Made by a program: the position numbers and the translations under genes. A stretch of 64,000 bases of DNA from Burkholderiales bacterium (lineage in GTDB: Bacteria; Pseudomonadota; Gammaproteobacteria; Burkholderiales; SG8-39): the NCBI GenBank assembly GCA_035519135.1, contig DATIWX010000135.1, positions 1,459 to 65,458 of the forward strand, in the 5' to 3' direction. Below are positions 1 to 64,000 of this stretch, in pieces; positions within the stretch are counted from its first letter, which is position 1; the number at the start of each line of letters is the position of its first letter. The notes below the pieces were generated by a model. The model was not told the origin of the DNA and searched no databases. It saw nothing but the letters and a program-made list of their open reading frames with translations.

Positions 1-698
1 TCCTGCTCTACCCGGGCCTGGGGAGCTTTGCCGGCTCGCTCAAGTGGACCTCGACGGGGGAGTACGAGGACGAGGTCAAGCAGGCCGACGCTCGCTACGG
101 CCCTCTCTACCAGAAGTTCGCCTCGCAGGATCTCAGGCAAGTCGCGGCGGACCCCGAGGCGCGGGCGATCGGGCAGAAGCTGTTCCTCAATCACTGCGCG
201 CAATGCCACGGCTCCGACGCCGCCGGCGGCAAGGACTTTCCCAACCTGACCGACAACGATTGGCTCTACGGCGGCGAGCCGGAAACGATCAAGACCAGCA
301 TCATGAACGGCCGCAACGGGGTGATGCCGGCGCTCGGTCCCACGCTTGGCGAAGCGGGCACGCGGGACGCGGCGAACTACGTGCTTTCGCTCTCGGGCGC
401 AAAGCACGACGCGGCGCGCGCCGCGCGCGGCAAGCAGACTTTCGTCACGGTGTGCGCAGCCTGCCACGGCGCCGACGGCAAGGGGAACCGGGCGATGGGC
501 GCGCCCAACCTGACCGACGGCATCTGGCTCCACGGCAGCTCGGAAGCGGCCATCGTCGAAACGATCACCAAGGGACGCGGCACCAATATGCTCAATCCCG
601 GCCAGACCGCGATGCCGGCGCACAAGGACTCTCTCGGCGAGGCGAAGGTCCACATCCTCGCGGCCTACGTATATAGCCTGTCCAACCCCAAGCCCTAG
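1..698 (+). CDS. ccoP: cbb3-type cytochrome c oxidase subunit III (CcoP/FixP), C-terminal part; the 5' end lies outside the window
   Basis: Frame 3 is open from the window edge. Two haem c motifs are present (CAQCH and CAACH) in a dihaem context (..NHCAQCHGSDAAGG..DNDWLYGG.., ..FVTVCAACHGADGKGN..). ccoG and fixH follow directly. Confidence 0.85.
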   Translation, partial: LLYPGLGSFAGSLKWTSTGEYEDEVKQADARYGPLYQKFASQDLRQVAADPEARAIGQKLFLNHCAQCHGSDAAGGKDFPNLTDNDWLYGGEPETIKTSIMNGRNGVMPALGPTLGEAGTRDAANYVLSLSGAKHDAARAARGKQTFVTVCAACHGADGKGNRAMGAPNLTDGIWLHGSSEAAIVETITKGRGTNMLNPGQTAMPAHKDSLGEAKVHILAAYVYSLSNPKP

Positions 699-719
699 CG
701 GCTTCGCTGGATAGCGGCG

Positions 720-2141
720 GTGAACGACACCCTGAAGAACGTCGAGGTCCTTCCGCGCCGCGACGCGGTCGAGGAGCCGCTCTACGAGGTCCGCCAGAAG
801 ATCTATCCGCGGGCGGTGAGCGGCGCCTTCGCCCGCTGGCGCGTCGCCCTCGTGATCGCGACGCAGCTGGTGTTCTACGGCACGCCCTGGCTCGAGTGGA
901 ACGCCCGCCAGGCGGTGCTCTTCGACCTCGGCGCGCGCAAGTTCTACGTCTTCGGCCTGGTGCTGTGGCCGCAGGACTTCATCTATCTCACGCTGCTGCT
1001 GGTGATCTCGGCGCTGTCGCTGTTCCTGTTCACCGCGGTGGCCGGGCGCCTGTGGTGCGGCTACGCCTGCCCGCAGACCGTGTACACCGAGATCTTCATG
1101 TGGATCGAGCGCAAGATCGAGGGCGACCGGGCGCGCCGCATCAGGCGCGACGCTGCGTCCCTCACGCCGGAAAAGCTGGGACTGAAGGCGGCCAAGCACG
1201 GCGCCTGGATCGCGCTGTCGCTGTGGACCGGCTTCACCTTCGTCGGCTACTTCACGCCGATCCGCGAGCTGGCGCACGAGGTCGCGGCCGTGAACCTGGG
1301 CCCGTGGGAAAGCTTCTGGGTCCTGTTCTACGGCTTTGCCACCTACGGCAACGCCGGCTGGATGCGCGAGCAGGTGTGCAAGTACATGTGTCCTTATGCG
1401 CGCTTCCAGAGCGCGATGTTCGACTCGGACACCCTGATCATCACCTACGATCCGGCGCGCGGCGAGCCGCGCGGCGGCCGCTCGCGCTCGACCGACCCGA
1501 AGGCGAAGGGTCTGGGCGACTGCGTCGATTGCGGCATCTGCGTCCAGGTCTGTCCGACCGGGATCGACATCCGCAAGGGCCTGCAATACGAGTGCATCGG
1601 CTGCGCCGCGTGCATCGACGGCTGCAACCAGGTGATGAAGAAGATGGGCTACCAGCCGGGGCTGATCCGCTATTCGACGGAGAACGCGCTGCGCAACCGC
1701 TGGAGCCCCGCGCAGGCGCTGCAGCGCCTGCTGCGGCCGCGCGTGATCGTGTATACGGCGATACTCGCAACCATCACCTTGGGCGCGGCGGCAGCGCTGT
1801 GGCTGCGCGTGCCGCTGAAGGTCGACGTGATACGCGACCGGGGCAGCCTTTCGCGCGAGATTCAGGGCGGGATGGTGGAGAACGTCTATCGGTTGCAGAT
1901 CATGAACGCGAGCGAGTCGCCGCGCGTGTTTCACGTCCAGGCCGCAGGTCTGCCGACCCTACAGGTCGCGGGCGAAAGCTCCTTCGCCCTCGGGGGCGCG
2001 GAGACGCGCATGGTGCCGGTGAGGCTGCGCATCGACGGCGACGCGGCGCGGGCAGGATCGCACCGCATCGAATTGGAAGTTGCAGCGGTCGGAGAGCCGG
2101 CCGTGGCCGTGCGAGAGCGCTCCGTGTTCCTGGTGAGATAG
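720..2141 (+). CDS. ccoG: cytochrome c oxidase accessory protein CcoG/FixG (membrane polyferredoxin)
   Basis: 473-aa ORF with a GTG start. It contains CGYACPQTVYTEIFMWIE and two 4Fe-4S Cys clusters (CVDCGICVQVCP, CIGCAACIDGC), and sits after ccoP. Confidence 0.85.
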   Translation: MNDTLKNVEVLPRRDAVEEPLYEVRQKIYPRAVSGAFARWRVALVIATQLVFYGTPWLEWNARQAVLFDLGARKFYVFGLVLWPQDFIYLTLLLVISALSLFLFTAVAGRLWCGYACPQTVYTEIFMWIERKIEGDRARRIRRDAASLTPEKLGLKAAKHGAWIALSLWTGFTFVGYFTPIRELAHEVAAVNLGPWESFWVLFYGFATYGNAGWMREQVCKYMCPYARFQSAMFDSDTLIITYDPARGEPRGGRSRSTDPKAKGLGDCVDCGICVQVCPTGIDIRKGLQYECIGCAACIDGCNQVMKKMGYQPGLIRYSTENALRNRWSPAQALQRLLRPRVIVYTAILATITLGAAAALWLRVPLKVDVIRDRGSLSREIQGGMVENVYRLQIMNASESPRVFHVQAAGLPTLQVAGESSFALGGAETRMVPVRLRIDGDAARAGSHRIELEVAAVGEPAVAVRERSVFLVR

Positions 2142-2143
2142 CG

Positions 2144-2629
2144 ATGCGCCACGACGCGGGACCCTGGTACCGGGAGCCTTGGCCGTGGATCCTGATGTCC
2201 GGGCCCGCGATCGTGGTCGTCGCCGGCTTCGTCACGCTGGGAATCGCGCTCGCCACCGACGACGGCCTGGTCGCCGACGACTACTACAAGCAGGGTCTCG
2301 CGGTGAACCAGGTGCTGCGGCGCGGCGCGCGGGCGCGCGAGCTGCACCTTGCGGCGACGGCGATTCTCGCCGGCGACGAGGTGAGGGTCACGCTGCGCGG
2401 CGCCGGCGAAATCCTTCCGGAGCTGCGCTTGCGGCTGGTCCACGCCACGCGCTCGGGCCGCGACCAGGTCGTGATGCTCAGGCCGTCGGGGCCGGTCTAC
2501 GCGGGGCGCTTCGTTCATCCGGGCGGGGAGCCGCGGCTGCTGGTGCTCGAGGACGCGGGCTCCAGCTGGCGGCTCACCGGATCGTGGAACGGACGCGACG
2601 CGCGCGCCGAGCTGGGACCCGGAGGATAG
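2144..2629 (+). CDS. fixH: FixH/CcoH family membrane protein
   Basis: The ATG at 2144 is 3 nt after the ccoG stop. The N-terminus PWYREPWPWILMSGPAIVVVAGF..DDYYKQG is typical of FixH. It is the last 161 codons of the longer track ORF 896..2629. Confidence 0.7.
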   Translation: MRHDAGPWYREPWPWILMSGPAIVVVAGFVTLGIALATDDGLVADDYYKQGLAVNQVLRRGARARELHLAATAILAGDEVRVTLRGAGEILPELRLRLVHATRSGRDQVVMLRPSGPVYAGRFVHPGGEPRLLVLEDAGSSWRLTGSWNGRDARAELGPGG

Positions 2630-2633
2630 AGCT

Positions 2634-2867
2634 ATGCAGCGGGCGATCTGGATACTCTGGCCGTCGTTTCTCGTCGCCGCGGCGGCGGAGATGGTGTTCT
2701 TCGCCCTGTTCGATCCCGGCGAATTGACCTTCTTCGGGCGGCCGCTGGAGCTGTCGCGCACCGCGGTGTACTCGATCGGGTTCTTCCTGTTCTGGGGTCT
2801 TGCCGCGGTTTCGAGCTGGCTGTCCATGTATCTGGCGCGGGGCGGAGAACAGGCGAAGAACCCGTAA
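2634..2867 (+). CDS. small two-TM membrane protein, function unknown
   Basis: 77-aa ORF starting 5 nt after the fixH stop, with two hydrophobic segments. I recognised no family motif. Confidence 0.5.
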   Translation: MQRAIWILWPSFLVAAAAEMVFFALFDPGELTFFGRPLELSRTAVYSIGFFLFWGLAAVSSWLSMYLARGGEQAKNP

Positions 2868-2976
2868 CCAGTTCGGGCCGGTCGATGAATCCGCTCTCAA
2901 GTAAGCGCGGCAGCCGGCCGTAAACCCTGTCGTGACCGGTCATCTTGCCAGCAGCGAAGGCGGCTGAAGAGCGTCC

Positions 2977-5900
2977 ATGCGTCACCGCCTCAGCATACGG
3001 ATTCAGCTTCTCGCGCTCGCCCTGGCCGCCGTCGTGCCGCTGGCGGGTGCGATGGTCTACGTCATTCTGGACGCCTCGCGCGCGCACCTGCGACAGGCGG
3101 AGGACGAGATTCACAATCTCGCCGCGGCCACCGCAAGCGGCATCAGCGCCGTGGTCATCGAGAACCAGCAGCTCCTTTGGGCCCTTGCCCGGCGGCCTCT
3201 CGTGCGCGCGCTCGATCCAAAGCGATGCGATCCGGCCCTTGCCGAGATCCTCAAGCTTCACCAGGACTATTCCAATCTCTTCGTGCGCGACCTGCGTGGC
3301 AACAGCGTCTGCTCGTTGCTGCCGAACGTAGTCCCGGCCAGCGTGGCCGTCGCTCTCCCGTGGTTCAAGGAGACGGTTGCGCTGGGAGGATTCACGGTCG
3401 GGGACGTGTCGCACGGACGGGTGAGCGGCCGCTGGGTGTCGGTGTTCGGCTACCCGCTGGTAGACGACGGGGGCACCGTGATCGGCATGCTCGGCCTGCC
3501 GGTGGACCTCCTGCAGCTGCGATATCGCATCTTGTCCGCGGTCCCCGAAGGCATGCTGGTAGGCGTTGTCGACCGGCAAGGAAAGTTCCTGATTCGCTCG
3601 AGCGATCCCGAGCAATGGATCGGCAAGAGCGCGATGAGTCCGGAAGGCATGAAAGAGGAACGCCACCAAGGCAGCAGGTCGCATTTCGCGACGGGCGTCG
3701 ACGGGGTCACCCGGTTCTATGCGGTTCGATCGGTCGCCGGAACCGACTGGTTCGTGTCGGTCGGGGTGCCGAAAGACACGCTCTACGCTCCGGTGTGGCG
3801 CCATCTCGCCGCCGCCGTGGCCGTGGTTCTGGGGACGCTGCTGTTTGCCCTGCTGCTGGTGCGCAGAATCAGCGCGGCGGTGTCGGGACCGATCCGGAAC
3901 CTGGAAGCGACGACCGAAAAGGTCGCCGCGGGCGACCTTACCGCTCGCGCGTCGATCGAAGGCCCGGTCGAAGTCGCCAAGGTCGCGCGGGAACTCAACC
4001 ACATGCTCGAGGTGCGCGAGCGCGCCGAGAGCGAGTTGCGCCATCTCAACCGCACGCTCACCGTGCTCAGCGGCTGCAATGAAGCGCTGGTACGCGCGAC
4101 CGAGGAACGCGAGCTTCTGGAGGAGATGTGCCGCATCCTGGTGGAACGGGGCGGCCACGCGCTCGCGTGGATCGGCTTCGCGGAGCACGACGAGGCGAAA
4201 CGCGTGCGCCCGGCGGCCCGATTCGGCGCGGCTGGGTATCTGGATACCTTCGAAGTCTCGTGGGGCGAGGGTGAGCTGGGGCGGGGACCCACGGGAACGG
4301 CGATTCGCACCGGGCAACCCGTCTTTGTCCGGGATGCGCGGACCGACGAAAGCTTCCGGCCGTGGCGCGCCAATGCGGAGCGTTTCGGCCTGCGCAGCAC
4401 CATAGCGCTTCCACTCGGACGCGAGCTGCCCGCGCTCGGCGCGCTGTGCATCTACTCGGCCGAGCCGAGCCGGTTCAACGACAAGGAGGTCCGGCTGCTC
4501 GTGGAGCTGGCGAACGACGTGACCTACGGCATACAGTCGCTGCGCGCCGATGCGCGGCGCCGCCAGGTCGAGAACGAGGTGAGGCTGCAGGACAGGCGCT
4601 TCCGCGCGCTTGTCGAGAACGGCGCCGACGGGATTGCGCTGATCGGCGAAAACGCCACGATCCTCTATATGGGGTCGTCGATCACCCGGATACTCGGTTA
4701 CGCCGTGGAGGAGGTACAAGGCCGCAGCGGATTCGATTTCCTTCATCCCGACGATGTCGAGGAGGTCGAGAAGTGCATCCAGAAGAGCATCGCGCATCCC
4801 GCAAGCGTGGTGGTCGCTACGACGCGCGCGCGGCACAAGGACGGCACCTGGCGCTCGTTCGAAGTCGCCTTCACCAATCTTCGGGGCGAGCCTTCCGTGG
4901 AGGCGATCGTCGCCAACTTCCGCGACATCACGGAGCGCAGGCGCGCCGAGAAATTCCTGCGCGAGAGCGAAGAGCGCTTCGAGGCCGCCTTCCACGACTC
5001 GCCCGCCCCCCTCCTGATCGTGAGCGCCGACGACGGTCGCTATCGCGACGTCAACCGTGCCTGGCTGGAGCTGTTGCGCTACGAGCGCGCACAGGTCGTC
5101 GGGCACTCGTCCGCCGAATTCGGCCTGTGGGTCAATGAAGCCAGGCGCACGGAGATGGCTACCGCAGTGCTGCGCGACGGCGCGGTCGATCGCTACGAGG
5201 CGGAGCTGAGGCGCGGCGACGGCGAGGTGCGCCTCTGCCTCATTTCCAGTCGCAGCTTCGAGCACAAAGGCGTGCGAATGCGGCTAGCCTCGGTCTTGGA
5301 CATCACCGACCAGCGCCGTGCGCAGAAGCAGATGGAGGAGATGAATACGACTCTTGAGCGCATGGTCGAGCAGCGCACCCGGCAGCTGAAGAGCGCAAAC
5401 ACGGATCTGCACCGGGCGCTCGGGACCTTGCGCTCGGCGCAGGACCAGCTCCTGCATTCGGAGAAGATGGCCGCGCTGGGGCGGCTCGTGGCCGGAGTGG
5501 CCCACGAGCTCAACACCCCGATCGGAAACGGGCTGCTGGTGGCGAGTGCCTTGAGTGAGAAGACCGATCGCTTCGTCGCCGAGGCCGCAGCCGGACTGCG
5601 CCGCTCGAGCCTCGAGGCCTACGTCGCGCACTCGCGCGAGGCCGCGGACATGCTGACCCGCAATCTGCACAAGGCGGCAAGCCTCATCACCAGTTTCAAG
5701 CAGGTGGCCGCTGACCAGACCAGCTCTCAGCGCCGCGCCTTCCGGCTGAACGAGGTCGTCGACGAGGTCCTCTCGACGCATCGCCCGATGCTGCGCAAGA
5801 CCCCCATCAAGGTCGAGGCGCGCGTCCCCTCGGGCATCGTCATGGACAGCTACCCGGGGCCGCTCGGGCAGGTCCTGGCCAATCTCATTCACAACGCCAT

Positions 5901-6249
5901 CGTGCACGCGCACGAAGGCCGTCCGCACGGCAGCGTGCTCATCATCGGGCGCAGCCTGGAGGGCGACGCGGTGGAGCTCGCGGTTCGCGACGACGGGCAC
6001 GGTATCGCCGAGGACGATCTGCGGCGCGTGTTCGATCCGTTCTTCACCACCAAGCTCGGGCGCGGCGGCACCGGGCTCGGATTGCCGATCTGCCACAACC
6101 TGGTCACCCAGACTCTGGGGGGGGAAATCCGCATCGAGAGCACGCCCGGAGCCGGAACTTCCGTGATCATCAAGCTGCCCCTCAGGGCCCCGGACACCTC
6201 CGGCGTGGATGCGAGCGCGCCGGGCACCTACGCCGTCCTGGAGCGATAG
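2977..6249 (+). CDS. multidomain sensor histidine kinase (periplasmic Cache-like, HAMP, GAF, two PAS, HisKA/HATPase)
   Basis: 1090-aa ORF. It has an N-terminal TM segment, a second TM near aa 270-290, HAMP-like (..IRNLEATTEKVAAGDL..), a GAF-like region, and PAS repeats. The H-box is VAGVAHELNTPIGN and the G-boxes are DDGHGI and GTGLGL. Confidence 0.85.
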   Translation: MRHRLSIRIQLLALALAAVVPLAGAMVYVILDASRAHLRQAEDEIHNLAAATASGISAVVIENQQLLWALARRPLVRALDPKRCDPALAEILKLHQDYSNLFVRDLRGNSVCSLLPNVVPASVAVALPWFKETVALGGFTVGDVSHGRVSGRWVSVFGYPLVDDGGTVIGMLGLPVDLLQLRYRILSAVPEGMLVGVVDRQGKFLIRSSDPEQWIGKSAMSPEGMKEERHQGSRSHFATGVDGVTRFYAVRSVAGTDWFVSVGVPKDTLYAPVWRHLAAAVAVVLGTLLFALLLVRRISAAVSGPIRNLEATTEKVAAGDLTARASIEGPVEVAKVARELNHMLEVRERAESELRHLNRTLTVLSGCNEALVRATEERELLEEMCRILVERGGHALAWIGFAEHDEAKRVRPAARFGAAGYLDTFEVSWGEGELGRGPTGTAIRTGQPVFVRDARTDESFRPWRANAERFGLRSTIALPLGRELPALGALCIYSAEPSRFNDKEVRLLVELANDVTYGIQSLRADARRRQVENEVRLQDRRFRALVENGADGIALIGENATILYMGSSITRILGYAVEEVQGRSGFDFLHPDDVEEVEKCIQKSIAHPASVVVATTRARHKDGTWRSFEVAFTNLRGEPSVEAIVANFRDITERRRAEKFLRESEERFEAAFHDSPAPLLIVSADDGRYRDVNRAWLELLRYERAQVVGHSSAEFGLWVNEARRTEMATAVLRDGAVDRYEAELRRGDGEVRLCLISSRSFEHKGVRMRLASVLDITDQRRAQKQMEEMNTTLERMVEQRTRQLKSANTDLHRALGTLRSAQDQLLHSEKMAALGRLVAGVAHELNTPIGNGLLVASALSEKTDRFVAEAAAGLRRSSLEAYVAHSREAADMLTRNLHKAASLITSFKQVAADQTSSQRRAFRLNEVVDEVLSTHRPMLRKTPIKVEARVPSGIVMDSYPGPLGQVLANLIHNAIVHAHEGRPHGSVLIIGRSLEGDAVELAVRDDGHGIAEDDLRRVFDPFFTTKLGRGGTGLGLPICHNLVTQTLGGEIRIESTPGAGTSVIIKLPLRAPDTSGVDASAPGTYAVLER

Positions 6250-7988
6250 CCGGATCCGGCGGGACGCCCTACCAGGCCTTCCTCTTCGGCCTTGATGCGC
6301 AGTGCCAGGACCTTGGAGTAGATCCGGCACTGCGCGAAGCTGCCGCCGATGAACCACAGGCCGGCCTGGCCGGTGGGCGTCCACATGTTGCGCAGCTCCT
6401 GTTCTTCCTCGTCGATGCCCCACACCGGGCCGACGCGCCGGGCGACCTCCTCGCCGAACAGCTTGCGCACCAGGTGCTCTAGGCCGAGGTAGCCGGTCGC
6501 CAGCACGATGAGATCCGCGCGGAGGGTCTCGCCGCCGCGCAGCCGCGCTCCTGCCGCGACGAATGCCTCGATGTCGGAGAGCTGCACCAGGCGGATCTTG
6601 CGCTCGACGATCAGGTCCGAGCAGCCGACGTTGAAGTAGTAGCCTCCGCCGCGCTGCCAGTACTTGAACTGCCACCCGGTTTCGTCCTCCGTATCGATCC
6701 TGAAGCCGGCGCGGGTCAGGCCATCGAGCAGCGGCTGGTCCAGTTTCCTCGCCTGCTCGGCCATCATGCTGTGAGAGATTCGAGTCAGCGCCAGCGGCAT
6801 CGACGCCGTGATCAGGTCGCAGTCCTCGAGCGGCATGCCCTCGCCGTACAGGGTGTACGGCAGCTGCGCGCTCGGCTCGATATTGAGGATCAGCGTCGGG
6901 CTGCGCTGGACCAGCGCGACCTCGGCGCCGTTGGAGTAAAGGTCCTGCGCGATGTCGTGGCCGCTGTTGCCCGTGCCGACGACCAGGGCGCTGCGGCCCT
7001 CCCATTGCGCGGCGTCGCCGTATTCGTGCGAGTGCATGACGCGCCCGCGGAAATTCGAAAGGCCCGGCATCTCGGGCACGTTCGGGATGCCGCTGACGCC
7101 GGTCGCCATGACGATGTGCCGCGGATGCAGGGTGCGCGTGCCGCCTTCCCGGCGCAGGACGACGGTCCAGCGCCCTTTTCCCTCGTCGTAGCTGGCGCCG
7201 GAAAACTCGCTGCCGGTCCAGAAATCGAGCTCCATGCTCTCGGCGTAGGCTTCGAACCAGCCGGCCAGCTTGTCCTTGGGAACGTAGACCGGCCAGTTGG
7301 CGGGAAACGGCATGGCGGGAAGGTGGTTGACGTGCACCTGGTTGTGCAGCGTCAGCGCGTGATAGCGCTTGCGCCAGTTGTCTCCGATGCGGCTTTCGCG
7401 ATCGACGATGAGCGCATCGACGTTCAACGCTTTCAGGCGGGCGGCAATCGACAGCCCGGCGTGGCCGCCGCCGACGACCAGCACCGCCGGGTCCCGGTCG
7501 GCGTAGGCGGCCGCGGATCTTCTCCGGTCGAGCCAGTTCGGCCCGCGGAAGTCCCGGGAATACGCTTCGCCGCGCGGCCTGCGGCTGCCGACGCTTTCTT
7601 CGAATCCCTTGAGTTCGCCGAGCGCGGTGAGCAGCGTCCAGGCCCGCGCGCTCTCCGGGCTCAGTCGCACCACGCCGATCCCCCGCCCGCAGACGGTCTC
7701 GAAGCGGAAGATCGCCTCGATGACTTCCGTCCCGGCGCGCGTGACGCGGCGCGGCGGCGTGCGCTGGCGATCGACCTCGAACCCGGACGCGCGCGTGCGC
7801 TCGGCGGTGCGCTTCAGAGCATCGAGAATTTCTCCGACGCCGCTCACGGTCTGCACCCGCCAGGTGAAGGCGAGCAGGTCGCGCCAGTGCGAGTCGGGCA
7901 GGAACAGCGCTTCGAGCGGTTGCGTGTCCGGACCGGAAAGGGCTTTCTCGAATTCCGCGAGCCAGCGACTGACCGGCGCGTCGTTCAT
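6228..7988 (-). CDS. flavin-containing monooxygenase-like FAD/NAD(P)-dependent oxidoreductase
   Basis: Two dinucleotide-binding motifs (VLVVGGGHAGLS and ALVVGTGNSGHD). I chose the ATG at 7988 (MNDAPVSRW..). The 113-codon Arg/Pro-rich extension of track ORF 6228..8327 looks non-coding. Confidence 0.75.
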   Translation of the reverse strand: MNDAPVSRWLAEFEKALSGPDTQPLEALFLPDSHWRDLLAFTWRVQTVSGVGEILDALKRTAERTRASGFEVDRQRTPPRRVTRAGTEVIEAIFRFETVCGRGIGVVRLSPESARAWTLLTALGELKGFEESVGSRRPRGEAYSRDFRGPNWLDRRRSAAAYADRDPAVLVVGGGHAGLSIAARLKALNVDALIVDRESRIGDNWRKRYHALTLHNQVHVNHLPAMPFPANWPVYVPKDKLAGWFEAYAESMELDFWTGSEFSGASYDEGKGRWTVVLRREGGTRTLHPRHIVMATGVSGIPNVPEMPGLSNFRGRVMHSHEYGDAAQWEGRSALVVGTGNSGHDIAQDLYSNGAEVALVQRSPTLILNIEPSAQLPYTLYGEGMPLEDCDLITASMPLALTRISHSMMAEQARKLDQPLLDGLTRAGFRIDTEDETGWQFKYWQRGGGYYFNVGCSDLIVERKIRLVQLSDIEAFVAAGARLRGGETLRADLIVLATGYLGLEHLVRKLFGEEVARRVGPVWGIDEEEQELRNMWTPTGQAGLWFIGGSFAQCRIYSKVLALRIKAEEEGLVGRPAGSGYRSRTA

Positions 7989-8140
7989 AGTTGCGCGACG
8001 AGCTCGACGGGCAGCCCGGCGCGAATGGTGTTGTGGACCTCCGCGGCCGCCCCGGTGCGCACGACGACTTCGTGGGCGCGCTGCGAGTTCCTGACCGTGG
8101 CGGAAATCTCCATCGTGAGCTCCATCTCGAGTTGGAACAT
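7985..8140 (-). other. 51-codon ORF coupled to the monooxygenase gene by an ATGA overlap; possibly an OsmC-like N-terminal remnant
   Basis: MFQLEMELTMEISATVRNSQRAHEVVVRTG.. Its stop overlaps the downstream ATG. The OsmC-type resemblance is from memory only. Confidence 0.2.
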
Positions 8141-8301
8141 CAACTGCTCGGGACATCTTCGACGCGCAACAGAGCGACGGCCTCGCTGATCGTCTGGGAC
8201 GCGGCGCTGTACCCTGGGTATCGCATGACTCCGAGGGCGTCGGTACCGAAATAAAGCAGCGAGGAAAGGATGCCGCAGAGGAGCAAGGCTTTTTGTGCCA
8301 T
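8140..8301 (-). other. 53-codon ORF absent from the supplied track; possibly a truncated N-terminal fragment of a DUF998-like membrane protein
   Basis: My own translation is MAQKALLLCGILSSLLYFGTDALGVMRYPGYSAASQTISEAVALLRVEDVPSS*. The motif YPGYS..SQ.ISE resembles that family, but the ORF ends after about 50 aa. Confidence 0.2.
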
Positions 8302-8307
8302 CGTTCG

Positions 8308-8730
8308 CTAGGTCGGACCGGCGCCACTCGTCGAGCTCCGCCACAGGCGCGATGTCGCCGCGCCGGCGACGGCGGAGACCAAGGGCAAGAAATAATCGAC
8401 GGCGAGCAGAGCCACGGTCATGAGATCAAGGCCAGCGTAGAGAACCCGCTGAGTCAGCAGTGCGTGAATGACCATCGCAGCCATGGCTGCAACGAGCGCC
8501 CACGCTGCGCCGGCGCGCGGCCCCAGGACGCGCCCGAGCAGCAACCCGACCACAAAAAAGTACAGCAAGGTCGGCGCGACTCGCTCCAGTTCATTCGCAA
8601 CGAGTCCGATCGGACTGACCGCCCGCTCGCTTGCTGTCGTGACGGCCCACCAGTTCAGGAGCGCGAAGAAGATCACCGTCCAGCCCACGACCGCCAGCAG
8701 GGCGCCGACTAGAGCCTTGGTGTTGCGCAT
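8308..8730 (-). CDS. hypothetical integral membrane protein
   Basis: 140-aa ORF with about 4 hydrophobic helices, located in a visibly lower-GC stretch. Confidence 0.55.
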   Translation of the reverse strand: MRNTKALVGALLAVVGWTVIFFALLNWWAVTTASERAVSPIGLVANELERVAPTLLYFFVVGLLLGRVLGPRAGAAWALVAAMAAMVIHALLTQRVLYAGLDLMTVALLAVDYFLPLVSAVAGAATSRLWRSSTSGAGPT

Positions 8731-8800
8731 CGCCTGCTCCGATCTAGAGTTCGAGTTCAGCGGCTGCGGAAGGCAGTCCGCCGGAATGAAGGGTTAGTCC

Positions 8801-9262
8801 TCAGAGCCACCGACGAACCTTTACCTTGTAAGCCAAGTATTCGTTGCCGAACAGCTCTGAAAGCACCCTCTCTTCGGGAGCTATTTGGAACCGGCCGATG
8901 TACAAGCAGAAAGCCAACGGCCCGAGCAGTGCCCATGCTGAAGACAAGAAGACCGCCCAGGAAACAAGAACGAACAAGAGGCCGACGTACATCGGGTTCC
9001 GTGTAATACGGTAGACCCCAGAGCTGACCAGCGCAGTCGTCGAGTATGGCTTCATTGGGTTGATTGTCGTTCGCGCTCTGCGGAAGGACAATGCCCCTGC
9101 GATATCGAACGCGCCACCTGCCAAAGCCATCGCGATCGCCACGGATTTGCGGATCATCGGCGGCAATTCAGGCAAGGGCACGAATGAGGCCACCGACCAC
9201 ATGGCAATCGCGACCGATAGTGCTACCAGCGGCGGTGGGATCTTGAGTTCAAGCGCGTGCAT
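8801..9262 (-). CDS. isoprenylcysteine carboxyl methyltransferase (ICMT)/phospholipid methyltransferase family membrane protein
   Basis: The C-terminal motif ..YRITRNPMYVGLLFVL..APEERVLSELFGNEYLAYKVKVRRWL is typical of the ICMT/PEMT family. Confidence 0.7.
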   Translation of the reverse strand: MHALELKIPPPLVALSVAIAMWSVASFVPLPELPPMIRKSVAIAMALAGGAFDIAGALSFRRARTTINPMKPYSTTALVSSGVYRITRNPMYVGLLFVLVSWAVFLSSAWALLGPLAFCLYIGRFQIAPEERVLSELFGNEYLAYKVKVRRWL

Positions 9263-9291
9263 AGGTACGACCCTAAGGCCTAACGCCCAAG

Positions 9292-9708
9292 CTAAGCCGT
9301 GGGCCCGCCGGGGGCGGGACTGTCTGCTTGAGCGCCCTGTTGGGCGTAACCAGCTAGTTGCTGCCTACACATTGCTAACCATAACAGCAGGAAGCCCAGG
9401 AGTGCTCCGGCGCTGGCGATGCCAACCGGCCCATTCATGACGAGATACCAGAAGAACGGCAGAGTAAGAATGATGACGGCACCCATGACGAGCCGGAGAG
9501 ACGACGGTCCAAACTTACCAACCGCGCTCAAAAAGCAAAGAAGAAAGAAAGCCAATGGAGTTGCCAGAGTAAAAACGACCGCTGGATTTGCACGGCCAGC
9601 TCCAAACCCGCTCATGCCGACGATGAAGAGGAACATGGCACCCCACCCAAGCAGGCCGCAAAAGCTCACCAAACCAACAAGCCATCTCAGCATGTCAGTG
9701 ACGCGCAA
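9292..9708 (-). CDS. hypothetical integral membrane protein
   Basis: 138-aa ORF, hydrophobic throughout, with lower-GC codon usage. Confidence 0.5.
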   Translation of the reverse strand: MRVTDMLRWLVGLVSFCGLLGWGAMFLFIVGMSGFGAGRANPAVVFTLATPLAFFLLCFLSAVGKFGPSSLRLVMGAVIILTLPFFWYLVMNGPVGIASAGALLGFLLLWLAMCRQQLAGYAQQGAQADSPAPGGPTA

Positions 9709-9944
9709 CAGTAAACAGTAAATAGTCTTCCCAAAACCGGCCTAATCTGGCGTGCCAGTCTACGCTCGGTGAAGTTGTCCTTCAAACTCACGGGGATGCA
9801 AACGCCGTCTTCGAGCTGTGGCCGCGATAGATTGTGCGAGAAGGGTCAAGTGTCTGTTCTGCCAAGGGGTGAAACCCCGCATGACGAAGGCCGGCTGAGG
9901 GCGCCGGTTTTCTGGTGCCGGCCGGAGCGGGGTGCCGCGGACCT

Positions 9945-9958
9945 TTGATCCAGGTCAA
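9945..9958. promoter_or_regulatory. FNR/FixK-type box TTGATCCAGGTCAA
   Basis: Matches TTGAT-N4-ATCAA with one mismatch. Its centre is 83.5 bp upstream of the ATG at 10035. Confidence 0.6.
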
Positions 9959-10034
9959 ATGCCGTGCGGGCGGGCACGGTAGGTTTGGCGTAGGTGCCGC
10001 GAGACGGCGCGTAGACTTGCGAGGCATTGCCGCC

Positions 10035-11030
10035 ATGACCGAACGCATCCAGGACGTCGCCCATCTGGGCAGGATCGAGCTGCTCACCCCGAAGATCGAG
10101 CGCACGCGCTGGTTTTTCGAAACGCTGCTGGGGATGGAGGTCGCGCACGAGGCGGGCAAGTCCCTCTATCTGCGCGGTTACGGCGATTACGCCTCGAGCA
10201 CGCTCAAGCTCACGGAGTCGGACAGGCCCGGCATCGGCTTCATTTCCTGGCGCACGGCGAGCCCCGAAGCTCTGGACCGCCGGGTGGCGGCGATCAAGAA
10301 GGCGGGCCTGGGCGACCGCTGGCACGAGGCGGAGTTCGGGCGCGGCGCGGCCTTCCGCTTCCGCGATCCCGACGGCCACCACATGGACGTGTACTACGAG
10401 GAGCAGAAGTACGTCGCGCCCGCGCACCTGCGCTCGACGCTCAAGAACCTGCCGATGAAGTACACCGCGCGCGGCGTGGACGTGAGGCGCCTCGACCACC
10501 TCGCGCTGCTGGCGCACGACGTCGGACCGAACCGCAAGTTCGCGCAGGACGTGCTCGGGTTCGCGCTGCGCGAGCAGGTGATCTTCGACCAGGGAAAGAC
10601 CGAGCTCGGGTCCTGGCTCAGCCCTTCGCCCGTGCACCACCAGGTGGCCTACGTCGCCGACGCCAAGGGCGGGCACGGCCGGCTGCACCACATCTCGCTG
10701 TGGGTGGACAACCGCGAAGACGTGCTGCGCGCGGCCGACATCCTCGCGGAGAACGGCGTGTTCATCGAGGCCGGCCCCTCGAAGCACAACAATTCGCAGG
10801 GCTTCTACCTGTATTCCTACGAGCCCGGCGGAAACCGCGTCGAGGTCTACTCCGGCAGCTACCTGGTGTTCGCGCCGGACTGGGAGGTCGTGACCTGGAA
10901 CGAGGACGAGCGCGGTACCGGCGTCTACTGGGGCTCGCCCCTGCCCGATAGCTTCATCACCTACGGCACGCCCGATGTGGCGGAGGAGATGGCCCTGGCG
11001 AGGAAGATCCCGGTTTTCGATCCGGTATAG
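10035..11030 (+). CDS. extradiol ring-cleavage dioxygenase-like protein (catechol 2,3-dioxygenase / VOC superfamily, two-domain)
   Basis: 331 aa starting MTERIQDVAHLGRIELL.. It shows repeated VOC modules (..FRFRDPDGHHMDVYYE.., ..HHISLWVDNREDV..EPGGNRVEVY). Confidence 0.75.
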   Translation: MTERIQDVAHLGRIELLTPKIERTRWFFETLLGMEVAHEAGKSLYLRGYGDYASSTLKLTESDRPGIGFISWRTASPEALDRRVAAIKKAGLGDRWHEAEFGRGAAFRFRDPDGHHMDVYYEEQKYVAPAHLRSTLKNLPMKYTARGVDVRRLDHLALLAHDVGPNRKFAQDVLGFALREQVIFDQGKTELGSWLSPSPVHHQVAYVADAKGGHGRLHHISLWVDNREDVLRAADILAENGVFIEAGPSKHNNSQGFYLYSYEPGGNRVEVYSGSYLVFAPDWEVVTWNEDERGTGVYWGSPLPDSFITYGTPDVAEEMALARKIPVFDPV

Positions 11031-11046
11031 CCGGCCAGGAGCGGAC

Positions 11047-11535
11047 ATGGCGGACGCAACGAAACTTCAGCTGATGCGCGAGTCGGCGCTCGCGACGGAG
11101 CTCGATGCGAAGCAGTGCGCCGTGCTCGCTGATCTGGTCACGGTGCGCGACCTCGCCGACGGCGAGGTGCTGGTCGACGAGGGCGCGAGCGACGATCACG
11201 TGCACACCGTCGTGAGCGGAACGCTCGCGGTGGCGAAGCAGGTCCCGCCGGGAGGCCAGTGGATCAACCTGAACGTCCTCACCAAGGGCGACCTCGCCGG
11301 CGAGCTGGCTTTCATGGACGGCAAGCCGCACTACGCGGCTCTCCGCGCGGTCGGCCCGACCAGGATACTGAGCCTGAAGCGCGAAAGACTCGAATCGCTT
11401 CTCGGCAGCGAGCCGCTCATCGTCTATCGGGTGATGCGCGCCATCTTCCGCGTCGTGCACGGCATACTGCATCGCATGGCGCTGCAGGCGAGCGAGCTCA
11501 CCAATTACATCTACAAGCAGCACGGCAAATACTAG
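11047..11535 (+). CDS. cyclic nucleotide-binding domain protein with no DNA-binding domain
   Basis: 162 aa with a cNMP-binding signature (..GDLAGELAFMDGKPHYAALRAVG..). It is too short to carry a C-terminal HTH. Confidence 0.75.
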   Translation: MADATKLQLMRESALATELDAKQCAVLADLVTVRDLADGEVLVDEGASDDHVHTVVSGTLAVAKQVPPGGQWINLNVLTKGDLAGELAFMDGKPHYAALRAVGPTRILSLKRERLESLLGSEPLIVYRVMRAIFRVVHGILHRMALQASELTNYIYKQHGKY

Positions 11536-11553
11536 GGCCGGAGGTGATTGGGT

Positions 11554-13191
11554 ATGCTTCGGGGAACCGCCCTGAGTGGATTCCCCGCCGTGTCCCGTCC
11601 CAGCGAATCGGACCGCCTCCTCGCCGCCCTGCGCGAGCCTGCCTGCTACCCGCACGCGGCGGGGACGGTCGAGCTGATCGAGACCCATATCTCATGGGTG
11701 TTTCTCGCCGGCGAGTTCGCGTACAAGATCAAGAAGCCGGTGAACCTCGGATTCCTCGATTTCGGCACGCTCGAAAAGCGGCGTTTCTACTGCGAGGAGG
11801 AGCTGCGGCTCAACCGGCGCACGGCGCCGGGCCTCTACGTAGACGTCGTTCCCGTCGCCGAGAGCCGGGACGGGCTGCGCGTGGGCGGGACGGGGAAGGC
11901 GATCGAGTACGCGCTCAGGATGCGGCGTTTCCCGCAGGAAGCCCTCGCCGATGCCGTGGCCCGGCGCGGCGAGCTGCGCGCCGCCCAGGCCGAAGCGATC
12001 GCCGCCGCCATCGCCGCGTTTCACGCCGGCATTCCGGCGGCGGCCCAGGATTCCGGATACGGTTCTCCCGACCATGTCACCGCGCCGGCGCTGGCCAACT
12101 TCGAGCAGCTCGGCGGGCTGGTCGCCGATCCGGCCGAGAGCGCCAGGCTCGAGGAGCTGCGCGACTGGACCCGGAACGAAGGCGCGCGGCTGCGCGAAAC
12201 CTTCGCCGCGCGCAAGCGCGGCGGGTTCGTGCGCGAGTGCCACGGCGACCTGCATCTCGGCAACATCGCGTTTCTCGAGGGGCGGCCCGTGCCGTTCGAT
12301 TGCATCGAATTCGACCCGCGGCTCCGCTGGATCGACGTGATGAACGAAATCGCGTTCCTCGCGATGGATCTGCTCGAGCACGGGCTGAACGCGGCCGCCT
12401 GGCGGTTCCTGAACGCCTATCTCGAGACCACGGGGGACTACGCGGGCGTGCGGGTGCTGCGCTACTACCTCGTCTATCGCGCCACGGTGAGGGCGATGGT
12501 CGCCTGCATACGCCTGCATCAGCCGGGAGCCGGCGCGGCGGCGCAGGGCAGGGCGCACCGCGAGTACGGAGAGTATCTCGCGCTGGCGGGGTCGCTGGCC
12601 GGTTCTGCCCGGCGCGCGCTCATCGTGATGCACGGCCTGTCGGGTTCCGGCAAGACGACCGTGGCGCAGAGGATGTCGGAGAGCCTCGGCGCGGTGCGCG
12701 TGCGCTCCGATGTCGAGCGCAAGCGCCTGCACGGCCTGGCCGCCGGGGCGCGGACGCAGTCGCAGCCGTTCGGCGGGATCTACGCGCCCGAGGCCACGCG
12801 CCTGACCTACGCGAGGCTCGCGCAGGCGGCGCGCGACGTCGTCGAATCGCGATACGGCGTGATCGTCGATGCCGCTTTCCTGCGGCGCGCGGAGCGCGAG
12901 CAGTTCCGGGCGCTCGCCCGGGAGCTCGGAGCGCCGTTCCTGATCGCGTCGTGCCGGGCCGGCGAGGCGGCGCTGCGCGCCCGCGTCGCGCGCAGAGAGA
13001 CGGCGGCGAGCGATGCCTCCGAAGCCGGCGTGTCCGTGCTGGAGAATCAGCTCGCGACGCAGGAGCCGCTCGGCGCCGACGAGCTCGCGCACGCCGCGCT
13101 GATCGACACCGAGCGGGACGAAGCCGCCCTGGAGGAGGCGATCGCGGGAATCGCAGGCCGCCTCGAGACCGCAGGCGCGACTGATGGCTGA
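11554..13191 (+). CDS. bifunctional aminoglycoside-phosphotransferase-like / P-loop (AAA) kinase family protein
   Basis: The N-terminal part has ..ELIETHISWVFLAGEFAYKIKKPV.. The C-terminal part has the Walker A motif MHGLSGSGKTT. GGAGGTG lies 8 nt upstream of the ATG at 11554. Confidence 0.75.
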   Translation: MLRGTALSGFPAVSRPSESDRLLAALREPACYPHAAGTVELIETHISWVFLAGEFAYKIKKPVNLGFLDFGTLEKRRFYCEEELRLNRRTAPGLYVDVVPVAESRDGLRVGGTGKAIEYALRMRRFPQEALADAVARRGELRAAQAEAIAAAIAAFHAGIPAAAQDSGYGSPDHVTAPALANFEQLGGLVADPAESARLEELRDWTRNEGARLRETFAARKRGGFVRECHGDLHLGNIAFLEGRPVPFDCIEFDPRLRWIDVMNEIAFLAMDLLEHGLNAAAWRFLNAYLETTGDYAGVRVLRYYLVYRATVRAMVACIRLHQPGAGAAAQGRAHREYGEYLALAGSLAGSARRALIVMHGLSGSGKTTVAQRMSESLGAVRVRSDVERKRLHGLAAGARTQSQPFGGIYAPEATRLTYARLAQAARDVVESRYGVIVDAAFLRRAEREQFRALARELGAPFLIASCRAGEAALRARVARRETAASDASEAGVSVLENQLATQEPLGADELAHAALIDTERDEAALEEAIAGIAGRLETAGATDG

Positions 13192-14140
13192 GATCGACGT
13201 CTTCAACGGCGACGCGGACGGCATGTGTTCGCTGCGCCAGCTTCGCCTCGCCGAGCCGGCCGACTCGCTGCTGGTCACCGGCCCGAAGCGGGACATCGCC
13301 CTGCTCGACCGCGTCCGGGCCGGGGCGGGCGACGTCGTGACCGTTCTCGACATCTCCCTCGAGCGCAACCGCGCGGCGCTGCTCGCGCTTCTCGGGCGCG
13401 GCGCGCGAGTGCGCTACTTCGATCATCACTTCGCGGGCGAGGTGCCCGTGCATCCGCGGCTCGAGGCCGTGCTCGACGCGTCGCCCGAGAGCTGTACCAG
13501 CGTGCTCGTCGACCGCCACCTCGGCGGGCGCTTCCGCGCCTGGGCTGTGGTCGGGGCCTTCGGCGACAATCTGGACGAGGTCGCGTTGCGCCTGGGCGGC
13601 TCGCTCGCCCTGGGCGCCGCGGAGCTGGAGAAGCTGCGCGAGCTGGGGCGCGGCCTCAACTACAACGCCTACGGCGGGAGCGAGTCCGACCTGCTGGTGC
13701 GTCCTGCGCGGCTGTACGGGCTGCTCGCCCAATACGAGGATCCGCTGAAGTTCGCCGCCAGGGAAAGGATCTTCAGGCGCCTGCAGGGCGCGATGCACGC
13801 GGATCTCAAGGCGGCCATGAGCGTGCCGCCGCACTGGTCGGGCGAGCGCGCCAGCGCGTACCTGCTCCCGAACCGCCCGTCCAGCCGCCGCGTCCTCGGC
13901 GTGTTCGCGAATCATCTTGCCCGCGTCGAGCCGCGCCGCGCGCACGCGGTGCTCGCACCCGAGTCGAACGGCGGCTACATCGTGAGCCTGCGCGTGCCCG
14001 AGACGAGCGGAACGAGCGCCGACGCCTTCTGCCGGGAATTCCCCTCCGGGGGCGGACGGCGCACCGCGGCGGGCATCGACGAGCTGCCCGAGGAGCGGCT
14101 GGCCGAGCTCGTCGAGCGGTTTGCCGCGACGTTCGGCTAG
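13184..14140 (+). CDS. DHH-family phosphoesterase-like protein
   Basis: It overlaps the upstream gene by 8 nt. Motifs are GDADG and YFDHHF. Confidence 0.6.
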   Translation: MAEIDVFNGDADGMCSLRQLRLAEPADSLLVTGPKRDIALLDRVRAGAGDVVTVLDISLERNRAALLALLGRGARVRYFDHHFAGEVPVHPRLEAVLDASPESCTSVLVDRHLGGRFRAWAVVGAFGDNLDEVALRLGGSLALGAAELEKLRELGRGLNYNAYGGSESDLLVRPARLYGLLAQYEDPLKFAARERIFRRLQGAMHADLKAAMSVPPHWSGERASAYLLPNRPSSRRVLGVFANHLARVEPRRAHAVLAPESNGGYIVSLRVPETSGTSADAFCREFPSGGGRRTAAGIDELPEERLAELVERFAATFG

Positions 14141-14147
14141 GTTCGGT

Positions 14148-17100
14148 TCACGCCTTCCCGCGCGGGGGGGCCTCGAAGCGCCGGCGGTAAGCGACGTAGT
14201 AGAGCACCGGAATTACCACCAGCGTGAGCGCGGTCGACACGAAGATGCCGAAAATGAGCGCGATCGCCAGGCCGTTGAAGATGGGATCGTCGAGGATGAA
14301 CGCGGCGCCGAGCATCGCCGCGAGCGCGGTGAGCGCGATCGGCTTGGCCCGCGCGATCGCCGACTGAACCACCGCCTCGCCGAAAGGCACGCCTTCCTCG
14401 ACCTTGAGGTTGATGAAGTCGACGAGCAGGATGGAGTTCCGGACGATGATGCCGGCGAGCGCGATCATGCCGATCATCGAGGTGGCGGTGAAGTTGGCGC
14501 CGAGCAGCGCGTGGCCGGGCATCACGCCGATCACGGTGAGAGGAATCGGCGCCATGATCACCAGCGGCGTCACATAGGAGCGGAACTGCGCGACGACCAG
14601 GAGATAGATGAGGATCAGCCCGACGCCGTAGGCCAGGCCCATGTCGCGGAAGGTCTCGTAGGTGACCTGCCATTCGCCGTCCCACTTGATCGCGAACTGC
14701 CGGTACGGGTCGGAGGGCTGGCGCACGAAGTATTCGCCGAGCCCACCGCCTTCCCCTTGGGCGGCGCCCGCGATCCGGGCGCGCGCGGCGAACATGCCGT
14801 AGAGCGGGCTGTCGACGCGCCCCGTCTGATCGCCGATGACGTATACGACCGGGAGCAGGTCCTTGTGATAGAGCGGCCGGTCGCGGTCGTTGCGCGCGAT
14901 ATGGACCACTTCCGAGAGCGGCACCAGCGCACCCGAGGGTGCGCGCACCGCGAGCTTGAGGAATTCGCCCAGCTCCCCCTGCCGCTCGGAGGGCAGCGCA
15001 AGACGCACCGGCACCTCGTACTTCGATGCCCCGTCGTGCAGCGGCGTCACGTCGGCGCCGGACAGCCCCACGCGCATGGTTTCGACGACGTCGCGTCGCG
15101 TCACGCCGAGCAGCGCCGCCTTGCCCTGGTCGACTCTCAGCAGCAGGCGCGGTGCGGCGTCTTCGACGCTGTCGTCGATGCCGACGACGTCCGGGGTCGA
15201 GGCGAGGGCTTCGCGTACGCGCTTGGCGACGCGCACGCGCCCCGGCTCGTCCGGCCCGTAGACCTCCGCGACGATGGGCGAGAGCACCGGCGGCCCGGGC
15301 GGCACCTCCACCACCTTCACCCGCGCGTTCCAACGCAGCGCGATCTCCTCGAGCCTGGGCCGCACGCCTTGCGCGATCTCGTGGCTCTTGCGCGAGCGCT
15401 CCTTCTTGCCGACGAGGTTGACCTGGAGGTCGCCGGCCTCGGAGGCGGTGCGCAGGTAGTACTGGCGCACCAGGCCGTTGAAGCTGATCGGCGAAGCGAG
15501 GCCCGCGTAGGCCTGGTAGTCGGTGACCTCGGGGACGCTCGCGAGGTAGGCGCCCATGTCGTGCAGCGCGCCGGCGGTCGCCTCGAGCGGGGTTCCCGCC
15601 GGCATGTCGACCACGACCTGGAATTCCGACTTGTTGTCGAAGGGGAGCATCTTCAGCACCACCCACTTCACCGCGGCGAGCGAGACGGAGAGCACGATCA
15701 GGGCAGCGATCGCGCCGTACAGCCAGCGCCGGTTGCGCGCGGCCGACGCCGCGCCGACGAAAGGCCCGAGGACGCGGCGGAAAAAACGGTCCAGCCGCCC
15801 GGTCGCCGCCTTCTCGCCGTGGGCGTGCCTGTGCAGCAGCCTGAGCGCGAGCCAGGGCGTGACGGTGAACGCGATCGCGAGCGAGATGACCATCCCCATG
15901 CTGGCGTTGATCGGGATCGGGCTCATGTAGGGGCCCATGAGGCCGGACACGAACGCCATCGGCAGGAGCGCGGCGATCACCGTGAGGGTGGCGAGAATGG
16001 TCGGCCCGCCGACCTCGTCGACCGCGTCCGGGATCACGCCCGTGAGCGGCCCGGGGTCGAGCGACATGCGCCGGTGGATGTTCTCGACCACGACGATGGC
16101 GTCGTCCACCAGGATGCCGATCGAGAAGATCAGCGCGAAGAGCGAGACGCGATTGAGGGTGAAACCCCAGGCCCAGGAGGCGAACAGCGTCGTCGCGAGC
16201 GTGAGCAGCACCGCCATCCCCACGATCAGCGCCTCGCGCCGGCCAAGCGTTACGAACACCAGCACGACCACCGACAAGGTGGCGAAGACGAGCTTGTGGA
16301 TGAGCTGTTGCGCTTTTTCGTCGGCGCTTGCGCCGTAGTTGCGCGTGACGGTGATGCGCACGTCGTCCGGGATCACGGTGCCGCGGAGCTCGTTCATGCG
16401 TTCCAGCACCCGCCCGGCGACGTCCACCGCGTTCTCGCCGGGCTTCTTGGTGATCTGCAGCGTCACCGCCGGTTGCTCCGTGCCCGGGTGCCCGCCCTGC
16501 TTCGCAGCCGATGGTCCGAAGCCCGTCCAGACGTAGCGCGCCGGCTGCTCGGGGCCGTCGATCACCTCGGCCACGTCGGCGAGAAACACCGGACGCCGCT
16601 CGAATGCGCCCACCACCAGCTCCTTCAGGTCGGCGGCCGATTCGAGATAGTTGCCGGTCTCGACCACGATCTCGCGGTTCTCGCGCACCAGCTTCCCGGT
16701 GGGCAGGGCGATGTTGGCGAGCTGCAGGGCGTTGCGTACGTCGAGCGCCGAGACCTCGTAGGCGTTCAGCCGGTCCGGATCGAGCAGCACGCGCACCGCG
16801 CGCCCGGGGCCGCCCAGGGTCTGGACCTCGCGCGTGCCCGGGACGCGCTTGAACTCGATTTCGGCGGCATGAGCGACGCGCTCCAGCTCGAAGGCGCCGC
16901 GGCCGCGGTCTTCGCTCCACAGCGTGAGCGTGACCACGGGAACGTCGTCGATGCCCTTGGGCTTGATGATGGGATCGAGGATGCCCAGCTCGGGCGACAC
17001 CCAGTCGCGGTTGGAATTGATGGTGTCGTAGAGGCGCACCAGCGCGTCGATGCGCGGCACGCCGACCTTGAACTGCACCGTGAGCACCGCCATGCCGGGG

Positions 17101-17363
17101 CGCGACACCGAGAACACGTGCTCGATGCCGCTCATCTGCGCGAGCACCTGCTCGGCGGGCGTGGCGACGAGCGCCTCGACGTCGCGCGCCGAGGCGCCGG
17201 GGAAGGGCACGAAGACGTTCGCCATGGTGACGTTGATCTGCGGTTCCTCCTCGCGCGGCGTCACCGCCACCGCGAACAGGCCGAGCAGGAACGCGACCAG
17301 CGCGATCAGCGGGGTAAGCTGCGAGTCCTGGAAGAACCGCGCGATGCGGCCCGAGATGCCCAT
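14148..17363 (-). CDS. RND efflux transporter permease (AcrB/HAE family)
   Basis: 1071 aa with the 12-TM RND architecture and typical N-terminus (..RFFQDSQLTPLIALVAFLLG..) and C-terminus. Confidence 0.9.
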   Translation of the reverse strand: MGISGRIARFFQDSQLTPLIALVAFLLGLFAVAVTPREEEPQINVTMANVFVPFPGASARDVEALVATPAEQVLAQMSGIEHVFSVSRPGMAVLTVQFKVGVPRIDALVRLYDTINSNRDWVSPELGILDPIIKPKGIDDVPVVTLTLWSEDRGRGAFELERVAHAAEIEFKRVPGTREVQTLGGPGRAVRVLLDPDRLNAYEVSALDVRNALQLANIALPTGKLVRENREIVVETGNYLESAADLKELVVGAFERRPVFLADVAEVIDGPEQPARYVWTGFGPSAAKQGGHPGTEQPAVTLQITKKPGENAVDVAGRVLERMNELRGTVIPDDVRITVTRNYGASADEKAQQLIHKLVFATLSVVVLVFVTLGRREALIVGMAVLLTLATTLFASWAWGFTLNRVSLFALIFSIGILVDDAIVVVENIHRRMSLDPGPLTGVIPDAVDEVGGPTILATLTVIAALLPMAFVSGLMGPYMSPIPINASMGMVISLAIAFTVTPWLALRLLHRHAHGEKAATGRLDRFFRRVLGPFVGAASAARNRRWLYGAIAALIVLSVSLAAVKWVVLKMLPFDNKSEFQVVVDMPAGTPLEATAGALHDMGAYLASVPEVTDYQAYAGLASPISFNGLVRQYYLRTASEAGDLQVNLVGKKERSRKSHEIAQGVRPRLEEIALRWNARVKVVEVPPGPPVLSPIVAEVYGPDEPGRVRVAKRVREALASTPDVVGIDDSVEDAAPRLLLRVDQGKAALLGVTRRDVVETMRVGLSGADVTPLHDGASKYEVPVRLALPSERQGELGEFLKLAVRAPSGALVPLSEVVHIARNDRDRPLYHKDLLPVVYVIGDQTGRVDSPLYGMFAARARIAGAAQGEGGGLGEYFVRQPSDPYRQFAIKWDGEWQVTYETFRDMGLAYGVGLILIYLLVVAQFRSYVTPLVIMAPIPLTVIGVMPGHALLGANFTATSMIGMIALAGIIVRNSILLVDFINLKVEEGVPFGEAVVQSAIARAKPIALTALAAMLGAAFILDDPIFNGLAIALIFGIFVSTALTLVVIPVLYYVAYRRRFEAPPRGKA

Positions 17364-17375
17364 GCGGCCAGGCCC

Positions 17376-18431
17376 TCAGTTGGCCGCGCGCGGCCCGGCT
17401 TCCGCCGCCGCTTTCAGCGGCTCGAGCGCGACGCGGTCGCCCGGCCGCAGGCCCGCCAGCACCTCGACCGAGCTTTCGTCGGACGCGGCGCCGAGGCGGA
17501 TCTGGCGCAGCTGCAGCGAGCCGTCTCCTCCCACCACGTACGCCGCGACGACCTCGCTGCGCTGGACGAGCGCCGCGCGCGGCATCAGCAGCCGCGGCTC
17601 GCGCCCGACGATGAAATGCGCTCGCGCGTAGATGCCGGGGTAGACGCCGCGCACGTCCGGCGGCAGCTCTAGCCGCACCTGCGTCGTGTGCGTGCGCGGA
17701 TCGGCGGCGGGGACGATGGTCACGCGCCTCGCCTCGATCCACTTGCCGACCGAGGGGATCTCGACGCGCGCCCTGCCGCTCGCCTGGATCGCGCCGATCT
17801 GTGCCTGCGGGACGGTGGCGGTGACGCGCAGCGTGGCGGGATCGAACCCGGTCATGAGCGGCCTGCCCGGCACCGCCATCTCGCCCAGCTCGACGTGGCG
17901 CGCCGATACCAGGCCGCTGTACGGCGCGACGATGGTGGCGAAGCTGCGCTCGGTCGCGGCCTGGCTCGCGCCCGCGAGCAGCGCGGTCAGGCGCGCCTGC
18001 GCCGCCTTGTAGTCCGACTCGGACTTGTCGAGCGCCGCCTCGCTGAGGAATTTCTGCGCGACCAGCTGCCTGGAACGCTCGTACTGCACGCGCGCGTTGC
18101 GCAGCTCGGCCTCGGCCTGGCGCACCTGCGCCTCGCTCGCCTCGAGGGCCTGCGCCGCGGCGCGCTCGTCGATGCGCACGATGACGTCGCCTTTCTTCAC
18201 GTAGTCGCCGACGTCGAAACGCAGCTCGACGATGCGGCCCGCGACCTGCGCGGCGACGGTCGATTGCCGCACCGCCTCGATCACCGCTTCGGCGGAGTAC
18301 GTCAGCCCGACCTCGCGCATCTCGACCGCGGCCGTCTTGACGCTCGCGGCTCGCGCGGGCTCGCGCGGCGCCTCGCCCTGGCCGCAGGCGGCGAGGAGCA
18401 GCGCCGACACGGCGGCGAGTAGCGGCTTCAC
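17376..18431 (-). CDS. RND efflux periplasmic adaptor (membrane fusion protein)
   Basis: The GTG start at 18431 gives (M)KPLLAAVSALLLAACG, a lipobox. Coiled-coil and beta-barrel regions are typical of the HlyD/MFP family. Confidence 0.8.
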   Translation of the reverse strand: MKPLLAAVSALLLAACGQGEAPREPARAASVKTAAVEMREVGLTYSAEAVIEAVRQSTVAAQVAGRIVELRFDVGDYVKKGDVIVRIDERAAAQALEASEAQVRQAEAELRNARVQYERSRQLVAQKFLSEAALDKSESDYKAAQARLTALLAGASQAATERSFATIVAPYSGLVSARHVELGEMAVPGRPLMTGFDPATLRVTATVPQAQIGAIQASGRARVEIPSVGKWIEARRVTIVPAADPRTHTTQVRLELPPDVRGVYPGIYARAHFIVGREPRLLMPRAALVQRSEVVAAYVVGGDGSLQLRQIRLGAASDESSVEVLAGLRPGDRVALEPLKAAAEAGPRAAN

Positions 18432-18652
18432 ATTCCGCCGGGAGAGGCGGCGCTCTTCACGCCGAAGCGCAGCAGGATCGACTCGAGCGGGCAGACCCGG
18501 GTGAAGCCGCTCTGGAACAGGTTCGCGCCGACGAACAGGGTGAACCACAGGAAATGCCTGCTCACGAAGATCGGGCTCGCTTCCACGCCGAGGGCGAGCG
18601 AGGCGATGACAAATGCGCCCGCGAAGATGCGGACCAGCCGTTCGGTCGTCAT
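18428..18652 (-). CDS. DUF2892 (YgaP-like) small membrane protein
   Basis: 74 aa starting MTTERLVRIFAGAFVI.. with ..GANLFQSGFTRVCPLE.. The RBS AAGGAGA is present. Its stop overlaps the MFP GTG start (GTGA). Confidence 0.6.
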   Translation of the reverse strand: MTTERLVRIFAGAFVIASLALGVEASPIFVSRHFLWFTLFVGANLFQSGFTRVCPLESILLRFGVKSAASPGGM

Positions 18653-18700
18653 GTCGATGTCTCCTTTGGCGCCATGTTCCGCTCTTGCTAAGGACGCGGT

Positions 18701-18714
18701 TTGACGCAGATCAA
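18701..18714. promoter_or_regulatory. FNR/FixK-type box TTGACGCAGATCAA
   Basis: One mismatch to the consensus. Its centre is 55.5 bp upstream of the DUF2892 ATG (18652) and 45.5 bp upstream of the ABC gene remnant (18753). Confidence 0.6.
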
Positions 18715-18752
18715 GCCGCGAGCCGGCGCGCCCCGTATTCTGGGCGGCGACC

Positions 18753-19378
18753 ATGGCCCTGATCCGAGCCGAAGGCTTGTTCAAGACTTACCGCACCGGT
18801 GAAGTCGATGTACCGGCGGTGAAGGGCGTCGATTTCGCGATCGAGGCGAGATCGTTCGTCGCCTTCGTCGGCCCTTCGGGAAGCGACGCGAGCGGCCAGG
18901 CGACGATAGACACCCGCGACGCGACGAGCTGGCTCGCGGGTCTTCGCTATCTCACGGGGGGCGAGACGACCCACATCGCCGAGGTCTACCGCAACGGCAC
19001 GGGGTACTCGACCGCCGAATCCGACCTCTTCTATCAGCTGGTCGACACGCCTTCGCGACCGGCAACGCCGCTCTCCAGCAGAAAGCGCTCTTGCTCGGGC
19101 AAGCCAGCTACGGCCGGCCGAACCCGGGGCAGGATTACATCTACATCCGCGCGCAGCAGAAGGACGCGCTCGGCATCGTCTACTTCCAGCCCGCGATCTT
19201 CGCGATCATGAACTGGCAGGACCGCAGCTACCAGGTGAGGCCCGAGCTGCAGTACACCGGAATCAACAACCTCGAGCTGCGCTTCCGAGCCTTCCTTCTG
19301 ATCGGCGGCAAATCCACAGACTTCGGCGAGAAGCAGAATTCGAGGAAGCTGGAGCTCTATGCGCGCTACTACTTCTGA
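18753..19378 (+). pseudogene. chimeric remnant: ABC-transporter ATPase N-terminus (cut inside Walker A) joined to the frameshifted 3' part of a beta-barrel outer membrane protein gene
   Basis: aa 1-44 read MALIRAEGLFKTYRTGEVDVPAVKGVDFAIEARSFVAFVGPSGS, and the Walker A GKS/T is missing. The frame then turns into OMP-like sequence (..WLAGLRYLTGGETTHIAEVYRNGTGYS..). A frame change near 19045-19050 leads into ORF 19091..19378, which ends ..LELYARYYF, a typical OMP C-terminal Phe. Confidence 0.55.
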
Positions 19379-19391
19379 GGCGCCAACACGG

Positions 19392-20567
19392 CTACAGCCG
19401 GGCGAGTCCGCGCTTGAGAAGGTGGTATGCGGCGAGGCCGACGACGAACGCGACGCCGATGTTCCACACCGCGCATGCGGCGGTGACGAGACTCACGAAG
19501 CGGTCGTTCTTTCCTTGTCCCAGGTCGCAGGAACCGAGCGCTAGCTGGGCGCCCGTAAGGAACAGGATCACGCCCAGGATCGGGGTCGGAAAGATCTTGA
19601 ACAAGGTCTGCACCGAGCCGCTGAAGAACAGCGCGACGACCACGAGGATCGTTCCCAGGATGATCGGCGCGCCGCCCGTCTTTGCGCCGAAGCGCACGTG
19701 GCCCGCCATGCCGCCGGCGCCGTGACACATGGGCACCGAGCCAATCATCGGCCCGAGAAGGTTCATGATGCCGGTCGAAATCGCGACCTTCTTCTCCGTC
19801 ACCGGGCGCTCCGGAAAGAGACGGTTATTCTCCTCCGTGATGGCGATGACCGCGTTCCCTAGGGTGAGGGGCACCTGCGGCAGCGCGAGGAAGACCGCTC
19901 CGATCGCGAGTTCCCGCCAGGTCATGCCGTTCAGGGCGAACGACGGCGCTTTGAAATCGACGTTGATCGTCGCGAGCTCGTTGAGCAGCGCCGGATCCCG
20001 CGCGACGGCCGCGGACGCGCCGGCGAGCAGCAACAGGAACATCACGGGTACCGCGCGATTGGCGAGCAGCAGCATGGTGCCGAGCAGCGCCGCTCCGCCG
20101 AGCAGCCACCCGTCGGCGATCATTTTGACGCCGCCGAGCATGAAACTGAAGCCGAGGCCCAGCACGATGCCGACGGCGACCGGCCGGCTCACGAGCTCGG
20201 CCACCTTCTTGGCGGCGCCGGTGATGCCAAGCACGAACCAGATGATGCCGGTGACGACACCCGCGCCGTATACGGCGTTGGGCGTGATCGTGATCGTCTG
20301 CGCCGCCTGGGTGGTCGCTATCGCTCCGATCGCCTTCATGGGCTGGATCGGGAAGGGTGTCTTGTAGTACAGCCCCGAGACGATCAGCGCGGCGCCGAAG
20401 GCGAGCAGGACTCCATGCGGGTCCATCTTCAGCAGGCTGATGTAGGCGACTACGAAGGGGATGAGTGTCCCGAGATCGCCGAACGCGCCCGCCCACTCCG
20501 TGCGGTCGAAGCGATTGCCCTTGAACGGAAGCGGCTGCTCCAACGCCCGCTGGTCGCGCGTGCTCAT
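19392..20567 (-). CDS. putative sulfate/molybdate transporter family membrane protein
   Basis: 391 aa with the N-terminal motif ..FDRTEWAGAFGDLGTLIPFVVAYI.. and multiple TM segments. Its start overlaps the kinase stop (ATGA). Confidence 0.7.
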   Translation of the reverse strand: MSTRDQRALEQPLPFKGNRFDRTEWAGAFGDLGTLIPFVVAYISLLKMDPHGVLLAFGAALIVSGLYYKTPFPIQPMKAIGAIATTQAAQTITITPNAVYGAGVVTGIIWFVLGITGAAKKVAELVSRPVAVGIVLGLGFSFMLGGVKMIADGWLLGGAALLGTMLLLANRAVPVMFLLLLAGASAAVARDPALLNELATINVDFKAPSFALNGMTWRELAIGAVFLALPQVPLTLGNAVIAITEENNRLFPERPVTEKKVAISTGIMNLLGPMIGSVPMCHGAGGMAGHVRFGAKTGGAPIILGTILVVVALFFSGSVQTLFKIFPTPILGVILFLTGAQLALGSCDLGQGKNDRFVSLVTAACAVWNIGVAFVVGLAAYHLLKRGLARL

Positions 20568-21976
20568 CGCCTGGGCAGCGTCAGCACGGCCTCGAGCCCG
20601 CCGTCTTCCATGTTGCGCACGATCAATGTGCCTCCATGCAGCTGGGCAACGTTCCTCGCGATACTTAGGCCCAGGCCCGTGCCTCCCGTGTCCCGGCCGC
20701 GCGATCCCTCGATGCGATAGAACGGCTCGAATACGCGCTCGAGCTCTCCTTCCGGGATCCCAGGTCCCCGGTCGCGAACGCGGATGACGAGCCGCTCCGT
20801 AGCGTCCTCCACCGACAGGGTCGCCGACTTACCGTACTTGAGCGCATTATCGATGAGATTGCCCAGGCAGCGCTTCAGCGCCTGCGGCCGGCCCTCGAAA
20901 GGTCTCGCGGTGCTGCCCTCGAGCGTGACCTGCCCGCCCAGCACCGCGGCGTCCCCCTGCAGGCTCTCCAGCAACGCGGTTACGTCCACCGGCTGCACCC
21001 GCTCCGCGGTTTCTCCGCCGCGCATGAATTCGAGCGCGGCCAGGACCATAGCCTCCATCTCCTCCACGTCCTGCGAGATCTTCTTCTTCAGCTCTCCGTC
21101 CTCGAGCAGCTCGGCGCGCAGCCGCAGGCGCGTCACCGGCGTCTTCAGATCGTGCGACATCGCGGCGAGCGTCGCCGAGCGCTCGCGGAGGGTGCGGGCG
21201 AGGCGCGACTGCATCGTATTGAATGCGCGCGCGGCGCGCGCGACCTCGAGCGGCCCCTTCTCCGGGATGGGCGCGCGGTCGAGGTTCCTGCCGAGCTCGT
21301 CGGCGGCATCGGCCAGCGCGTTGAGCGGCCGCGTCGCCCATCGTACCGCCACGAGCGAGACGGCGATGACCGCGGCAAAAAGCACTGCGAGGCTGAGAAG
21401 CAGCCGGTAAGGCCAGCCCGAAGCCTCGGCGGACTGTCGCGAATCGAAGGTGACGAGGGTGCCGTCGGAGAGGCTCAGCTGGGCGACGAAAGAGATGCCC
21501 GGCTCGGCTCCGAAGCGCATCGCCGCACCCGGCATCATCCAGGGTGCGTGCCCGGCGGGCCCCATGAAACCCGGCTTCGGAAATGCCGCGGGAGGAAACG
21601 CCTGCCCGGCTCTCACCGCCACCGCGGCCGTCCGCCCGTCGCCGAGGAATCGCCGCAGCATGGCGCCGAACAAGGCCGCGCGTGCGCTGTCTCCGGTGTC
21701 GATCTCCTGTGTTCGGAGAGGGCCCCGATCGAGACTGATGGTGAGCGGCGGCGCGCTGAAGACCCGCACGATCCTGCGGCGCTCGGCCGGATCGAGCGGC
21801 TCGAGCAGCTTCACGATGTCGGCGATGCGCTGCGCGGCCTGCATGCCGCTCGCCTGCGACAGCGCCTCGCCGCGCTCGTGCATGTGGATCGCGAAGCTCA
21901 GGAGCTGCGCAACGACGAGGCCGCCGAGGAGGACGAGCACCAGGCGGCCGAAGAGCGAGCGCGGCGCGAAGCGCAT
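20564..21976 (-). CDS. EnvZ-type sensor histidine kinase
   Basis: 470 aa from MRFAPRSLFGRLVLVLLGG.. It has a HAMP domain, the H-box MSHDLKTPVTRL, DRGPGIP, and GTGLGLSIA. The start overlaps the regulator stop by 1 nt (TGATG). Confidence 0.85.
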   Translation of the reverse strand: MRFAPRSLFGRLVLVLLGGLVVAQLLSFAIHMHERGEALSQASGMQAAQRIADIVKLLEPLDPAERRRIVRVFSAPPLTISLDRGPLRTQEIDTGDSARAALFGAMLRRFLGDGRTAAVAVRAGQAFPPAAFPKPGFMGPAGHAPWMMPGAAMRFGAEPGISFVAQLSLSDGTLVTFDSRQSAEASGWPYRLLLSLAVLFAAVIAVSLVAVRWATRPLNALADAADELGRNLDRAPIPEKGPLEVARAARAFNTMQSRLARTLRERSATLAAMSHDLKTPVTRLRLRAELLEDGELKKKISQDVEEMEAMVLAALEFMRGGETAERVQPVDVTALLESLQGDAAVLGGQVTLEGSTARPFEGRPQALKRCLGNLIDNALKYGKSATLSVEDATERLVIRVRDRGPGIPEGELERVFEPFYRIEGSRGRDTGGTGLGLSIARNVAQLHGGTLIVRNMEDGGLEAVLTLPRR

Positions 21977-22689
21977 CAGGCCGCCTCGACCTTCGCCGCC
22001 AGCACGTAGCCCTCGCCGCGCACCGTCTTGATGATGCGCGGCTCGCGCGCGTCCTCGCGAAGCCGCTGGCGAAGGCGGCTCACCTGTACGTCGATCGCCC
22101 GGTCGAACGGCCCGGCCTCGCGCGAGATCATGAGGTCGATCAGCTGGTCGCGGGTCAGCACGCGGTCGGGGTGAGCGAGAAAGATCCGCAGCAGCTTGAA
22201 TTCGGTGCCGCTCAAGGGCACCACGACGCCGTCGGGCGCGGTGAGGTTGCGCGTGGCGACGTCGAGCGTCCAGCCGGCGAAATGGAGGGATCTCACGGTC
22301 TCGGGCTCGAGGTTGTCGGGCAGGGAGCGCGAACGCCTCAGTACGCTCTTGATCCGGGCGAGCAGCTCGCGCGGGTTGAAGGGCTTGGCGAGATAGTCGT
22401 CGGCGCCCATCTCCAGTCCGACGATGCGGTCGGTCTCCTCGCCGCGCGCGGTGAGCATGATGACCGGCACGTTCGAGCGGCTGCGCAGGTCGCGGCACAG
22501 CTCGAGTCCGTCGACGCCCGGGAGCATCAGGTCGAGGACGACGAGGTCGGGCCGCGCGGTCTCGAGCGTGCCGCGCATGGCCTTGCCGTCGGCTGCGGTC
22601 GTGACGCGATAGCCCTGCTTGTGCAAATACTCGCTCAGGAGGCTGCGCGTCTCGGCGTCGTCGTCGACGATCAGGATGTGGTCTTGCAT
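21976..22689 (-). CDS. OmpR/PhoB-family response regulator
   Basis: 237 aa from MQDHILIVDDDAETRSLL.. It has a receiver domain and a winged-helix C-terminus (..RGEGYVL..). Confidence 0.9.
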   Translation of the reverse strand: MQDHILIVDDDAETRSLLSEYLHKQGYRVTTAADGKAMRGTLETARPDLVVLDLMLPGVDGLELCRDLRSRSNVPVIMLTARGEETDRIVGLEMGADDYLAKPFNPRELLARIKSVLRRSRSLPDNLEPETVRSLHFAGWTLDVATRNLTAPDGVVVPLSGTEFKLLRIFLAHPDRVLTRDQLIDLMISREAGPFDRAIDVQVSRLRQRLREDAREPRIIKTVRGEGYVLAAKVEAA

Positions 22690-22875
22690 GGCGATAGCCG
22701 GCATCTTCCGCCGTACGGGGCGCTTCCGGCCCCAAAAATTGTAACGCAGTGTATCGGCGGCGCCGGCGAAAGGCTGCGATACAAGAAACCCCGTTTCCGA
22801 CATCGTGGGCTTACAACCGCCTGCTTCAATGGGTACGGCAGGAAAGAGCCTGCTTCAACCCACAAGGAGTCAAAC

Positions 22876-23232
22876 GTGAAAACAGCATATCGAGTGACGG
22901 TCGCCGCGGTGTTGGGTCTCGGTTTCGTGGCGGTCGCTATTGCGCATCCGGGTCAAATGGGCGGCGCGATGGGCCCGGGCATGATGGGCGGCATGGGCCA
23001 CGGCGCGATGGGCCCTGCAGCCATGGGCGGACAGCAGTTGATGACCCCCGAAGAGCACACCGCGCTCGCGGAGAAGATGCGCAACGCCAAGACGCCCGAG
23101 GAGCGCCAGAAGATCGCCGAGGCGAACCGCGCGGAAATGGAGAAGCGCGCAAAGGAGAAGGGCATCACCCTCCCCGGCCCTCACGGTCCCGGCATGGGAT
23201 TCGGTCCGGGATTCCAGGCGCAGACCCATTGA
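22876..23232 (+). CDS. secreted Gly/Met/His-rich small protein
   Basis: GTG start with AAGGAG 7 nt upstream. It has a signal peptide followed by HPGQMGGAMGPGMMGGMGHGAMGPAAMGG. Confidence 0.6.
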   Translation: MKTAYRVTVAAVLGLGFVAVAIAHPGQMGGAMGPGMMGGMGHGAMGPAAMGGQQLMTPEEHTALAEKMRNAKTPEERQKIAEANRAEMEKRAKEKGITLPGPHGPGMGFGPGFQAQTH

Positions 23233-23254
23233 CCCGGCCGAGAGGAGCGAAACG

Positions 23255-23743
23255 ATGAAGTGGGTCATGGCAATCGCGGCCGGCGCTGTGCTTTGTGCGT
23301 CGGCCGCTTTCGGGGCGGAACCGAGCTCGAAGACGTCGCGTCAGGATGAGGTGGCCCTCAAAGGCGCCACGGTAATGCCGTTCGACCTGATGCGCACGAC
23401 GCATTTCTTCGACGACACTCCGGGCGGCGGAATCGAGACGATCACGGCGAACGACAAGAAAGACGCGCGGCAGATCGCTCTGATCCGGTCGCATCTGGCG
23501 CAGGAGGCAAGGCGCTTCGCGCGCGGAGACTTCTCCGATCCGGCGAAGATCCACGGTCAGGACATGCCGGGCCTCGACGCGCTGGCGCGCGCCGGCGACA
23601 AGCTTCAGGTGAAGTACAGGAACTTGCCCGCCGGGGCGAGCCTCAGCTACGCGAGCGCGGATGCGGCGGTGATCGCCGCCGTTCACGCCTGGTTTGCAGC
23701 GCAGCGCTCCGACCATGCCGCGCACTCCCATGTGCACCCATAA
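23255..23743 (+). CDS. periplasmic protein of unknown function with a His-rich C-terminus
   Basis: 162 aa with a signal peptide (..CASAAFGAEP). It ends ..SDHAAHSHVHP. Its layout resembles the next gene. Confidence 0.6.
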   Translation: MKWVMAIAAGAVLCASAAFGAEPSSKTSRQDEVALKGATVMPFDLMRTTHFFDDTPGGGIETITANDKKDARQIALIRSHLAQEARRFARGDFSDPAKIHGQDMPGLDALARAGDKLQVKYRNLPAGASLSYASADAAVIAAVHAWFAAQRSDHAAHSHVHP

Positions 23744-23758
23744 AGAAAGGCATCGATC

Positions 23759-24346
23759 ATGAAACGCTCGAGCAAGATTGCAATTGGAGTGGCCGCCGCG
23801 CTGGGGCTCGGCGCAGCCGTCGCCGTTTTCGCCCACCCCGGCGGAATGGGACCGGGAATGATGGGGCCGGGAATGGGGCCCGGAATGGGCGGCCCGATGG
23901 GCCACATGCAGGGCGACGCATCGTTCGCCGACGACATGCGCCTCGTACACGCCATGCTCTTCGATCACGACAAGATCAAGCGCAGCGTCAGCAATCTGCC
24001 CGACGGCATCCGTACCGTCACCGAGTCGGACGACCCCGGGGTGGCGCGCGCCATCAAAGCCCACGTCGCGAGCATGGAAAAACGGTTGAGCGACGGAAAG
24101 ATCTTCAATCTCTTCAGCCCCACGCTCCCCGTGCTTTTCGAGAACAGGGACACTATCAAGACCGCGGTTGAGATGACCGACAAGGGCTCCATCGTCACGC
24201 AGACCTCCGGCGACGCGAAGACGGTCGCCGCGCTTCAGGCACACGCTGTTGAGGTCAGCGAGCTTGCCCGCGACGGCATGTCGGCGATGATGCGTGCCGC
24301 GAGGGCGAGCAGGGGGCAAGCGGCGTTCGAGCCGGAGCACCGTTGA
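23759..24346 (+). CDS. periplasmic protein of unknown function with an N-terminal Gly/Met/Pro repeat
   Basis: 195 aa with a signal peptide, then HPGGMGPGMMGPGMGPGMGGPMGHMQG. Confidence 0.6.
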   Translation: MKRSSKIAIGVAAALGLGAAVAVFAHPGGMGPGMMGPGMGPGMGGPMGHMQGDASFADDMRLVHAMLFDHDKIKRSVSNLPDGIRTVTESDDPGVARAIKAHVASMEKRLSDGKIFNLFSPTLPVLFENRDTIKTAVEMTDKGSIVTQTSGDAKTVAALQAHAVEVSELARDGMSAMMRAARASRGQAAFEPEHR

Positions 24347-24356
24347 TCTGGATCAA
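24343..24356. promoter_or_regulatory. FNR/FixK-type box TTGATCTGGATCAA (perfect)
   Basis: It overlaps the TGA stop of the upstream gene. Its centre is 65.5 bp upstream of the ATG at 24415. Confidence 0.65.
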
Positions 24357-24414
24357 TAAGGGCGGCGCTCGTTACACCAAAATTCATTCGAGTATTCTTG
24401 AGAGAGGCACACGT

Positions 24415-24960
24415 ATGAAAACCCGGATATGGAAAGCAGGACTGCTTGCACTCGGTCTCGTCGGCGCGGTGGCGGCGGCGTTTGCGCAGGGGCCCGGCGG
24501 CGGCGGGCCCGGTTACGGTCCGGGCTACGGCCCAGGCTACGGCCCTGGCCCGGGAATGGGCGGCTATGGCGGCCCGGGAATGATGGGCGGCTACGGCCCC
24601 GGCTATGGCCGCGGCGGGCGCGGGTTCGGCCCGGGCGGCGGGCTCGCCGCGCTCGACCTGAGTGCCGAGCAGCGCGACAAGATCGCCGCGATCCAGGAAG
24701 AAAACCGTCGCAAGAACTGGGACGCGATGGGGCAGGTGCGCGCCGAGCAGTTCAAGCTGCGCCAGATGTTCAACGCGGACAAGATCGACTCGAACGCGGT
24801 CGCCGAGCAGCAGAAGAAAGTCGACGAGCTGAGGCGGCAGATGCTGAAGTCGCGCGTCGATGCGCGCAACCAGGTCGCCGCGATACTCACGCCCGAGCAG
24901 CGCAAGCAGTTCCGGCAATTCGGCCCGTGGTGGCTGCGCGAGGAAGAGGGCGGCGATTGA
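24415..24960 (+). CDS. Spy/CpxP-family (LTXXQ motif) periplasmic protein with a Gly/Pro/Tyr low-complexity N-terminal region
   Basis: It has a signal peptide, then (GPGY)n. LTXXQ-like motifs LSAEQRDKI and LTPEQRKQF are present. Confidence 0.7.
   Translation: MKTRIWKAGLLALGLVGAVAAAFAQGPGGGGPGYGPGYGPGYGPGPGMGGYGGPGMMGGYGPGYGRGGRGFGPGGGLAALDLSAEQRDKIAAIQEENRRKNWDAMGQVRAEQFKLRQMFNADKIDSNAVAEQQKKVDELRRQMLKSRVDARNQVAAILTPEQRKQFRQFGPWWLREEEGGD
24490..24643 (+). repeat. imperfect tandem codon repeat encoding (G-P-G-Y/M)n
   Basis: Reiterated ggc-ccg-ggc-tac-type 12-nt units read directly from the sequence. They encode GPGGGGPGYGPGYGPGYGPGPGMGGYGGPGMMGGYGPGYGRGGRGFGPGGG. Confidence 0.7.
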
Positions 24961-24978
24961 GCCGCCCCCCGGCCGGGG

Positions 24979-26094
24979 CTAGGGCCGCTTCGAGTCGTCG
25001 AACTTGGCGTCCAGGGCCTTGATCGAGTCCATCAGCAGCTGCACCGCGTACTTGGTGTTGTGCATGCCCCGGCTGCCGTCTTCCTTGACGAACTTCCAGT
25101 TGTAGAGCGCCCCGACGACCTCGACCGGGTACTGGGTCTTGTTGCGGATGAACACGCCCTTGGCGTCGTAGAGCGGGTCCTTCATCGTCTGCAGCAGGCC
25201 CGTGCCCTGCTTGTTGATGATCCGCTCGAGCAGGCCCTGGACCTCCTCCTGGATGGTTTCGACCTTGCCGTCGCCGTCGAAGTCGGCCGCGGCCGCGCGG
25301 TCGAAAACTTCCTTGCCCGCGGCCTGCTTCATCTCCGTGTGGCAGCCCGAGGCGAGGCAGCCCGCGTTGTTCAGCTTGGGCGCCTCGTGAACCTCGCCAC
25401 CGATGCGCATGCTGTGCCCGCCGATGGTGGGCATGAGCGCGTAGCGCTGCTTCGGCTGCGTCATGTGGCAGGTGACGCAGGTCGCCTCGGGCAGCATCGC
25501 GTGCGGCGACTTGGAATAGCTCTTTCCCGGAAACTCGTAGGCGTTGACGCCGGTCAGCATGTCCGCCTGCGGCCCGTGGTGCGCGCCCCAGAAATCGAAG
25601 GGGATCGAGCGCGGCTTCACCTCGTCCTTGGGCAGGAACAGGGCGCGGTGGCAATTGGCGCACAGATTGCCCTTGCCCCGGTCGAAGACGGCGCCGTTGG
25701 CGAGGGTGACCGCGCTGGTCTTGCGCAGCGAGAAATCGCCCGTGTCGTGGGGAGCGTGACAGGTGAAGCAGCCGATTTCGGAAGGGTTGGCGACGATCGC
25801 CTTCGGGTCGACCGCGCCCTTCTTCACGAACTCGATGAAGCCCTCATTGGTGTGGCATCGCTGGCAGCCTTCGCTGTTCGAGTAGGAGGCGTGGCCGCCG
25901 GTGCGGTGCACCGAGGTCAGATACTGGCTGCGGGCGCCGCGAACGGGGAATTTCGGCTCCGAGCCGTGACAATCGGCGCAGCCCTTCGGAAAGGCGGCCG
26001 GCTTGGATGCCGCCTTCGATTGAGCGAGTACCCCCAGGGGAAGCAGCGCGCCCGAAAGAAGCAGCAGCCCGAGAAGCTTGCGTGTTGGGACCAT
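24979..26094 (-). CDS. periplasmic multihaem c-type cytochrome (5 CxxCH plus one Cx4CH)
   Basis: 371 aa from MVPTRKLLGLLLL.. Haem motifs are CADCH, CQRCH, CFTCH, CANCH, CVTCH and CLASGCH. Confidence 0.8.
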   Translation of the reverse strand: MVPTRKLLGLLLLSGALLPLGVLAQSKAASKPAAFPKGCADCHGSEPKFPVRGARSQYLTSVHRTGGHASYSNSEGCQRCHTNEGFIEFVKKGAVDPKAIVANPSEIGCFTCHAPHDTGDFSLRKTSAVTLANGAVFDRGKGNLCANCHRALFLPKDEVKPRSIPFDFWGAHHGPQADMLTGVNAYEFPGKSYSKSPHAMLPEATCVTCHMTQPKQRYALMPTIGGHSMRIGGEVHEAPKLNNAGCLASGCHTEMKQAAGKEVFDRAAAADFDGDGKVETIQEEVQGLLERIINKQGTGLLQTMKDPLYDAKGVFIRNKTQYPVEVVGALYNWKFVKEDGSRGMHNTKYAVQLLMDSIKALDAKFDDSKRP

Positions 26095-26114
26095 GGAGGC
26101 ACCTCGATAGGAGA

Positions 26115-26405
26115 CTATTGTTTGAGCACGTACTGGATCAATGCCTTCGCTTCGGCATCGGACAGCGCGACCTTCGGATGACCCTTGGCGTTCTTGAGCA
26201 TGGCGATCAATTGCGCCTCGGCGTTGCTGTTGCCCTTGTTCTTCGTCGCGATCTCGTTGAACGACGCCCCCATCTTCTTCTGGTTGATCGCGTGACAGTT
26301 GAGACAGCCCTTGGACTTGGCCAGCTCCGCACCCGACTGCGCCTGCGCCGTCGCGGCGAGCGCGAAGCACCCGGCGATCACAGCCATACCGATCAGCTTT
26401 CTCAT
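26115..26405 (-). CDS. small monohaem class I cytochrome c (c551/c552-like)
   Basis: 96 aa with a signal peptide, the motif CLNCH and a distal Met region. Confidence 0.8.
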   Translation of the reverse strand: MRKLIGMAVIAGCFALAATAQAQSGAELAKSKGCLNCHAINQKKMGASFNEIATKNKGNSNAEAQLIAMLKNAKGHPKVALSDAEAKALIQYVLKQ

Positions 26406-26475
26406 CCGTACCTCGCTGGGGTTGGTTCTTTCAGGGAAAGCCCGTCCCTAATATGATATACGGGCACCCGGCGTT

Positions 26476-26489
26476 TTGATCTGGATCAA
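26476..26489. promoter_or_regulatory. FNR/FixK-type box TTGATCTGGATCAA (perfect) in a divergent intergenic region
   Basis: Its centre is 77.5 bp upstream of the cytochrome c ATG (26405). An AT-rich stretch taatatgatata (26449-26460) lies at the expected -10 position for the minus strand. Confidence 0.65.
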
Positions 26490-26501
26490 AGAAAGTTCTT
26501 A

Positions 26502-27434
26502 GTGAACGAGGAGCATCGCGTCGTGGCGCAAGCCCAAACCTGGACCCGGGGCGAAGTATGGCGGAGGAAGCTGCTCTACCCCGGGCATACCCTGCCGACG
26601 GCGGCGGCGCCGGTGCTGGTCGCCTGCGGCCTCGCGGTTCACGGTCATGTCTTTTCGGCGGCGCCCGCGCTCGCCGCGCTTCTCGCCGGCTGGCTGATCC
26701 AGCTCGGCGGCGTGCTGACGGACAACTACGAGAACCTGGTGCGCCAGCCCGAGGACCGGGAGCACCCCGAGCTGGTCGAGGCGCTGCGTGCCGGCACCCT
26801 TTCCCTTGCGCAGCTGAAGGCGGCGATCGCCGCGTGCTACGCGATCGCGCTGCTCGCGGGCGGTTTTCTCCTGTGGGTCGCCGGACCCCTGGTGCTGTGG
26901 ATCGGCCTGGCGAGCATCGTCGCGAGCTGGGCCTACTCGGCCGGACCCTGCCCGATCGGCAAGCTGGGGCTCGCCGACCCGCTGTTCTTCGTCTTCTTCG
27001 GCATCGTCTCGGTCCTGGGTGCGTACTATGTTCAGGCGCAGGCGCTGCCGTCGGTCGCGCTGGCGCTGAGCCTTCCCGTGGGCGCGCTCACCACCAACAT
27101 CCTCATCGTCGACGACATCCGCGACCGCGAGTTCGACGCGGTGAAGGGCAAGCGCACGGTGGCGGTGCGCTTCGGCAAGGAATGGAGCCGAGCCGAGTTC
27201 CTCGCGCTGCTCGCGCTCGCCTATCTCGCGCCGCTCTGGTTCCGGCTCGGCTTCGGCTTCAGCACCTGGATCCTGCTGCCCTTGCTGACGGCGCCGTACG
27301 CGTTCGCCACCGCCCGGGCGGTCCTGACCCGGGACCGCTACGAGCAGCTCGTGCCGGTCACGCCCATGGCCGGGCGATTGCTGCTCGCGTATTGCGCGCT
27401 GCTCGCGATCGGCGCAGCCGTCCCCACCGGCTGA
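26502..27434 (+). CDS. UbiA-superfamily prenyltransferase (MenA-like)
   Basis: 310 aa and polytopic. Asp-rich motifs are ..LTDNYENL.. and ..IVDDIRDREFDAVKGKRT.. The start is uncertain: GTG at 26502 or GTG at 26523. Confidence 0.7.
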   Translation: MNEEHRVVAQAQTWTRGEVWRRKLLYPGHTLPTAAAPVLVACGLAVHGHVFSAAPALAALLAGWLIQLGGVLTDNYENLVRQPEDREHPELVEALRAGTLSLAQLKAAIAACYAIALLAGGFLLWVAGPLVLWIGLASIVASWAYSAGPCPIGKLGLADPLFFVFFGIVSVLGAYYVQAQALPSVALALSLPVGALTTNILIVDDIRDREFDAVKGKRTVAVRFGKEWSRAEFLALLALAYLAPLWFRLGFGFSTWILLPLLTAPYAFATARAVLTRDRYEQLVPVTPMAGRLLLAYCALLAIGAAVPTG

Positions 27435-28465
27435 TGTCCGACCTGTTCTCGCCCGTCGAGATCGGCGGTCTTCGCCTCGCCAATCGCATCGTCATGGCGC
27501 CGATGAGCCGCAATCGCGCCGATGCCGGCGAGGCAGCGCATGCGCTCACGGCGAAGTACTACGAGCAGCGGTCCGGCGCCGGCCTCATCGTCACCGAGGC
27601 CTCGCCGGTCTCGCCCCAGGGCAGGGCGAGCCGCGCCGCGCCCGGGATCTACGACGAGAACCACATTGCCGGTTGGCGCCTGGTGACGCGCGCCGTGCAT
27701 GCGAAAGGCGGAAGAATCTTCCTGCAGTTGTGGCACGCCGGAAGGATTTCGCTCGCTTCGCTGCAGCCGGGCGGCGCGCAGCCGGTTGCGCCCTCGGCCA
27801 TCGCGGCGCAAGGCTTCGCCGCGCCGCGCGCGCTCGCCGCGGAGGAGATTCCCGCCGTGGTCGCGCAGTTCGCGAACGCCGCGAAGAACGCGAAGGAGGC
27901 GGGCTTCGACGGAGTCGAGGTGCATGCGGCGAACGGCTACCTCATCGACTCGTTCCTCCGCGACGGCTCGAACCGGCGCGCGGACGCCTACGGCGGACCG
28001 GTCGTGAACCGAGCGCGATTCCTGCTCGAGATACTCGACGCGGTCGAGTCGGTGTGGGATCGCGGCCGCATCGGGGTCAGGCTTTCGCCGGCCAATCCCT
28101 ACAACGACATCCGCGATTCCGAGCCGCAGCGCAGCTTCGGCGAAATCGCGCGGATGCTCGGTGGGCGCAGGCTCGCGTTCCTCCACGTCGACGAAAGTCC
28201 GCGCGAAGGTTTCGATTGGGCGGCGTTCCGCCGGCGCTACGCCGGAACCTACATCGCCAACGGCGGCTACGACCGCGAGCGCGCCGCTGCCGCGCTCGAA
28301 AGCGGGCATGCGGACCTGGCGTCCTTCGGCGTGCTCTACCTCGCCAACCCCGACCTGGTGGAGCGGTTCCGTGCGGGCGCGCCCCTGAACCCGCCGGACC
28401 GCTCGACCTTCTACGGAGGCGGGGAGCACGGCTACACGGACTATCCGGTGTTTCGGGGGCAATGA
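27434..28465 (+). CDS. NADH:flavin oxidoreductase (Old Yellow Enzyme family)
   Basis: MSDLFSPVEIGGLRLANRIVMAPMSRNRA.., ..LWHAGR.., ..HAANGYLIDSFL.. The start overlaps the upstream stop (TGATG). Confidence 0.85.
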   Translation: MSDLFSPVEIGGLRLANRIVMAPMSRNRADAGEAAHALTAKYYEQRSGAGLIVTEASPVSPQGRASRAAPGIYDENHIAGWRLVTRAVHAKGGRIFLQLWHAGRISLASLQPGGAQPVAPSAIAAQGFAAPRALAAEEIPAVVAQFANAAKNAKEAGFDGVEVHAANGYLIDSFLRDGSNRRADAYGGPVVNRARFLLEILDAVESVWDRGRIGVRLSPANPYNDIRDSEPQRSFGEIARMLGGRRLAFLHVDESPREGFDWAAFRRRYAGTYIANGGYDRERAAAALESGHADLASFGVLYLANPDLVERFRAGAPLNPPDRSTFYGGGEHGYTDYPVFRGQ

Positions 28466-29448
28466 TGCGAGCCATGCGTCTTCACGCGCCGCACCGCGGG
28501 CTCGAGCTGGACGAGGTCGCGCCGCCGGTACCGGGGCGCGGCGAGATCCTGCTCGAGGTGAGCGCCTGCGGCGTCTGCCGCACCGACCTGCATATCGTCG
28601 ACGGCGAACTGGAAGGCGGCCGCATGCCGATCGTGCCCGGGCACGAGATCGTCGGCACGGTGGTCGGCAGGGGGCAGGGCGCGGAACGGTTCGCGGAGGG
28701 CGAGCGCGTCGGCGTTCCCTGGCTCGGCTGGAGCTGCGGCAGCTGCGCGCATTGCCGCGCCGGAAGGGAGAACCTCTGCGACGCGGCGCGCTTCACCGGC
28801 TTTCACCGCGACGGCGGCTACGCCGATTACGCGCTTGCGGACGAGCGCTTCTGCTTCGCTTTGCCGCCCGCGTTCGGAGATGCGGAGGCGGCGCCGCTGC
28901 TGTGCGCCGGACTGATCGGCTACCGCGCGCTGGCGATGGCGGGGGAGGCGCGCCGCGTCGGCATCTACGGATTCGGCGCCGCCGCGCACATCGTGGCGCA
29001 GGTCGCGGTCTTCCAGGGGCGCGAGCTCTACGCCTTCACCCGCCCGGGGGACGCCGCCGCCCAGGGTTTCGCGCGCAAGCTCGGCTGCCGCTGGGCGGGA
29101 GACTCGACCGAGACGGCGCCGGAGCCGCTCGACGCCGCGCTCTTGTTCGCGCCGGTGGGGGCGCTGGTGCCGCTCGCGCTCGCGGCGACGCGAAAGGGCG
29201 GCAGCGTCGTCTGCGCCGGCATCCACATGAGCGACATCCCGTCGTTCCCATACGCGCTGCTGTGGGGCGAGCGCAGCCTGAAATCGGTCGCCAACCTCAC
29301 GCGCCGCGACGGCGAGGAGTTCATGCGCCTCGCCCCGCTCGCGGGCGTGCGAACCGAGGTCCGCCGCTATCCGCTGGCCGAGGCGAATGCGGCGCTTCGC
29401 GACCTGCGCGACGGCGCGCTGACTGGCGCCGCGGTGCTCCTTCCCTGA
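28462..29448 (+). CDS. zinc-dependent alcohol dehydrogenase
   Basis: ..ACGVCRTDLHIVDGE..GHEIVG..C..C..C..C.. is the structural zinc motif. The start overlaps the OYE stop. Confidence 0.85.
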   Translation: MMRAMRLHAPHRGLELDEVAPPVPGRGEILLEVSACGVCRTDLHIVDGELEGGRMPIVPGHEIVGTVVGRGQGAERFAEGERVGVPWLGWSCGSCAHCRAGRENLCDAARFTGFHRDGGYADYALADERFCFALPPAFGDAEAAPLLCAGLIGYRALAMAGEARRVGIYGFGAAAHIVAQVAVFQGRELYAFTRPGDAAAQGFARKLGCRWAGDSTETAPEPLDAALLFAPVGALVPLALAATRKGGSVVCAGIHMSDIPSFPYALLWGERSLKSVANLTRRDGEEFMRLAPLAGVRTEVRRYPLAEANAALRDLRDGALTGAAVLLP

Positions 29449-29463
29449 TCCCGTTCGCCGGAT

Positions 29464-29477
29464 TTGACCTGAATCAA
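29464..29477. promoter_or_regulatory. FNR/FixK-type box TTGACCTGAATCAA
   Basis: Its centre is 64.5 bp upstream of the usp ATG. TATTCT (29499-29504) lies at about the -10 position for a box centred at -41.5, and AAGGAG precedes the ATG. Confidence 0.65.
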
Positions 29478-29534
29478 GCGGGCGGGGCGCAGAGCAGCTA
29501 TTCTGGCTTCAGGTCCGGCCAAAAGGAGAAGACC

Positions 29535-29978
29535 ATGTATGCAAACATCCTCGTACCCGTCGACGGCTCGCGGCTGTCGGACAAGGCCTTGAAAGAGGCA
29601 GCCATGCTCGCGAAGACGGGCAACGGCAAGCTGCTCCTGTTCCATGTGGTGGCGCCCTACCAGATGCCCGTATACGCGGAAGGGATGACGATGCCGACCA
29701 TTCCCAAGGAGAGGTTCGCGAAGATGTCGGCGCGCAGGGCCGGCCGGGTCCTCGCCGCCGCCGAGAAGAAGGCGAAGGCGGCCAAGGTGCCGGCAAGCCG
29801 CGCCTGGGCCATCAGCGGCTCGCCGCACGACGCGATCGTCGATATCGCGCGCAGGCGCAGGTGCGACCTGATCGTCATGGCCTCGCACGGTCGCCGCGGT
29901 CTGTCGCGGCTGTTGCTGGGAAGCGAAACGCAGGCGGTGCTGTCGCGCGTGAGCGTGCCGGTCCTGGTCGTGCGCTAG
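29535..29978 (+). CDS. universal stress protein (single Usp domain)
   Basis: 147 aa: MYANILVPVDGS..., ..MASHGRRGLSRLLLGSET..VLVVR. Confidence 0.85.
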   Translation: MYANILVPVDGSRLSDKALKEAAMLAKTGNGKLLLFHVVAPYQMPVYAEGMTMPTIPKERFAKMSARRAGRVLAAAEKKAKAAKVPASRAWAISGSPHDAIVDIARRRRCDLIVMASHGRRGLSRLLLGSETQAVLSRVSVPVLVVR

Positions 29979-29994
29979 GTCGCGGGCAGGCATC

Positions 29995-31486
29995 GTGTCC
30001 GCCACGGCTCCGTCGCCGGCGACATCGGGCGTTTCCGAGGTCAAACCCTGGGGCCTGCTCGCGGCGCTCGCCGCATTGGTGGTCGTCTGCGCCCTGCCGA
30101 CTCCCCAGGGCCTGCCGCCCGCCGGCCAGTATATGCTGGGGATGCTGCTGTTCTCGGTGATCCTGTGGATGACCGAGGCGGTGGACTACGCCATCAGCGC
30201 GGTCCTGATCGCTGCCCTGATGGCATTCCTGCTCGGGCTCGCGCCCAACGTCGCCAGGCCCGAACAGGCGCTCGGTACGAGCGCCGCGCTCGGCCTCGCG
30301 ATGAGCGGCTTCGCCAACACCGCGCTCGCGCTCGTCGCCGCGGCGACCTTCCTGTCGGCGGCGATGACCGTGACCGGACTGGACAAGCGCATCGCGCTGT
30401 TCGTGCTCTCCAAGGTCGGCGCGAAGACGCACCGCGTCGTGGTGGGGGCGATCATCGTCGGCATCGTGCTCGCTTTTCTGGTGCCTTCGACGACCGCCCG
30501 GGTCGCCTGCCTCGTTCCGATCATGATGGGCATCATCCTCGCCTTCGGCGTCGACAGGCAGTCGCGCTTCGCCGGGCTGCTCATCATCACGACGGCGCAA
30601 GCCGCCTCGATCTGGAACGTCGGCATCAAGACGGCCGCCGCGCAGAACATGGTGGCCATCGGCTTCATCGAGAAGACGCTCAAGGGGACGATCACCTATC
30701 CGGAATGGCTGATCGCCGCCGCGCCCTGGGCGATCCTCATGTCGATCGTGCTCTACATCGTCATGGTGAGGATGATGCCGCCCGAAATGGACGAGGTCGC
30801 GGGCGGCGAGGAGGCGATCCGCAGGGCGCTGGCGCAGCTCGGGCCGACGAGCGCCGCCGAATGGAGGCTGCTCGCCGTGTCGCTCTCGCTCCTGGTCCTC
30901 TGGGCGACGGAGGGCATCCTGCATCGTTTCGACACCTCGACGACCACGGTCGCGGCGATCGGCATCCTGTTCCTGCCGTGGATCGGCGTGATGGGCTGGA
31001 AGCAGGCGCAGCCGAGGATTCCCTGGGGCACGCTCGTGCTCTTCGGCATCGGCATCTCGCTCGGCACGGCACTGCTGCAGACCAAGGCCGCCGGCTGGCT
31101 CGCCGACATCATCGTCAGGAACCTGGGACTCGCCGACTCGTCGGCGTTCGCGATCATCGCGCTGATGTCCCTGTTCCTCATCGTCGTGCACCTGGGCTTC
31201 GCCAGCGCGACCGCGCTCGCCTCGGCGATGATCCCGATCATGATCGGCGTGCTGCAGGCGATCAAGACGCCCGGACTGAACCTCATCGGCATGACCATGA
31301 TCCTGCAGTTCGTGGTGAGCTTCGGCTTCATTCTCCCGGTGAATGCGCCGCAGAACATGGTCGCCTACGGAACCGGGGCGTTCACCGTCAAGGACTTCGT
31401 GAAGACCGGCCTGGTGCTCACGCTGGCCGGCTACGCGCTGGTGCTGCTGCTCGGCGCGACCTACTGGAGATGGATGGGCTACCTCG

Positions 31487-31494
<8 letters not shown>
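29995..31494 (+). CDS. SLC13/DASS-family anion permease
   Basis: 499 aa and polytopic, with ..MLGMLLFSVILWMTEAV.. and a repeated hairpin-type architecture. GTG start. Confidence 0.7.
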
Positions 31495-32605
<1,111 letters not shown>

Positions 32606-32639
32606 TTTCAAAGGGTAAAGAGCTTCGGCCCGCCGCGGA

Positions 32640-32653
32640 TTGACCCATGTCAA
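32640..32653. promoter_or_regulatory. FNR/FixK-type box variant TTGACCCATGTCAA (symmetric, 2 mismatches) in the ald/polX divergent region
   Basis: Its centre is 41.5 bp from the ald ATG (32605) and 53.5 bp from the polX ATG (32700). Confidence 0.5.
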
Positions 32654-32699
32654 CCGACCGGTCGGCGAGTCGGCCATTATCCATATTGGAGGCTTGGCG

Positions 32700-34487
32700 A
32701 TGGGCAGACCGGCTGGCGAGGTTTCAGCAACGAAGGCGGGGGCGGTCCACAACGCCGATATCGCGCGCGCTTTCGAGGAGATCGCCGACCGGCTCGAGAT
32801 CGGCGACGCGAACCCGTTTCGCGTGCGGGCCTATCGCAACGCTGCCCGGGTGGTGGGCGAGCTGAAGCTCGATGTCGCGGCGAAGATCCGCGGTGGCGAG
32901 GCGCTGCCCAAGCTTCCGGGAATCGGCGAGGACCTGGCGGGCAAGCTCGGCGAGCTCGCGACGACCGGCCGTTGCGAGATGCTCGAGCGCCTGCGCAGGA
33001 AAATGCCGCCCGCGATCACCGAGCTGCTGCGCGTCCCGGGGCTGGGACCGAAGCGCGTCAGGGCGCTTTACCGCGAGCTCGGCGTGCAGACCCTGGAGCA
33101 GCTCCAGCGCGCGGCGCGCGACGGCCGGATCCGCGAGCTCCCGGGCTTCGGCGAGAAGTCCGAGCTGAACCTGCTGGAGTCGGTCGAGGCGCGGCTTTCG
33201 AAGGCGCGGCGCTTCAAGCTGGCCGTCGCGGCGCAGTACGCCGAGGCGCTCGCCGCGTACCTGCGCGAGTCCGCCGGTGTCGGCAAGGTCGTCGTGGCGG
33301 GCAGCCTGCGCCGCATGCGCGAGACGGTCGGCGACATCGACATTCTCGCGACGGCCGACGCCTTCAGCGATGTCATGGAGCGCTTCGTGCGCTACGGCGA
33401 GGTGAAGGACGTGCTGTCCCACGGCGAGACGCGATCGAGCGTGCTGCTCGCCTCGGGCATCCAGGCCGACCTGCGCGTCGTTCCGCGGGAGAGCTACGGC
33501 GCCGCGCTGCACTACCTGACCGGCTCGAAGGCACACAACATCGCCGTCAGGCAGCTCGCCCAGGCGCGCGGCATGAAGCTCAACGAGTACGGCGTCTTCC
33601 GGAGCGCGAAGCGCGTCGCCGGCGACACCGAGGAATCGGTGTTCGAAGCCGTGGGCCTGCCCTACATCGAGCCCGAGCTGCGCGAGGAGCACGGCGAGAT
33701 CGAGGCGGCGCGCTCAGGGCGCCTGCCCAAGCTGGTCGAGCTCGGCGACCTCCGGGGCGACCTGCACGCCCACAGCAAGTGGAGCGACGGCCGGAACACG
33801 ATCCGCGAGATGGCGCTCGCCGCGCGGGAGCACGGGCTTGCGTATCTCGCCATCACCGATCATTCGCGGCGGCTCGCCATGGCGCACGGGCTCGACCCGG
33901 AACGTCTGCGGCGGCAATGGAGCGAGATCGAGGCGACCGAGGTTCCGGGCATCACGCTGCTGAAGGGCATCGAGGTCGACGTGCTGGAGGACGGGACGCT
34001 CGATCTGCCCGACTCCGTGCTCGGCGGGCTGGACATCGTGATCGCGGCCGTGCACAGCAAGTTCAATCTCTCGCGCGAGCGCCAGACCGAGCGCATCCTG
34101 CGCGCCCTCGACCATCCGCTCGTCGCCCTGCTCGCGCACCCGCTGGGCCGGCTGATCGACGCGCGCGAGCCCTACGACGTGGACATGCTAAGGATCGTGC
34201 GCAAGGCCGCCGCACGCGGGCGCCACCTCGAATTGAACGCGCATCCGGAGCGCCTGGATCTCCTCGATACGCACTGCCGCATGGCGAAGGACGAGGGCGT
34301 GCTGGTCAGCATCAATTCCGACGCGCACAGCGCGCTCGAGTTCGACAACCTGAAATACGGCATCGGTCAGGCAAGGCGGGGATGGCTGGAGAGGAAGGAC
34401 GTGCTCAACGCGCTTTCGCTTGCCGAGCTGCGCCGGCTGCTGCCGGTCGCGCAGTCCGGCGGGCAGCGCGAGAAAGGGCCTGCCTGA
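32700..34487 (+). CDS. polX: family X DNA polymerase with a C-terminal PHP phosphoesterase domain (PolX)
   Basis: ..IARAFEEIADRLEIGDANPFRVRAYRNAA.., HhH motifs (LPGIGEDLA, VPGLGPKRV, LPGFGEKS), and a PHP domain (..DLHAHSKWSDG..). The start at 32700 is my choice among alternatives. Confidence 0.8.
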   Translation: MGRPAGEVSATKAGAVHNADIARAFEEIADRLEIGDANPFRVRAYRNAARVVGELKLDVAAKIRGGEALPKLPGIGEDLAGKLGELATTGRCEMLERLRRKMPPAITELLRVPGLGPKRVRALYRELGVQTLEQLQRAARDGRIRELPGFGEKSELNLLESVEARLSKARRFKLAVAAQYAEALAAYLRESAGVGKVVVAGSLRRMRETVGDIDILATADAFSDVMERFVRYGEVKDVLSHGETRSSVLLASGIQADLRVVPRESYGAALHYLTGSKAHNIAVRQLAQARGMKLNEYGVFRSAKRVAGDTEESVFEAVGLPYIEPELREEHGEIEAARSGRLPKLVELGDLRGDLHAHSKWSDGRNTIREMALAAREHGLAYLAITDHSRRLAMAHGLDPERLRRQWSEIEATEVPGITLLKGIEVDVLEDGTLDLPDSVLGGLDIVIAAVHSKFNLSRERQTERILRALDHPLVALLAHPLGRLIDAREPYDVDMLRIVRKAAARGRHLELNAHPERLDLLDTHCRMAKDEGVLVSINSDAHSALEFDNLKYGIGQARRGWLERKDVLNALSLAELRRLLPVAQSGGQREKGPA

Positions 34488-34900
34488 AAAGCTTTTCCTA
34501 TTTCGAGCACGACGCCGATATCGGTATCATCGGCAGGGGCGCGACGCTGGAGAGGGCGTTCGAGTCCGCCGCCGAAGCGATGTTCGCCGTCATGGCCGAT
34601 CCGCAATCGCTGCTGCGGGAATCGCAGGAGGTGTCGGTGTCCTTCACCGAGGACGATGTCGAGCTGGCGCTGGTCCAGTGGCTCAACGCCCTGCTCGGCG
34701 CGGCGAGGGAGCGGGGCGCGGTGTTCCGCCGCTTCGCGCTCGCGCGCGAAGGCCCGCGCTGGAGCGGCCGCGCCTGGGGCGAGCCCTGGCGCGAGAGTTC
34801 GGAGCGGGGCACGGAAGTGAAGGGCGCGACGCTCACCATGCTCTCAGTGAGGCAGGCGGACGGAGCGGGCTGGGAAGCCCGCTGCGTGATCGACGTCTAG
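34484..34900 (+). CDS. archease (RtcB activator)
   Basis: The conserved N-terminus ..FSYFEHDADIGIIGRGATLERAFESAAEAMF.. is present. The only nearby start candidates are a CTG at 34484 overlapping the polX stop (CTGA) and an in-frame ATG at 34382. Confidence 0.7.
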   Translation: MKSFSYFEHDADIGIIGRGATLERAFESAAEAMFAVMADPQSLLRESQEVSVSFTEDDVELALVQWLNALLGAARERGAVFRRFALAREGPRWSGRAWGEPWRESSERGTEVKGATLTMLSVRQADGAGWEARCVIDV

Positions 34901-34909
34901 GGGAAGCGA

Positions 34910-36343
34910 ATGGATCTCGAGCGACTGGAGCAGACCGGCCCCTGGGCCTGGCGCGTGAAGCGCGACCCGGGCGCCGAGCGCGCCGAGGCGGTTCTCTACG
35001 GCGACGCCGAGCTGCTGCGCACCATGGACGACAAGGTGCTCGAGCAGATCACCAACGTCGCCCGCCTTCCCGGCCTCGTCGGCCCGGCGCTCGCCATGCC
35101 CGACGCTCACTGGGGCTACGGCTTTCCGATCGGCGGCGTGGCGGCGTTCGATCCCGAGCGAGGCGGCATCATCTCCGCGGGCGGCGTGGGCTTCGACATC
35201 TCCTGCGGCATACGCTGCCTGCGAACGAGCCTCGCGGCGGAGGAAGTCGCGCCGCTGGCGTCTAGGCTCGCCGACAGCCTGTATCGCGACATTCCCGCCG
35301 GGGTCGGAGTCGAAGGCAGCCTGCAGCTCTCGATCGGAGAGCTGGATTCCGTCCTCAAGGACGGCGCACGCTGGGCGGTGCGCCACGGCTACGGCGAGGA
35401 AGCGGAGCTCGAATACGTGGAGGAGCGCGGCCGCGTCGAGGGCGCGAAGCCGCAGAACGTTTCGCAGCTGGCGAAGAAGCGCCAGCGCGGGGAGATGGGC
35501 ACGCTCGGCTCGGGCAACCACTACCTCGAGGTGCAGGTCGTCGAGCGCATCCACGACGCGGCGGCGGCGGAAGCCTACGGGCTCCGCACCGGGCAGGTCG
35601 TCGTTTCGATCCACTGCGGATCGCGCGGCCTCGGTCACCAGATCGGCACCGATTTCCTCGTCAGCCTCGCCAAGGCGGCCGGCCGGCTCGGGATCGCGCT
35701 CCCGGACCGCGAGCTCGCCTGCGCGCCGGTCCGCTCGCCCGAGGGCGAGCAGTACATCGGCGCCATGAACGCGGCGATCAACTGCGCGCTTGCGAACCGC
35801 CAGATCCTCGCGCATCTCGCGCGGCGGACTCTCGCGCATTTCTTCCCGGACGTGCGCGTCGAAACGCTGTTCGACGTCTCGCACAACACCTGCAAGCCGG
35901 AGCGCCACGAGGCGAACGGCAGGGAGCGCCTGCTGTGGGTGCACCGCAAGGGCGCGACGCGGGCGTTCGCGCCGGGCCATCCCGACATCCCGAAGCGCTA
36001 CCGCGAGGCCGGCCAGCCGGTGATCATCGGCGGCAGCATGGGCACCGGCTCGTACGTGCTCGCCGGCGTGGGCTCGAGCGAGGCGCGCGCCTGGAGCTCT
36101 GCGAGCCACGGCGCGGGACGCGCCATGAGCCGGCACCAGGCGCTCAGGCAATGGCAGGGCCGGCAGCTGGTCGATTCGCTGCGCGAGCGCGGTATCCTGA
36201 TCCGCACGCGCTCGATGCGCGGCGTCGCCGAGGAAGCCCCGGGCGCCTACAAGGACGTGGACCGCGTCGCCGAGGCGACCGAAGGCGCGGGGCTCGCGCG
36301 CCGCGTCGCCTTCCTGCGGCCGGTGGTCTGCGTGAAAGGCTGA
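34910..36343 (+). CDS. rtcB: RNA-splicing ligase RtcB
   Basis: 477 aa with ..AMPDAHWGYGFPIGGVAAF.., ..GSGNHYLEVQ.., ..HCGSRGLGHQI.., ..HRKGATRA.. Confidence 0.92.
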   Translation: MDLERLEQTGPWAWRVKRDPGAERAEAVLYGDAELLRTMDDKVLEQITNVARLPGLVGPALAMPDAHWGYGFPIGGVAAFDPERGGIISAGGVGFDISCGIRCLRTSLAAEEVAPLASRLADSLYRDIPAGVGVEGSLQLSIGELDSVLKDGARWAVRHGYGEEAELEYVEERGRVEGAKPQNVSQLAKKRQRGEMGTLGSGNHYLEVQVVERIHDAAAAEAYGLRTGQVVVSIHCGSRGLGHQIGTDFLVSLAKAAGRLGIALPDRELACAPVRSPEGEQYIGAMNAAINCALANRQILAHLARRTLAHFFPDVRVETLFDVSHNTCKPERHEANGRERLLWVHRKGATRAFAPGHPDIPKRYREAGQPVIIGGSMGTGSYVLAGVGSSEARAWSSASHGAGRAMSRHQALRQWQGRQLVDSLRERGILIRTRSMRGVAEEAPGAYKDVDRVAEATEGAGLARRVAFLRPVVCVKG

Positions 36344-36387
36344 GGCGGCTGGAACCCCGGAACCGATTTCGAAACAGGAGAAGACAC

Positions 36388-37227
36388 ATGGACTACAAGA
36401 CGATTCTCGTTCACCTCGACGCCGGCGCGCGCAGCACGGAGCGCCTTGAGCTCGCGCTGGCGCTCGCCGACCGCTACGACGCGCATCTGGTCGGCCTGTT
36501 CGCGCTGAGCGCGATGAGGACGCCCTCGTATGTCCGCGCCGATACCGTCGCCCTGCTGGTTGCCGCGCAGGAACGCCAGCGGGCCGAGGCGGCCGCCGCG
36601 GCCGAGGCGAAATTCCGCGCCGCCGCGGCGAGGTACGGCAGCGTGAAGGCGGAGTGGCGCGTCTCTCATGGGGATGCGCTGGGCGCGGTACAGCTGAGCG
36701 CGCGCTATTCCGATCTGGTGATCATCGGCCAGCGGGACCGCGATGCCGAGCGCGAAACCGGCATCGCCCCGGAATTCGTCGACGAGCTGGTCGTGTCATG
36801 CGGCCGTCCCGTACTGGTCGTTCCCTACGCCGGCCACTATCCCGATGCCGGCAAGAGAGTGCTGGTCGCCTGGAACGCGTCCGCCGAAGCGTCGCGGGCC
36901 ATGTCGGACGCCTTGCCGCTGCTCGCGCGCGCCGAGCGCGTCAATGTTGTCGTGTTCCACGCCGGGAGCCCCGGCGACCACGGCGAGGAACCGGGCGCGG
37001 ACGCCGCCCTGTACCTCGCGCGCCACGGCGTGAAGGCCGCGGTGTCGCGCTACGGCAGTCCGGGGCTGGATATCGGGTCGCAGATCCTCTCCCGCGCCGC
37101 CGACCTGACGGTCGATCTCATCGTGATGGGCGCCTACGGGCACTCCAGGATCCGCGAGCTCGTGCTCGGGGGCGCGACGCGGTCGCTGCTCGAGTCCATG
37201 ACCGCGCCGGTCCTGATGTCGCGCTGA
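36388..37227 (+). CDS. universal stress protein (tandem Usp domains)
   Basis: 279 aa from MDYKTILVHLDAG.. The second domain ends ..MGAYGHSRIRELVLGGATRSLL..PVLMSR. Confidence 0.85.
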   Translation: MDYKTILVHLDAGARSTERLELALALADRYDAHLVGLFALSAMRTPSYVRADTVALLVAAQERQRAEAAAAAEAKFRAAAARYGSVKAEWRVSHGDALGAVQLSARYSDLVIIGQRDRDAERETGIAPEFVDELVVSCGRPVLVVPYAGHYPDAGKRVLVAWNASAEASRAMSDALPLLARAERVNVVVFHAGSPGDHGEEPGADAALYLARHGVKAAVSRYGSPGLDIGSQILSRAADLTVDLIVMGAYGHSRIRELVLGGATRSLLESMTAPVLMSR

Positions 37228-37261
37228 ACCGGTTGGTGCGGCCCCGGCGACAAGCCCGCTA

Positions 37262-37275
37262 TTGATCCAGGTCAA
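37262..37275. promoter_or_regulatory. FNR/FixK-type box TTGATCCAGGTCAA
   Basis: Its centre is 71.5 bp upstream of the ATG at 37340. Confidence 0.6.
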
Positions 37276-37339
37276 GGTGCGCCGCGGGCGTGGGCATAGC
37301 GTTGAAGGATCGCGGCGGAATCGGACATCGGGAAGCGTC

Positions 37340-37933
37340 ATGGCGGACGGAGTCACTCGCCGGGAATTTCTGAAGGGCACGGGCGCAGTCATCACCGGCG
37401 TCGCCATGCTCGACCAGAGCGCGGCTGCCGAGCGCGGTCCGGGAGCGGCGGCCGCGGACTCCGGCCAGGTCGAGATTCTTCTTCACGTGAACGGCGCAAG
37501 GCGGAGCGTGAGCGTCGAGCCGCAGATGACTCTCGCGGAAGTCCTGCGCGGGCCGCTCGATCTGACCGGCACGAAAATCGGCTGCGACCGCGGCGCCTGC
37601 TCCGCCTGCACGGTGTGGCTCGATCGCGAGCCGGTTCTCTCCTGCATGACGCTCGCGCTCGACGTCGGCGAGCGCGAGGTCGTGACCATCGAGGGCCTCG
37701 CGGGCGGCGGGCGCCTTCACCCGGTACAGTCCGCGTTCATCGCCCAAGACGCGGTTCAGTGCGGCTTCTGCACGCCGGGAATGGTGATGAGCTGCGCTGC
37801 ACTCCTGGAGAGGAATCCCGATCCCAGCCGTGAAGACGTCAAGGCGGCGATCGCAGGGCATCTTTGCCGCTGCGGCACGACGCCGCACGTGCTCGATGCG
37901 GTGCTCGAAGCGGCAAAGGCGGCGAAGGGTTGA
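37340..37933 (+). CDS. (2Fe-2S)-binding small subunit of a xanthine dehydrogenase-family molybdoenzyme, with a Tat signal (PaoA-like)
   Basis: Twin-arginine motif TRREFLKGTG. FeS motifs are CDRGACSACTV and QCGFCTPG. Confidence 0.85.
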   Translation: MADGVTRREFLKGTGAVITGVAMLDQSAAAERGPGAAAADSGQVEILLHVNGARRSVSVEPQMTLAEVLRGPLDLTGTKIGCDRGACSACTVWLDREPVLSCMTLALDVGEREVVTIEGLAGGGRLHPVQSAFIAQDAVQCGFCTPGMVMSCAALLERNPDPSREDVKAAIAGHLCRCGTTPHVLDAVLEAAKAAKG

Positions 37934-37935
37934 AA

Positions 37936-40314
37936 ATGGCGGACGACGGCACCCGCACGCAGAAGCACAAGGTCGGGATGGTTCCCGGGACGCTCGGCGA
38001 AATCGAGCGCCGGGTGAGCGCGGACGAAGCGCCGCCGCTCGCCCCCAACGCGCAGCTCGCCTGGATTGGAAAATCCGTGCATCGCATCAATGGACGCGCG
38101 AAGGTGACGGGCGCCGCGCGCTTCACCGTCGACGTGAAGCTGCCGGGCATGCTCCACGGGCGGCTGCTGCGCTCGCCGCATCCGCATGCGCGTCTTGCCT
38201 CGCTCGACTTGAGCGCCGCGGGAAGGCATCCCGGCGTGCGCGCCGTGCTGCCGGTCAATGAAACCGCGGGCCGCGCCGTCGAAGCGGCGGACGAGAAGGC
38301 GTCCGGAAGCGCCGCGCGGCGCGTGCTGTACGTAGGCGATGTCGTTGCGGGCGTCGCGGCCGCCACGCCGGCCGCCGCCGAGGCGGCGCTGCGCCTCATC
38401 AAGGCGGAGTACCGGCCGCTTCCGTTCGTCGTCGATCTCGAAAGCGCGCGCAGAAGCGGCGCACCGGTCGTGTTCGAGCGTCCCGTGCACGGCGAGGGCT
38501 ACGCGGGCGCCATCGCGGGCGGTGCGCCGATCGAACAGCGCGGCAACGTGCGCGGACCGAACACGGCCGGCTCTCGCGGCGACGCGAACGCCGGATTCGC
38601 GCAAGCCGACGTCACCGTCGCAGGCGAATACCGCACGCAGGTGCAGACGCACTGCTGCATGGAGACTCACGCGGTCGTCGCCGACTGGCGCTCGGACGGG
38701 CTTACGGTATACGCGTCCACGCAGTACACGGCGGGCGTGCGCGCCGAGCTCGCGCAGATCTTCGGGCTCCCGTTGAGCCGCGTGCGCGTCGTGGTCGACG
38801 CGATGGGCGGGGGATTCGGCTCGAAGTCGAGTGCCGGAAACTACATGCGCGCCGCGGTGATGCTCTCGCGGCAGGCGGGCGCGCCCGTGCGCATCGCCCT
38901 CGACAGGAGCGAAGAGCACCTGGACAGCGGCAATCGTCCGGCGACCGTCCAGAAGCTGCGCGTCGGGGCGAAGAAGGACGGCGCGCTCACGGCGATCGCG
39001 CTCGACACCTATGGCACGGCGGGCGTGGGCCTGGGCGCCGGTGTCGGATTCTTCGCGCAGGGCCTGTATGCCTGCGAGAACTTCTCGATCTCGCAGTCCG
39101 ACGTTTTCATCAACGCCGGCCCCGGATGCGCGATGCGCGCGCCGGGCAACGTTCCCGGCGCTTTCGCGCTCGAGCAGGCGATCGACGAGCTGGCCGAGAA
39201 GCTCGGTGTCGATCCGCTCGCGCTGCGGGACAGGATCGATCCCAGTCCCGTGCACCGGGAGGAACGGCGCCTCGGCGCGGCGCGTTTCGGCTGGAGTGCC
39301 CGGCACGCGCCCGGCGCCGATACGGGACCCGTCAAGCGCGGCGTCGGCGTGGCGCAATCCTACTGGAGCGCGAACATCAATACACACGCCGCGTGCGAGG
39401 TGTGCATCCTGCGCGACGGCTCGGTGGAGCTGTTCTCCGGCGTGCAGGACATCGGCAGCGGCATCGGCACCGTGCTCGCGCAGGTCGTCGCCGAGGAGCT
39501 GGGCTTGCGGCCGGAGGACGTCGCGATTCACATCGGCGACACGAACTTTCCGGCCGGACCGCCCTCGTACGGCAGCCTGACGACCGCCTCGATCACGCCG
39601 CCCGCGCGCAATGCAGCGCACCGCGCGCTGCGCGAGCTGATGCGGACCGCGGCGCCGGCGCTCGGCGCGGCGCCTGAAAGCCTGGTCGCACGCGGCGGAC
39701 GCATCACGACCGCGGACGGCGCGCGCAGCCTGAGCTTCCGCGAGGCGGCTTCGCGGCTTCCCGCCGAGCGCATCAGCGCGGTCGCGAGCCGCTCGGACGA
39801 CTACGGCGGCTTCGCGCGCAAGTTCGGCGAGATGGCCCAGGCCAGGGAACCCCTGGGCGGCGTGCAGTTCGCGGAAGTGGCGGTGGACGTCGAGACCGGC
39901 ATCGTGCGCGTGGAGCGCGTGGTCGCCGCGCAGGACTGCGGCCGACCGATGAACCCGAAGCAGACCGAGAGCCAGGTGCACGGCGGCATCCTCATGGGTG
40001 TCTCCTACGCGCTCTACGAGAACCGCGTGATCGACCGGAACACCGGACACGTGCTCAACGCCGACCTGGAGCACTACAAGATCGCGCGCTCGCGCGAGAC
40101 GCCGGCGATCGATGTGATCCTGCTCGAGAACTATCAGGGTATGAGCGCGACCGACGCCTACGGAATCGCCGAGCCCGCGAACATCGCCACCGCGCCCGCG
40201 ATCGCCAACGCCGTCTACAACGCGATCGGCGTGCGCGTGCGCCAGCTGCCGATGACCCCGGCGACGATCCTCGCCGCGCTCGGACGGATCCCGGCCGTCA
40301 GGGCAAGCGCATGA
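37936..40314 (+). CDS. molybdopterin-binding large subunit (PaoC-like aldehyde oxidoreductase/xanthine dehydrogenase family)
   Basis: 792 aa with ..RINGRAKVTGAARFTVDVKLPGMLHG.. and ..GGGFGSK.. Confidence 0.85.
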   Translation: MADDGTRTQKHKVGMVPGTLGEIERRVSADEAPPLAPNAQLAWIGKSVHRINGRAKVTGAARFTVDVKLPGMLHGRLLRSPHPHARLASLDLSAAGRHPGVRAVLPVNETAGRAVEAADEKASGSAARRVLYVGDVVAGVAAATPAAAEAALRLIKAEYRPLPFVVDLESARRSGAPVVFERPVHGEGYAGAIAGGAPIEQRGNVRGPNTAGSRGDANAGFAQADVTVAGEYRTQVQTHCCMETHAVVADWRSDGLTVYASTQYTAGVRAELAQIFGLPLSRVRVVVDAMGGGFGSKSSAGNYMRAAVMLSRQAGAPVRIALDRSEEHLDSGNRPATVQKLRVGAKKDGALTAIALDTYGTAGVGLGAGVGFFAQGLYACENFSISQSDVFINAGPGCAMRAPGNVPGAFALEQAIDELAEKLGVDPLALRDRIDPSPVHREERRLGAARFGWSARHAPGADTGPVKRGVGVAQSYWSANINTHAACEVCILRDGSVELFSGVQDIGSGIGTVLAQVVAEELGLRPEDVAIHIGDTNFPAGPPSYGSLTTASITPPARNAAHRALRELMRTAAPALGAAPESLVARGGRITTADGARSLSFREAASRLPAERISAVASRSDDYGGFARKFGEMAQAREPLGGVQFAEVAVDVETGIVRVERVVAAQDCGRPMNPKQTESQVHGGILMGVSYALYENRVIDRNTGHVLNADLEHYKIARSRETPAIDVILLENYQGMSATDAYGIAEPANIATAPAIANAVYNAIGVRVRQLPMTPATILAALGRIPAVRASA

Positions 40315-41339
40315 AGCGCTTCCAATGGGCGCGCGCGCGCGGCGTCGCTGACGCGGCCGGCTCGGGGAACGCCACGGTCGCGGACGCGATGCAGTCCAAG
40401 AACGGCAGCCCGCGAACCGACGCCGTCGTCCTCAAGGCCGGCGGCGTCGACCTGCTCGATCTGATGAAGGAAGGACTGCTCACGCCGAGACGCGTGGTGA
40501 ACCTGCGCGCCGTTCCCGAGCTCGGGCGCCTCGTCGAGGAGAGGGACGGAAGCATGCGCGTCGGCGCGACGGTCACGCTCGCGCAGCTCGCGGCGCATCC
40601 GGCGATCCGCGCACGCTATCGCGCCCTTGCCCAGGCCGCGGGGAACTCCGCGAGCCCGCAGCTCCGCAACATGGCCACGATCGGCGGGAATCTGCTGCAG
40701 CGGCCGCGCTGCTGGTATTTTCGCTCGGCCGCGCATCACTGTGCGCGAAAGGGCGGCCAGACCTGCTTCGCGTTCGCCGGCGAGAACGCCTATCACGCCA
40801 TCTTCGGGCAGAACGGCTGCGCGATCGTGCATCCCTCGACTTCCGCGACCGCGCTGGTCGCGTTCGGTGCCGGAGTCGAATTGGCGGGTGCGAAGGGAAG
40901 GAAGCGCGTCGTCGCGCTGGAGAAGTTCTTCGTGCCGCCCGAGCGGGACATCGGGCGCGAGAACGATCTCAAGCCGGGCGAGATCCTGACGGCCGTGCTG
41001 CTGCCGCCGCCCGGTCACGGCGCGCGCTCGGCGCATCTGCGGCAGGGAGAACTGGATTCCTTCGACTGGCCCGTGGCCGACGTCGCGGTTGTCCTCGAAA
41101 TGGAAAAAGACGGCGTGTGCCGACGCGCATCCGTGGTGCTCGGCGCCGCGGCGCCGGTTCCGCACCGGGCGAAGGCGGCCGAGGACGCGCTTGTCGGGAA
41201 GCGGATCGCCGACGATGTCGCTCGCCAAGCGGCGCACGCCGCGCTCGCGGGTGCGTCGCCGCTCAGCCAAAACGCCTACAAGCTGCCGATTTTCGAGGCA
41301 CTGGTGCGGCGTGCCGTGCTCGGCGCGACCGGAGAATGA
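40311..41339 (+). CDS. FAD-binding medium subunit (PaoB-like)
   Basis: ATGA overlap with the large subunit gene. Motifs are ..LKAGGVDLLDLMKEGL.. and ..ATIGGNLLQRPRCWYFR.. Confidence 0.8.
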   Translation: MKRFQWARARGVADAAGSGNATVADAMQSKNGSPRTDAVVLKAGGVDLLDLMKEGLLTPRRVVNLRAVPELGRLVEERDGSMRVGATVTLAQLAAHPAIRARYRALAQAAGNSASPQLRNMATIGGNLLQRPRCWYFRSAAHHCARKGGQTCFAFAGENAYHAIFGQNGCAIVHPSTSATALVAFGAGVELAGAKGRKRVVALEKFFVPPERDIGRENDLKPGEILTAVLLPPPGHGARSAHLRQGELDSFDWPVADVAVVLEMEKDGVCRRASVVLGAAAPVPHRAKAAEDALVGKRIADDVARQAAHAALAGASPLSQNAYKLPIFEALVRRAVLGATGE

Positions 41340-41340
41340 A

Positions 41341-41718
41341 ATGAGCCGCCTCCAGCGGCTGGTGCGAGCGCTCCCTCTGGCGGTGGCGCTCGCCCCGGCC
41401 TTCGCCGCCGACGATCCGGCGGGCGCCGGCCGGAAGATCTTCGAGAGCCGCTGCGTGAGCTGCCATGAAAACGCGCCGCCGTCGACGGCGACGCTCGGCC
41501 CGAGCCTCGCCGGCATCGTCGGCAGGAAGGCGGGCACCGGGACCACCGGCGTGCATTCCCGCGCGCTGGCGGAGTCGGGGATCGTATGGAACCGGAGCTC
41601 GCTGCGGAGCTATCTCTCCGATCCGGGACGCGCGGTCCCGGGAACGATCATGCCGCTGCGCGTGGAGAACACGAAGGAGCTCGAGGACCTGCTGAACTAC
41701 CTGGAAACCCTGCGTTGA
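41341..41718 (+). CDS. monohaem cytochrome c
   Basis: 125 aa with a signal peptide and CVSCHE, plus ..TIMP.. as a Met ligand region. Confidence 0.75.
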   Translation: MSRLQRLVRALPLAVALAPAFAADDPAGAGRKIFESRCVSCHENAPPSTATLGPSLAGIVGRKAGTGTTGVHSRALAESGIVWNRSSLRSYLSDPGRAVPGTIMPLRVENTKELEDLLNYLETLR

Positions 41719-41728
41719 GGAGCAAGAC

Positions 41729-42385
41729 ATGGAAGACCACGTCACGAGAAGACAAGTCAACGCCGCGCTCCTCGCGGCCGGCGCGATGGCGGCGCTGCCT
41801 GCCGGGGCCCTGGCGCAGGAGGCCAGGGTACTTCCCGCCCCCCGCAAGGAGGCGGGCAAGCCGCTCATGCAGGCATTGCAGCTGCGCCGCTCCACCCGGG
41901 AGTACTCGCAGCGCCCGCTTTCCGCGCAGACGCTTTCGGATCTGCTGTGGGCCGCGTACGGCGTGAACCGCCCGAGCGGCGACCGCACGGCGCCCTACTG
42001 GCGCCACATCATGGTGATCGACGTCTACGCCGCGATGGCCGACGGCGTCTGGCTCTACGACCCGAAGCAGCATGCGCTTCGCCCGCATCTCGGCGCCGAC
42101 ATCCGGCCGCAGACCGGCATGCAGGACTTCGTCGCGACCGCGCCGCTCAACCTCGTGTATGTGGTGCACGGCGAGCGCATGAAGGACGTCTCGCCCGAGG
42201 ATCGCCGCTTGTACGGATCGGTGGACGCCGCGTTCGCCGGCCAGAACGTCTACCTCTACTGTGCCTCGGAGGGTCTCGCCACGGTATTCCGCGGAGCGGT
42301 CGACTACGAGAAGCTCAGACGCGCCATGAAGCTCGGAGACGGACAGTTCGTCGCCTTCGCGCAGACGGTCGGTTATCCTTCCTGA
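41729..42385 (+). CDS. nitroreductase-superfamily protein with an N-terminal export (Tat-like) signal
   Basis: 218 aa with ..VTRRQVNAALLAAGAMAALPAGALAQ.. followed by ..LRRSTREYS..LSDLLWAAYGVNR.. It is a paralogue of 44520..45146. Confidence 0.75.
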   Translation: MEDHVTRRQVNAALLAAGAMAALPAGALAQEARVLPAPRKEAGKPLMQALQLRRSTREYSQRPLSAQTLSDLLWAAYGVNRPSGDRTAPYWRHIMVIDVYAAMADGVWLYDPKQHALRPHLGADIRPQTGMQDFVATAPLNLVYVVHGERMKDVSPEDRRLYGSVDAAFAGQNVYLYCASEGLATVFRGAVDYEKLRRAMKLGDGQFVAFAQTVGYPS

Positions 42386-42393
42386 AGGGACCC

Positions 42394-42765
42394 ATGAAAT
42401 CCGAACTGTTGATCGGCGTGGCATCAGTTCTCGCCCTGGCAAGCGCGGCCGCCGTCGCCGACCCTTTCGATGATGAGATGAATCGCCTCGCAACCGACAG
42501 CGGATGCATGCTCTGCCATTCCGCGCGTCCGGCGAGGGCGAGGGACGACGCCGTTCTGCCCCCGGCTCCCGCCTGGAGCGAGATTGCGAAAAAATATCGG
42601 GGCCGGCCCGATGCGGAAGACAAGCTCGTTGCGATCGTCATCCGCGGGGTCAGGCCGGAGGACCGGCATTGGGCGGGCAAGACGAGCGCCGTAGTGATGC
42701 CGACGAACCGTGTCGAGATCGGCGAGGAAGACGCGAGAAGGCTGATACGCTGGATCCTGCGCTGA
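42394..42765 (+). CDS. monohaem cytochrome c
   Basis: 123 aa with a signal peptide and CMLCHS. Confidence 0.7.
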   Translation: MKSELLIGVASVLALASAAAVADPFDDEMNRLATDSGCMLCHSARPARARDDAVLPPAPAWSEIAKKYRGRPDAEDKLVAIVIRGVRPEDRHWAGKTSAVVMPTNRVEIGEEDARRLIRWILR

Positions 42766-42792
42766 GCGACGCGCCGGCTCGGCGCGCTGCTC
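42764..42792. terminator. GC-rich hairpin between convergent genes (possible bidirectional terminator; no U-tract)
   Basis: gagc-ga-cgcgcc-ggctc-ggcgcg-ct-gctc: a 10-bp interrupted stem read directly from the sequence. Confidence 0.3.
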
Positions 42793-42820
42793 GACGGTGC
42801 TAGGTCCGGACCTTGGCGGC

Positions 42821-43597
42821 TCACTGCGCGATCGTCGGATAGCGGTTCGTTGCGAGCGCCGTCAACAATGCGAGAACCGCGAGCTGGACCGCAAAATCGA
42901 TCCCCAGCCCGTAGTCGCTGTGCGCCCCTTCGATCATGAACGCGCGGAGCGCGTCCACCTGGTAGGTGAGGGGATTGAATGCCGCGATGGAGCGAAGCCA
43001 GTCGGGCATCATCGCGATCGGATAGATCGCATTGCTCGCGAAGAAGAGCGGCATGGTCATGATCTGCCCGATGCCCATGAAGCGCTCGCGCGTCTTCACC
43101 ATGCAGGCGACGATGAGTGAAAACGTGCAGAAAATGGCCGAGCCGAGGAGGATCGTCGCGATCACGCCGGCGATCGGCAGTACGCCGAGGCGCAACTTCA
43201 CGCCGAGCAGGAATGCGAGCAGGAACACGATCAGCGCCTGGGAAAGGCCCCGGACGCCCGAAGCGAGCGCGCGGCCGAGCACCAGCGCCGGACGCGCCGC
43301 CGGGCTCACGAGAAACTTCTGCAGCACGCCCAGATCGCGCTCCCAGATGATGGATACGCCATAGAAGATCGCCACGAACAGCACGCTCTGCGCGAGAATT
43401 CCCGGCGCCATGAAATCGAGATAGCCGAGGCTCCCGGTCGGAATGGCCCGCGAATGCGCGAATACTTCGCCGAAGATGAGCAGCCACAACATCGGCTGCA
43501 CCATCCGCGAAGCGAGCTCCCAGGGATCGTGGCGCAGCTTCCGGATATCGGCCTCGGCGACGGCGAGCGTCTGGCGCAAGAAGAGCGCGAAATCCAC
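42821..43597 (-). CDS. ABC-2 type exporter permease
   Basis: 258 aa with 6 TM segments, immediately downstream of the ATPase gene. Confidence 0.8.
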   Translation of the reverse strand: MDFALFLRQTLAVAEADIRKLRHDPWELASRMVQPMLWLLIFGEVFAHSRAIPTGSLGYLDFMAPGILAQSVLFVAIFYGVSIIWERDLGVLQKFLVSPAARPALVLGRALASGVRGLSQALIVFLLAFLLGVKLRLGVLPIAGVIATILLGSAIFCTFSLIVACMVKTRERFMGIGQIMTMPLFFASNAIYPIAMMPDWLRSIAAFNPLTYQVDALRAFMIEGAHSDYGLGIDFAVQLAVLALLTALATNRYPTIAQ

Positions 43598-43601
43598 GGC
43601 G

Positions 43602-44411
43602 CTATTCGAGGCGCGCCGCCGTGCGGCGGACCTGCTCCACCTCGCGGTACGAGCCGGCTTCCCCGGGTGCGTTTCCCGTCAACTCGATGAAGACGTCGTC
43701 GAGCGTTGCCTCCGGGCCGGCCTTCGCCTTCAGCTCTCCCGGCGTTCCCAGACCGGCGAGCTTCCCGCGATGCATGAACGCCACCGTCTCGCACAGGTGG
43801 TCGGCCTCATCCATGTCGTGGGTGGTCATGAACACCGTGGTGCCGAATTCGTCGCGCACCTGCTCGATGTGCCGCCACACCCCGTGGCGGGCCACCGGGT
43901 CGAGCCCGATGGTCGGCTCGTCCAGGAACAGCACCGCCGGCCGGTGCAGCATGCATTGCGCGATCTCGAGACGCCGGATCATGCCTCCCGAATAGTGGCC
44001 GACGAGGCGGTCGGCCGCGCCGGCGAGATCCATGAATTCGAGCGCCTGCCCGATGCGCGTCCTGCGCTCGGCTCCCGAAAGCCCGTACAGCTTCGCCGAG
44101 ATCAGCAGGTTCTCGTAGCCGGTGAGCTCCCCGTCCGAGGAAAGCATCTGGGAAACATATCCGATATGCCGGCGGACTTCATCCGGCTCCCGCACGATGT
44201 CGAAGCCCGCCACCGAAGCGGTTCCCGAGGTGGGCGGCAGGAGCGTCGTCAGCATCTTGATGACCGTGGTCTTTCCCGCCCCGTTCGAGCCGAGCAAGCC
44301 GAAAATGGATTTCGGCCGCACCTCGAAGCTCAGGTGGTCCACCGCGGTCAGGGACTTGAATCGACGCGTAAGAACGGAGAGCTCGACGGCCGGCCGGTGC
44401 ACGGGGTCCAT
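43602..44411 (-). CDS. ABC transporter ATP-binding protein (DrrA-like)
   Basis: Walker A GSNGAGKTT, signature YSGGMIRR, Walker B LFLDEP. I prefer the ATG at 44411 (MDPVHRP..), because the longer ORF start at 44459 lies inside an FNR-type box. Confidence 0.85.
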   Translation of the reverse strand: MDPVHRPAVELSVLTRRFKSLTAVDHLSFEVRPKSIFGLLGSNGAGKTTVIKMLTTLLPPTSGTASVAGFDIVREPDEVRRHIGYVSQMLSSDGELTGYENLLISAKLYGLSGAERRTRIGQALEFMDLAGAADRLVGHYSGGMIRRLEIAQCMLHRPAVLFLDEPTIGLDPVARHGVWRHIEQVRDEFGTTVFMTTHDMDEADHLCETVAFMHRGKLAGLGTPGELKAKAGPEATLDDVFIELTGNAPGEAGSYREVEQVRRTAARLE

Positions 44412-44445
44412 CGCCTCATTCTCGTGCGGCTGCCGGGCAGCGCGG

Positions 44446-44459
44446 TTGACGTACATCAA
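44446..44459. promoter_or_regulatory. FNR/FixK-type box TTGACGTACATCAA in a divergent region
   Basis: Its centre is 41.5 bp from the ATG at 44411 (minus strand) and 67.5 bp from the ATG at 44520 (plus strand). Confidence 0.6.
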
Positions 44460-44519
44460 GACCGCCGGACGGGTGTGGAAGAGAATCCATAGTCCGCGAA
44501 CTCAACAGGGGCGGCAATC

Positions 44520-45146
44520 ATGGAGCGTGGAAGCCCAGTGTCAGGATCGAAAGCCGCGCGTTCGTCGACGGGACAGACCATCAAGCTCCCGCCGCCGCAA
44601 ACGAGCGGCGGCAAGCCGCTGCTGCAGGCGCTGAAGGACCGGCACAGCGCGCGCGAATTCAGCGGCCGGGAGCTGCCGCCGGAGGTGCTCTCCAGCCTTC
44701 TGTGGGCCGCGTTCGGCATCAACCGGCCGAAAACGGGCGGCCGCACGGCGCCCTCGGCGCACGACTGGGAAGAGATCGATGTGTACGCCGCGACCGCGAA
44801 GGGGCTCTACCTGTACGAGCCGCGGGACCACGTTCTGAAGCTGGTCCTCGCGCAGGACGTCCGCGCGAAAACGGGGATGCAGGCTTTCGTCGGGGAGGCG
44901 CCCCTGAACCTCGTCTACGTCGCCGACCTGACGCGGATGACCGAGGCGACGCCGGAGGACAAAGCCTGGTATTCCGGCCCGGACGCCGGTTTTGTCGCGC
45001 AGAACGTCTACCTCTTCTGCGCGTCGGAAGGGCTCGCCGTGGTCGTGCGCGGGATGGTCGACCGCGGGGCGCTCGGGAAACTGATGTCCCTCACGCCCGA
45101 GGAGAAGATCATCCTCGCGCAGACCGTCGGCTATCCGAAGGCTTGA
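44520..45146 (+). CDS. nitroreductase-superfamily protein (paralogue of 41729..42385, no obvious signal peptide)
   Basis: 208 aa. It aligns by eye with its paralogue (..GGKPLLQALKDRHSAREFS..LSSLLWAAFGINRP..APLNLVYVAD..AQTVGYPKA). Confidence 0.75.
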   Translation: MERGSPVSGSKAARSSTGQTIKLPPPQTSGGKPLLQALKDRHSAREFSGRELPPEVLSSLLWAAFGINRPKTGGRTAPSAHDWEEIDVYAATAKGLYLYEPRDHVLKLVLAQDVRAKTGMQAFVGEAPLNLVYVADLTRMTEATPEDKAWYSGPDAGFVAQNVYLFCASEGLAVVVRGMVDRGALGKLMSLTPEEKIILAQTVGYPKA

Positions 45147-45176
45147 GCCTGCGGAATGGCAGAACTGCGCCCGCCT

Positions 45177-45491
45177 TCAGCGGCGGGTGATGAGCAGGCC
45201 GACCAGCGCGCCGGCGGCGGCGGCGAAGCCGATCATCGGCCAGGGATGCGCGTGGACGTACTCGTCGGTCGCAACCGCCGTGGCCTTCGCCCTTTCCACC
45301 GCCACCTCCTGAGTGGCGTCGATTTTCTGCTTCACGGCCTTGATGGTCTCCTGGACGCGCGCACGGGCGGCCACGACCTTCTCGTTGGCCTGGTTCGCGG
45401 TCGCCTGGAGGAGCAGCTCGGTGTCCTCGATGACGGTGTTGAGATCCGCGGTAAGCTTGTTCTTCGCTTCAATGACATTTCCGGTATACAT
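45177..45491 (-). CDS. DUF883 (ElaB/YqjD-like) tail-anchored stress protein
   Basis: 104 aa from MYTGNVIEAKNKL.. The C-terminal anchor is ..HPWPMIGFAAAAGALVGLLITRR. Confidence 0.75.
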   Translation of the reverse strand: MYTGNVIEAKNKLTADLNTVIEDTELLLQATANQANEKVVAARARVQETIKAVKQKIDATQEVAVERAKATAVATDEYVHAHPWPMIGFAAAAGALVGLLITRR

Positions 45492-45545
45492 GATTGCCTC
45501 CTGCGTAAAAATCGATTCACTAGGTACTACCTTAGCAAGGCGGAA

Positions 45546-45559
45546 TGGCGCCCGGTTGA
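45546..45559. promoter_or_regulatory. FNR/FixK-type box TTGATCCAGATCAA (perfect)
   Basis: Its centre is 61.5 bp upstream of the ATG at 45491. Confidence 0.65.
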
Positions 45560-45576
45560 TCCAGATCAAGCTCCTC

Positions 45577-46692
45577 TCAGTATCCGGCGACGATGAGGCG
45601 ACTTTGCGCTTCGCGCTCGACCCGCGTGCCGAAGCGGCGGCCTTCGCGCTCGAGCATCGCAGCGAGCCAGGACCCTTCCTCCTCCGTCGCCCGCACGGCT
45701 CGGAACCGGGCGATACGCGTGGGGGTCAGCGACAGGCGCACGAGCCTGCCGCTCGCCGCGTCGAACGTCGGGAAGTACATCAGAGCCAGTTCCGGGCGAA
45801 ACGGCTCGTGCCCCGAGATGCCTTCGTAGTCGTTGAGAAAGTCTCCGCAACCGTAGAGGATCGGTCTGTCGCGGTGGATCTCGATCGCCTTGGGATGGTG
45901 CGAGGAGTGGCCGTGCACGACGTCGGCGGCGCCGGCGCCGATCAGCCGGTGCGCGAACTCGCGCTCGGGGTTGGAGACATCGTAGCCCCAGTTGCCGCCC
46001 CAATGGATCGAGACGACCGCGATGTCGCCCGCCCGTCTGACCGCCGCGATCTCGGCGGCGATACCGTCCGCGGTTTTCGGCGAAAGATCGGGGAGCATGC
46101 GCAGTCCCGGCCGCTGCCGGGTCGCCGCCCAGTCCGAAGGCATCCCCGCGCTCTCCATGCCGAAAGCGAACACCAGCACGCGGCGATCTTCCGCGAGATC
46201 GATGACCGCCGGCGCAGCCGCCTCGGCTGCATCGCGGCCGGCGCCGGCCGTGCGCACGCCGGCCGCACGCAGCGTGTCGAGCGTCTCTTCGAGTCCGCGA
46301 ATACCCCAGTCGAGCGCGTGATTGTTGGCGAGCACGCAGCAATCGATCTTCGCGGCCGCGAGGCAGGGGACGTTCGCCGGATGCATGCGGTAGTGGATCC
46401 CTTTGCGCGGCCACGCATCGTCCGACGTGGTCACCGCGGTTTCGAGGTTGATGATGCGCGCATCCGGCCGCACGCGATCCAGCTCGGCAAGCGCATCGCC
46501 CCAGACATAGGAGAAGTCGACCGGCTTCGGCAGCGGCCCCGCCGCTTCTTCGGCGAGCTTCACATAGCCGATCGCCGATCGCATGTACGGCTCGAAGAGC
46601 TGCGGCTCGACCGGATGCGGAAGGATCTGATCGATGCCGCGGCCGGTCATCACGTCGCCGCACAGGAACAGCGTGACGTGTGGGTTCCCCAT
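45577..46692 (-). CDS. CapA-family (poly-gamma-glutamate synthesis-like) metallophosphatase-fold protein
   Basis: 371 aa from MGNPHVTLFLCGDVMTGRGID.. with ..ANNHALDWG.. and ..VHGHSSHHPK.. Confidence 0.8.
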   Translation of the reverse strand: MGNPHVTLFLCGDVMTGRGIDQILPHPVEPQLFEPYMRSAIGYVKLAEEAAGPLPKPVDFSYVWGDALAELDRVRPDARIINLETAVTTSDDAWPRKGIHYRMHPANVPCLAAAKIDCCVLANNHALDWGIRGLEETLDTLRAAGVRTAGAGRDAAEAAAPAVIDLAEDRRVLVFAFGMESAGMPSDWAATRQRPGLRMLPDLSPKTADGIAAEIAAVRRAGDIAVVSIHWGGNWGYDVSNPEREFAHRLIGAGAADVVHGHSSHHPKAIEIHRDRPILYGCGDFLNDYEGISGHEPFRPELALMYFPTFDAASGRLVRLSLTPTRIARFRAVRATEEEGSWLAAMLEREGRRFGTRVEREAQSRLIVAGY

Positions 46693-46697
46693 GATGC

Positions 46698-49523
46698 TCA
46701 CGATCCCGCCGCCAGATCCGGTTCTCCGCAGTGCGCCAGGATTTCCGCGCGCGCGAGGTTCCTGAGGGCGACCGCCGCGCTCCACGCCTGTCCTTGCGGC
46801 CGCAGCAGCGGGCCCGCGAGGATCTGGATCACGCCCCGCCGCGGGAGCCAGTCTCCGTCCCTCAGGACCGAGCGCGTTCCGCGGACCGCGACCGGCAACA
46901 CCGGTATGCCGGCGGCGGCAGCGGCGACGAATGCGCCCAGGTGGAACGGCAGCAGGCCCGGCGCGCGCGTGAACGTGCCTTCGGGGAAGAACACCAGCGA
47001 TTCGCCGCGCTCCGCGAGGTGCGACAGCTCGCGGGAATCGCGCACGCTGCGCTCGGTGTCGCCGCGCTCGACGAAGCGGACACCGTAGGCGCGGAGCAGC
47101 CAGCCGACGACGGGGTATTCGGCCAGCTCGCGCTTGGCCACGAAACAGAGACCGTCGGGCAAAGTCGCGAACAGCAGAAAAGCATCGAAATAACTCGAAT
47201 GGTTGGCGACGACCATGAGCGGCTCTCCGGGAAAGTTCTCGAGCCCGCGCACCAGGACGGGCAGTCCCGAGACACGCAGAAGCGCGCGGAGGAGAAGGCG
47301 AACGGCGCGCCGGCGCCGGGCGCTGCCCGGCAGCAGCAGGGCGGGGAAGGTGCCGAGCGCAAAAGCGGAGAACAGCGCCCAGAGCCAGGCGGCGTAGAGC
47401 CTTTCGGCGGCGGTGCGCCCGGCGCGCCGCAGACGCGCGCGCACCATGCTCCAGAGGAAACCGGCCCGCTGCCGCCATGCTTCGAGCCGCCCGGCGCTGA
47501 CCAGGCCGCGCTCGTAGGCGTCCCGGCTCGCGGCGCGCCGTATCTTGCCGCTCGAGGTCTTCAACACCGTGTGCGGCGGGGCGAGCACGATGTCGTCCGC
47601 AGGCGCGCCGAGAAGCTTCAGCGCGAGCTCGGCGAGCGCCTCGCGCAGTCTCTCCAGCCGCTCGCGGTCGGTGAACCGGGTCTCGGCGAGCACCACGACC
47701 TTTTCGGTCCCCAAGACCGGGTCGGCGACGCCGAACACGGCGACGCAGCCCTTGCGGATGCCCTCGAGATTTCCCGCGGCCGCCTCGAGCTCGTAGGGAT
47801 GCACGTGCTGACCGCCGCGGATGATGAGGTCCTTGGCGCGGCTGGTCGGAAAGATCTCGCCGCCGGCGATGTAGCCCAGGTCTCCCGTATCGAGCCAGTC
47901 GCCGTCGAACAGGGACCGCGTCGCTTCGGCATTGCGGAAATAGCCGGCGGTCGCGGACGGGCCGCGAAACTCGATGCGCCCCTCGCGGCGCTCGGGCAGC
48001 TCGCGCCCGTTCCCGTCGACGACGCGGATCGGGTGCCGCGGCAGAGGCACTCCGCAAGCGGCGAAGGGCAGGGCGTCGGCGTCGTCGGCACGCGCGGATG
48101 AGGCGACGCCCTCGAGCATGAGCGGGCGCCGCTCGACGCGATCGACGAGCGGCCCGCGCCCGAGCGGCGGAAAGGCGAGGCCGACCGCGCACTCTGCGAG
48201 CCCGTACACCGGTGCGAGCGCGGAAGGCGCGAAGCCGTGCGCCGCGAAGCGCCCGGCGAAGCGCGCCAGGGTATCGGGACTCACCGGTTCCGCGCCGTTG
48301 AATGCGATGCGGAGGGAGCTCAGGTCGAGGCCTGCGAGATCGCGTTCGTCCACGCGCGCGGCGCACAGCTCGTACGCGAAGTTGGGCGCCGACGTGAGCG
48401 TGCCGCGATAGCGGTGAATCGCCCACAGCCAGCGCGAAGGCCTCGTCAGGAACGACGCCGGCGGCATGACGACCAGCGGAAACGCGAAATACAGGCTTCC
48501 GAGCCATGCGCCGATGAGGCCCATGTCGTGGTAGAGCGGCAGCCAGCTCACGAACACGTCGTGCGAATCGGCGGCGACGGCTTGCCCCATCGCGCGGATA
48601 TTGGCGAGCAGATTCGCGTGGCTCAGCATCACGCCCTTCGGATTGCCGGTGCTCCCGGAGGTATATTGCAGCAGGGCGAGATCCTCGCTGCGCCGCGGTC
48701 GCGGCCCCGGGGCCTCGGGCCTGGCGAGCTGCGATACGGTCACGCAGCTTCGCAATGTGGGAACCTGGTCGCGCAACAAGGCGGCAAAGCGCTCCGCCTC
48801 CGGAAACGTGACCAGCAGCTTCGCCAGGCAGTTGTTCAATATGCCGGATTGGCGGCGCAGATGCTCCGCGATGTCCGACGCGCGCGCCGGAGGATAGATG
48901 GGCACGGGCACGGCCCCGGCGATCACAACGGCGAAGAACACGCCGAAAAACTCGCGGCAGGTCGGAAGCATGATGGCGACGGTGTCACCCGCCCCGACGC
49001 CGAGATCGGCGAATCCCGCCGCAAGGCGTCCAGCCTCGCCGCGAAGCTCGGCGTAGCTCATCGGCTCGCCGCGCTCGCCCTCGGCGAGCAGCACGACGTG
49101 CACGCGCGCGGGATGCGCAGCGACGTGCCAGTCGAGGACGTCGAGGAGCGTCGCGGCCTCATCGGGGAGCTCTTCGCTTCCGAGCGCGGCCTGCACGATC
49201 GGCGTCGCGGCCTGCGCGCCCGGCTCCGATGCGCGCGCGCCTCCTGCCCGCACCGCCCGGAGCAGGTCGCGCGGCGTTTCCGCCGTGCCGAGCAGATGCT
49301 CCGGCAGCCGCAGGTCGAAGGCGCGCTCGATGCGCATGATCAGTTCCACGCGGGCGAGGCTGTCGATGCCGAGGTCGCGCTCGAGCGAGCTGTCCAGGCG
49401 CACCGCCCTCGCGCGCCCGCCCTGTTCCGATTCCCGGAGGAGCTCGGCGATGACGGCAAGCAGTGTCGCGGAGAGCGCCTCGTTCGCCGGCTCGGTGCGC
49501 GGGCGGTCGCTTACTTCGGGCAT
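46698..49523 (-). CDS. tri-domain fusion: acyl carrier (PP-binding), AMP-dependent acyl ligase, and PlsC-type acyltransferase
   Basis: 941 aa. The N-terminus has ..LGIDSLARVELIMRIE.. The core has ..LQYTSGSTGNPKGVMLSHANL.. The C-terminus has ..VANHSSYFD.. and ..FPEGTFT.. Confidence 0.8.
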   Translation of the reverse strand: MPEVSDRPRTEPANEALSATLLAVIAELLRESEQGGRARAVRLDSSLERDLGIDSLARVELIMRIERAFDLRLPEHLLGTAETPRDLLRAVRAGGARASEPGAQAATPIVQAALGSEELPDEAATLLDVLDWHVAAHPARVHVVLLAEGERGEPMSYAELRGEAGRLAAGFADLGVGAGDTVAIMLPTCREFFGVFFAVVIAGAVPVPIYPPARASDIAEHLRRQSGILNNCLAKLLVTFPEAERFAALLRDQVPTLRSCVTVSQLARPEAPGPRPRRSEDLALLQYTSGSTGNPKGVMLSHANLLANIRAMGQAVAADSHDVFVSWLPLYHDMGLIGAWLGSLYFAFPLVVMPPASFLTRPSRWLWAIHRYRGTLTSAPNFAYELCAARVDERDLAGLDLSSLRIAFNGAEPVSPDTLARFAGRFAAHGFAPSALAPVYGLAECAVGLAFPPLGRGPLVDRVERRPLMLEGVASSARADDADALPFAACGVPLPRHPIRVVDGNGRELPERREGRIEFRGPSATAGYFRNAEATRSLFDGDWLDTGDLGYIAGGEIFPTSRAKDLIIRGGQHVHPYELEAAAGNLEGIRKGCVAVFGVADPVLGTEKVVVLAETRFTDRERLERLREALAELALKLLGAPADDIVLAPPHTVLKTSSGKIRRAASRDAYERGLVSAGRLEAWRQRAGFLWSMVRARLRRAGRTAAERLYAAWLWALFSAFALGTFPALLLPGSARRRRAVRLLLRALLRVSGLPVLVRGLENFPGEPLMVVANHSSYFDAFLLFATLPDGLCFVAKRELAEYPVVGWLLRAYGVRFVERGDTERSVRDSRELSHLAERGESLVFFPEGTFTRAPGLLPFHLGAFVAAAAAGIPVLPVAVRGTRSVLRDGDWLPRRGVIQILAGPLLRPQGQAWSAAVALRNLARAEILAHCGEPDLAAGS

Positions 49524-49612
49524 GAGAATCCGTCTTCGGGGAAAGCCGCTCTAACTTCGCCGTCGACCTTCGAAAGAACTCCACCATGTTGCGCGACCAT
49601 GCGCGGCGACCC

Positions 49613-49626
49613 TTGATCCAAATCAA
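49613..49626. promoter_or_regulatory. FNR/FixK-type box TTGATCCAAATCAA (perfect) in a divergent region
   Basis: Its centre is 96.5 bp from the ATG at 49523 (minus strand) and 36.5 bp from the ATG at 49656 (plus strand). Confidence 0.6.
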
Positions 49627-49655
49627 GAATCGGGGCGCCGTCCGCGCGTTGATGC

Positions 49656-50189
49656 ATGTCAACACGGATGGCGCAGCCGGCTGTCAAAGTGTGGGCGATG
49701 GATTCCGGGTCGAAAATTCGGATCAACCGGTTCAGCTTCGGGGGTACCGCCGGCATCGTCGCCTGCGTGGCTCTCGTCGTCGGTCTCGGTGCGGCGGGCG
49801 CGCCGAAGTCGGTGATCGTCAGCAGCCTCCTGATCGTCGCGCTGGCCGACAATCTCACCGACTCCCTGAGCATCCATATCTATCAGGAGTCCGAGCGCCT
49901 CCCGGGGAAAGAGGCGTTTCTCGCGACCACCTCGAACTTCGTGTCGAGGCTGCTGGTGTCGTTGAGCTTCGTTCTACTCGTGCTGGCGCTGTCGATCCGC
50001 GTCGCGGTCGTGGCGGCGCTCGCCTGGGGACTGTTCCTCCTGGGTCTGCTCAGCTGGATGATCGCCCGGCAGCGCGGCGTGCAGCCGGTTCCCGAAGTGG
50101 CCAAGCATCTGTTCGTGGCCCTGGTCGTGGTGGCCGTCGCCGAGCTCATCGGCGACTGGATCCCCACCCTGCTCCCGGCCGGTCCCTGA
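49656..50189 (+). CDS. small VIT1/CCC1-like membrane protein (tentative)
   Basis: 177 aa with ..FSFGGTAGIV.. and ..LIVALADNLTDSLSIHIYQESE.., followed by TM helices. The start is uncertain (in-frame ATGs at 49656, 49668 and 49698). Confidence 0.5.
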   Translation: MSTRMAQPAVKVWAMDSGSKIRINRFSFGGTAGIVACVALVVGLGAAGAPKSVIVSSLLIVALADNLTDSLSIHIYQESERLPGKEAFLATTSNFVSRLLVSLSFVLLVLALSIRVAVVAALAWGLFLLGLLSWMIARQRGVQPVPEVAKHLFVALVVVAVAELIGDWIPTLLPAGP

Positions 50190-50221
50190 GGCTCCCGCGT
50201 TCACCTGCCGGCGCTGCCCGA

Positions 50222-51235
50222 ATGCGTCCGATGCTCATGCCGCAGCTCGTAAACCCGGCGTTCGGCGACCCGGGCCTGTACGTGGATTTCCGCAACGAGA
50301 AGCGCGCGCTGCTCTTCGACATCGGCGACATCGGCATGCTCGCGCCGCGCAAGCTGCTGCGTCTCTCGCATGTGTTCGTCTCGCACACGCACATGGATCA
50401 TTTCATGGGCTTCGACGCGCTGCTGCGCGTGAGCCTGGGGCGCGATGTCGCGGTGCGCCTGTTCGGCCCGCCGGGATTCGTCGACCAGGTCGCGCACAAG
50501 CTCGCCGCCTACACCTGGAACCTCGCCGAATCCTACCCGGGCGATTTTTCGGTGCTCGGGTCGGAACTGCACGCGGACGGCAGGCTCATTTCGGCGCTGT
50601 TCCGCTGCCGGCGCCGCTTCGAGCGCGAAACGCTCGAGGAGGCGCATGTCGAGGACGGCATCCTGGTCGACGAACCCGGGTTCCGGGTTCGCACCGCGTT
50701 TCTCGAGCATCGAACCCCCTGCCTCGCCTTCGCCGTCGAAGAGAAGGCGCACGTCAACATCTGGAAGAATCGCCTCGACGAGATGGGCCTTCCGGTCGGA
50801 CCCTGGATCCGGGACCTCAAGGAAGCGGTGCTCGAAGGTGCGCCCGACGACGCGCCGGTCCGGGCCTCGTGGAAAGAGAAGGGCGAGCGGACGGAACGCG
50901 TTCTTGCCCTCGGTGAACTGAAGGCGCGGGCGCTGCAAGTCGTTCCGGGGGAGAAGCTGTGCTATGTGACCGACGCCGCGTTCAGCGTGCAGAACGCGCA
51001 GCGCATCGTCTCCCTGGCGAAAGACGCCGATCTGCTTTTCATCGAGTCGGTCTTCCTCCAGGAGGATGTCGATCAGGCGCAACGGAAGTGCCACCTGACG
51101 GCGCGCCAGGCGGGAGAGATCGCGCGCGCCGCCGGCGCGCGCGCCGTCGAGCCTTTCCACTTCTCCCCGCGCTACGCGGGGCGCGAAGGCGAGCTGCGTG
51201 CCGAGCTGGAGCTCGCGTTTCGCGGCTCGAGCTAG
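50222..51235 (+). CDS. metallo-beta-lactamase-fold hydrolase, RNase Z/ElaC-like
   Basis: ..VFVSHTHMDHFMGFD.. is the HxHxDH motif. The C-terminal part has ..HLTARQAGEIA.. Confidence 0.7.
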   Translation: MRPMLMPQLVNPAFGDPGLYVDFRNEKRALLFDIGDIGMLAPRKLLRLSHVFVSHTHMDHFMGFDALLRVSLGRDVAVRLFGPPGFVDQVAHKLAAYTWNLAESYPGDFSVLGSELHADGRLISALFRCRRRFERETLEEAHVEDGILVDEPGFRVRTAFLEHRTPCLAFAVEEKAHVNIWKNRLDEMGLPVGPWIRDLKEAVLEGAPDDAPVRASWKEKGERTERVLALGELKARALQVVPGEKLCYVTDAAFSVQNAQRIVSLAKDADLLFIESVFLQEDVDQAQRKCHLTARQAGEIARAAGARAVEPFHFSPRYAGREGELRAELELAFRGSS

Positions 51236-51501
51236 CCGGTCGAAGGCGGCGGCCCGCGGCGCCAGATCAGCTCGCCGTCCCGCCACACCTCGCGCACGCG
51301 ATGCAAGGGCACTGTGTGCAACGTGCCGTCGTCTTCCACCGCGTCGAAGGAGAAGTGCTCGCCAGAAGCAAAGTGGATGCGGCGGAACGGCACCTTGACG
51401 ATCCTCTTCGCGACATGGTCGTCGTAACCGACTGCAAACTCGGATTTCGAGAACTCCGGGTCCCAGCGGATGCGGTTGAGCAGGTCCTGGATGGGGATCA
51501 C
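51232..51501 (-). CDS. DUF504-family protein (found with RNA repair genes)
   Basis: 89 aa: ..LLNRIRWDPEF..VGYDDHV..VPLHRVREVWRDGELIWRR. ATGA overlap with the rtcA stop. Confidence 0.6.
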   Translation of the reverse strand: MIPIQDLLNRIRWDPEFSKSEFAVGYDDHVAKRIVKVPFRRIHFASGEHFSFDAVEDDGTLHTVPLHRVREVWRDGELIWRRGPPPSTG

Positions 51502-52529
51502 GGCGCGGCGAGGACGATCCGGGACAGCGCACCGGCCTGGGAGACTTCGAAGCGCACCGGCAGGAACTTCTCGATGAGCCAGATGCAGGTGCGGGCGTGC
51601 AAGCTCACGGCGCGCGTTGTCAGCGCACCACCCCGGGCGAGGGCGAAGTAGACCAGCAGCTGGTCGGCGGCGTGCAGGTCGACCGCGGCCCCCGCGGCGA
51701 GATCCGCGGCGAGCTCCGTCCCGGCCGCCTCGCCGAGCGCCTCGGCCCCTACGCCGCGCTCAGCGGTCCGTCCGGCACCGAGGACCGTGCTCTCGGCATG
51801 CGCCCAGGCGACGATCGCGCCGCCCGGGCCGATCGCCTCATCCGGGCCGAGCACGCGGCATGCGATGTCCGGCGTCACGCCTCGCAGCGATGCAAGCCGG
51901 TCGAGGGCGGAGGCGCGCATGCGCATGGCGATGTGCTCGGGCAGGTTCGCGACGTGCGCAAGCCCCGACAGGCTCCGCAATGCGCCGGGCGCGTCGAACG
52001 CGGCGGGCCGGAGCGCGGAAGGCGATACGGAGACCCGCACTTCCCCGCCGCCGTGCGGATAGTAGCCGCGTCTCCGGACCTCGAGCCGGACTCGCGCACC
52101 CATCCGCGAGAGGAGCTCCAGCAGGACCTCGCGAAAGTAGTCGAGCGGCGGCGCCATGCGCACGTCGGTTCCGCCGATGATGTCCGCGTCGCACGGCTTG
52201 CCGCTCGCGATCATCACCGGAAGCAAGGCTTGCAGGAGCAGTGTCACACTCCCGGCCGTGCCTACGTCGAAACGAAAACTGCCACCCTCCAGCGCGCGCG
52301 GCCTGAGGGTGAAGAACTGCGACCGAAGCTGCACGCCTTCGACGCTAGCGCCCGCGAGCGCGGCGACCGCCCGCACCGCCGCGACGTGCTGCGGGGCAAG
52401 CCCGGGCTTGTCCCGATTGGCGCGGACGTTGCGGACGGCGACCGGGCGACCGGTGATCGCCGAGAGCGCCGCGGCGGTGCGCACGACCTGGCCGCCGCCC
52501 TCTCCATAGGATCCGTCGAGTTCGAGCAC
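51498..52529 (-). CDS. rtcA: RNA 3'-terminal phosphate cyclase
   Basis: 343 aa: MLELDGSYGEGGGQVVRTAAALSAITGRPV..NRDKPGLAPQH.. Confidence 0.9.
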   Translation of the reverse strand: MLELDGSYGEGGGQVVRTAAALSAITGRPVAVRNVRANRDKPGLAPQHVAAVRAVAALAGASVEGVQLRSQFFTLRPRALEGGSFRFDVGTAGSVTLLLQALLPVMIASGKPCDADIIGGTDVRMAPPLDYFREVLLELLSRMGARVRLEVRRRGYYPHGGGEVRVSVSPSALRPAAFDAPGALRSLSGLAHVANLPEHIAMRMRASALDRLASLRGVTPDIACRVLGPDEAIGPGGAIVAWAHAESTVLGAGRTAERGVGAEALGEAAGTELAADLAAGAAVDLHAADQLLVYFALARGGALTTRAVSLHARTCIWLIEKFLPVRFEVSQAGALSRIVLAAP

Positions 52530-52554
52530 GCCTCTACGGCCGGCCCGCCAATCC

Positions 52555-52947
52555 TCAAAGCGTGGGTTTGCCGGGCTGGAGAAACTTCTTTTCGTAAGCG
52601 CTCTGGCAGGCGATACAGCGTTTCGCTGTCGGCTCGCTGCGCAACCGCGCCAGCCCGATCTCGCCGCCGCAATCGATGCACGTCCCGTAGCGGCCCTCGC
52701 TTATGCGGGCCAGGGCCGAGTCGATCTCGCGCAGCTCCTGCAGATCGCGGGAAAGCTCGGCGTTCTCGACGTCCGAGATGAGATCGGCGGTGGCTTCGTC
52801 ACCCGTATCCGCGACGGGCCCCGTCGACTGCGAGTAGACATCCTCGCGTGCCTTCGCCGCATCGGCGTGCGCTTCCACCTCGAGAAATTCGCGGCGCTTC
52901 GTCAGCGCCCCCTTGAGTTCCTGCAGTTGTTCGGGCTTCAGTGGCAT
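52555..52947 (-). CDS. DksA/TraR-family C4 zinc-finger protein
   Basis: 130 aa with a coiled-coil N-terminus and ..CIDCGGEI..RCIACQ.. Confidence 0.8.
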   Translation of the reverse strand: MPLKPEQLQELKGALTKRREFLEVEAHADAAKAREDVYSQSTGPVADTGDEATADLISDVENAELSRDLQELREIDSALARISEGRYGTCIDCGGEIGLARLRSEPTAKRCIACQSAYEKKFLQPGKPTL

Positions 52948-52973
52948 GGTGGTTCTCCGTGTCGGTGCTTCGT

Positions 52974-53537
52974 TCAGTCCGGTGCGTAGTCGAGCGGCCA
53001 GCGCTTCGAGAGGAAGCGGACGATGTGCGCGTCCGCGCCGGGCGAGCCATAGGTCCATACGGGCCCGTCCATGACGAGCTTGCCCAGCTTGCAAGGGCGG
53101 ATGTTCAGGGCGAGGACCGGCAGCTTGCGCTGCCGCAGTTCCGCCGCCTGCTCCTCGTATCCGGACTCGCCTTCGAAGAAAAGCCATTCTCGCACGAAGG
53201 CATCCTGCATCCGCTCCAGCTCGTGGCACAGGTCGATGGAGACCGGGACCGGCCGGTCGATCGGCGCTTCGCCCTTGGTGGAGGCCATGAGCCAGTTTCC
53301 GTAGACGTCGTCCTCGACCGACCGGTAGCAGACGGTCTCGCGGGTGGAGTAGTAATGCTCCAGCATGAAGAAACGGGCCGGATGCTCGTGTGCCCTCGCC
53401 CCCGTGAACCAGCCGTACACATGGTCCTCTCTGACGAACCAGAAGAGGGCACACACAAGCCCCGCACCGCGCAGTGCGTAGGCGACGTGAACATGGGGCT
53501 CGATCATGATTTCTCGACTGATTCCGGCAATCTCCAT
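52974..53537 (-). CDS. hypothetical protein, first gene of the apparent rtcA operon
   Basis: 187-aa ORF with normal-looking composition. I recognised no motif. Confidence 0.5.
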   Translation of the reverse strand: MEIAGISREIMIEPHVHVAYALRGAGLVCALFWFVREDHVYGWFTGARAHEHPARFFMLEHYYSTRETVCYRSVEDDVYGNWLMASTKGEAPIDRPVPVSIDLCHELERMQDAFVREWLFFEGESGYEEQAAELRQRKLPVLALNIRPCKLGKLVMDGPVWTYGSPGADAHIVRFLSKRWPLDYAPD

Positions 53538-53567
53538 TTGACTCTAGCCTCTCGACCGACTAATTCC

Positions 53568-53581
53568 TTGCGCTAGATCAA
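53568..53581. promoter_or_regulatory. degenerate FNR-type box TTGCGCTAGATCAA in a divergent region
   Basis: The right half-site is perfect and the left half matches 3/5. Its centre is 37.5 bp from the ATG at 53537 and 67.5 bp from the ATG at 53642. Confidence 0.35.
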
Positions 53582-53641
53582 ATGCCGGACCGCGCGGATA
53601 CGCAAGCATGCAGGTGAGCCATCGACAGGGTCAGGTGAACC

Positions 53642-54184
53642 ATGCAAGTCCCATTGGAGATTACGGTAAGGGGTATGCCGCACTCGCCCGCCCTCGAGGC
53701 GCGCATCCGCGAGAAGGCGGCAAGATTGGAGGAGTTCGATTCGCGCATCATCCGCTGCCACGTCATGGTGGAAGAGTCCGGCAAGCACCAGCATCAGGGG
53801 CATCGGTTTACCGTGCGCATCGACGTGCGCGTTCCCGGGCGCGAGATCGCGGTAACCCACGAACACCACGAGGACGTCTTCGTCGCGCTGCGGGACGCGT
53901 TTGACGCCGCCAAGCGACAGCTGGAGGACGTGGTCCGCGAGAAGCGCGGCGACGTCAAGGTCCACGTGGTCCCGCAGCACGGGCGCGTCGCGCGGCTCAG
54001 TTTCGACGAGGGCTTCGGTTTCATCGAGACCTCAGACGGACGGGAACTCTATTTCAGCCGTGAAAACGTCGTGTACCCGGCGTTCGAACGCTTGGAACCC
54101 GACATGCCGGTGCAGTTCATCGAGGAGGTTGCCGGTGAAGGTCCTCAGGCAAAGCGGGTGAGCGCCGGCAAGCACGCCGTTTAG
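53642..54184 (+). CDS. HPF/RaiA-type ribosome hibernation factor fused to a C-terminal cold-shock domain
   Basis: The N-terminus is MQVPLEITVRGMPHSPALEARIREKAARLEEF..FVALRDAFDAAKRQL. The C-terminus is ..GRVARLSFDEGFGFIETSDGRELYFS.. Confidence 0.8.
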   Translation: MQVPLEITVRGMPHSPALEARIREKAARLEEFDSRIIRCHVMVEESGKHQHQGHRFTVRIDVRVPGREIAVTHEHHEDVFVALRDAFDAAKRQLEDVVREKRGDVKVHVVPQHGRVARLSFDEGFGFIETSDGRELYFSRENVVYPAFERLEPDMPVQFIEEVAGEGPQAKRVSAGKHAV

Positions 54185-54204
54185 CTCGCAATCAGGAGGT
54201 CGCC

Positions 54205-54378
54205 ATGACCGAGGAGAAGAAGCCTTCCAAACGCGAAATACCGCAGCCCGAAATCCAGGAAGGGCACAGCCGCGGCAAAGCGCGCGATGACAAGCTGAAG
54301 CGCATCATCAAGCGTCACCCCACGCGCGACGAGCCCCGTGTCGACGACGTGGACGAGATGGACTTGCCGCCCTCCTAG
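54205..54378 (+). CDS. 57-aa highly charged small protein (not in the supplied ORF track)
   Basis: AGGAGG lies 6 nt upstream of the ATG at 54205. My translation is MTEEKKPSKREIPQPEIQEGHSRGKARDDKLKRIIKRHPTRDEPRVDDVDEMDLPPS*. Confidence 0.45.
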   Translation: MTEEKKPSKREIPQPEIQEGHSRGKARDDKLKRIIKRHPTRDEPRVDDVDEMDLPPS

Positions 54379-54686
54379 AGGTCTTTCACACGCGGGCCGG
54401 GTGGGCGGTCACTTCGACTCCCGGATTCGGGAGCCGGGCCGTTCTCGGTTTTCGCGACAGCCGGACCCGCGCGAGTGAACGCGCCGAGCGTCCATTCGCC
54501 TTTCACCTCATCCCGGCGAAGAATATAGACGTGCCCGTCGTCGCCCCTGATCCTGAAATAGCGATGGTCAGGAGCCATCCAGCGGTCCAGGATCTCGAGC
54601 GCCGCAATGCGGCGCTCTCCAAGCCAGAAGGCCCGCGGCTCCTGCTCGCCGCGGTACCCGGCATAGCACTCGACCCGGATTTCCAT
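54375..54686 (-). CDS. hypothetical protein
   Basis: 103-aa ORF lying 8 nt downstream of the CBS gene on the same strand. The composition looks coding. Confidence 0.5.
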   Translation of the reverse strand: MEIRVECYAGYRGEQEPRAFWLGERRIAALEILDRWMAPDHRYFRIRGDDGHVYILRRDEVKGEWTLGAFTRAGPAVAKTENGPAPESGSRSDRPPGPRVKDL

Positions 54687-54693
54687 CGCCCGC

Positions 54694-55143
54694 TCAGTGG
54701 CGCGACTGCTGCTCCTGGAAGCGCTCGCGCCCGATCACCTGGGCGAGCAAGATGATCTGTTCTCCGACGACCTTGAGCAGGTCGTCCAGGGTGACGATCC
54801 CAGCCAGCCCGCCCTGATCATCCACCACCGGTATGCGCCGCACGCCCTTGTGGCGCATGAGCTCCACCGTTTCGAAGATATCGCTTCCCTCGCCGACGGT
54901 GACGAGCTCCCGACCCATGAGGTCTCCCGCTGTGACTAGCGCCGGATCGACTTCCTTCGCCATGACCTCGACCACCAGATCCCGATCGGTGACGATGCCA
55001 ACGGCGACCTTCTTGCCGTTGGGCTGGTCGACGACTACGACGTCGCCCACGTGCGAATCCCGCATGAGTTGGGACAATTCGAGCGCGCTCGCCTTCCTGT
55101 GGCACTCGATCACTTCCCGGATACAAAAGTCTCCGACGCGCAT
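54694..55143 (-). CDS. CBS-domain pair protein
   Basis: 149 aa with two CBS repeats (..VGIVTDRDLV.., ..LAGIVTLDDLL..). Confidence 0.85.
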   Translation of the reverse strand: MRVGDFCIREVIECHRKASALELSQLMRDSHVGDVVVVDQPNGKKVAVGIVTDRDLVVEVMAKEVDPALVTAGDLMGRELVTVGEGSDIFETVELMRHKGVRRIPVVDDQGGLAGIVTLDDLLKVVGEQIILLAQVIGRERFQEQQSRH

Positions 55144-55259
55144 AAGGCCTCCTGCTCTCTCGCAACCGTTTTCAAAGATCCCGCTATTTCATTCTCGACG
55201 GCAGGCGGATCGTCCGCCCGGCGACCATGAACGCGCCGCGGCCCAGGAAGGCGACCACT

Positions 55260-55592
55260 TTACTTGGGCTCGCCCGACCAGTTGTATGCGTGGACCAGCC
55301 CTCGCTGGTCGAACTTGATCTGGAGAAGCTTGACGCGCGCGTTCCCCATGTCGGGAAGATTGCCCGCGCCATGGTAATAGGCCCATTCTTCATAACGCGT
55401 GCCGCTGCTCTCTACGGCCACTCCAACGGCGGTCGGGGCGCCGAGCCAGGCGCGAACCTCAGTCTGGGTGGTAACGCCGCGCTGAACGCGGGATTCGAAG
55501 GCTGCAAGATCGAAGTCCCGGCCTATCTGGACGCTCGCGCAGGCCGAGATCATCAGCAGCACCGGGAGAACAACGATGGCCGGACGCATCAT
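55260..55592 (-). CDS. SmpA/OmlA (BamE-like) outer membrane lipoprotein
   Basis: 110 aa with the lipobox LMISAC and ..GVTTQTEVRAWLGAP.. Confidence 0.7.
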   Translation of the reverse strand: MMRPAIVVLPVLLMISACASVQIGRDFDLAAFESRVQRGVTTQTEVRAWLGAPTAVGVAVESSGTRYEEWAYYHGAGNLPDMGNARVKLLQIKFDQRGLVHAYNWSGEPK

Positions 55593-55642
55593 GGTTTTTC
55601 AGCTTCCTGATCACTAGACTAGGTCAAAGGCAGGATGTCCCT

Positions 55643-55656
55643 TTGATGTGGATCAA
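55643..55656. promoter_or_regulatory. FNR/FixK-type box TTGATGTGGATCAA (perfect)
   Basis: Its centre is 57.5 bp upstream of the ATG at 55592. It overlaps the stop of the GNAT gene. Confidence 0.65.
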
Positions 55657-56189
55657 GCGCCCTGCAGGTCCCTGGAGATGCGCATGATGGTGGGGTCCTG
55701 CGGCGCCCGCTCCGCCTTGAAGCCGAGCGCGCGGACGAAGCGCAGCATCTCGGCGTTGGCAGAGAGGACGAAGCCCTCCATGCGCGCGAGGCCGCGCTCC
55801 TTCGCGGCGTGAATCAGATCCTCCATGAGGACCCCTGCAAGCCCGGTCTTGTGCCAGGCGTCGGCGATGACGATCCCGAGCTCGCAGATCCCGCCGGAAA
55901 GATTGGACACATAGCGCGCCTCGCCGACGATTTCCTCGCGCTCGCCGTGGCGCGCCGTGCACACCAGCGCCATGTGCAGGTCGTAGTCGATGTCGGTCAG
56001 GAAGTGAATGAGCTTGTCCGAAGGCGCGTGCACCCATTTCTGGAAACGCATGTACTTGCTCTCCCCGGACAGCTCGTCAAGGAACTCGCGCACAAGGGGC
56101 GCATCGTCCGGGCGTATCGGCCGTATCGTCACCGTCCTTCCGTCGAACAGGTGGTGCTCGCGTACGAGGTGCGCGGGATACTCAGCCAT
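55653..56189 (-). CDS. GNAT-family acetyltransferase (Pat-type C-terminal-domain-like)
   Basis: 178 aa with ..IRPIRPDDAPLVREFLDELSGESKYMRF.. It overlaps the upstream acyl-CoA ligase gene by 8 nt. Confidence 0.8.
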   Translation of the reverse strand: MAEYPAHLVREHHLFDGRTVTIRPIRPDDAPLVREFLDELSGESKYMRFQKWVHAPSDKLIHFLTDIDYDLHMALVCTARHGEREEIVGEARYVSNLSGGICELGIVIADAWHKTGLAGVLMEDLIHAAKERGLARMEGFVLSANAEMLRFVRALGFKAERAPQDPTIMRISRDLQGA

Positions 56190-57870
56190 GAAGGCGTGCG
56201 GCCTCTTCCTTCAGTTGCCGGTGCAGGATCTTGCCGATCGGCGTCTTGGGGAGCTGCTCGCGGAACTCGATGCGCTTGGGCAGCTTGTACCCGGTGAGAT
56301 GCCTCGCGCAGTGGGCGAGCAGGGCTTCGGCGGTGAGCGCGGGGTCCCTGCGCACGACGAAGAGCGCGACCACCTCGCCGCTGCGCTCGTCGGGCATGCC
56401 GACCGCGCCGGCGTCCCTGACCCCGGGATGCAGCATCGCGACTTCCTCGATCTCGGCAGGGTAGGCCTTGAAGCCCGACACCACCACGATGTCCTTCTTC
56501 CGGTCGCGGAACTCGACGTAGCCGCGCTCGTCCATGCGGCCCATGTCGCCCGTCTTCAGCCAGCCGTCCGCCGTGAACGCCCTGGCGGTTTCCGACGGCG
56601 CATTCCAGTAGCCGCGCATCACCTGCGGTCCGCGCACGCCGATCTCGCCGATTTCACCTGGAGCGACTTCCCTGCCGTCCTCGTCGAGAATCGTCACCTC
56701 GGTCGAGGGGAGGGGCAGCCCGAGCTTGCCGCTGAATTCCCGGGAATCGAAGCGGTTCGCGCACACGTTCGGCGAGGCCTCGGTGAGGCCGTAGCCTTCG
56801 ACCAGCGGTACGCCGGTCGCTTTCTGCCAGCGCTCGGCGACCGGGCGCTGCACGGCCATGCCGCCTGCGACCGCCAGCTTGAGCGTGCCGCGGCTCGACG
56901 CGGCCACCGCTTCGAATCCCGGAGCGTTCAGCAGCGCGTTGAACAAGGTGTTCACGCCGGTGATGGCGGTGAACCGGGTCTTCCGCAATTCCGCGACGAA
57001 GCCGGCGATGTCGCGCGGATTGACGATCAGCACGTTGCGCCCGCCCAGCTTCAAAAAGACGAGCAGGTTCGCAGTGAGAGCGAAGACATGGTAGAGCGGC
57101 AGCGCGGTGATCACCGTTTCCGCGCCTTCCGCGAGCGTCCCCCGGGCCCAGGCCGCGACCTGCTCGACATTGGCAACCACGCTGCCGTGCGTGAGAATCG
57201 CGCCCTTGGCGAGGCCGGTGGTGCCGCCGGTGTACTGGAGAAAGGCGATGTCGCCGGGGCCCACGCCGGCTTCGCCGAGCGCTTGCGCGGCGCCCTGCTC
57301 CAGCGCTTCGCGGAACCGGAGGGCCCCGGGCAGGCGCCAGCGGGGAACCATGCGCTTCAGATATTTGACCGCGAAATTCACGAGCCATCGCTTCGGCGAC
57401 GGAAACAGGTCGCCGACCCGGGTGGCAATGACGAAGCGCACCGCGGTTCCCGGGAGTGCCTCCTGCAGGGTGCGGGCGAAGTTCTCCAGGACGACGATGG
57501 CGGTCGCACCCGAATCGGCGAGCTGGTGCGCGAGCTCGCTCGCGGTATACAGCGGATTGACGTTGACCACCGTCAGGCCGGCGCGCAGCGCCCCGAACAG
57601 CGCCACGGGATATTGCAGGAGATTGGGGAGCATGATCGCGACGCGTTCTCCCCTTTGCAGCCGCAGGACTTGCTGCAGGTAGGCGCCGAAATCCCGGGAA
57701 AGCCCCTCCAGCTCCCCGTACGTGATCGACACGCCCATGCTGGAGAGGGCGGTCCGGTCGCGGAAGCGCGCGCAGCTCCGCCCGAGCAGCTCGCCCAGGG
57801 AACCGCAGGCCGGCGGGTCGATCTCGGCCGGCACTCCTTTAGGATAGGAATCCAGCCAGATCTTCTTCAT
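56182..57870 (-). CDS. long-chain fatty acid-CoA ligase (AMP-forming)
   Basis: 562 aa with ..LQYTGGTTGLAKGAILTH.., ..GYGLTE.. and the C-terminal ..LPKTPIGKILHR.. Confidence 0.9.
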   Translation of the reverse strand: MKKIWLDSYPKGVPAEIDPPACGSLGELLGRSCARFRDRTALSSMGVSITYGELEGLSRDFGAYLQQVLRLQRGERVAIMLPNLLQYPVALFGALRAGLTVVNVNPLYTASELAHQLADSGATAIVVLENFARTLQEALPGTAVRFVIATRVGDLFPSPKRWLVNFAVKYLKRMVPRWRLPGALRFREALEQGAAQALGEAGVGPGDIAFLQYTGGTTGLAKGAILTHGSVVANVEQVAAWARGTLAEGAETVITALPLYHVFALTANLLVFLKLGGRNVLIVNPRDIAGFVAELRKTRFTAITGVNTLFNALLNAPGFEAVAASSRGTLKLAVAGGMAVQRPVAERWQKATGVPLVEGYGLTEASPNVCANRFDSREFSGKLGLPLPSTEVTILDEDGREVAPGEIGEIGVRGPQVMRGYWNAPSETARAFTADGWLKTGDMGRMDERGYVEFRDRKKDIVVVSGFKAYPAEIEEVAMLHPGVRDAGAVGMPDERSGEVVALFVVRRDPALTAEALLAHCARHLTGYKLPKRIEFREQLPKTPIGKILHRQLKEEAARLHG

Positions 57871-57871
57871 G

Positions 57872-59767
57872 TCAGGGAACGGCCGAGAGCGGGCGCGCCG
57901 GGCTCGCCGCGGCCTTGGGCGCGTCCATCAGGCTCCGCAGCTCCTCCGCGGACAGTGTTTCCTGGCGCAGCAGGGACTCGGCGCCGCGCTCCAGCACCTC
58001 GCGCCTGCGCCCGAGTATCTCGAGCGCCGAATCGAGCGCCTGCTTCACGATGCCCCGGACCGCCAGGTCGATCTCGCGGGCGGTTTCCTCGCTGAATTGG
58101 CGCGTCGGTATCGCGCCGGCGACAGGGCCGAGAAACCCGGGCCGGGTGTCGTCGTAGGCGACGCTGCCGAGCCGGTCGTCCATTCCGAAGCGCATCACCA
58201 TGCTGCGCGCGATATCGGTCGCCTTGATCAGATCGTCGGCCGCGCCGGTGGAGAGGTTCCCGAAGACGAGCAACTCGGCGGCCCGGCCGCCGAGCAGCAC
58301 CGCCATCCTGTTCTGGAGCTCCTCGCGCGCCATGAGGTAGCGGTCTTCCGTCGGCCGCTGGATGGTGTAGCCGAGCGCGCTCACGCCGCGCGGGATGATC
58401 GAGATCTTGTGCACCGGGTCCACGCGCGGCAGGGTCATCGCGACGATGGCATGCCCCATCTCGTGATGGGCGACGGCTTTCCGCTCCTCGGGATTGAGCA
58501 GGCGGTTGCGCTTTTCCAGGCCGGCGACGATGCGCTCGATCGCGCCGGTGAAATCCGCCCGCTCGATCGCTGCCGCTCCCCGCCGCGTCGCGAGCAGCGC
58601 CGCCTCGTTGACCAGCGTGGCGAGATCTGCTCCCGAGAATCCCGGCGTGAGCGCGGCGATCTCCTCGGAGTCGACATTGGACGCGAGCCGGACCTTGCGC
58701 AGGTGCACGCGCAGGATCTGCACGCGGCCGCTCTTGTCGGGGCGGTCGACCAGCACCTGCCGGTCGAATCGCCCGGCGCGCAGCAGCGCCGGATCGAGGA
58801 TCTCCGGACGGTTGGTCGCGGCGAGCAACACCACGCCGCCGCTCGTGTCGAAGCCGTCCATCTCGGCGAGCAGCTGGTTGAGCGTCTGCTCTTTCTCGTC
58901 GTGGCCGCCGAGGACGAACGAGCTGCGCGCGCGGCCGAGGGCGTCGAGCTCGTCGATGAATATGATCGCCGGGGCGGCCTGGCGCGCCTGGTCGAAGAGG
59001 TCGCGCACGCGCGCCGCGCCCACGCCGACGAACATCTCGACGAATTCCGAGCCGCTGATGGAGAAGAACGGCACGCTCGCTTCTCCTGCGACCGCGCGCG
59101 CGAGCAGGGTCTTCCCCGTTCCGGGAGGGCCGACCAGCAGGATGCCCTTGGGCATGTGCGCCCCCAGGCGGCCGTAGGATTTCGGATCGCGCAGGAAGCT
59201 GATCACCTCCTTCAGCTCGTCCTTGGCCTCGTCGACGCCGGCGACGTCCTCGAAGGTGACCTTGGTGTCGGTCTCCATGTACACCTTGGCCTTGCTCTTG
59301 CCGACCGCGAACAGCCCGCCGCCCAGCCCCTGCTGTCCGGTCATGCGCTTCATCGCGAAGCTCCAGATGGCGAAGAACACGACGGCCGGAACGACCCAGG
59401 AGAGCAGCATCTGGAGCCATTTGCTCTCGGCGCGGCCGGAGAAGCGCACCTTCGCCGCCTCGAGGTCCTGGACGAGCGCCGGATCGTCGATCTTCAGGGT
59501 GGTGAAGGCGTGTTCCCCCGGCCCGAGTTGCTTGAGCCGATCGACGCTCTCGCGCGGGAGGACGGAGTCCAGCCCCTCGGCGTTCATCGTTCCGGTGATG
59601 AGCTGCTCGCCGAGCGCCACGTCCTTCACCTTGCCCGCCCTGACCAGGGCCTTGAAGTCGCTGTAGGCGAGGTCGCGCGCGGGACTGCCCAGGTACTCCT
59701 GCATCGCGACGATGACCAGCATCGCGACCACGAAGTACCAGAGGGAAAATTGATGCTTCTTTTCCAT
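57872..59767 (-). CDS. ftsH: ATP-dependent zinc metalloprotease FtsH
   Basis: 631 aa with Walker [12 protein letters not shown], the SRH, and the zinc motif HEMGHA. Confidence 0.92.
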
Positions 59768-59802
59768 GGGATCAAGACTAGGACCCTCGGCTCTCCCGGA
59801 GT

Positions 59803-59816
59803 TTGATCCAGGTCAA
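59803..59816. promoter_or_regulatory. FNR/FixK-type box TTGATCCAGGTCAA, centred between divergent ftsH and the Hsp70 gene
   Basis: Its centre is 42.5 bp from the ftsH ATG (59767) and 41.5 bp from the Hsp70 ATG (59851). -10-like hexamers TAGTCT (minus strand, 59775-59780) and TACAGT (59839-59844) are in register. Confidence 0.65.
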
Positions 59817-59850
59817 GCTCCCTTGCCTCGCGGGGTCATACAGTCAAAAC

Positions 59851-61674
59851 ATGGTGATCATCGGAATCGATCTTGGAACCTCCAACTCGGCGGCGGCGGT
59901 GCTGCGCGGTGGCCGCCCCGTCATGATCCCCAGCGCCGAAGGCGTGAGCCTGGGCGGCAAGGCCTTCCCGAGCTACGTCGCGATCACTGCCGATGGCAGC
60001 ATGCTCATCGGCGAGCCCGCACGGCGCCAGATGACGGCCAATCCCGAGGGCACGGCTGCCGCGTTCAAGCGGCAGATGGGCACGCGCCAGAGGATCCGCC
60101 TGCGCAACCGCGACTTCACGCCAGAAGAGCTTTCCGCGTTCCTTCTCGGCAAGATCAAGCGCGACGCGGAAGGCTTCCTCGGCGAGCCGGTCAAGGACGC
60201 GGTCGTCACTGTGCCCGCCTACTTCGACGACAACCAGCGCTCGGCGACGAAGGACGCTGCCACTATCGCGGGCCTCAACGTGGTGCGGCTGGTGAACGAG
60301 CCGACCGCGGCCTCGCTCGCGTACGGCCTGGATCGCCTTGCCCAGGAGCTGCGCATCGCGGTGATCGACCTGGGCGGCGGCACGCTCGATGTCACCGTCA
60401 TGGAGTTCGGGAAGGGTGTATTCGAGGTCAAGGCGACGAGCGGCGACACGCGCTTGGGCGGCACCGACATGAACCAGGCTATTTACGAACACCTCGCGCA
60501 GCGCTTCCGCGAGGCGAGCGGCATCGACGTGCACGCCGACCGCAAGGCCGCGGCGCGGCTGCTCGAGGCAGCCGAGATGGCGAAGATCGAGCTGTCGACC
60601 GGGACGACCTCTCACATCAGCCTGCCTTACATCGGCGCCGTCGCGGGCGAGACGAAGCATCTGGAACTGGACATGACCCGCGCTGAGATGGAGCGCGCGG
60701 TGCGCCCGGTGATCGAGCGCTGCCGGCGCCCGGTCGAGCAGGCGCTCGCCGACGCCGGCGTTACGCCGGAGAGAATCGACCGCATCGTTTTCGTCGGGGG
60801 GCCTACGCGCATGCCGATGGTGCGCCAGTTCTTCGAGGACCTTCTGCACCGCAAGGCCGAGATGGGCGTCGACCCGATGGAGTGCGTTGCCGCGGGGGCA
60901 GCGATCCAGGCGGGGGTGCTCTCCGGCGAAGTAAAGGACATCGTGCTCGTCGACGTGACGCCGCTCACGCTGGGTGTGGAGACGCTCGGCGGCGTGGCGA
61001 CGCCGCTCATCGCGCGCAATACGCCGGTGCCGGTGAAGAAGAGCGAGATCTTCACCACCGCCGCCGACATGCAGACCGCCGTCACCATCCACGTGTTCCA
61101 GGGTGAGCGGCCGATGTCACTGGACAACACGAGCCTCGGGGAATTCAACCTCGACGGCCTCGCGCCCGCCCCGCGCGGAATGCCCAAGATCGAGGTTACC
61201 TTCGACATCGACTCAAACGGAATCCTCAACGTCTCGGCGCGCGACAGCGCGACCGGGCGCGCGCAATCGATCCGCATCAGCGGCTCGACGCGCCTTCCCG
61301 AGGATGTGAAGAAGCGCATGGTCGACGAGGCCGAACGCTACGCGGAGGCGGACAAGAAGCGCCGCGAGGACGCCGATGCGCTGAATGCGGCGGATTCGAT
61401 GTGCTACCAGGCGGAGAAGACGCTTGCCGATTTCGGCGACAAGCTCACCGACGAGCTGAAGGGCCGCATCGAGGCGGCGCGCCGCGAGACGCGCGAGGCG
61501 ATCGCGAAGAAGGACGCCGCGCTCGCCAAGGAGAAGACCGAGAGGCTCGGAGCGCTCCTCAAGGAGGCGGGCGCCGTGATCTATGCGCAGCAGCCCGGCG
61601 CCGGCGTGTTCCGCGAGACCAAGGTGCCCTCGGGCGCGCGGGTCGTGGATGCGGACTACAGGGAAACGCGCTGA
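59851..61674 (+). CDS. Hsp70/DnaK-family chaperone (orphan paralogue; no grpE or dnaJ adjacent)
   Basis: 607 aa from MVIIGIDLGTSNSAAAV.. with ..DLGGGTLDVTV.. and ..VFVGGPTRMP.. Confidence 0.9.
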   Translation: MVIIGIDLGTSNSAAAVLRGGRPVMIPSAEGVSLGGKAFPSYVAITADGSMLIGEPARRQMTANPEGTAAAFKRQMGTRQRIRLRNRDFTPEELSAFLLGKIKRDAEGFLGEPVKDAVVTVPAYFDDNQRSATKDAATIAGLNVVRLVNEPTAASLAYGLDRLAQELRIAVIDLGGGTLDVTVMEFGKGVFEVKATSGDTRLGGTDMNQAIYEHLAQRFREASGIDVHADRKAAARLLEAAEMAKIELSTGTTSHISLPYIGAVAGETKHLELDMTRAEMERAVRPVIERCRRPVEQALADAGVTPERIDRIVFVGGPTRMPMVRQFFEDLLHRKAEMGVDPMECVAAGAAIQAGVLSGEVKDIVLVDVTPLTLGVETLGGVATPLIARNTPVPVKKSEIFTTAADMQTAVTIHVFQGERPMSLDNTSLGEFNLDGLAPAPRGMPKIEVTFDIDSNGILNVSARDSATGRAQSIRISGSTRLPEDVKKRMVDEAERYAEADKKRREDADALNAADSMCYQAEKTLADFGDKLTDELKGRIEAARRETREAIAKKDAALAKEKTERLGALLKEAGAVIYAQQPGAGVFRETKVPSGARVVDADYRETR

Positions 61675-61739
61675 GCAAAGGGTGTGAAGACTTTGGGACG
61701 GCCGTGCCGGCTGCCTGGCGGGCGGTGGCCGCATCGCGT

Positions 61740-62084
61740 TCAGCACGTCAGATGCAGCGCGGCGACGATTCGAGCCGACTCGCGCTGCAGTCGATTGAAC
61801 TCTTGCACTGCTTTCCCGCTGTCAGCGTCATGCAACCGGACGCGTTGCGCCTGTAGGTAGCGCCGCGTCTCGTCGGGGATGGCCATGCGGCCGTAATAGC
61901 CCGTGCCCACGACCAGGATCTCGGGCTTGGCTGCCATGATCTCTGCGAGATCGGCAACCGCCAAATTGTGGCTCTGTTATCTCCACCACGTGTCCACGAC
62001 GCGCTCGGGAGTGATGATCACGTCGGCGGTATAGGTCCGTCCGTCGATCTCGATTTCGCCGAAGCGGTAGCGGGTGATTTCCAC
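61740..62084 (-). pseudogene. Mth938-like (DUF498) domain gene interrupted by an in-frame TAA
   Basis: My translation is VEITRYRFGEIEIDGRTYTADVIITPERVVDTWWR*QSHNLAVADLAEIMAAKPEILVVGTGYYGRMAIP...AALHLTC. The stop codon is at 61977..61979. Confidence 0.6.
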
Positions 62085-62094
62085 GACGCCAAGC

Positions 62095-62652
62095 TCACAG
62101 CGAAGGTGCGTAGATCGAGAAGATCTCGCCCGGTCGGAGCACGGACGCCGCGACCGCCCTGCCCAGGACGTCGATCCGGACGAGCTTGTCCGGCGCCTTC
62201 AACCTCACCTTTCGATCGATCGCATCGGCCAGGTGTTGGATGATTTCTGCCGTGTGGTATTGGGCCCAGCCACGCTTCTCCACTTTCATTGCCCACGTCT
62301 CCTGCACACCGATGCGCGGCGCCACCTGCTGCTCGATCAACCGCCTGATCGCATCCAGATCTTTCTCGCACCAGTAGTCCACCGGCACCCACTTGATGGC
62401 GAAGCGGAACGACCCCGGCTCACTGTGGTACAGCTCCGCGCATTGGGCGATGACGTGGCGGTTGTCCAGGCCGCTGTGCACCACGCAAATCCCCGGAACG
62501 CCGCTCTTCTCGACGTGTGGCCGCGGATTGCCGAACCGCCCGAGAATGCGCACGAGCTCTTGCCTGGCGGCGCCGTAGTAGCCCCGGGGATAAGACACCA
62601 GCAGGTCCCACGCTCCGGCGCTCAGGCAGTCGACGCAATCGGCGTCCTTCAC
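62095..62652 (-). CDS. stand-alone THUMP-domain protein
   Basis: About 185 aa from a GTG at 62652, with AGGAG 9 nt upstream. Motifs are ..WDLLVSYPRGYYGAARQEL.. and ..AMKVEKRG.. Confidence 0.6.
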   Translation of the reverse strand: MKDADCVDCLSAGAWDLLVSYPRGYYGAARQELVRILGRFGNPRPHVEKSGVPGICVVHSGLDNRHVIAQCAELYHSEPGSFRFAIKWVPVDYWCEKDLDAIRRLIEQQVAPRIGVQETWAMKVEKRGWAQYHTAEIIQHLADAIDRKVRLKAPDKLVRIDVLGRAVAASVLRPGEIFSIYAPSL

Positions 62653-62653
62653 G

Positions 62654-63625
62654 TCAATGCGCTCCTGTCCTCGTAATCCATTCCACGATCTTCGGCCACA
62701 GCAGCGCGTGCGCGTTGCGGCCCACGAGAGGTCCGACGTGCTGCAGCGACACGCCGACGTCGCCCTCGTAATCGAGCACGGTCTTCTCGCGGCTCGCGGC
62801 GGCCTCGACGAATGGCAGCACCGCCCCGGGCGGTACCAGTGGGCAGCGCGGATCGACCACGCACAGCAGCGGCGCCGTGACGCGCTCTGGCGTTGCGCTG
62901 CGTCCGTTGATCTCGAGCGTGCCGCGCAGGAAGCGGTCCTCGCGCACGATCTGCGTCGCGAGATCGGCGACCAGCCGCCGCGGCAGCGCGAACTCGTCCA
63001 GCGCCCAGCGCTCCACCAGCCAATGCGTGCGCAGGCGCGCAGGATCGCCGGCGCTGAGCACCGCATCCAGCAGGCGCTCGGAGCCGAACACGCTGGGCGC
63101 CGCATTGACGCTTGCCGCGCTGAGAAAGGAGCCGGGCAGCGAATCGGGAAGATCGTCGGGGTCGAGATCCGCGACCATTGCGTTGAACACCGGCGTGTCG
63201 GCGCCGAAATGCAGCGGGGCGGCGAGCAACGCGAGGCCTTGCACGCGCTCGGGATGAAGCGTCGCGAAGATGGCGGCGAACAGCCCGCCGAGCGAATGCG
63301 CGAGCAGCACAGCGCGCTCGGCAGCCGCCGCGTCGAGGCAAGCGAGGATCAGACGCTCGGCGTAGTCGGCGAGACCGAATCGAGGCGGGGCAGGCTGCCA
63401 GTCGGCGAGGAGCACCCTCGCGCCCGCCGCGAGGCAGCGGCGCACTGCGCTCACTTCGGGCGCCAGGTCCCAGATGTAGGGCCGCTTGATCGGCGCCGGC
63501 ACGATGAGCACGAGCGGCCCGCCTTCCACGCCGCTGCCGTAGCAGCGCAGGCTCACGCCTGCGGCATTGAAGGTTTCCCGGTACGGCGCCTGGGCCGGCC
63601 CGACGCCGACTGCGTCGAGAAACAT
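62654..63625 (-). CDS. alpha/beta-fold hydrolase (class III PHA synthase-like fold, but with a Ser nucleophile)
   Basis: The nucleophile elbow is AHSLGG. The start is ambiguous: ATG at 63625 or TTG at 63676. Confidence 0.65.
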   Translation of the reverse strand: MFLDAVGVGPAQAPYRETFNAAGVSLRCYGSGVEGGPLVLIVPAPIKRPYIWDLAPEVSAVRRCLAAGARVLLADWQPAPPRFGLADYAERLILACLDAAAAERAVLLAHSLGGLFAAIFATLHPERVQGLALLAAPLHFGADTPVFNAMVADLDPDDLPDSLPGSFLSAASVNAAPSVFGSERLLDAVLSAGDPARLRTHWLVERWALDEFALPRRLVADLATQIVREDRFLRGTLEINGRSATPERVTAPLLCVVDPRCPLVPPGAVLPFVEAAASREKTVLDYEGDVGVSLQHVGPLVGRNAHALLWPKIVEWITRTGAH

Positions 63626-63683
63626 GCCTTGCGCGCGCCGCAGCCGGTCGAGCTGCTTGAAGATTGCCCAGTCCAAGGCGGGA

Positions 63684-64000
63684 TCAAGGCGAACGTGCGG
63701 TGGCGCGCGGACGCCGCTGCCGAGCCCGGCGTCGCCGCCTCGCTTCGAGCCGCGCGACGCAGCGGTCGCAATAGGCATCGCCCTTGACGTCGGTATCGGC
63801 GAGGCTGTTCGAGAAGTGCATGACGCAGCGGGGGTCGGAGCAATGGTCCAGGCCAAGGGTGTGGCCGAGCTCATGCACCGCTTCCTTGAGCAGACGCGCT
63901 CGGAAGAGCTCATCGTTGGCACCGAACAGCAGCCGTGCCGTCGACACCACGCAAGCGCCGCTTCTTGAGGCGATTCCAAAAACAAAATTGAGATCCGCGG
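63684..64000 (-). CDS. archaemetzincin-like zinc metallopeptidase, C-terminal part (the 5' end is outside the window)
   Basis: ..HELGHTLGLDHCSDPRCVMHFSNS..DAYCDRC.. combines HExxHxxGxxH with Cys4 motifs. Confidence 0.7.
   Translation of the reverse strand, partial: ADLNFVFGIASRSGACVVSTARLLFGANDELFRARLLKEAVHELGHTLGLDHCSDPRCVMHFSNSLADTDVKGDAYCDRCVARLEARRRRRARQRRPRATARSP

What the first reader, a model, noticed from the sequence alone, without database searches (positions are those of the whole stretch)
45577..49626. An ACP, acyl-AMP ligase and PlsC-acyltransferase are fused in one 941-aa protein, coupled to a CapA-family protein and preceded by a perfect FNR-type box
The fusion carries a phosphopantetheine attachment motif (GIDSLARVEL), an adenylation core (YTSGSTGNPKG) and acyltransferase motifs (NHSSYFD, FPEGT) in that order. 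This is the reverse of E. coli Aas and adds a built-in carrier domain. Its stop is 5 nt from the start of a CapA-like metallophosphatase-fold gene. In principle, such a protein could activate a fatty acid, load it on its own carrier and transfer it to a lysolipid or another acceptor. Low-oxygen control suggests membrane lipid remodelling or synthesis of a specialised lipid. The role of the CapA partner is unknown.
Basis: partly seen in the sequence, partly recalled or inferred. Interest (0 to 1): 0.6.

Follow-up and report, generated by a model that had tools for sequence, protein, structure and literature searches.

The report
FNR-boxed carrier–FAAL–acyltransferase fusion gene
One 941-residue membrane-anchored protein joins an acyl carrier domain, a CoA-independent fatty-acid activator and a PlsC-type lipid acyltransferase; it belongs to a large, already noticed but untested bacterial family, and only its oxygen-sensor-type promoter box and its CapA neighbour are peculiar to this lineage.

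Summary
ORF 46698..49523 (-) encodes PP-binding, FAAL-type AMP-binding and AGPAT-like acyltransferase domains in that order. All catalytic motifs are invariant across 72 homologues. A PGA_cap (CapA-family) gene follows, most likely by a conserved GTGA start/stop overlap. A perfect TTGAT-N4-ATCAA box lies 96 nt upstream.

The fusion is not rare. More than 8000 proteins and more than 600 genome loci from many phyla share the architecture. Two surveys mention FAAL-LPLAT fusions in passing, and I found no functional study.

The most likely mechanism is an Aas-like salvage that needs neither CoA nor free ACP: fatty acid + ATP gives acyl-AMP, then acyl-S-carrier in cis, then transfer to a lysoglycerolipid.

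The CapA link is local. CapA lies within 8 kb in 3 of 80 loci. It is absent beside relatives at 84% and 76% identity. Around 20 CapA orthologues sampled elsewhere, none has the fusion within 6 kb. Their recurrent neighbour is an RNase Z-like MBL hydrolase. The two genes do co-occur in genomes of this order (9 of 13 against 14 of 138).

FNR control is plausible. The box and a -10-like CAACAT are conserved at class II spacing, the genome encodes an FNR with E. coli cysteine spacing, and the window holds 12 boxes. It is lineage-restricted and untested.

The parts
46698..49523 (-). ACP-FAAL-TM-acyltransferase fusion gene (941 aa, P0001)
   Evidence: ORF and translation; three Pfam domains above cut-off; full-length homologues at 50-88% identity.
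49251..49466 (-). Carrier (PP-binding) domain, aa 20-91; phosphopantetheine Ser55 codon at 49359-49361
   Evidence: PF00550, E 2.5e-9; ACP HMMs; D54 and S55 invariant in 72 sequences.
47496..49151 (-). Fatty acyl-AMP ligase domain, aa about 125-676, including the FAAL-type insertion at about aa 442-487 (48063-48200)
   Evidence: Best NCBIfam hit is the FAAL model NF006624, 412.6 bits, which is below that model's 600-bit curated cut-off. PDB FAALs align in one stretch over 125-676, while CoA ligases break at about 441-488. The AF2 model superposes on E. coli FAAL 3pbk with TM 0.90 and rmsd 3.0 A.
47268..47489 (-). Arg-rich amphipathic and hydrophobic helices, aa 679-752 (hydrophobic core about 710-733): the membrane anchor linking FAAL to the acyltransferase
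   Evidence: Hydropathy peak at 720-726; AF2 helices 679-728 and 734-752.
46884..47258 (-). PlsC/AGPAT-like acyltransferase domain, aa 756-880, with HX4D (H775, D780), FVAKRE, FPEGT and PVLPV motifs
   Evidence: PF01553, E 6e-29; TIGR00530 105.1 bits against a cut-off of 102.95; T. maritima PlsC 5kym, E 1e-20; H775, D780, E848 and G849 invariant.
45577..46701 (-). CapA-family (PGA_cap) gene, cytoplasmic type, 374 aa from GTG 46701 (GTGA overlap) or 371 aa from ATG 46692
   Evidence: PF09587, E 7.8e-82. The only solved relative is the peptide epimerase MslH. The GTGA overlap is conserved in L082.
49613..49626 (.). Perfect FNR/CRP-type box TTGATTTGGATCAA, centre 96.5 nt upstream of the fusion ATG
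   Evidence: Conserved in L082/83 and L084/85.
49586..49591 (-). Candidate -10 element CAACAT; its last T lies 33.5 nt from the box centre, which fits a class II (-41.5) activator-dependent promoter
   Evidence: Invariant CGCAACAT block in the three-way promoter alignment. No sigma-70 consensus promoter in the region. The spacing rule comes from established knowledge of FNR class II promoters.
49649..49662 (.). Second FNR-type box (TTGATGCATGTCAA, 1 mismatch), centre 42.5 nt from ATG 49698 of the divergent 163-aa membrane-protein gene
45556..45569 (.). Third, perfect FNR-type box, 8 nt downstream of the capA stop, in front of the DUF883 gene (45177..45492, -). It marks the 3' boundary of the two-gene unit

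Best explanation
The gene encodes a self-contained, membrane-anchored enzyme that salvages fatty acids and re-acylates lipids.

Proposed steps:
1. The FAAL domain converts a free fatty acid and ATP to acyl-AMP. Like other FAALs, it cannot pass the acyl group to CoA.
2. The acyl group goes to the phosphopantetheine arm on Ser55 of the protein's own N-terminal carrier domain.
3. The C-terminal AGPAT-like domain sits at the membrane surface, held by the 679-752 helices. It transfers the acyl chain from the carrier to a lysoglycerolipid acceptor, either lysophosphatidic acid or another lysophospholipid.

Functionally this is what E. coli Aas does with borrowed ACP. It was assembled independently, from a FAAL-clade ligase and in a different domain order.

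In this lineage the gene is the first of a two-gene unit (fusion, then capA). That unit is driven by an activator-dependent promoter with an FNR-type box at about -41.5. It is therefore probably induced when oxygen is scarce, along with the many other boxed operons of this window.

What is shown: the domains, the motifs and their conservation, the membrane helices, the box, the conserved -10-like element and the FNR orthologue.

What is inferred: every catalytic step, the acceptor, and the regulation.
For: Domains:
- Three domains score above their cut-offs.
- The ligase is FAAL-like by HMM (best hit a FAAL model, below its curated cut-off). It aligns with PDB FAALs in one stretch but with CoA ligases only in two stretches broken at about 441-488. 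Its fold matches E. coli FAAL with TM 0.90.
- The acyltransferase passes the TIGR00530 AGP_acyltrn cut-off. It scores above OlsA and Aas-type models and aligns to PlsC 5kym across the HX4D to motif IV region.

Conservation:
- These residues are invariant in 72 homologues at 54-88% identity, so all three activities are under selection: Ser55, the A3/A5/A7/A10 ligase motifs (K660), H775, D780, E848 and G849.

Stand-alone enzyme:
- It is single copy, with no conserved neighbour in 80 loci, so it works without a fixed partner.
- An Atg22-like MFS transporter is adjacent in 9 of 80 loci, which recalls LplT next to Aas.
- An AcpS-type PPTase is present in the genome.

Regulation:
- The box is perfect.
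- The box and CAACAT are invariant at class II spacing in relatives.
- The genome's FNR orthologue has Cys53/56/62/155, the same spacing as E. coli FNR, and an ETVSR recognition helix.
- There are 12 boxes in 64 kb against 0.36 expected.
- Boxes recur upstream of the fusion in distant lineages such as Mesorhizobium delmotii (10 of 79 loci, about 1.3 expected).
Against: - No member of the family has been assayed. I found only passing mentions (PMC8460268, PMC12820801).
- The acceptor is unknown. The TIGR00530 score is barely over the cut-off, and OlsA-type models also match.
- The genome already has an LplT-like MFS-acyltransferase fusion and an Aas-type ligase, so plain lysophospholipid repair may be redundant.
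- Whether the single AcpS loads this divergent carrier domain is unknown.
- FNR-type boxes are also read by CRP, Dnr and NnrR-type paralogues, and the genome has at least six such regulators.
- Most family members in the same order lack a box.
Confidence: 0.6

Rival explanations
1. The fusion and CapA form a two-enzyme pathway for a specialised lipid made at low oxygen. The fusion would acylate an unusual acceptor, such as an amino-lipid or another head-group-modified lysolipid. The metallophosphatase-fold CapA protein would modify the head group or epimerise or hydrolyse an intermediate.
For: - GTGA translational coupling is conserved in an 81% relative.
- CapA orthologues lie within 3 kb of the fusion in three distant lineages: L001, L025 and L027.
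- The two genes co-occur in genomes of the order: 9 of 13 against 14 of 138, Fisher p = 2e-5 without the own genome and 1e-3 by genus.
- OlsA-type models are the second-best match for the acyltransferase.
Against: - CapA is within 8 kb in only 3 of 80 loci.
- It is absent beside relatives at 84% and 76% identity.
- In 8 of the 9 genomes that have both genes, the genes are far apart or on different contigs.
- Of 20 CapA-centred loci, none has the fusion within 6 kb. Five have an RNase Z-like MBL hydrolase, directly adjacent in three.
- At phylum level the co-occurrence is not significant.
- The only characterised CapA relatives act on peptides or poly-glutamate, not lipids (PMC8179263).
Confidence: 0.15
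2. The protein is a loading module for a non-lipid product. The FAAL and carrier would hand an acyl chain to a small-molecule or protein acceptor, as FAAL-ACP starters do in lipopeptide and polyketide pathways. The PF01553 domain would act as an atypical O- or N-acyltransferase.
For: - The closest solved structures include PKS- and NRPS-associated FAALs (7r7e olefin synthase, 6ulx).
- FAALs are best known from secondary metabolism (PMC8460268).
Against: - No PKS, NRPS or other biosynthetic genes are conserved next to the fusion in 80 loci.
- The membrane-anchoring helices and all four PlsC motifs are conserved.
- The domain passes the AGPAT domain model.
Confidence: 0.08
3. The box is real, but it is read by a non-oxygen-sensing CRP/FNR paralogue (responding to cAMP, NO or another signal), or chiefly serves the divergent gene. 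In that case the fusion would not be specifically a low-oxygen gene.
For: - At least six CRP/FNR-family regulators are encoded.
- The intergenic region has two boxes, and either could serve either gene.
- In relatives a single box sits 42-44 nt from the divergent gene's ATG.
Against: - The recognition helix ETVSR and the exact FNR cysteine spacing occur in the best-scoring regulator.
- The CAACAT element on the fusion side is invariant at class II spacing.
- The other boxed operons in the window were read by earlier notes as fitting a hypoxia or dormancy set. I checked only rtcA.
Confidence: 0.25

Closest known systems
E. coli Aas (2-acyl-GPE acyltransferase / acyl-ACP synthetase) with its flippase partner LplT
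   Same: One membrane protein couples ATP-dependent fatty-acid activation to a carrier thioester and a PF01553 acyl transfer onto a lysolipid, without CoA. In a minority of loci (9 of 80) an MFS transporter gene is adjacent.
   Different: - The domain order is reversed, and the carrier is built in rather than borrowed AcpP.
- The ligase is FAAL-clade, not Aas-type. The Aas models score far below cut-off: NF005959 33.6 against 886, and NF006386 164.9 against 1221.
- The adjacent MFS is Atg22-like, not LplT-like.
- The genome has a separate LplT-like MFS-acyltransferase fusion.
ACP-FAAL-LPLAT fusion family, noted in FAAL surveys (eLife 2021 PMC8460268; Protein Sci 2026 PMC12820801)
   Same: Same architecture and length, at 50-88% identity. 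This gene is a member.
   Different: Nothing structural. This member has an FNR-type promoter box and a translationally coupled CapA gene, which most members lack. The family has no tested function.
ElbD of Myxococcus xanthus (ether-lipid multidomain enzyme; PMC9131029)
   Same: It combines an adenylating domain, a carrier domain and an AGPAT-like acyltransferase in one chain.
   Different: A myxobacterial ElbD-like ORF examined here (L129, 1467 aa) has the order NAD_binding_4 reductase, AMP-binding plus AMP-binding_C, PP-binding, Acyltransferase. It shares 26% identity in the ligase and 29% in the acyltransferase. The present protein has no reductase, and its carrier comes first. The two are independent assemblies.
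Stand-alone FAALs (E. coli FAAL 3pbk, Legionella 3kxw, mycobacterial FadD32)
   Same: The ligase domain has the same fold and the FAAL-type insertion.
   Different: Those enzymes hand the acyl chain to a separate ACP or PKS. Here the carrier and the final transferase are in cis.
CapA/PgsA of poly-gamma-glutamate synthesis, and the lasso-peptide epimerase MslH
   Same: The partner gene is a full-length PF09587 member. MslH is its only solved relative.
   Different: None of the ten flanking ORFs scanned with Pfam is a poly-gamma-glutamate synthesis gene, and the start of the protein reads as cytoplasmic (read by eye). The MslH match is weak: 75.9 bits against a 700 cut-off. Its recurrent neighbour elsewhere is an RNase Z-like MBL hydrolase.

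Membership tests
ACP-FAAL-LPLAT tridomain fusion family | PP-binding, AMP-binding and PF01553 domains in that order in one chain of about 940 aa | tested here: met
   The top 120 homologues have the same precomputed architecture, apart from two N-terminally truncated entries that lack PP-binding.
ACP-FAAL-LPLAT tridomain fusion family | Full-length homology to other members, with catalytic residues kept | tested here: met
   54-88% identity over at least 95% of the length. S55, K660, H775, D780, E848 and G849 are invariant.
Fatty acyl-AMP ligase (FAAL) | FAAL-specific insertion in the N-terminal subdomain, relative to acyl-CoA ligases | tested here: met
   FAAL structures align in one stretch over 125-676. 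CoA ligases align in two stretches that break at about 441-488. Fold TM is 0.90 to 3pbk.
Fatty acyl-AMP ligase (FAAL) | No acyl-CoA formation; transfer only to holo-carrier | not testable with these tools
   Needs an enzyme assay.
E. coli Aas | N-terminal acyltransferase followed by a C-terminal acyl-ACP synthetase; free ACP used as a subunit | tested here: not met
   The order here is carrier, ligase, acyltransferase.
E. coli Aas | Score above the curated equivalog models (NF005959, NF006386) | tested here: not met
   33.6 against 886, and 164.9 against 1221 bits.
PlsC / AGPAT-like acyltransferase | HX4D, motif II (FxxR/K-E), motif III (EGT) and motif IV (Pro) | tested here: met
   NHSSYFD, FVAKRE, FPEGT and PVLPV, conserved. 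Aligned to 5kym.
PlsC / AGPAT-like acyltransferase | TIGR00530 domain model cut-off | tested here: met
   105.1 against 102.95 bits, marginal. The E. coli PlsC equivalog PRK15018 is not met (51 against 501).
PlsC / AGPAT-like acyltransferase | Acylates 1-acyl-sn-glycerol-3-phosphate | not testable with these tools
   The acceptor is unknown.
ElbD (ether-lipid enzyme) | N-terminal FAR-type reductase, then ligase, ACP and AGPAT in that order | tested here: not met
   The ElbD-like ORF has that architecture. The present protein has no reductase and a different order, with 26-29% identity.
CapA/PgsA (poly-gamma-glutamate synthesis) | PF09587 domain | tested here: met
   E 7.8e-82, full profile.
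CapA/PgsA (poly-gamma-glutamate synthesis) | Encoded with pgsB/pgsC-type ligase genes | tested here: not met
   The neighbours are the fusion, DUF883, a nitroreductase and an ABC ATPase. This was not searched genome-wide.
FNR-activated class II promoter | TTGAT-N4-ATCAA box | tested here: met
   Perfect match at 49613-49626.
FNR-activated class II promoter | Box centred about 41.5 nt upstream of the transcription start | tested here: inconclusive
   A conserved CAACAT lies at the right distance, but no transcription start data exist.
FNR-activated class II promoter | An FNR with the [4Fe-4S] cysteines and an E--SR helix encoded in the genome | tested here: met
   G000:C37 protein with C53, C56, C62, C155 and ETVSR. 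The spacing equals that of E. coli FNR, which is established knowledge.
FNR-activated class II promoter | Oxygen-dependent expression in vivo | not testable with these tools
   The organism is an uncultured MAG, and no expression data could be reached.

The most novel reading that the evidence does not exclude
The ACP-FAAL-LPLAT family is a second bacterial system for putting free fatty acids back into membrane lysolipids. It would be non-orthologous to LplT/Aas and independent of both CoA and AcpP. In this lineage it has been recruited into an FNR-controlled low-oxygen regulon. That regulon also appears to hold RNA repair (RtcB/RtcA), DNA repair (PolX) and ribosome hibernation genes, so membrane repair would be switched on together with nucleic-acid repair when respiration stops. 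CapA and the RNase Z-like MBL hydrolase would be further members of that regulon, not pathway partners.
Probability: 0.3. Interest if true: 0.65.

Novelty: new member of a known kind. Interest (0 to 1): 0.38.

Why it matters
The family is very large (thousands of proteins across many phyla) and has no tested function, so one biochemical characterisation would annotate all of it. If it is a CoA- and AcpP-independent salvage route, it adds a third way for bacteria to reuse fatty acids, beside FadD/PlsB-PlsC and Aas or FakAB. That bears on how bacteria bypass inhibition of fatty-acid synthesis.

This member adds a physiological handle. Oxygen-sensor-type boxes sit upstream here and, independently, in some alpha-proteobacteria such as Mesorhizobium. 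That points to micro-oxic conditions as the place to look for a phenotype. As a single gene it is an ordinary member of a catalogued family.

Tried and rejected
- Conserved neighbours of the fusion: all-against-all clustering of ORFs from 80 loci plus the window gave only shadow ORFs and a minority Atg22-like MFS, so no operon partner emerged.
- CapA as a universal partner: rejected.
- FNR box as a family trait: rejected. One of 20 order-level fusion loci and 1 of 12 CapA loci have a box.
- ElbD identity: a first candidate (L128) turned out to be a FAAL-ACP-C-PCP NRPS starter. The ElbD-like ORF (L129) has a different order and low identity.
- A 587-aa AMP-binding ORF next to CapA in L135 is an acetyl/acyl-CoA-synthetase type by its motifs, not a FAAL. 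It was not counted as an association.
- Greedy ORF maps of L001, L025 and L027 were unreliable in this high-GC DNA and were not used.
- The sigma-70 promoter scan found nothing, and the terminator scan found nothing above chance between the two genes.
- Literature searches for a characterised member, or for FNR/FixK regulon tables listing such a gene, found none.
- The fetch of an annotated region does not hold the Methylocystis record.
- The AF2 coordinates could not be read, so no carrier-to-active-site distances were measured.

Full report
**1. What is there**

The minus-strand ORF 46698..49523 encodes 941 residues.
- Pfam places a PP-binding domain at residues 20-91, an AMP-binding domain at 131-529 and a PF01553 acyltransferase at 756-880. 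All are above their curated cut-offs.
- The next gene on the same strand (45577..46692, or ..46701) is a full-length PF09587 PGA_cap protein (E 7.8e-82).
- The fusion's stop TGA occupies 46698-46700 and an ATG lies at 46692, so the 5-nt gap is correct.
- An in-frame GTG at 46701 overlaps the stop as GTGA. In an 81%-identical relative the same GTGA is the only possible start. A 4-nt overlap with translational coupling is therefore more likely.
- The scans found no convincing terminator and no sigma-70 consensus promoter between or before the two genes.

**2. The ligase is a FAAL**

- The best NCBIfam model is NF006624, 'fatty acyl-AMP ligase', matched over 17-564 of 567 positions. The 412.6-bit score is below that model's 600-bit cut-off.
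- Against the PDB, FAALs (E. coli 3pbk at 3.8e-87, olefin-synthase FAAL, Legionella FAAL, FadD32) align in a single stretch over residues 125-676.
- Acyl-CoA and aryl-CoA ligases align in two stretches that break between about 441 and 488. This is where the FAAL-specific insertion lies (the insertion concept is from PMC8460268).
- An AlphaFold2 model built on 72 homologues has mean pLDDT 80.7 and pTM 0.75. It superposes on 3pbk with TM 0.90 and rmsd 3.0 A.
- No solved structure resembles the whole chain.

**3. The acyltransferase is PlsC/AGPAT-like and membrane-anchored**

- The C-terminal 260 residues pass the TIGR00530 AGP_acyltrn domain model narrowly (105.1 against 102.95 bits).
- They score lower against OlsA (72 bits), Aas-type (62) and E. 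coli PlsC (51) models.
- They align to Thermotoga PlsC 5kym from HX4D through motif IV.
- Between the ligase and the transferase the model shows two long helices, 679-728 and 734-752. They have an Arg-rich start and a hydrophobic core at about 710-733. They sit just ahead of the HX4D motif, where I recall the two-helix membrane anchor of PlsC to lie; that comparison rests on memory and was not tested here.

**4. All three activities are under selection**

In 72 homologues at 54-88% identity the following are invariant:
- Asp54-Ser55 of the carrier.
- The ligase core motifs, including Lys660.
- His775 and Asp780, and Glu848-Gly849.

**5. How common it is**

- The protein search saturated at 8000 hits. 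Of the best 120, all but two N-terminally truncated entries (P0018, P0021) share the three-domain architecture, at about 925-1043 residues, and none carries an informative name.
The best 80 come from Gamma-, Beta- and Alphaproteobacteria, Desulfobacterota, Acidobacteriota, Actinomycetota, Nitrospirota, Methylomirabilota, Entotheonella and others.
- Cultured carriers include Mesorhizobium delmotii, Methylocystis, Cupriavidus, Thiocystis violacea, Marinobacter salicampi and Photobacterium.
- Within the window's own order, 23 of 151 sampled genomes carry one copy. Across the phylum, 10 of 401 do.
- Two FAAL surveys mention fusions of FAAL with lysophospholipid acyltransferases in a sentence each (PMC8460268; PMC12820801).
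- I found no functional study.
- Earlier notes of this scan flag the same family in at least 34 genomes, with the same reading. Those are leads, not independent evidence.

**6. Mechanism**

The best-supported reading is an Aas-like salvage enzyme assembled independently:
1. Fatty acid plus ATP gives acyl-AMP.
2. The acyl group passes to the in-cis phosphopantetheine arm.
3. The membrane-held AGPAT-like domain transfers it to a lysoglycerolipid.

The relation to known enzymes is analogy, not orthology.
- The Aas equivalog models are missed by a wide margin, and the domain order is reversed.
- The myxobacterial ElbD type has the order reductase, ligase, ACP, acyltransferase. It shares only 26-29% identity.

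Context fits a self-sufficient enzyme.
- No neighbour is conserved across 80 loci.
- The only recurrent one is an Atg22-like MFS transporter, next to the gene in 9 loci. This is a weak echo of LplT beside Aas.
- The genome has one AcpS-type PPTase that could load the carrier.
- It also has an LplT-like MFS-acyltransferase fusion and an Aas-type ligase elsewhere. The fusion is therefore an additional system, and its acceptor or fatty-acid preference may differ.

**7. The CapA partner**

Here, and in one relative at 81% identity, the two genes overlap.

Evidence against a general link:
- The relative at 84% identity has glycogen phosphorylase downstream instead.
- The relative at 76% identity has convergent rtcB-archease.
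- A CapA orthologue lies within 8 kb in only 3 of 80 loci: Usitatibacter, Amylibacter and Pseudolabrys.
- In 20 genomes sampled for the CapA orthologue alone, the fusion is never within 6 kb.
- In those genomes the recurrent neighbour is an RNase Z-like MBL hydrolase (NF002558, 384-463 bits). It is present in 5 of 20 and directly adjacent in 3.
- The same hydrolase sits on the other side of the fusion in this window (50201..51235).

Evidence for some link:
- Within the order, 9 of 13 genomes with the CapA orthologue also have the fusion, against 14 of 138 without it.
- Fisher's test gives p = 2e-5 without the own genome and 1e-3 when counted by genus.
- At phylum level the signal is not significant.

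I read this as shared membership of an accessory, co-regulated gene set, not as a pathway. A direct link is not excluded, and I give it 0.15.

**8. Regulation**

- The box at 49613-49626 is a perfect TTGAT-N4-ATCAA.
- The window holds 5 perfect boxes and 12 with at most one mismatch, against 0.02 and 0.36 expected.
- In the promoter alignment with two relatives, the box and a CGCAACAT block are invariant while the flanks vary.
- The last T of CAACAT (49586) lies 33.5 nt from the box centre. That fits a -10 element of a class II FNR promoter with the box near -41.5. It would put the transcription start near 49578, with a leader of about 55 nt.
- A second box (49649-62, one mismatch) lies 42.5 nt from ATG 49698 of the divergent 163-aa membrane-protein gene.
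- In relatives a single box occupies that same position relative to the divergent gene. Here each gene seems to have its own box.
- A third perfect box, at 45556-69, precedes the DUF883 gene and bounds the unit.
- The genome encodes a regulator with Cys53, 56, 62 and 155 and an ETVSR helix. The cysteine spacing is the same as in E. coli FNR.
- FNR-type boxes also occur upstream of the fusion in 10 of 79 loci, against about 1.3 expected. These include perfect ones in Mesorhizobium delmotii and an alphaproteobacterial MAG.
- Only 1 of 20 order-level loci has a box.

Low-oxygen control is therefore a reasonable but untested inference for this lineage. It is not a property of the family. Expression data could not be fetched.

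**9. Verdict**

The fusion is a member of a huge, already noticed and untested family. The CapA coupling and the FNR box are local features. Interest is moderate. The value lies in the family-wide open question, and in the hint that micro-oxic conditions are where a phenotype should be sought.

Noticed in passing
window 49524-49697; L082 5830-6025; L084 5880-6090: The divergent intergenic region has two FNR-type boxes 36 nt apart, where relatives have one. In all three loci, a box centre lies 42-44 nt from the ATG of the divergent 163-166-aa membrane-protein gene. That predicts a leaderless or nearly leaderless mRNA.
   Followed up: partly
window 50201-51235 (+); L143 7156-8163; L144 4931-5938; L146 7312-8322: An RNase Z-like MBL hydrolase of the PRK02126/NF002558 subfamily is the recurrent neighbour of the CapA orthologue in other genomes. 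It is adjacent in 3 and within 6 kb in 5 of 20. In this window it lies just across the fusion. MBL hydrolase plus CapA may be a module of its own.
   Followed up: partly
L014, L024, L025, L047, L050, L057, L080 and others: An Atg22-like (PF11700) MFS transporter gene lies next to the fusion in 9 of 80 loci, on either side and either strand. It is a possible lysolipid or fatty-acid transporter partner.
   Followed up: partly
G000:C81:17156-19015 (L118) and G000:C81:2221-3726: The same genome encodes an MFS-acyltransferase fusion (LplT-like plus PF01553) and, 13 kb away, an Aas-type AMP-binding ligase. A more canonical lysophospholipid repair set therefore coexists with the tridomain enzyme.
   Followed up: partly
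window 9945, 18701, 24343, 26476, 29464, 37262, 44446, 45556, 49613, 49649, 55643, 59803: Twelve FNR-type boxes occur in 64 kb against 0.36 expected. The window is a dense island of one regulon. By earlier notes, that regulon also includes polX-archease-rtcB, HPF-CSD, ftsH and nitroreductase genes.
   Followed up: partly
window 45177-45492 (-) with box 45556-45569: A DUF883 (ElaB/YqjD-like, membrane-anchored, ribosome-associated family) gene has its own perfect box centred 70.5 nt from its ATG. It follows capA in the 81% relative as well.
   Followed up: no
G274:C1:871119-873875 and 1722575-1725346: One complete genome of the same class carries two full-length paralogues of the fusion (42% and 40% identity to the query). 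Every other genome sampled has a single copy.
   Followed up: no
L128 4913-9193: A myxobacterial FAAL-ACP-condensation-PCP starter protein carries a PilZ domain inserted in the ligase region (residues 393-486).
   Followed up: no

Follow-up and report, generated by a model that had tools for sequence, protein, structure and literature searches.

The occurrence, within a few kilobases of bacterial DNA, of genes coding for an RNA 3'-terminal phosphate cyclase (RtcA), an MJ1316 (DUF504/UPF0248) protein, an RNase Z-like metallo-beta-lactamase (MBL) hydrolase and a DksA-like protein raises the question of whether their products act together on RNA ends and under which physiological conditions they would do so. 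The DNA analyzed here, hereafter the window, is a stretch of 64,000 nucleotides from an uncultured Burkholderiales-like betaproteobacterium from soil, and the locus occupies 49.6-53.6 kb of it. An initial annotation had described a second RNA-end-processing locus, distinct from the rtcBA-rtcR system, in which an MBL gene converges on a four-gene operon containing rtcA. This distinctness is borne out, with rtcB lying about 15 kb away and rtcA having other neighbors, and the gene layout holds with small corrections to start codons, the letters of one overlap, a VIT label and the assignment of one box. Directly shown in what follows are the identities of the genes, the MBL fold, the enrichment and conservation of boxes and the recurrent gene neighborhood.

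Gene content of the locus

49668..50189, plus strand: small multi-pass membrane protein, 173 aa in the gene call of the ENA contig
50222..51235, plus strand: metallo-beta-lactamase hydrolase of RNase Z type (NF002558/PRK02126 subfamily), 337 aa
51232..51501, minus strand: MJ1316 (DUF504/UPF0248) protein, 89 aa
51498..52529, minus strand: RNA 3'-terminal phosphate cyclase RtcA, 343 aa
52555..52947, minus strand: DksA/TraR-family C4 zinc-finger protein, 130 aa
52974..53507, minus strand: orphan protein p177, most likely 177 aa (the mechanical open reading frame extends to 53537, giving 187 aa)

The names given to the two central minus-strand genes are upheld by profile searches: RtcA scores 378 bits with TIGR03399 (equivalog cutoff 250) and also contains the PF01137 and RTC_insert domains, and the MJ1316 protein matches PF04457 over positions 1-75 of the 75-position profile with 86.2 bits against a threshold of 26.3. 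His311 of the window RtcA aligns with His307 of Pyrococcus horikoshii RtcA (4o89), and it is this His307 that is reported to be adenylylated. The GTG start of the MJ1316 gene overlaps the rtcA stop codon, so that the coupling of the two genes noted earlier stands, with the letters GTGA in place of ATGA. Of 18 related loci, 14 intact ones have MJ1316 immediately after rtcA, as does one more that is cut by a contig end. The domain was reportedly predicted by Burroughs and Aravind in 2016 to be a reader of RNA 2',3'-cyclic ends found in RNA-repair contexts, and its Pfam name likewise points to RNA 2',3'-cyclic ends; we treat the binding of 2',3'-cyclic phosphate ends by MJ1316 as a prediction of the literature.

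The protein encoded upstream of rtcA carries both the PF01258 zinc-finger domain, in keeping with its initial assignment to the DksA/TraR family, and the coiled-coil tip motif DxxDxA (as DTGDEA). Its residues D47, D50, C90, C93, C111 and C114 are invariant in 8 orthologs, and it aligns with the DksA structures 2kq9, 6ptg and 1tjl. As it misses the DksA equivalog cutoffs (71 bits vs 105 for NF033459; 64.5 vs 115.5 for TIGR02420), it is therefore a DksA/TraR-family paralog and not DksA proper. For the orphan protein p177, which had been listed with 187 aa, a start at 53507 is most likely, because homologs nearly all measure 175-180 aa and the ATG at 53537 falls upstream of the predicted transcription start. 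Its family comprises 174 clusters and its AF2 model reaches a pLDDT of 93.6; searches against Pfam, PDB and BFVD gave no match.

On the opposite strand, conservation and promoter geometry favor a start of the membrane protein at 49698, which would give 163 aa. A Pfam search with this protein yielded no significant match, and the label VIT-like finds no support: the VIT1 profile (PF01988) reaches 11.9 bits against a gathering cutoff of 28.1 (E = 0.2) and is matched in its C-terminal part only. The gene is present in two of the loci compared (L019, L032) and absent from two others (L023, L044). The stop codons of the MBL gene and, on the minus strand, the MJ1316 gene both lie within the palindrome CTAG at 51232-51235, and the 4-nt convergent overlap previously described is thus real.

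The RNase Z-like protein

The MBL protein scores 463 bits with the NCBIfam NF002558 'ribonuclease Z' subfamily (cutoff 315) and falls below the cutoff of the true-RNase Z equivalog TIGR02651 (116 bits vs 293). It possesses the HTHMDH (HxHxDH) motif and the later His/Asp/His ligand motifs; H163, D251, H291 and H313, which do not vary among 31 family members, align with ELAC1 and Bacillus subtilis RNase Z. The GP motif of the flexible arm is kept as LPVGPW, with G189, G193 and W195 invariant in the 31 members, and the arm (LDEMGLPVGPWIRDLK) aligns with those of ELAC1 (LKDLGVPPGPAYGKLK) and B. subtilis RNase Z (LKEMNIPPGPVYQKIK). An AF2 model (pLDDT 89) finds its best fold matches in tRNA-bound RNase Z (B. 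subtilis RNase Z/tRNA, E 6e-19), with TM scores of 0.68-0.75; further PDB fold matches are ZiPD, ELAC1, ELAC2, rice RNase ZS1 and B. subtilis YhfI, and ELAC1 is the best PDB match by sequence (E 3e-14). Fold and GP arm place the protein, as had been proposed, with the RNase Z-type enzymes.

Nucleases of the MBL/RNase Z type leave 3'-OH and 5'-phosphate ends, not cyclic phosphates. Hence, of the suggestion that this gene set covers both the making and the sealing of 2',3'-cyclic phosphate ends, the identities of RtcA and RtcB stand, whereas the MBL protein is unlikely to generate such ends; by analogy, an ELAC1-like role in removing the 2',3'-cyclic phosphate fits better.

FNR/Anr-type boxes and candidate promoters

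The window shows a 33-fold enrichment of FNR/Anr-type boxes, with 12 sites at up to one mismatch against 0.36 expected, a number reached in 0 of 100 shuffles; allowing up to two mismatches raises the count to 25, where 6.2 would be expected. As the signature of a class II site we used TTGAT-N4-ATCAA with its center about 41.5 bp ahead of the start of transcription, that is, about 31-32 bp from the center of the -10 hexamer. The distance from the box center to a -10-like hexamer is 31-32 bp at 49613, 49649, 53568 and 32640.

49613..49626: FNR/Anr-type box with no mismatch, TTGATCCAAATCAA, kept in L019 and L032
49649..49662: second FNR-type box, TTGATGCATGTCAA, one mismatch, 36 bp from the box at 49613, conserved in L019 and L032
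53541..53546, minus strand: -10-like hexamer TAGAGT of the p177 operon, at 31 bp from the box center and unchanged in 6 orthologous intergenic regions
53568..53581: half-degenerate FNR-type box, TTGCGCTAGATCAA, two mismatches, between p177 and the divergent HPF-CSD gene
53642..54184, plus strand: S30AE/HPF ribosome hibernation factor fused to a cold-shock domain (HPF-CSD), divergent from the p177 operon
54375..54686, minus strand: small conserved protein with a core of about 75 aa, traveling with the gene set
32640..36343, plus strand: companion locus, an FNR-type box at 32640 (center 31 bp from CATTAT) followed by PolX(PHP), archease and RtcB

The box at 49613, which had been assigned to the membrane protein/MBL unit, is exact in sequence, but on the minus strand a CAACAT -10-like hexamer stands at 31 bp from its center, a geometry that makes it most likely the class II site of a divergent minus-strand FAAL-PGA_cap operon. 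The box at 49649 appears better placed to drive the membrane protein/MBL unit, with its center 32 bp from a conserved CAAAGT hexamer and a predicted transcription start near 49697, beside the ATG at 49698. The degenerate box reported at 53568 is present; taken alone it is not significant, as about 6 two-mismatch sites are expected by chance in the window. It is conserved in 6 orthologous loci, and its TTGATC-N-AGCGCAA form also precedes p177 in L006. DksA-like-RtcA-MJ1316 in L025 and RtcA-MJ1316-MBL in L047/L048 are likewise preceded by FNR-type boxes.

In the companion locus, archease and RtcB occupy 34580-36343, and RtcB matches PF01139 with 558 bits. Because this locus and the rtcA locus both carry FNR-type boxes with equal spacing to a -10-like hexamer, their co-regulation is plausible; the window itself encodes no regulator gene. 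In L025, archease-RtcB and DksA-like-RtcA-MJ1316 are divergently oriented; in L047, archease-RtcB lies within 5 kb.

A recurrent RtcA-MJ1316-RNase Z neighborhood

Comparison of related loci revealed that RtcA-MJ1316 and the RNase Z-like gene recur together as a module. A convergent trio with the same 4-nt stop overlap occurs in the window, in L044 (RtcA 81% identical to that of the window), L019-L021, L023 and L032, and co-directional RtcA-MJ1316-MBL genes occur in three other lineages (L047/L048, L051 and L052), in which RtcA is 58-60% identical; two trio loci were found independently, starting from MBL homologs. With the three genes adjoining in at least four arrangements or lineages, their association is not coincidental. 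In L051 and L052 the trio is flanked by RNase PH and cytochrome oxidase, not by island genes, and is preceded by a Prim-Pol/PriCT_1 gene. The MBL gene is deleted in close relatives that retain rtcA-MJ1316 (L022, L024, L028), L045 has MJ1316 without rtcA, and more distant rtcA loci (at most 50% identity) lack all partner genes. The MBL family is large, with more than 7,800 matches, and often stands alone, as in Accumulibacter (L049/50), Eleftheria and Methylocella. Within the island, gene order is heavily shuffled among genomes.

The order hypothetical/DksA-like/rtcA/DUF504 is as annotated for the window, but it does not extend to a core set: the DksA-like and p177 genes are absent upstream of rtcA in L044, L047, L051 and L052, and in L047 the DksA-like gene precedes PolX. 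Judging from these neighborhoods, both are lineage-specific additions out of the same island and not core rtcA partners. The HPF-CSD gene recurs beside p177 in six loci (L005, L006, L021, L027, L031, L033), and a homolog of the small conserved protein separates MJ1316 from the RNase Z-like gene in L051 and L052, with others beside HPF in L044 and L045.

Proposed function and alternative explanations

In light of these observations, and of the genes for HPF, USP, CBS, FtsH and Hsp70 that surround it in the window, we propose that the locus may constitute the part of an FNR/Anr-type low-oxygen stasis island that maintains RNA and ribosomes. It would comprise two convergent units with predicted class II FNR-type promoters, namely p177-DksA-like-RtcA-MJ1316 (box at 53568) and membrane protein-MBL (box at 49649), with RtcA, MJ1316 and the RNase Z-like enzyme as the functional core. 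Under anoxic stasis, nicked or trimmed RNA, probably tRNA, would bear 3'-phosphate or 2'-phosphate ends, which RtcA would convert to 2',3'-cyclic phosphates to be recognized by the MJ1316 protein. Such ends could then be sealed by the presumably co-regulated archease-RtcB ligase, or the RNase Z-like enzyme could open them and trim them to a 3'-OH, much as ELAC1/tRNase ZS acts when eukaryotic tRNA is recycled, with the 3'-OH route leading to CCA re-addition or re-use. The DksA paralog, with its intact DxxDxA tip and zinc finger, would probably tune RNA polymerase in stasis, and p177 might be an orphan-fold accessory of the same regulon. The regulator, co-transcription, substrates and order of reactions are what we infer in this scheme, which, taken as a whole, we consider the best explanation with confidence that is about evenly balanced.

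Weighing against it, the MBL protein may simply be the general RNase Z of the organism, given how often its family stands alone; the deletion of its gene where rtcA-MJ1316 is kept, the occurrence of MJ1316 without rtcA and the missing partner genes at distant rtcA loci also tell against a fixed pathway. The same lone occurrences and deletions, along with the shuffled island gene order, would suit a shared regulon with no shared pathway, in which RtcA-MJ1316 works only for RtcB, the MBL protein acts as an ordinary RNase Z/BN engaged in tRNA 3' maturation or RNA decay, and the DksA-like protein and p177 act independently. We regard this as possible though distinctly less probable: RtcA-MJ1316-MBL adjoin at 58-60% RtcA identity despite changed orientation and the replacement of all other flanks, and the genes flanking the trio in L051 and L052 do not belong to the island.

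Two further readings appear improbable. RNA repair of the conflict type (in the sense of Burroughs and Aravind), directed against RNase toxins or phage-inflicted tRNA damage instead of serving hypoxic stasis, would accommodate the Prim-Pol/PriCT_1 gene preceding the trio in L051 and L052 and the literature linking MJ1316 to RNA-repair contexts; yet a PADLOC search with the six proteins of the locus gave 0 matches, no toxin, ligase or phage genes were found adjoining it in the window, and FNR-type boxes and stasis genes frame it. That the MBL protein is a small-molecule phosphodiesterase with ZiPD-type activity on cyclic nucleotides or other phosphodiesters, and not an RNA enzyme, might be argued from its weak NCBIfam match to a cyclic-nucleotide-degrading phosphodiesterase (41 bits vs a cutoff of 400) and from Escherichia coli ZiPD and B. 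subtilis YhfI as structural neighbors, but its top folds are tRNA-bound RNase Z and the three arm residues are invariant throughout the 31 members.

Beyond low-oxygen RNA-end maintenance in this form, we tentatively entertain a dedicated bacterial 3'-end healing pathway, in which 3'- or 2'-phosphates would be cyclized, passed through MJ1316 and converted to 3'-OH by an ELAC1-like cyclic phosphatase/trimmer; switched on by FNR/Anr, it would let tRNA and rRNA stay usable while the cell lies dormant without oxygen, with the DksA paralog and the new-fold p177 as stasis accessories. If true, RtcA would gain a defined job independent of RtcB. The recurrent RtcA-MJ1316-RNase Z neighborhood itself offers a concrete hypothesis, within reach of three small recombinant proteins and defined RNA ends, on why cells cyclize RNA 3'-phosphates and what DUF504/MJ1316 does. 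Furthermore, control by one oxygen-responsive box of a ribosome hibernation factor and a DksA paralog along with RNA-end repair would extend dormancy regulons such as lxa and DosR from metabolism and proteostasis to RNA maintenance, and would flag the p177 orphan-fold family and the small conserved protein as new members of the low-oxygen regulon.

Comparison with known systems

The locus shares with E. coli rtcBA/RtcR the same two enzyme families, RtcA (by equivalog score and catalytic His) and RtcB (PF01139), and the presumed purpose of handling 3'-phosphate and cyclic-phosphate RNA ends. In contrast to that system, rtcA and rtcB are about 15 kb apart in separate operons that FNR-type boxes appear to regulate, rtcB keeping company with archease and PolX, and rtcA with MJ1316, the DksA paralog, p177 and the RNase Z-like gene; a scan of window ORFs found no RtcR/sigma54-activator domain, in agreement with the initial view that this is not the canonical rtcBA-rtcR arrangement.

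In eukaryotic tRNA recycling, short RNase Z (ELAC1/tRNase ZS; TMS5 in rice) removes the 2',3'-cyclic phosphate from tRNA 3' ends, after which the CCA-adding enzyme acts. The window MBL protein is a homolog of this short form, and the end type is the one that RtcA makes and MJ1316 is predicted to bind. The eukaryotic trigger, however, is ANKZF1/Vms1 cleavage in ribosome quality control, without RtcA, and the window protein, whose activity we infer, belongs to a separate subfamily (NF002558) under the true RNase Z equivalog cutoff.

Large, low-oxygen-induced stasis clusters of comparable content are the lxa locus of Burkholderia cenocepacia, with an Anr/FNR-like TGA-N6-TCA motif and a 'metal-dependent RNase' induced 30-fold, and the DosR regulon of Mycobacterium tuberculosis, which includes Rv2630-Rv2631 (RtcB) and an HPF-like factor. 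Like the island, these feature USPs, Hsp20, CBS, nitroreductase, FtsH-type protease, a PGA_cap-like protein, ribonucleotide reductase and an HPF-like factor; BCAM0300 of lxa would be the candidate counterpart of the window MBL protein. Unlike the island, DosR works through another regulator and another box, and rtcA, MJ1316, the DksA paralog and p177 are not reported in the published accounts of lxa and DosR compared here. Finally, the predicted MJ1316 RNA-repair neighborhoods of Burroughs and Aravind (2016, NAR 44:8525) resemble the present locus in placing MJ1316 in an RNA-repair context, and Prim-Pol stands beside the trio in L051 and L052; to these the present analysis adds the FNR-box/stasis-island setting and the DksA-like and p177 additions.

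Gene organization of the rtcA locus

Combining a codon-position scan with an ORF list, and drawing family assignments from Pfam and NCBIfam, we obtained the following gene map for a window whose G+C content is 66-72%.

Genes of the rtcA and rtcB loci (window coordinates, strand, product and, where applicable, basis)
32640-37227, plus: PolX (Pol beta-like domain and PHP), archease, RtcB and a tandem USP gene, behind an FNR-type box
46698-49523, minus: fatty-acyl-AMP ligase/acyltransferase fusion (FAAL); ORF and family search
49668/49698-50189, plus: small membrane protein; alternative starts
50222-51235, plus: metallo-beta-lactamase (MBL)-fold hydrolase; Pfam/NCBIfam
51232-51501, minus: MJ1316/DUF504 protein; Pfam
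51498-52529, minus: RtcA; Pfam/NCBIfam
52555-52947, minus: DksA/TraR zinc-finger protein; Pfam
52974-53507/53537, minus: p177, with no Pfam or NCBIfam match; alternative starts
53642-54184, plus: ribosome hibernation factor (S30AE/HPF) fused to a cold-shock domain (HPF-CSD), divergent from the p177 operon; Pfam/NCBIfam
54375-54686, minus: small protein, strongly conserved; core about 75 aa

This map bears out the organization described in the initial annotation with minor corrections. The 4-nt convergent overlap of the MBL and MJ1316 genes is exact, the MBL stop codon TAG at 51233-51235 and that of MJ1316 (TAG on the complement of 51232-51234) sharing the palindrome CTAG. The rtcA and MJ1316 genes were said to be coupled via ATGA, whereas the actual stop/start overlap is GTGA. 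The protein heading the operon, given as 187 aa, is almost certainly one of 177 aa, as judged from the listed homologues, most of which are 175-180 aa long and align from the second methionine; the “VIT-like” match of the membrane protein is insignificant (E = 0.2). Archease and RtcB are indeed present behind the PolX(PHP) gene (32694-36343), and an RtcR-type activator is absent from the window ORFs scanned, in agreement with the claim that this is not the canonical rtcBA-rtcR system. No Rfam families or tRNA genes were found in the window; the 49.4-54.4 kb region showed neither a sigma70 consensus promoter nor a convincing terminator, and the convergent junction showed no significant RNA structure (z = -1.2). 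A soil-metagenome contig from ENA (ERZ27256607), the sole return of a contig look-up with the DksA-like protein, encodes identical proteins in the same gene order, and the closest named relatives are Betaproteobacteria or Burkholderiales MAGs.

The small protein at 54375-54686 carries the motif VECYAGYRGE.EPRAF.LGERR...DRW and has no Pfam or PDB match. Homologues are found in related loci (L051 7751-7978; L052 4580-4831; L044 19179-19484; L045 10707-10964). In two lineages this protein is encoded between MJ1316 and the RNase Z-like enzyme; in three others its gene adjoins HPF genes. Another stretch of the window (11074-13191, plus strand) encodes a 153-aa cNMP-binding-only protein and, after it, an APH/AAA_33 kinase-like protein of 533 aa; the latter has a homologue beside a DksA-like-PolX operon in another related locus (L047).

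The MBL protein is a relative of RNase Z

The resemblance of the MBL protein to RNase Z/ElaC holds at the level of both sequence and modeled structure. On the NCBIfam “ribonuclease Z” subfamily model NF002558 it scores 463 bits, above the cutoff of 315, and on the true RNase Z equivalog 116 bits, below the cutoff of 293. Its top sequence relatives in the PDB are human ELAC1, B. subtilis RNase Z and E. coli RNase Z/ZiPD, with an alignment spanning the HxHxDH motif, the later ligands and the GP motif of the flexible arm, residues that are invariant in 31 family members. Furthermore, the closest fold matches to its AlphaFold model (pLDDT 89) are the RNase Z-tRNA complexes of B. subtilis (E 6e-19, TM 0.68-0.75), after which come ZiPD, ELAC1, ELAC2 and rice RNase ZS1. 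The possibility that it would instead align with non-nuclease MBL subfamilies is thus not borne out. The PF23023 annotation carried by some of its homologues was not reproduced at E <= 1.

A recurrent RtcA-MJ1316-RNase Z module

A metagenome scan with RtcA recovered 25 loci, further ones came from contig look-ups that started from homologues of MJ1316, the MBL protein and p177, and partner genes were mapped by tblastn. Among the 18 distinct loci with an RtcA at least 58% identical and a visible downstream side, 14 have an intact MJ1316 directly after rtcA; in the other four it runs off the contig (one), is truncated by a deletion (one) or absent (two, one of them through a deletion). The RNase Z-like gene adjoins MJ1316 convergently in seven loci, including L044 (RtcA 81% identical), which has the identical 4-nt overlap and lacks both the DksA-like gene and p177. 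It is co-directional with MJ1316 in L047/L048, L051 and L052, whose RtcA is 58-60% identical; the last two were reached from MBL homologues, independently of rtcA, and housekeeping genes flank their trio. On the other hand, the MBL gene was lost by deletion in L022, L024 and L028, MJ1316 occurs without rtcA in L045, those homologues of the MBL protein that lie on plasmids (45-49% identical) do not adjoin rtcA, and its more distant homologues stand alone. A scan of genome contigs with RtcA returned nine loci, all at most 50% identical and none with MJ1316, DksA-like or MBL neighbors; yielding only distant, partner-less loci, it was unhelpful in defining the module. Based on these neighbor counts, losses, stand-alone cases and partner-less distant loci, the trio of RtcA, MJ1316 and the RNase Z-like MBL protein is a recurrent, yet not obligatory, module of one proteobacterial RtcA clade.

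Natural deletion variants on metagenome contigs cut the MBL gene to its last ~30 codons (L022, L028); MJ1316 breaks off after 28 codons in L024, which has also lost the MBL and membrane-protein genes, and L038 lacks MJ1316 together with the C-terminus of RtcA. In L051 (5594-6400) and L052 (1576-2385) the trio is directly preceded by a Prim-Pol/PriCT_1 gene, of which the window has no homologue. For MJ1316 we found neither a plasmid homologue nor a sequence relative in the PDB. A full-text literature search found nothing on RtcA and ribonuclease Z together and no relevant paper on UPF0248/DUF504.

The DksA-like protein and p177

In the close clade the DksA-like gene directly precedes rtcA in ten loci, among them L025 (RtcA 74% identical), which has archease-RtcB divergently upstream with an FNR-type box between. 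L044, L047, L051 and L052 have no such gene upstream of rtcA; in L047 a PolX-PGA_cap operon instead begins with a DksA-like gene that is 40% identical. The DxxDxA tip and four cysteines are invariant in the orthologue alignment, and the protein aligns with DksA structures; as it scores below the DksA equivalog cutoffs, its sequence marks it as a DksA paralogue.

The position of p177 ahead of the DksA-like gene is confined to the closest clade; in other loci its neighbor is HPF-CSD, a LonC-like ATPase or, directly, rtcA. HPF-CSD (53642-54184) recurs beside p177 in several genomes, and in a cultured Burkholderia p177 overlaps the end of the LonC-like AAA_32 gene. In a profile search against 1.84 billion representatives, the p177 family proved small (174 clusters at 50% identity) and always stand-alone at about 177 aa, with no informative fusions. 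No match was found in Pfam, NCBIfam, PADLOC or a PDB sequence-profile search. Given that its model is confident (pLDDT 93.6) and has no structural neighbor in the PDB or among the viral structures of BFVD, p177 may represent a new fold.

FNR-type boxes and predicted promoters

Sites of the form TTGAT-N4-ATCAA are strongly enriched in the window, with 12 at up to one mismatch (0.36 expected) and 25 at up to two (6.2 expected). The degenerate box noted at 53568 is present and conserved across orthologues, although with two mismatches it is unconvincing taken singly. Across six orthologous p177/HPF-CSD intergenic regions from metagenomes, TTGATCTAGCGCAA is near-invariant and a TAGAGT hexamer is kept, its center 31 bp from that of the box, the layout that a class II FNR/Anr promoter should show. 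This arrangement predicts a transcription start near 53534, downstream of the ATG at 53537 and about 27 nt upstream of that at 53507. The same form of the box, TTGATC-N-AGCGCAA, also lies upstream of p177 in the unrelated context of L006, and a one-mismatch box precedes the LonC-like-p177 pair in the cultured Burkholderia (L002).

The intergenic region between the FAAL and membrane-protein genes holds two boxes 36 bp apart (49613 and 49649; region 49613-49662), both conserved in the related loci L019 and L032. The first had been assigned to the membrane-protein/MBL unit; the box itself is there, but it lies 31 bp from a minus-strand CAACAT facing the FAAL gene, whereas 49649 lies 32 bp from a conserved plus-strand CAAAGT. 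Hence, box 49613 probably serves the FAAL gene and box 49649 the MBL unit, which suggests one box per direction. The start predicted from 49649 and CAAAGT adjoins the ATG at 49698, suggesting a leaderless or very short-leader membrane-protein mRNA beginning at that codon. Upstream of PolX-archease-RtcB, the box at 32640 likewise stands 31 bp from CATTAT; from this spacing it is reasonable to infer that the rtcA and rtcB loci share a common regulation.

Functional implications

Hydrolysis by MBL nucleases of the RNase Z type leaves 3'-OH ends. The MBL enzyme is therefore unlikely to be the source of 2',3'-cyclic ends that had been proposed. The initial interpretation is partly supported. RtcA, according to PMC3854526, makes 2',3'-cyclic phosphate from 3'-phosphate and, more slowly, from 2'-phosphate, and MJ1316 has been predicted to recognize RNA ends of this kind. 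The established activity of relevance here runs in the opposite direction: ELAC1/tRNase ZS and rice TMS5 strip the 2',3'-cyclic phosphate from CCA-less tRNAs, which the CCA-adding enzyme then restores. We posit a branch point at the cyclic end, which would be made by RtcA and recognized by MJ1316, and thereafter either sealed by archease-RtcB or opened or trimmed by the RNase Z-like enzyme. This is the most economical reading, though we infer every step of it and consider its chances evenly balanced. A stronger form, in which the trio by itself would constitute a self-contained healing pathway, appears rather unlikely.

Relationship to low-oxygen regulons

The window and related loci also encode fixGH, USPs, CBS, Hsp20/Hsp70, FtsH, Lon, nitroreductase, PGA_cap, alanine dehydrogenase, hemerythrin, class II RNR, phosphoribosyltransferases and CRP/FNR-family regulators. 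They thereby match the gene content of the B. cenocepacia lxa locus, where 17 intergenic sites carry an Anr/FNR-like motif and a “metal-dependent RNase” is encoded, and that of the M. tuberculosis DosR regulon, whose members include Rv2630, the RtcB homologue Rv2631, an HPF-like factor and a PGA_cap-like protein. RNA ligase genes thus have a precedent in a hypoxia regulon; the lxa and DosR studies consulted hold none for rtcA-MJ1316-RNase Z, the DksA paralogue or p177. The locus represents a variant of systems already known, RNA-end repair systems and low-oxygen stasis regulons.
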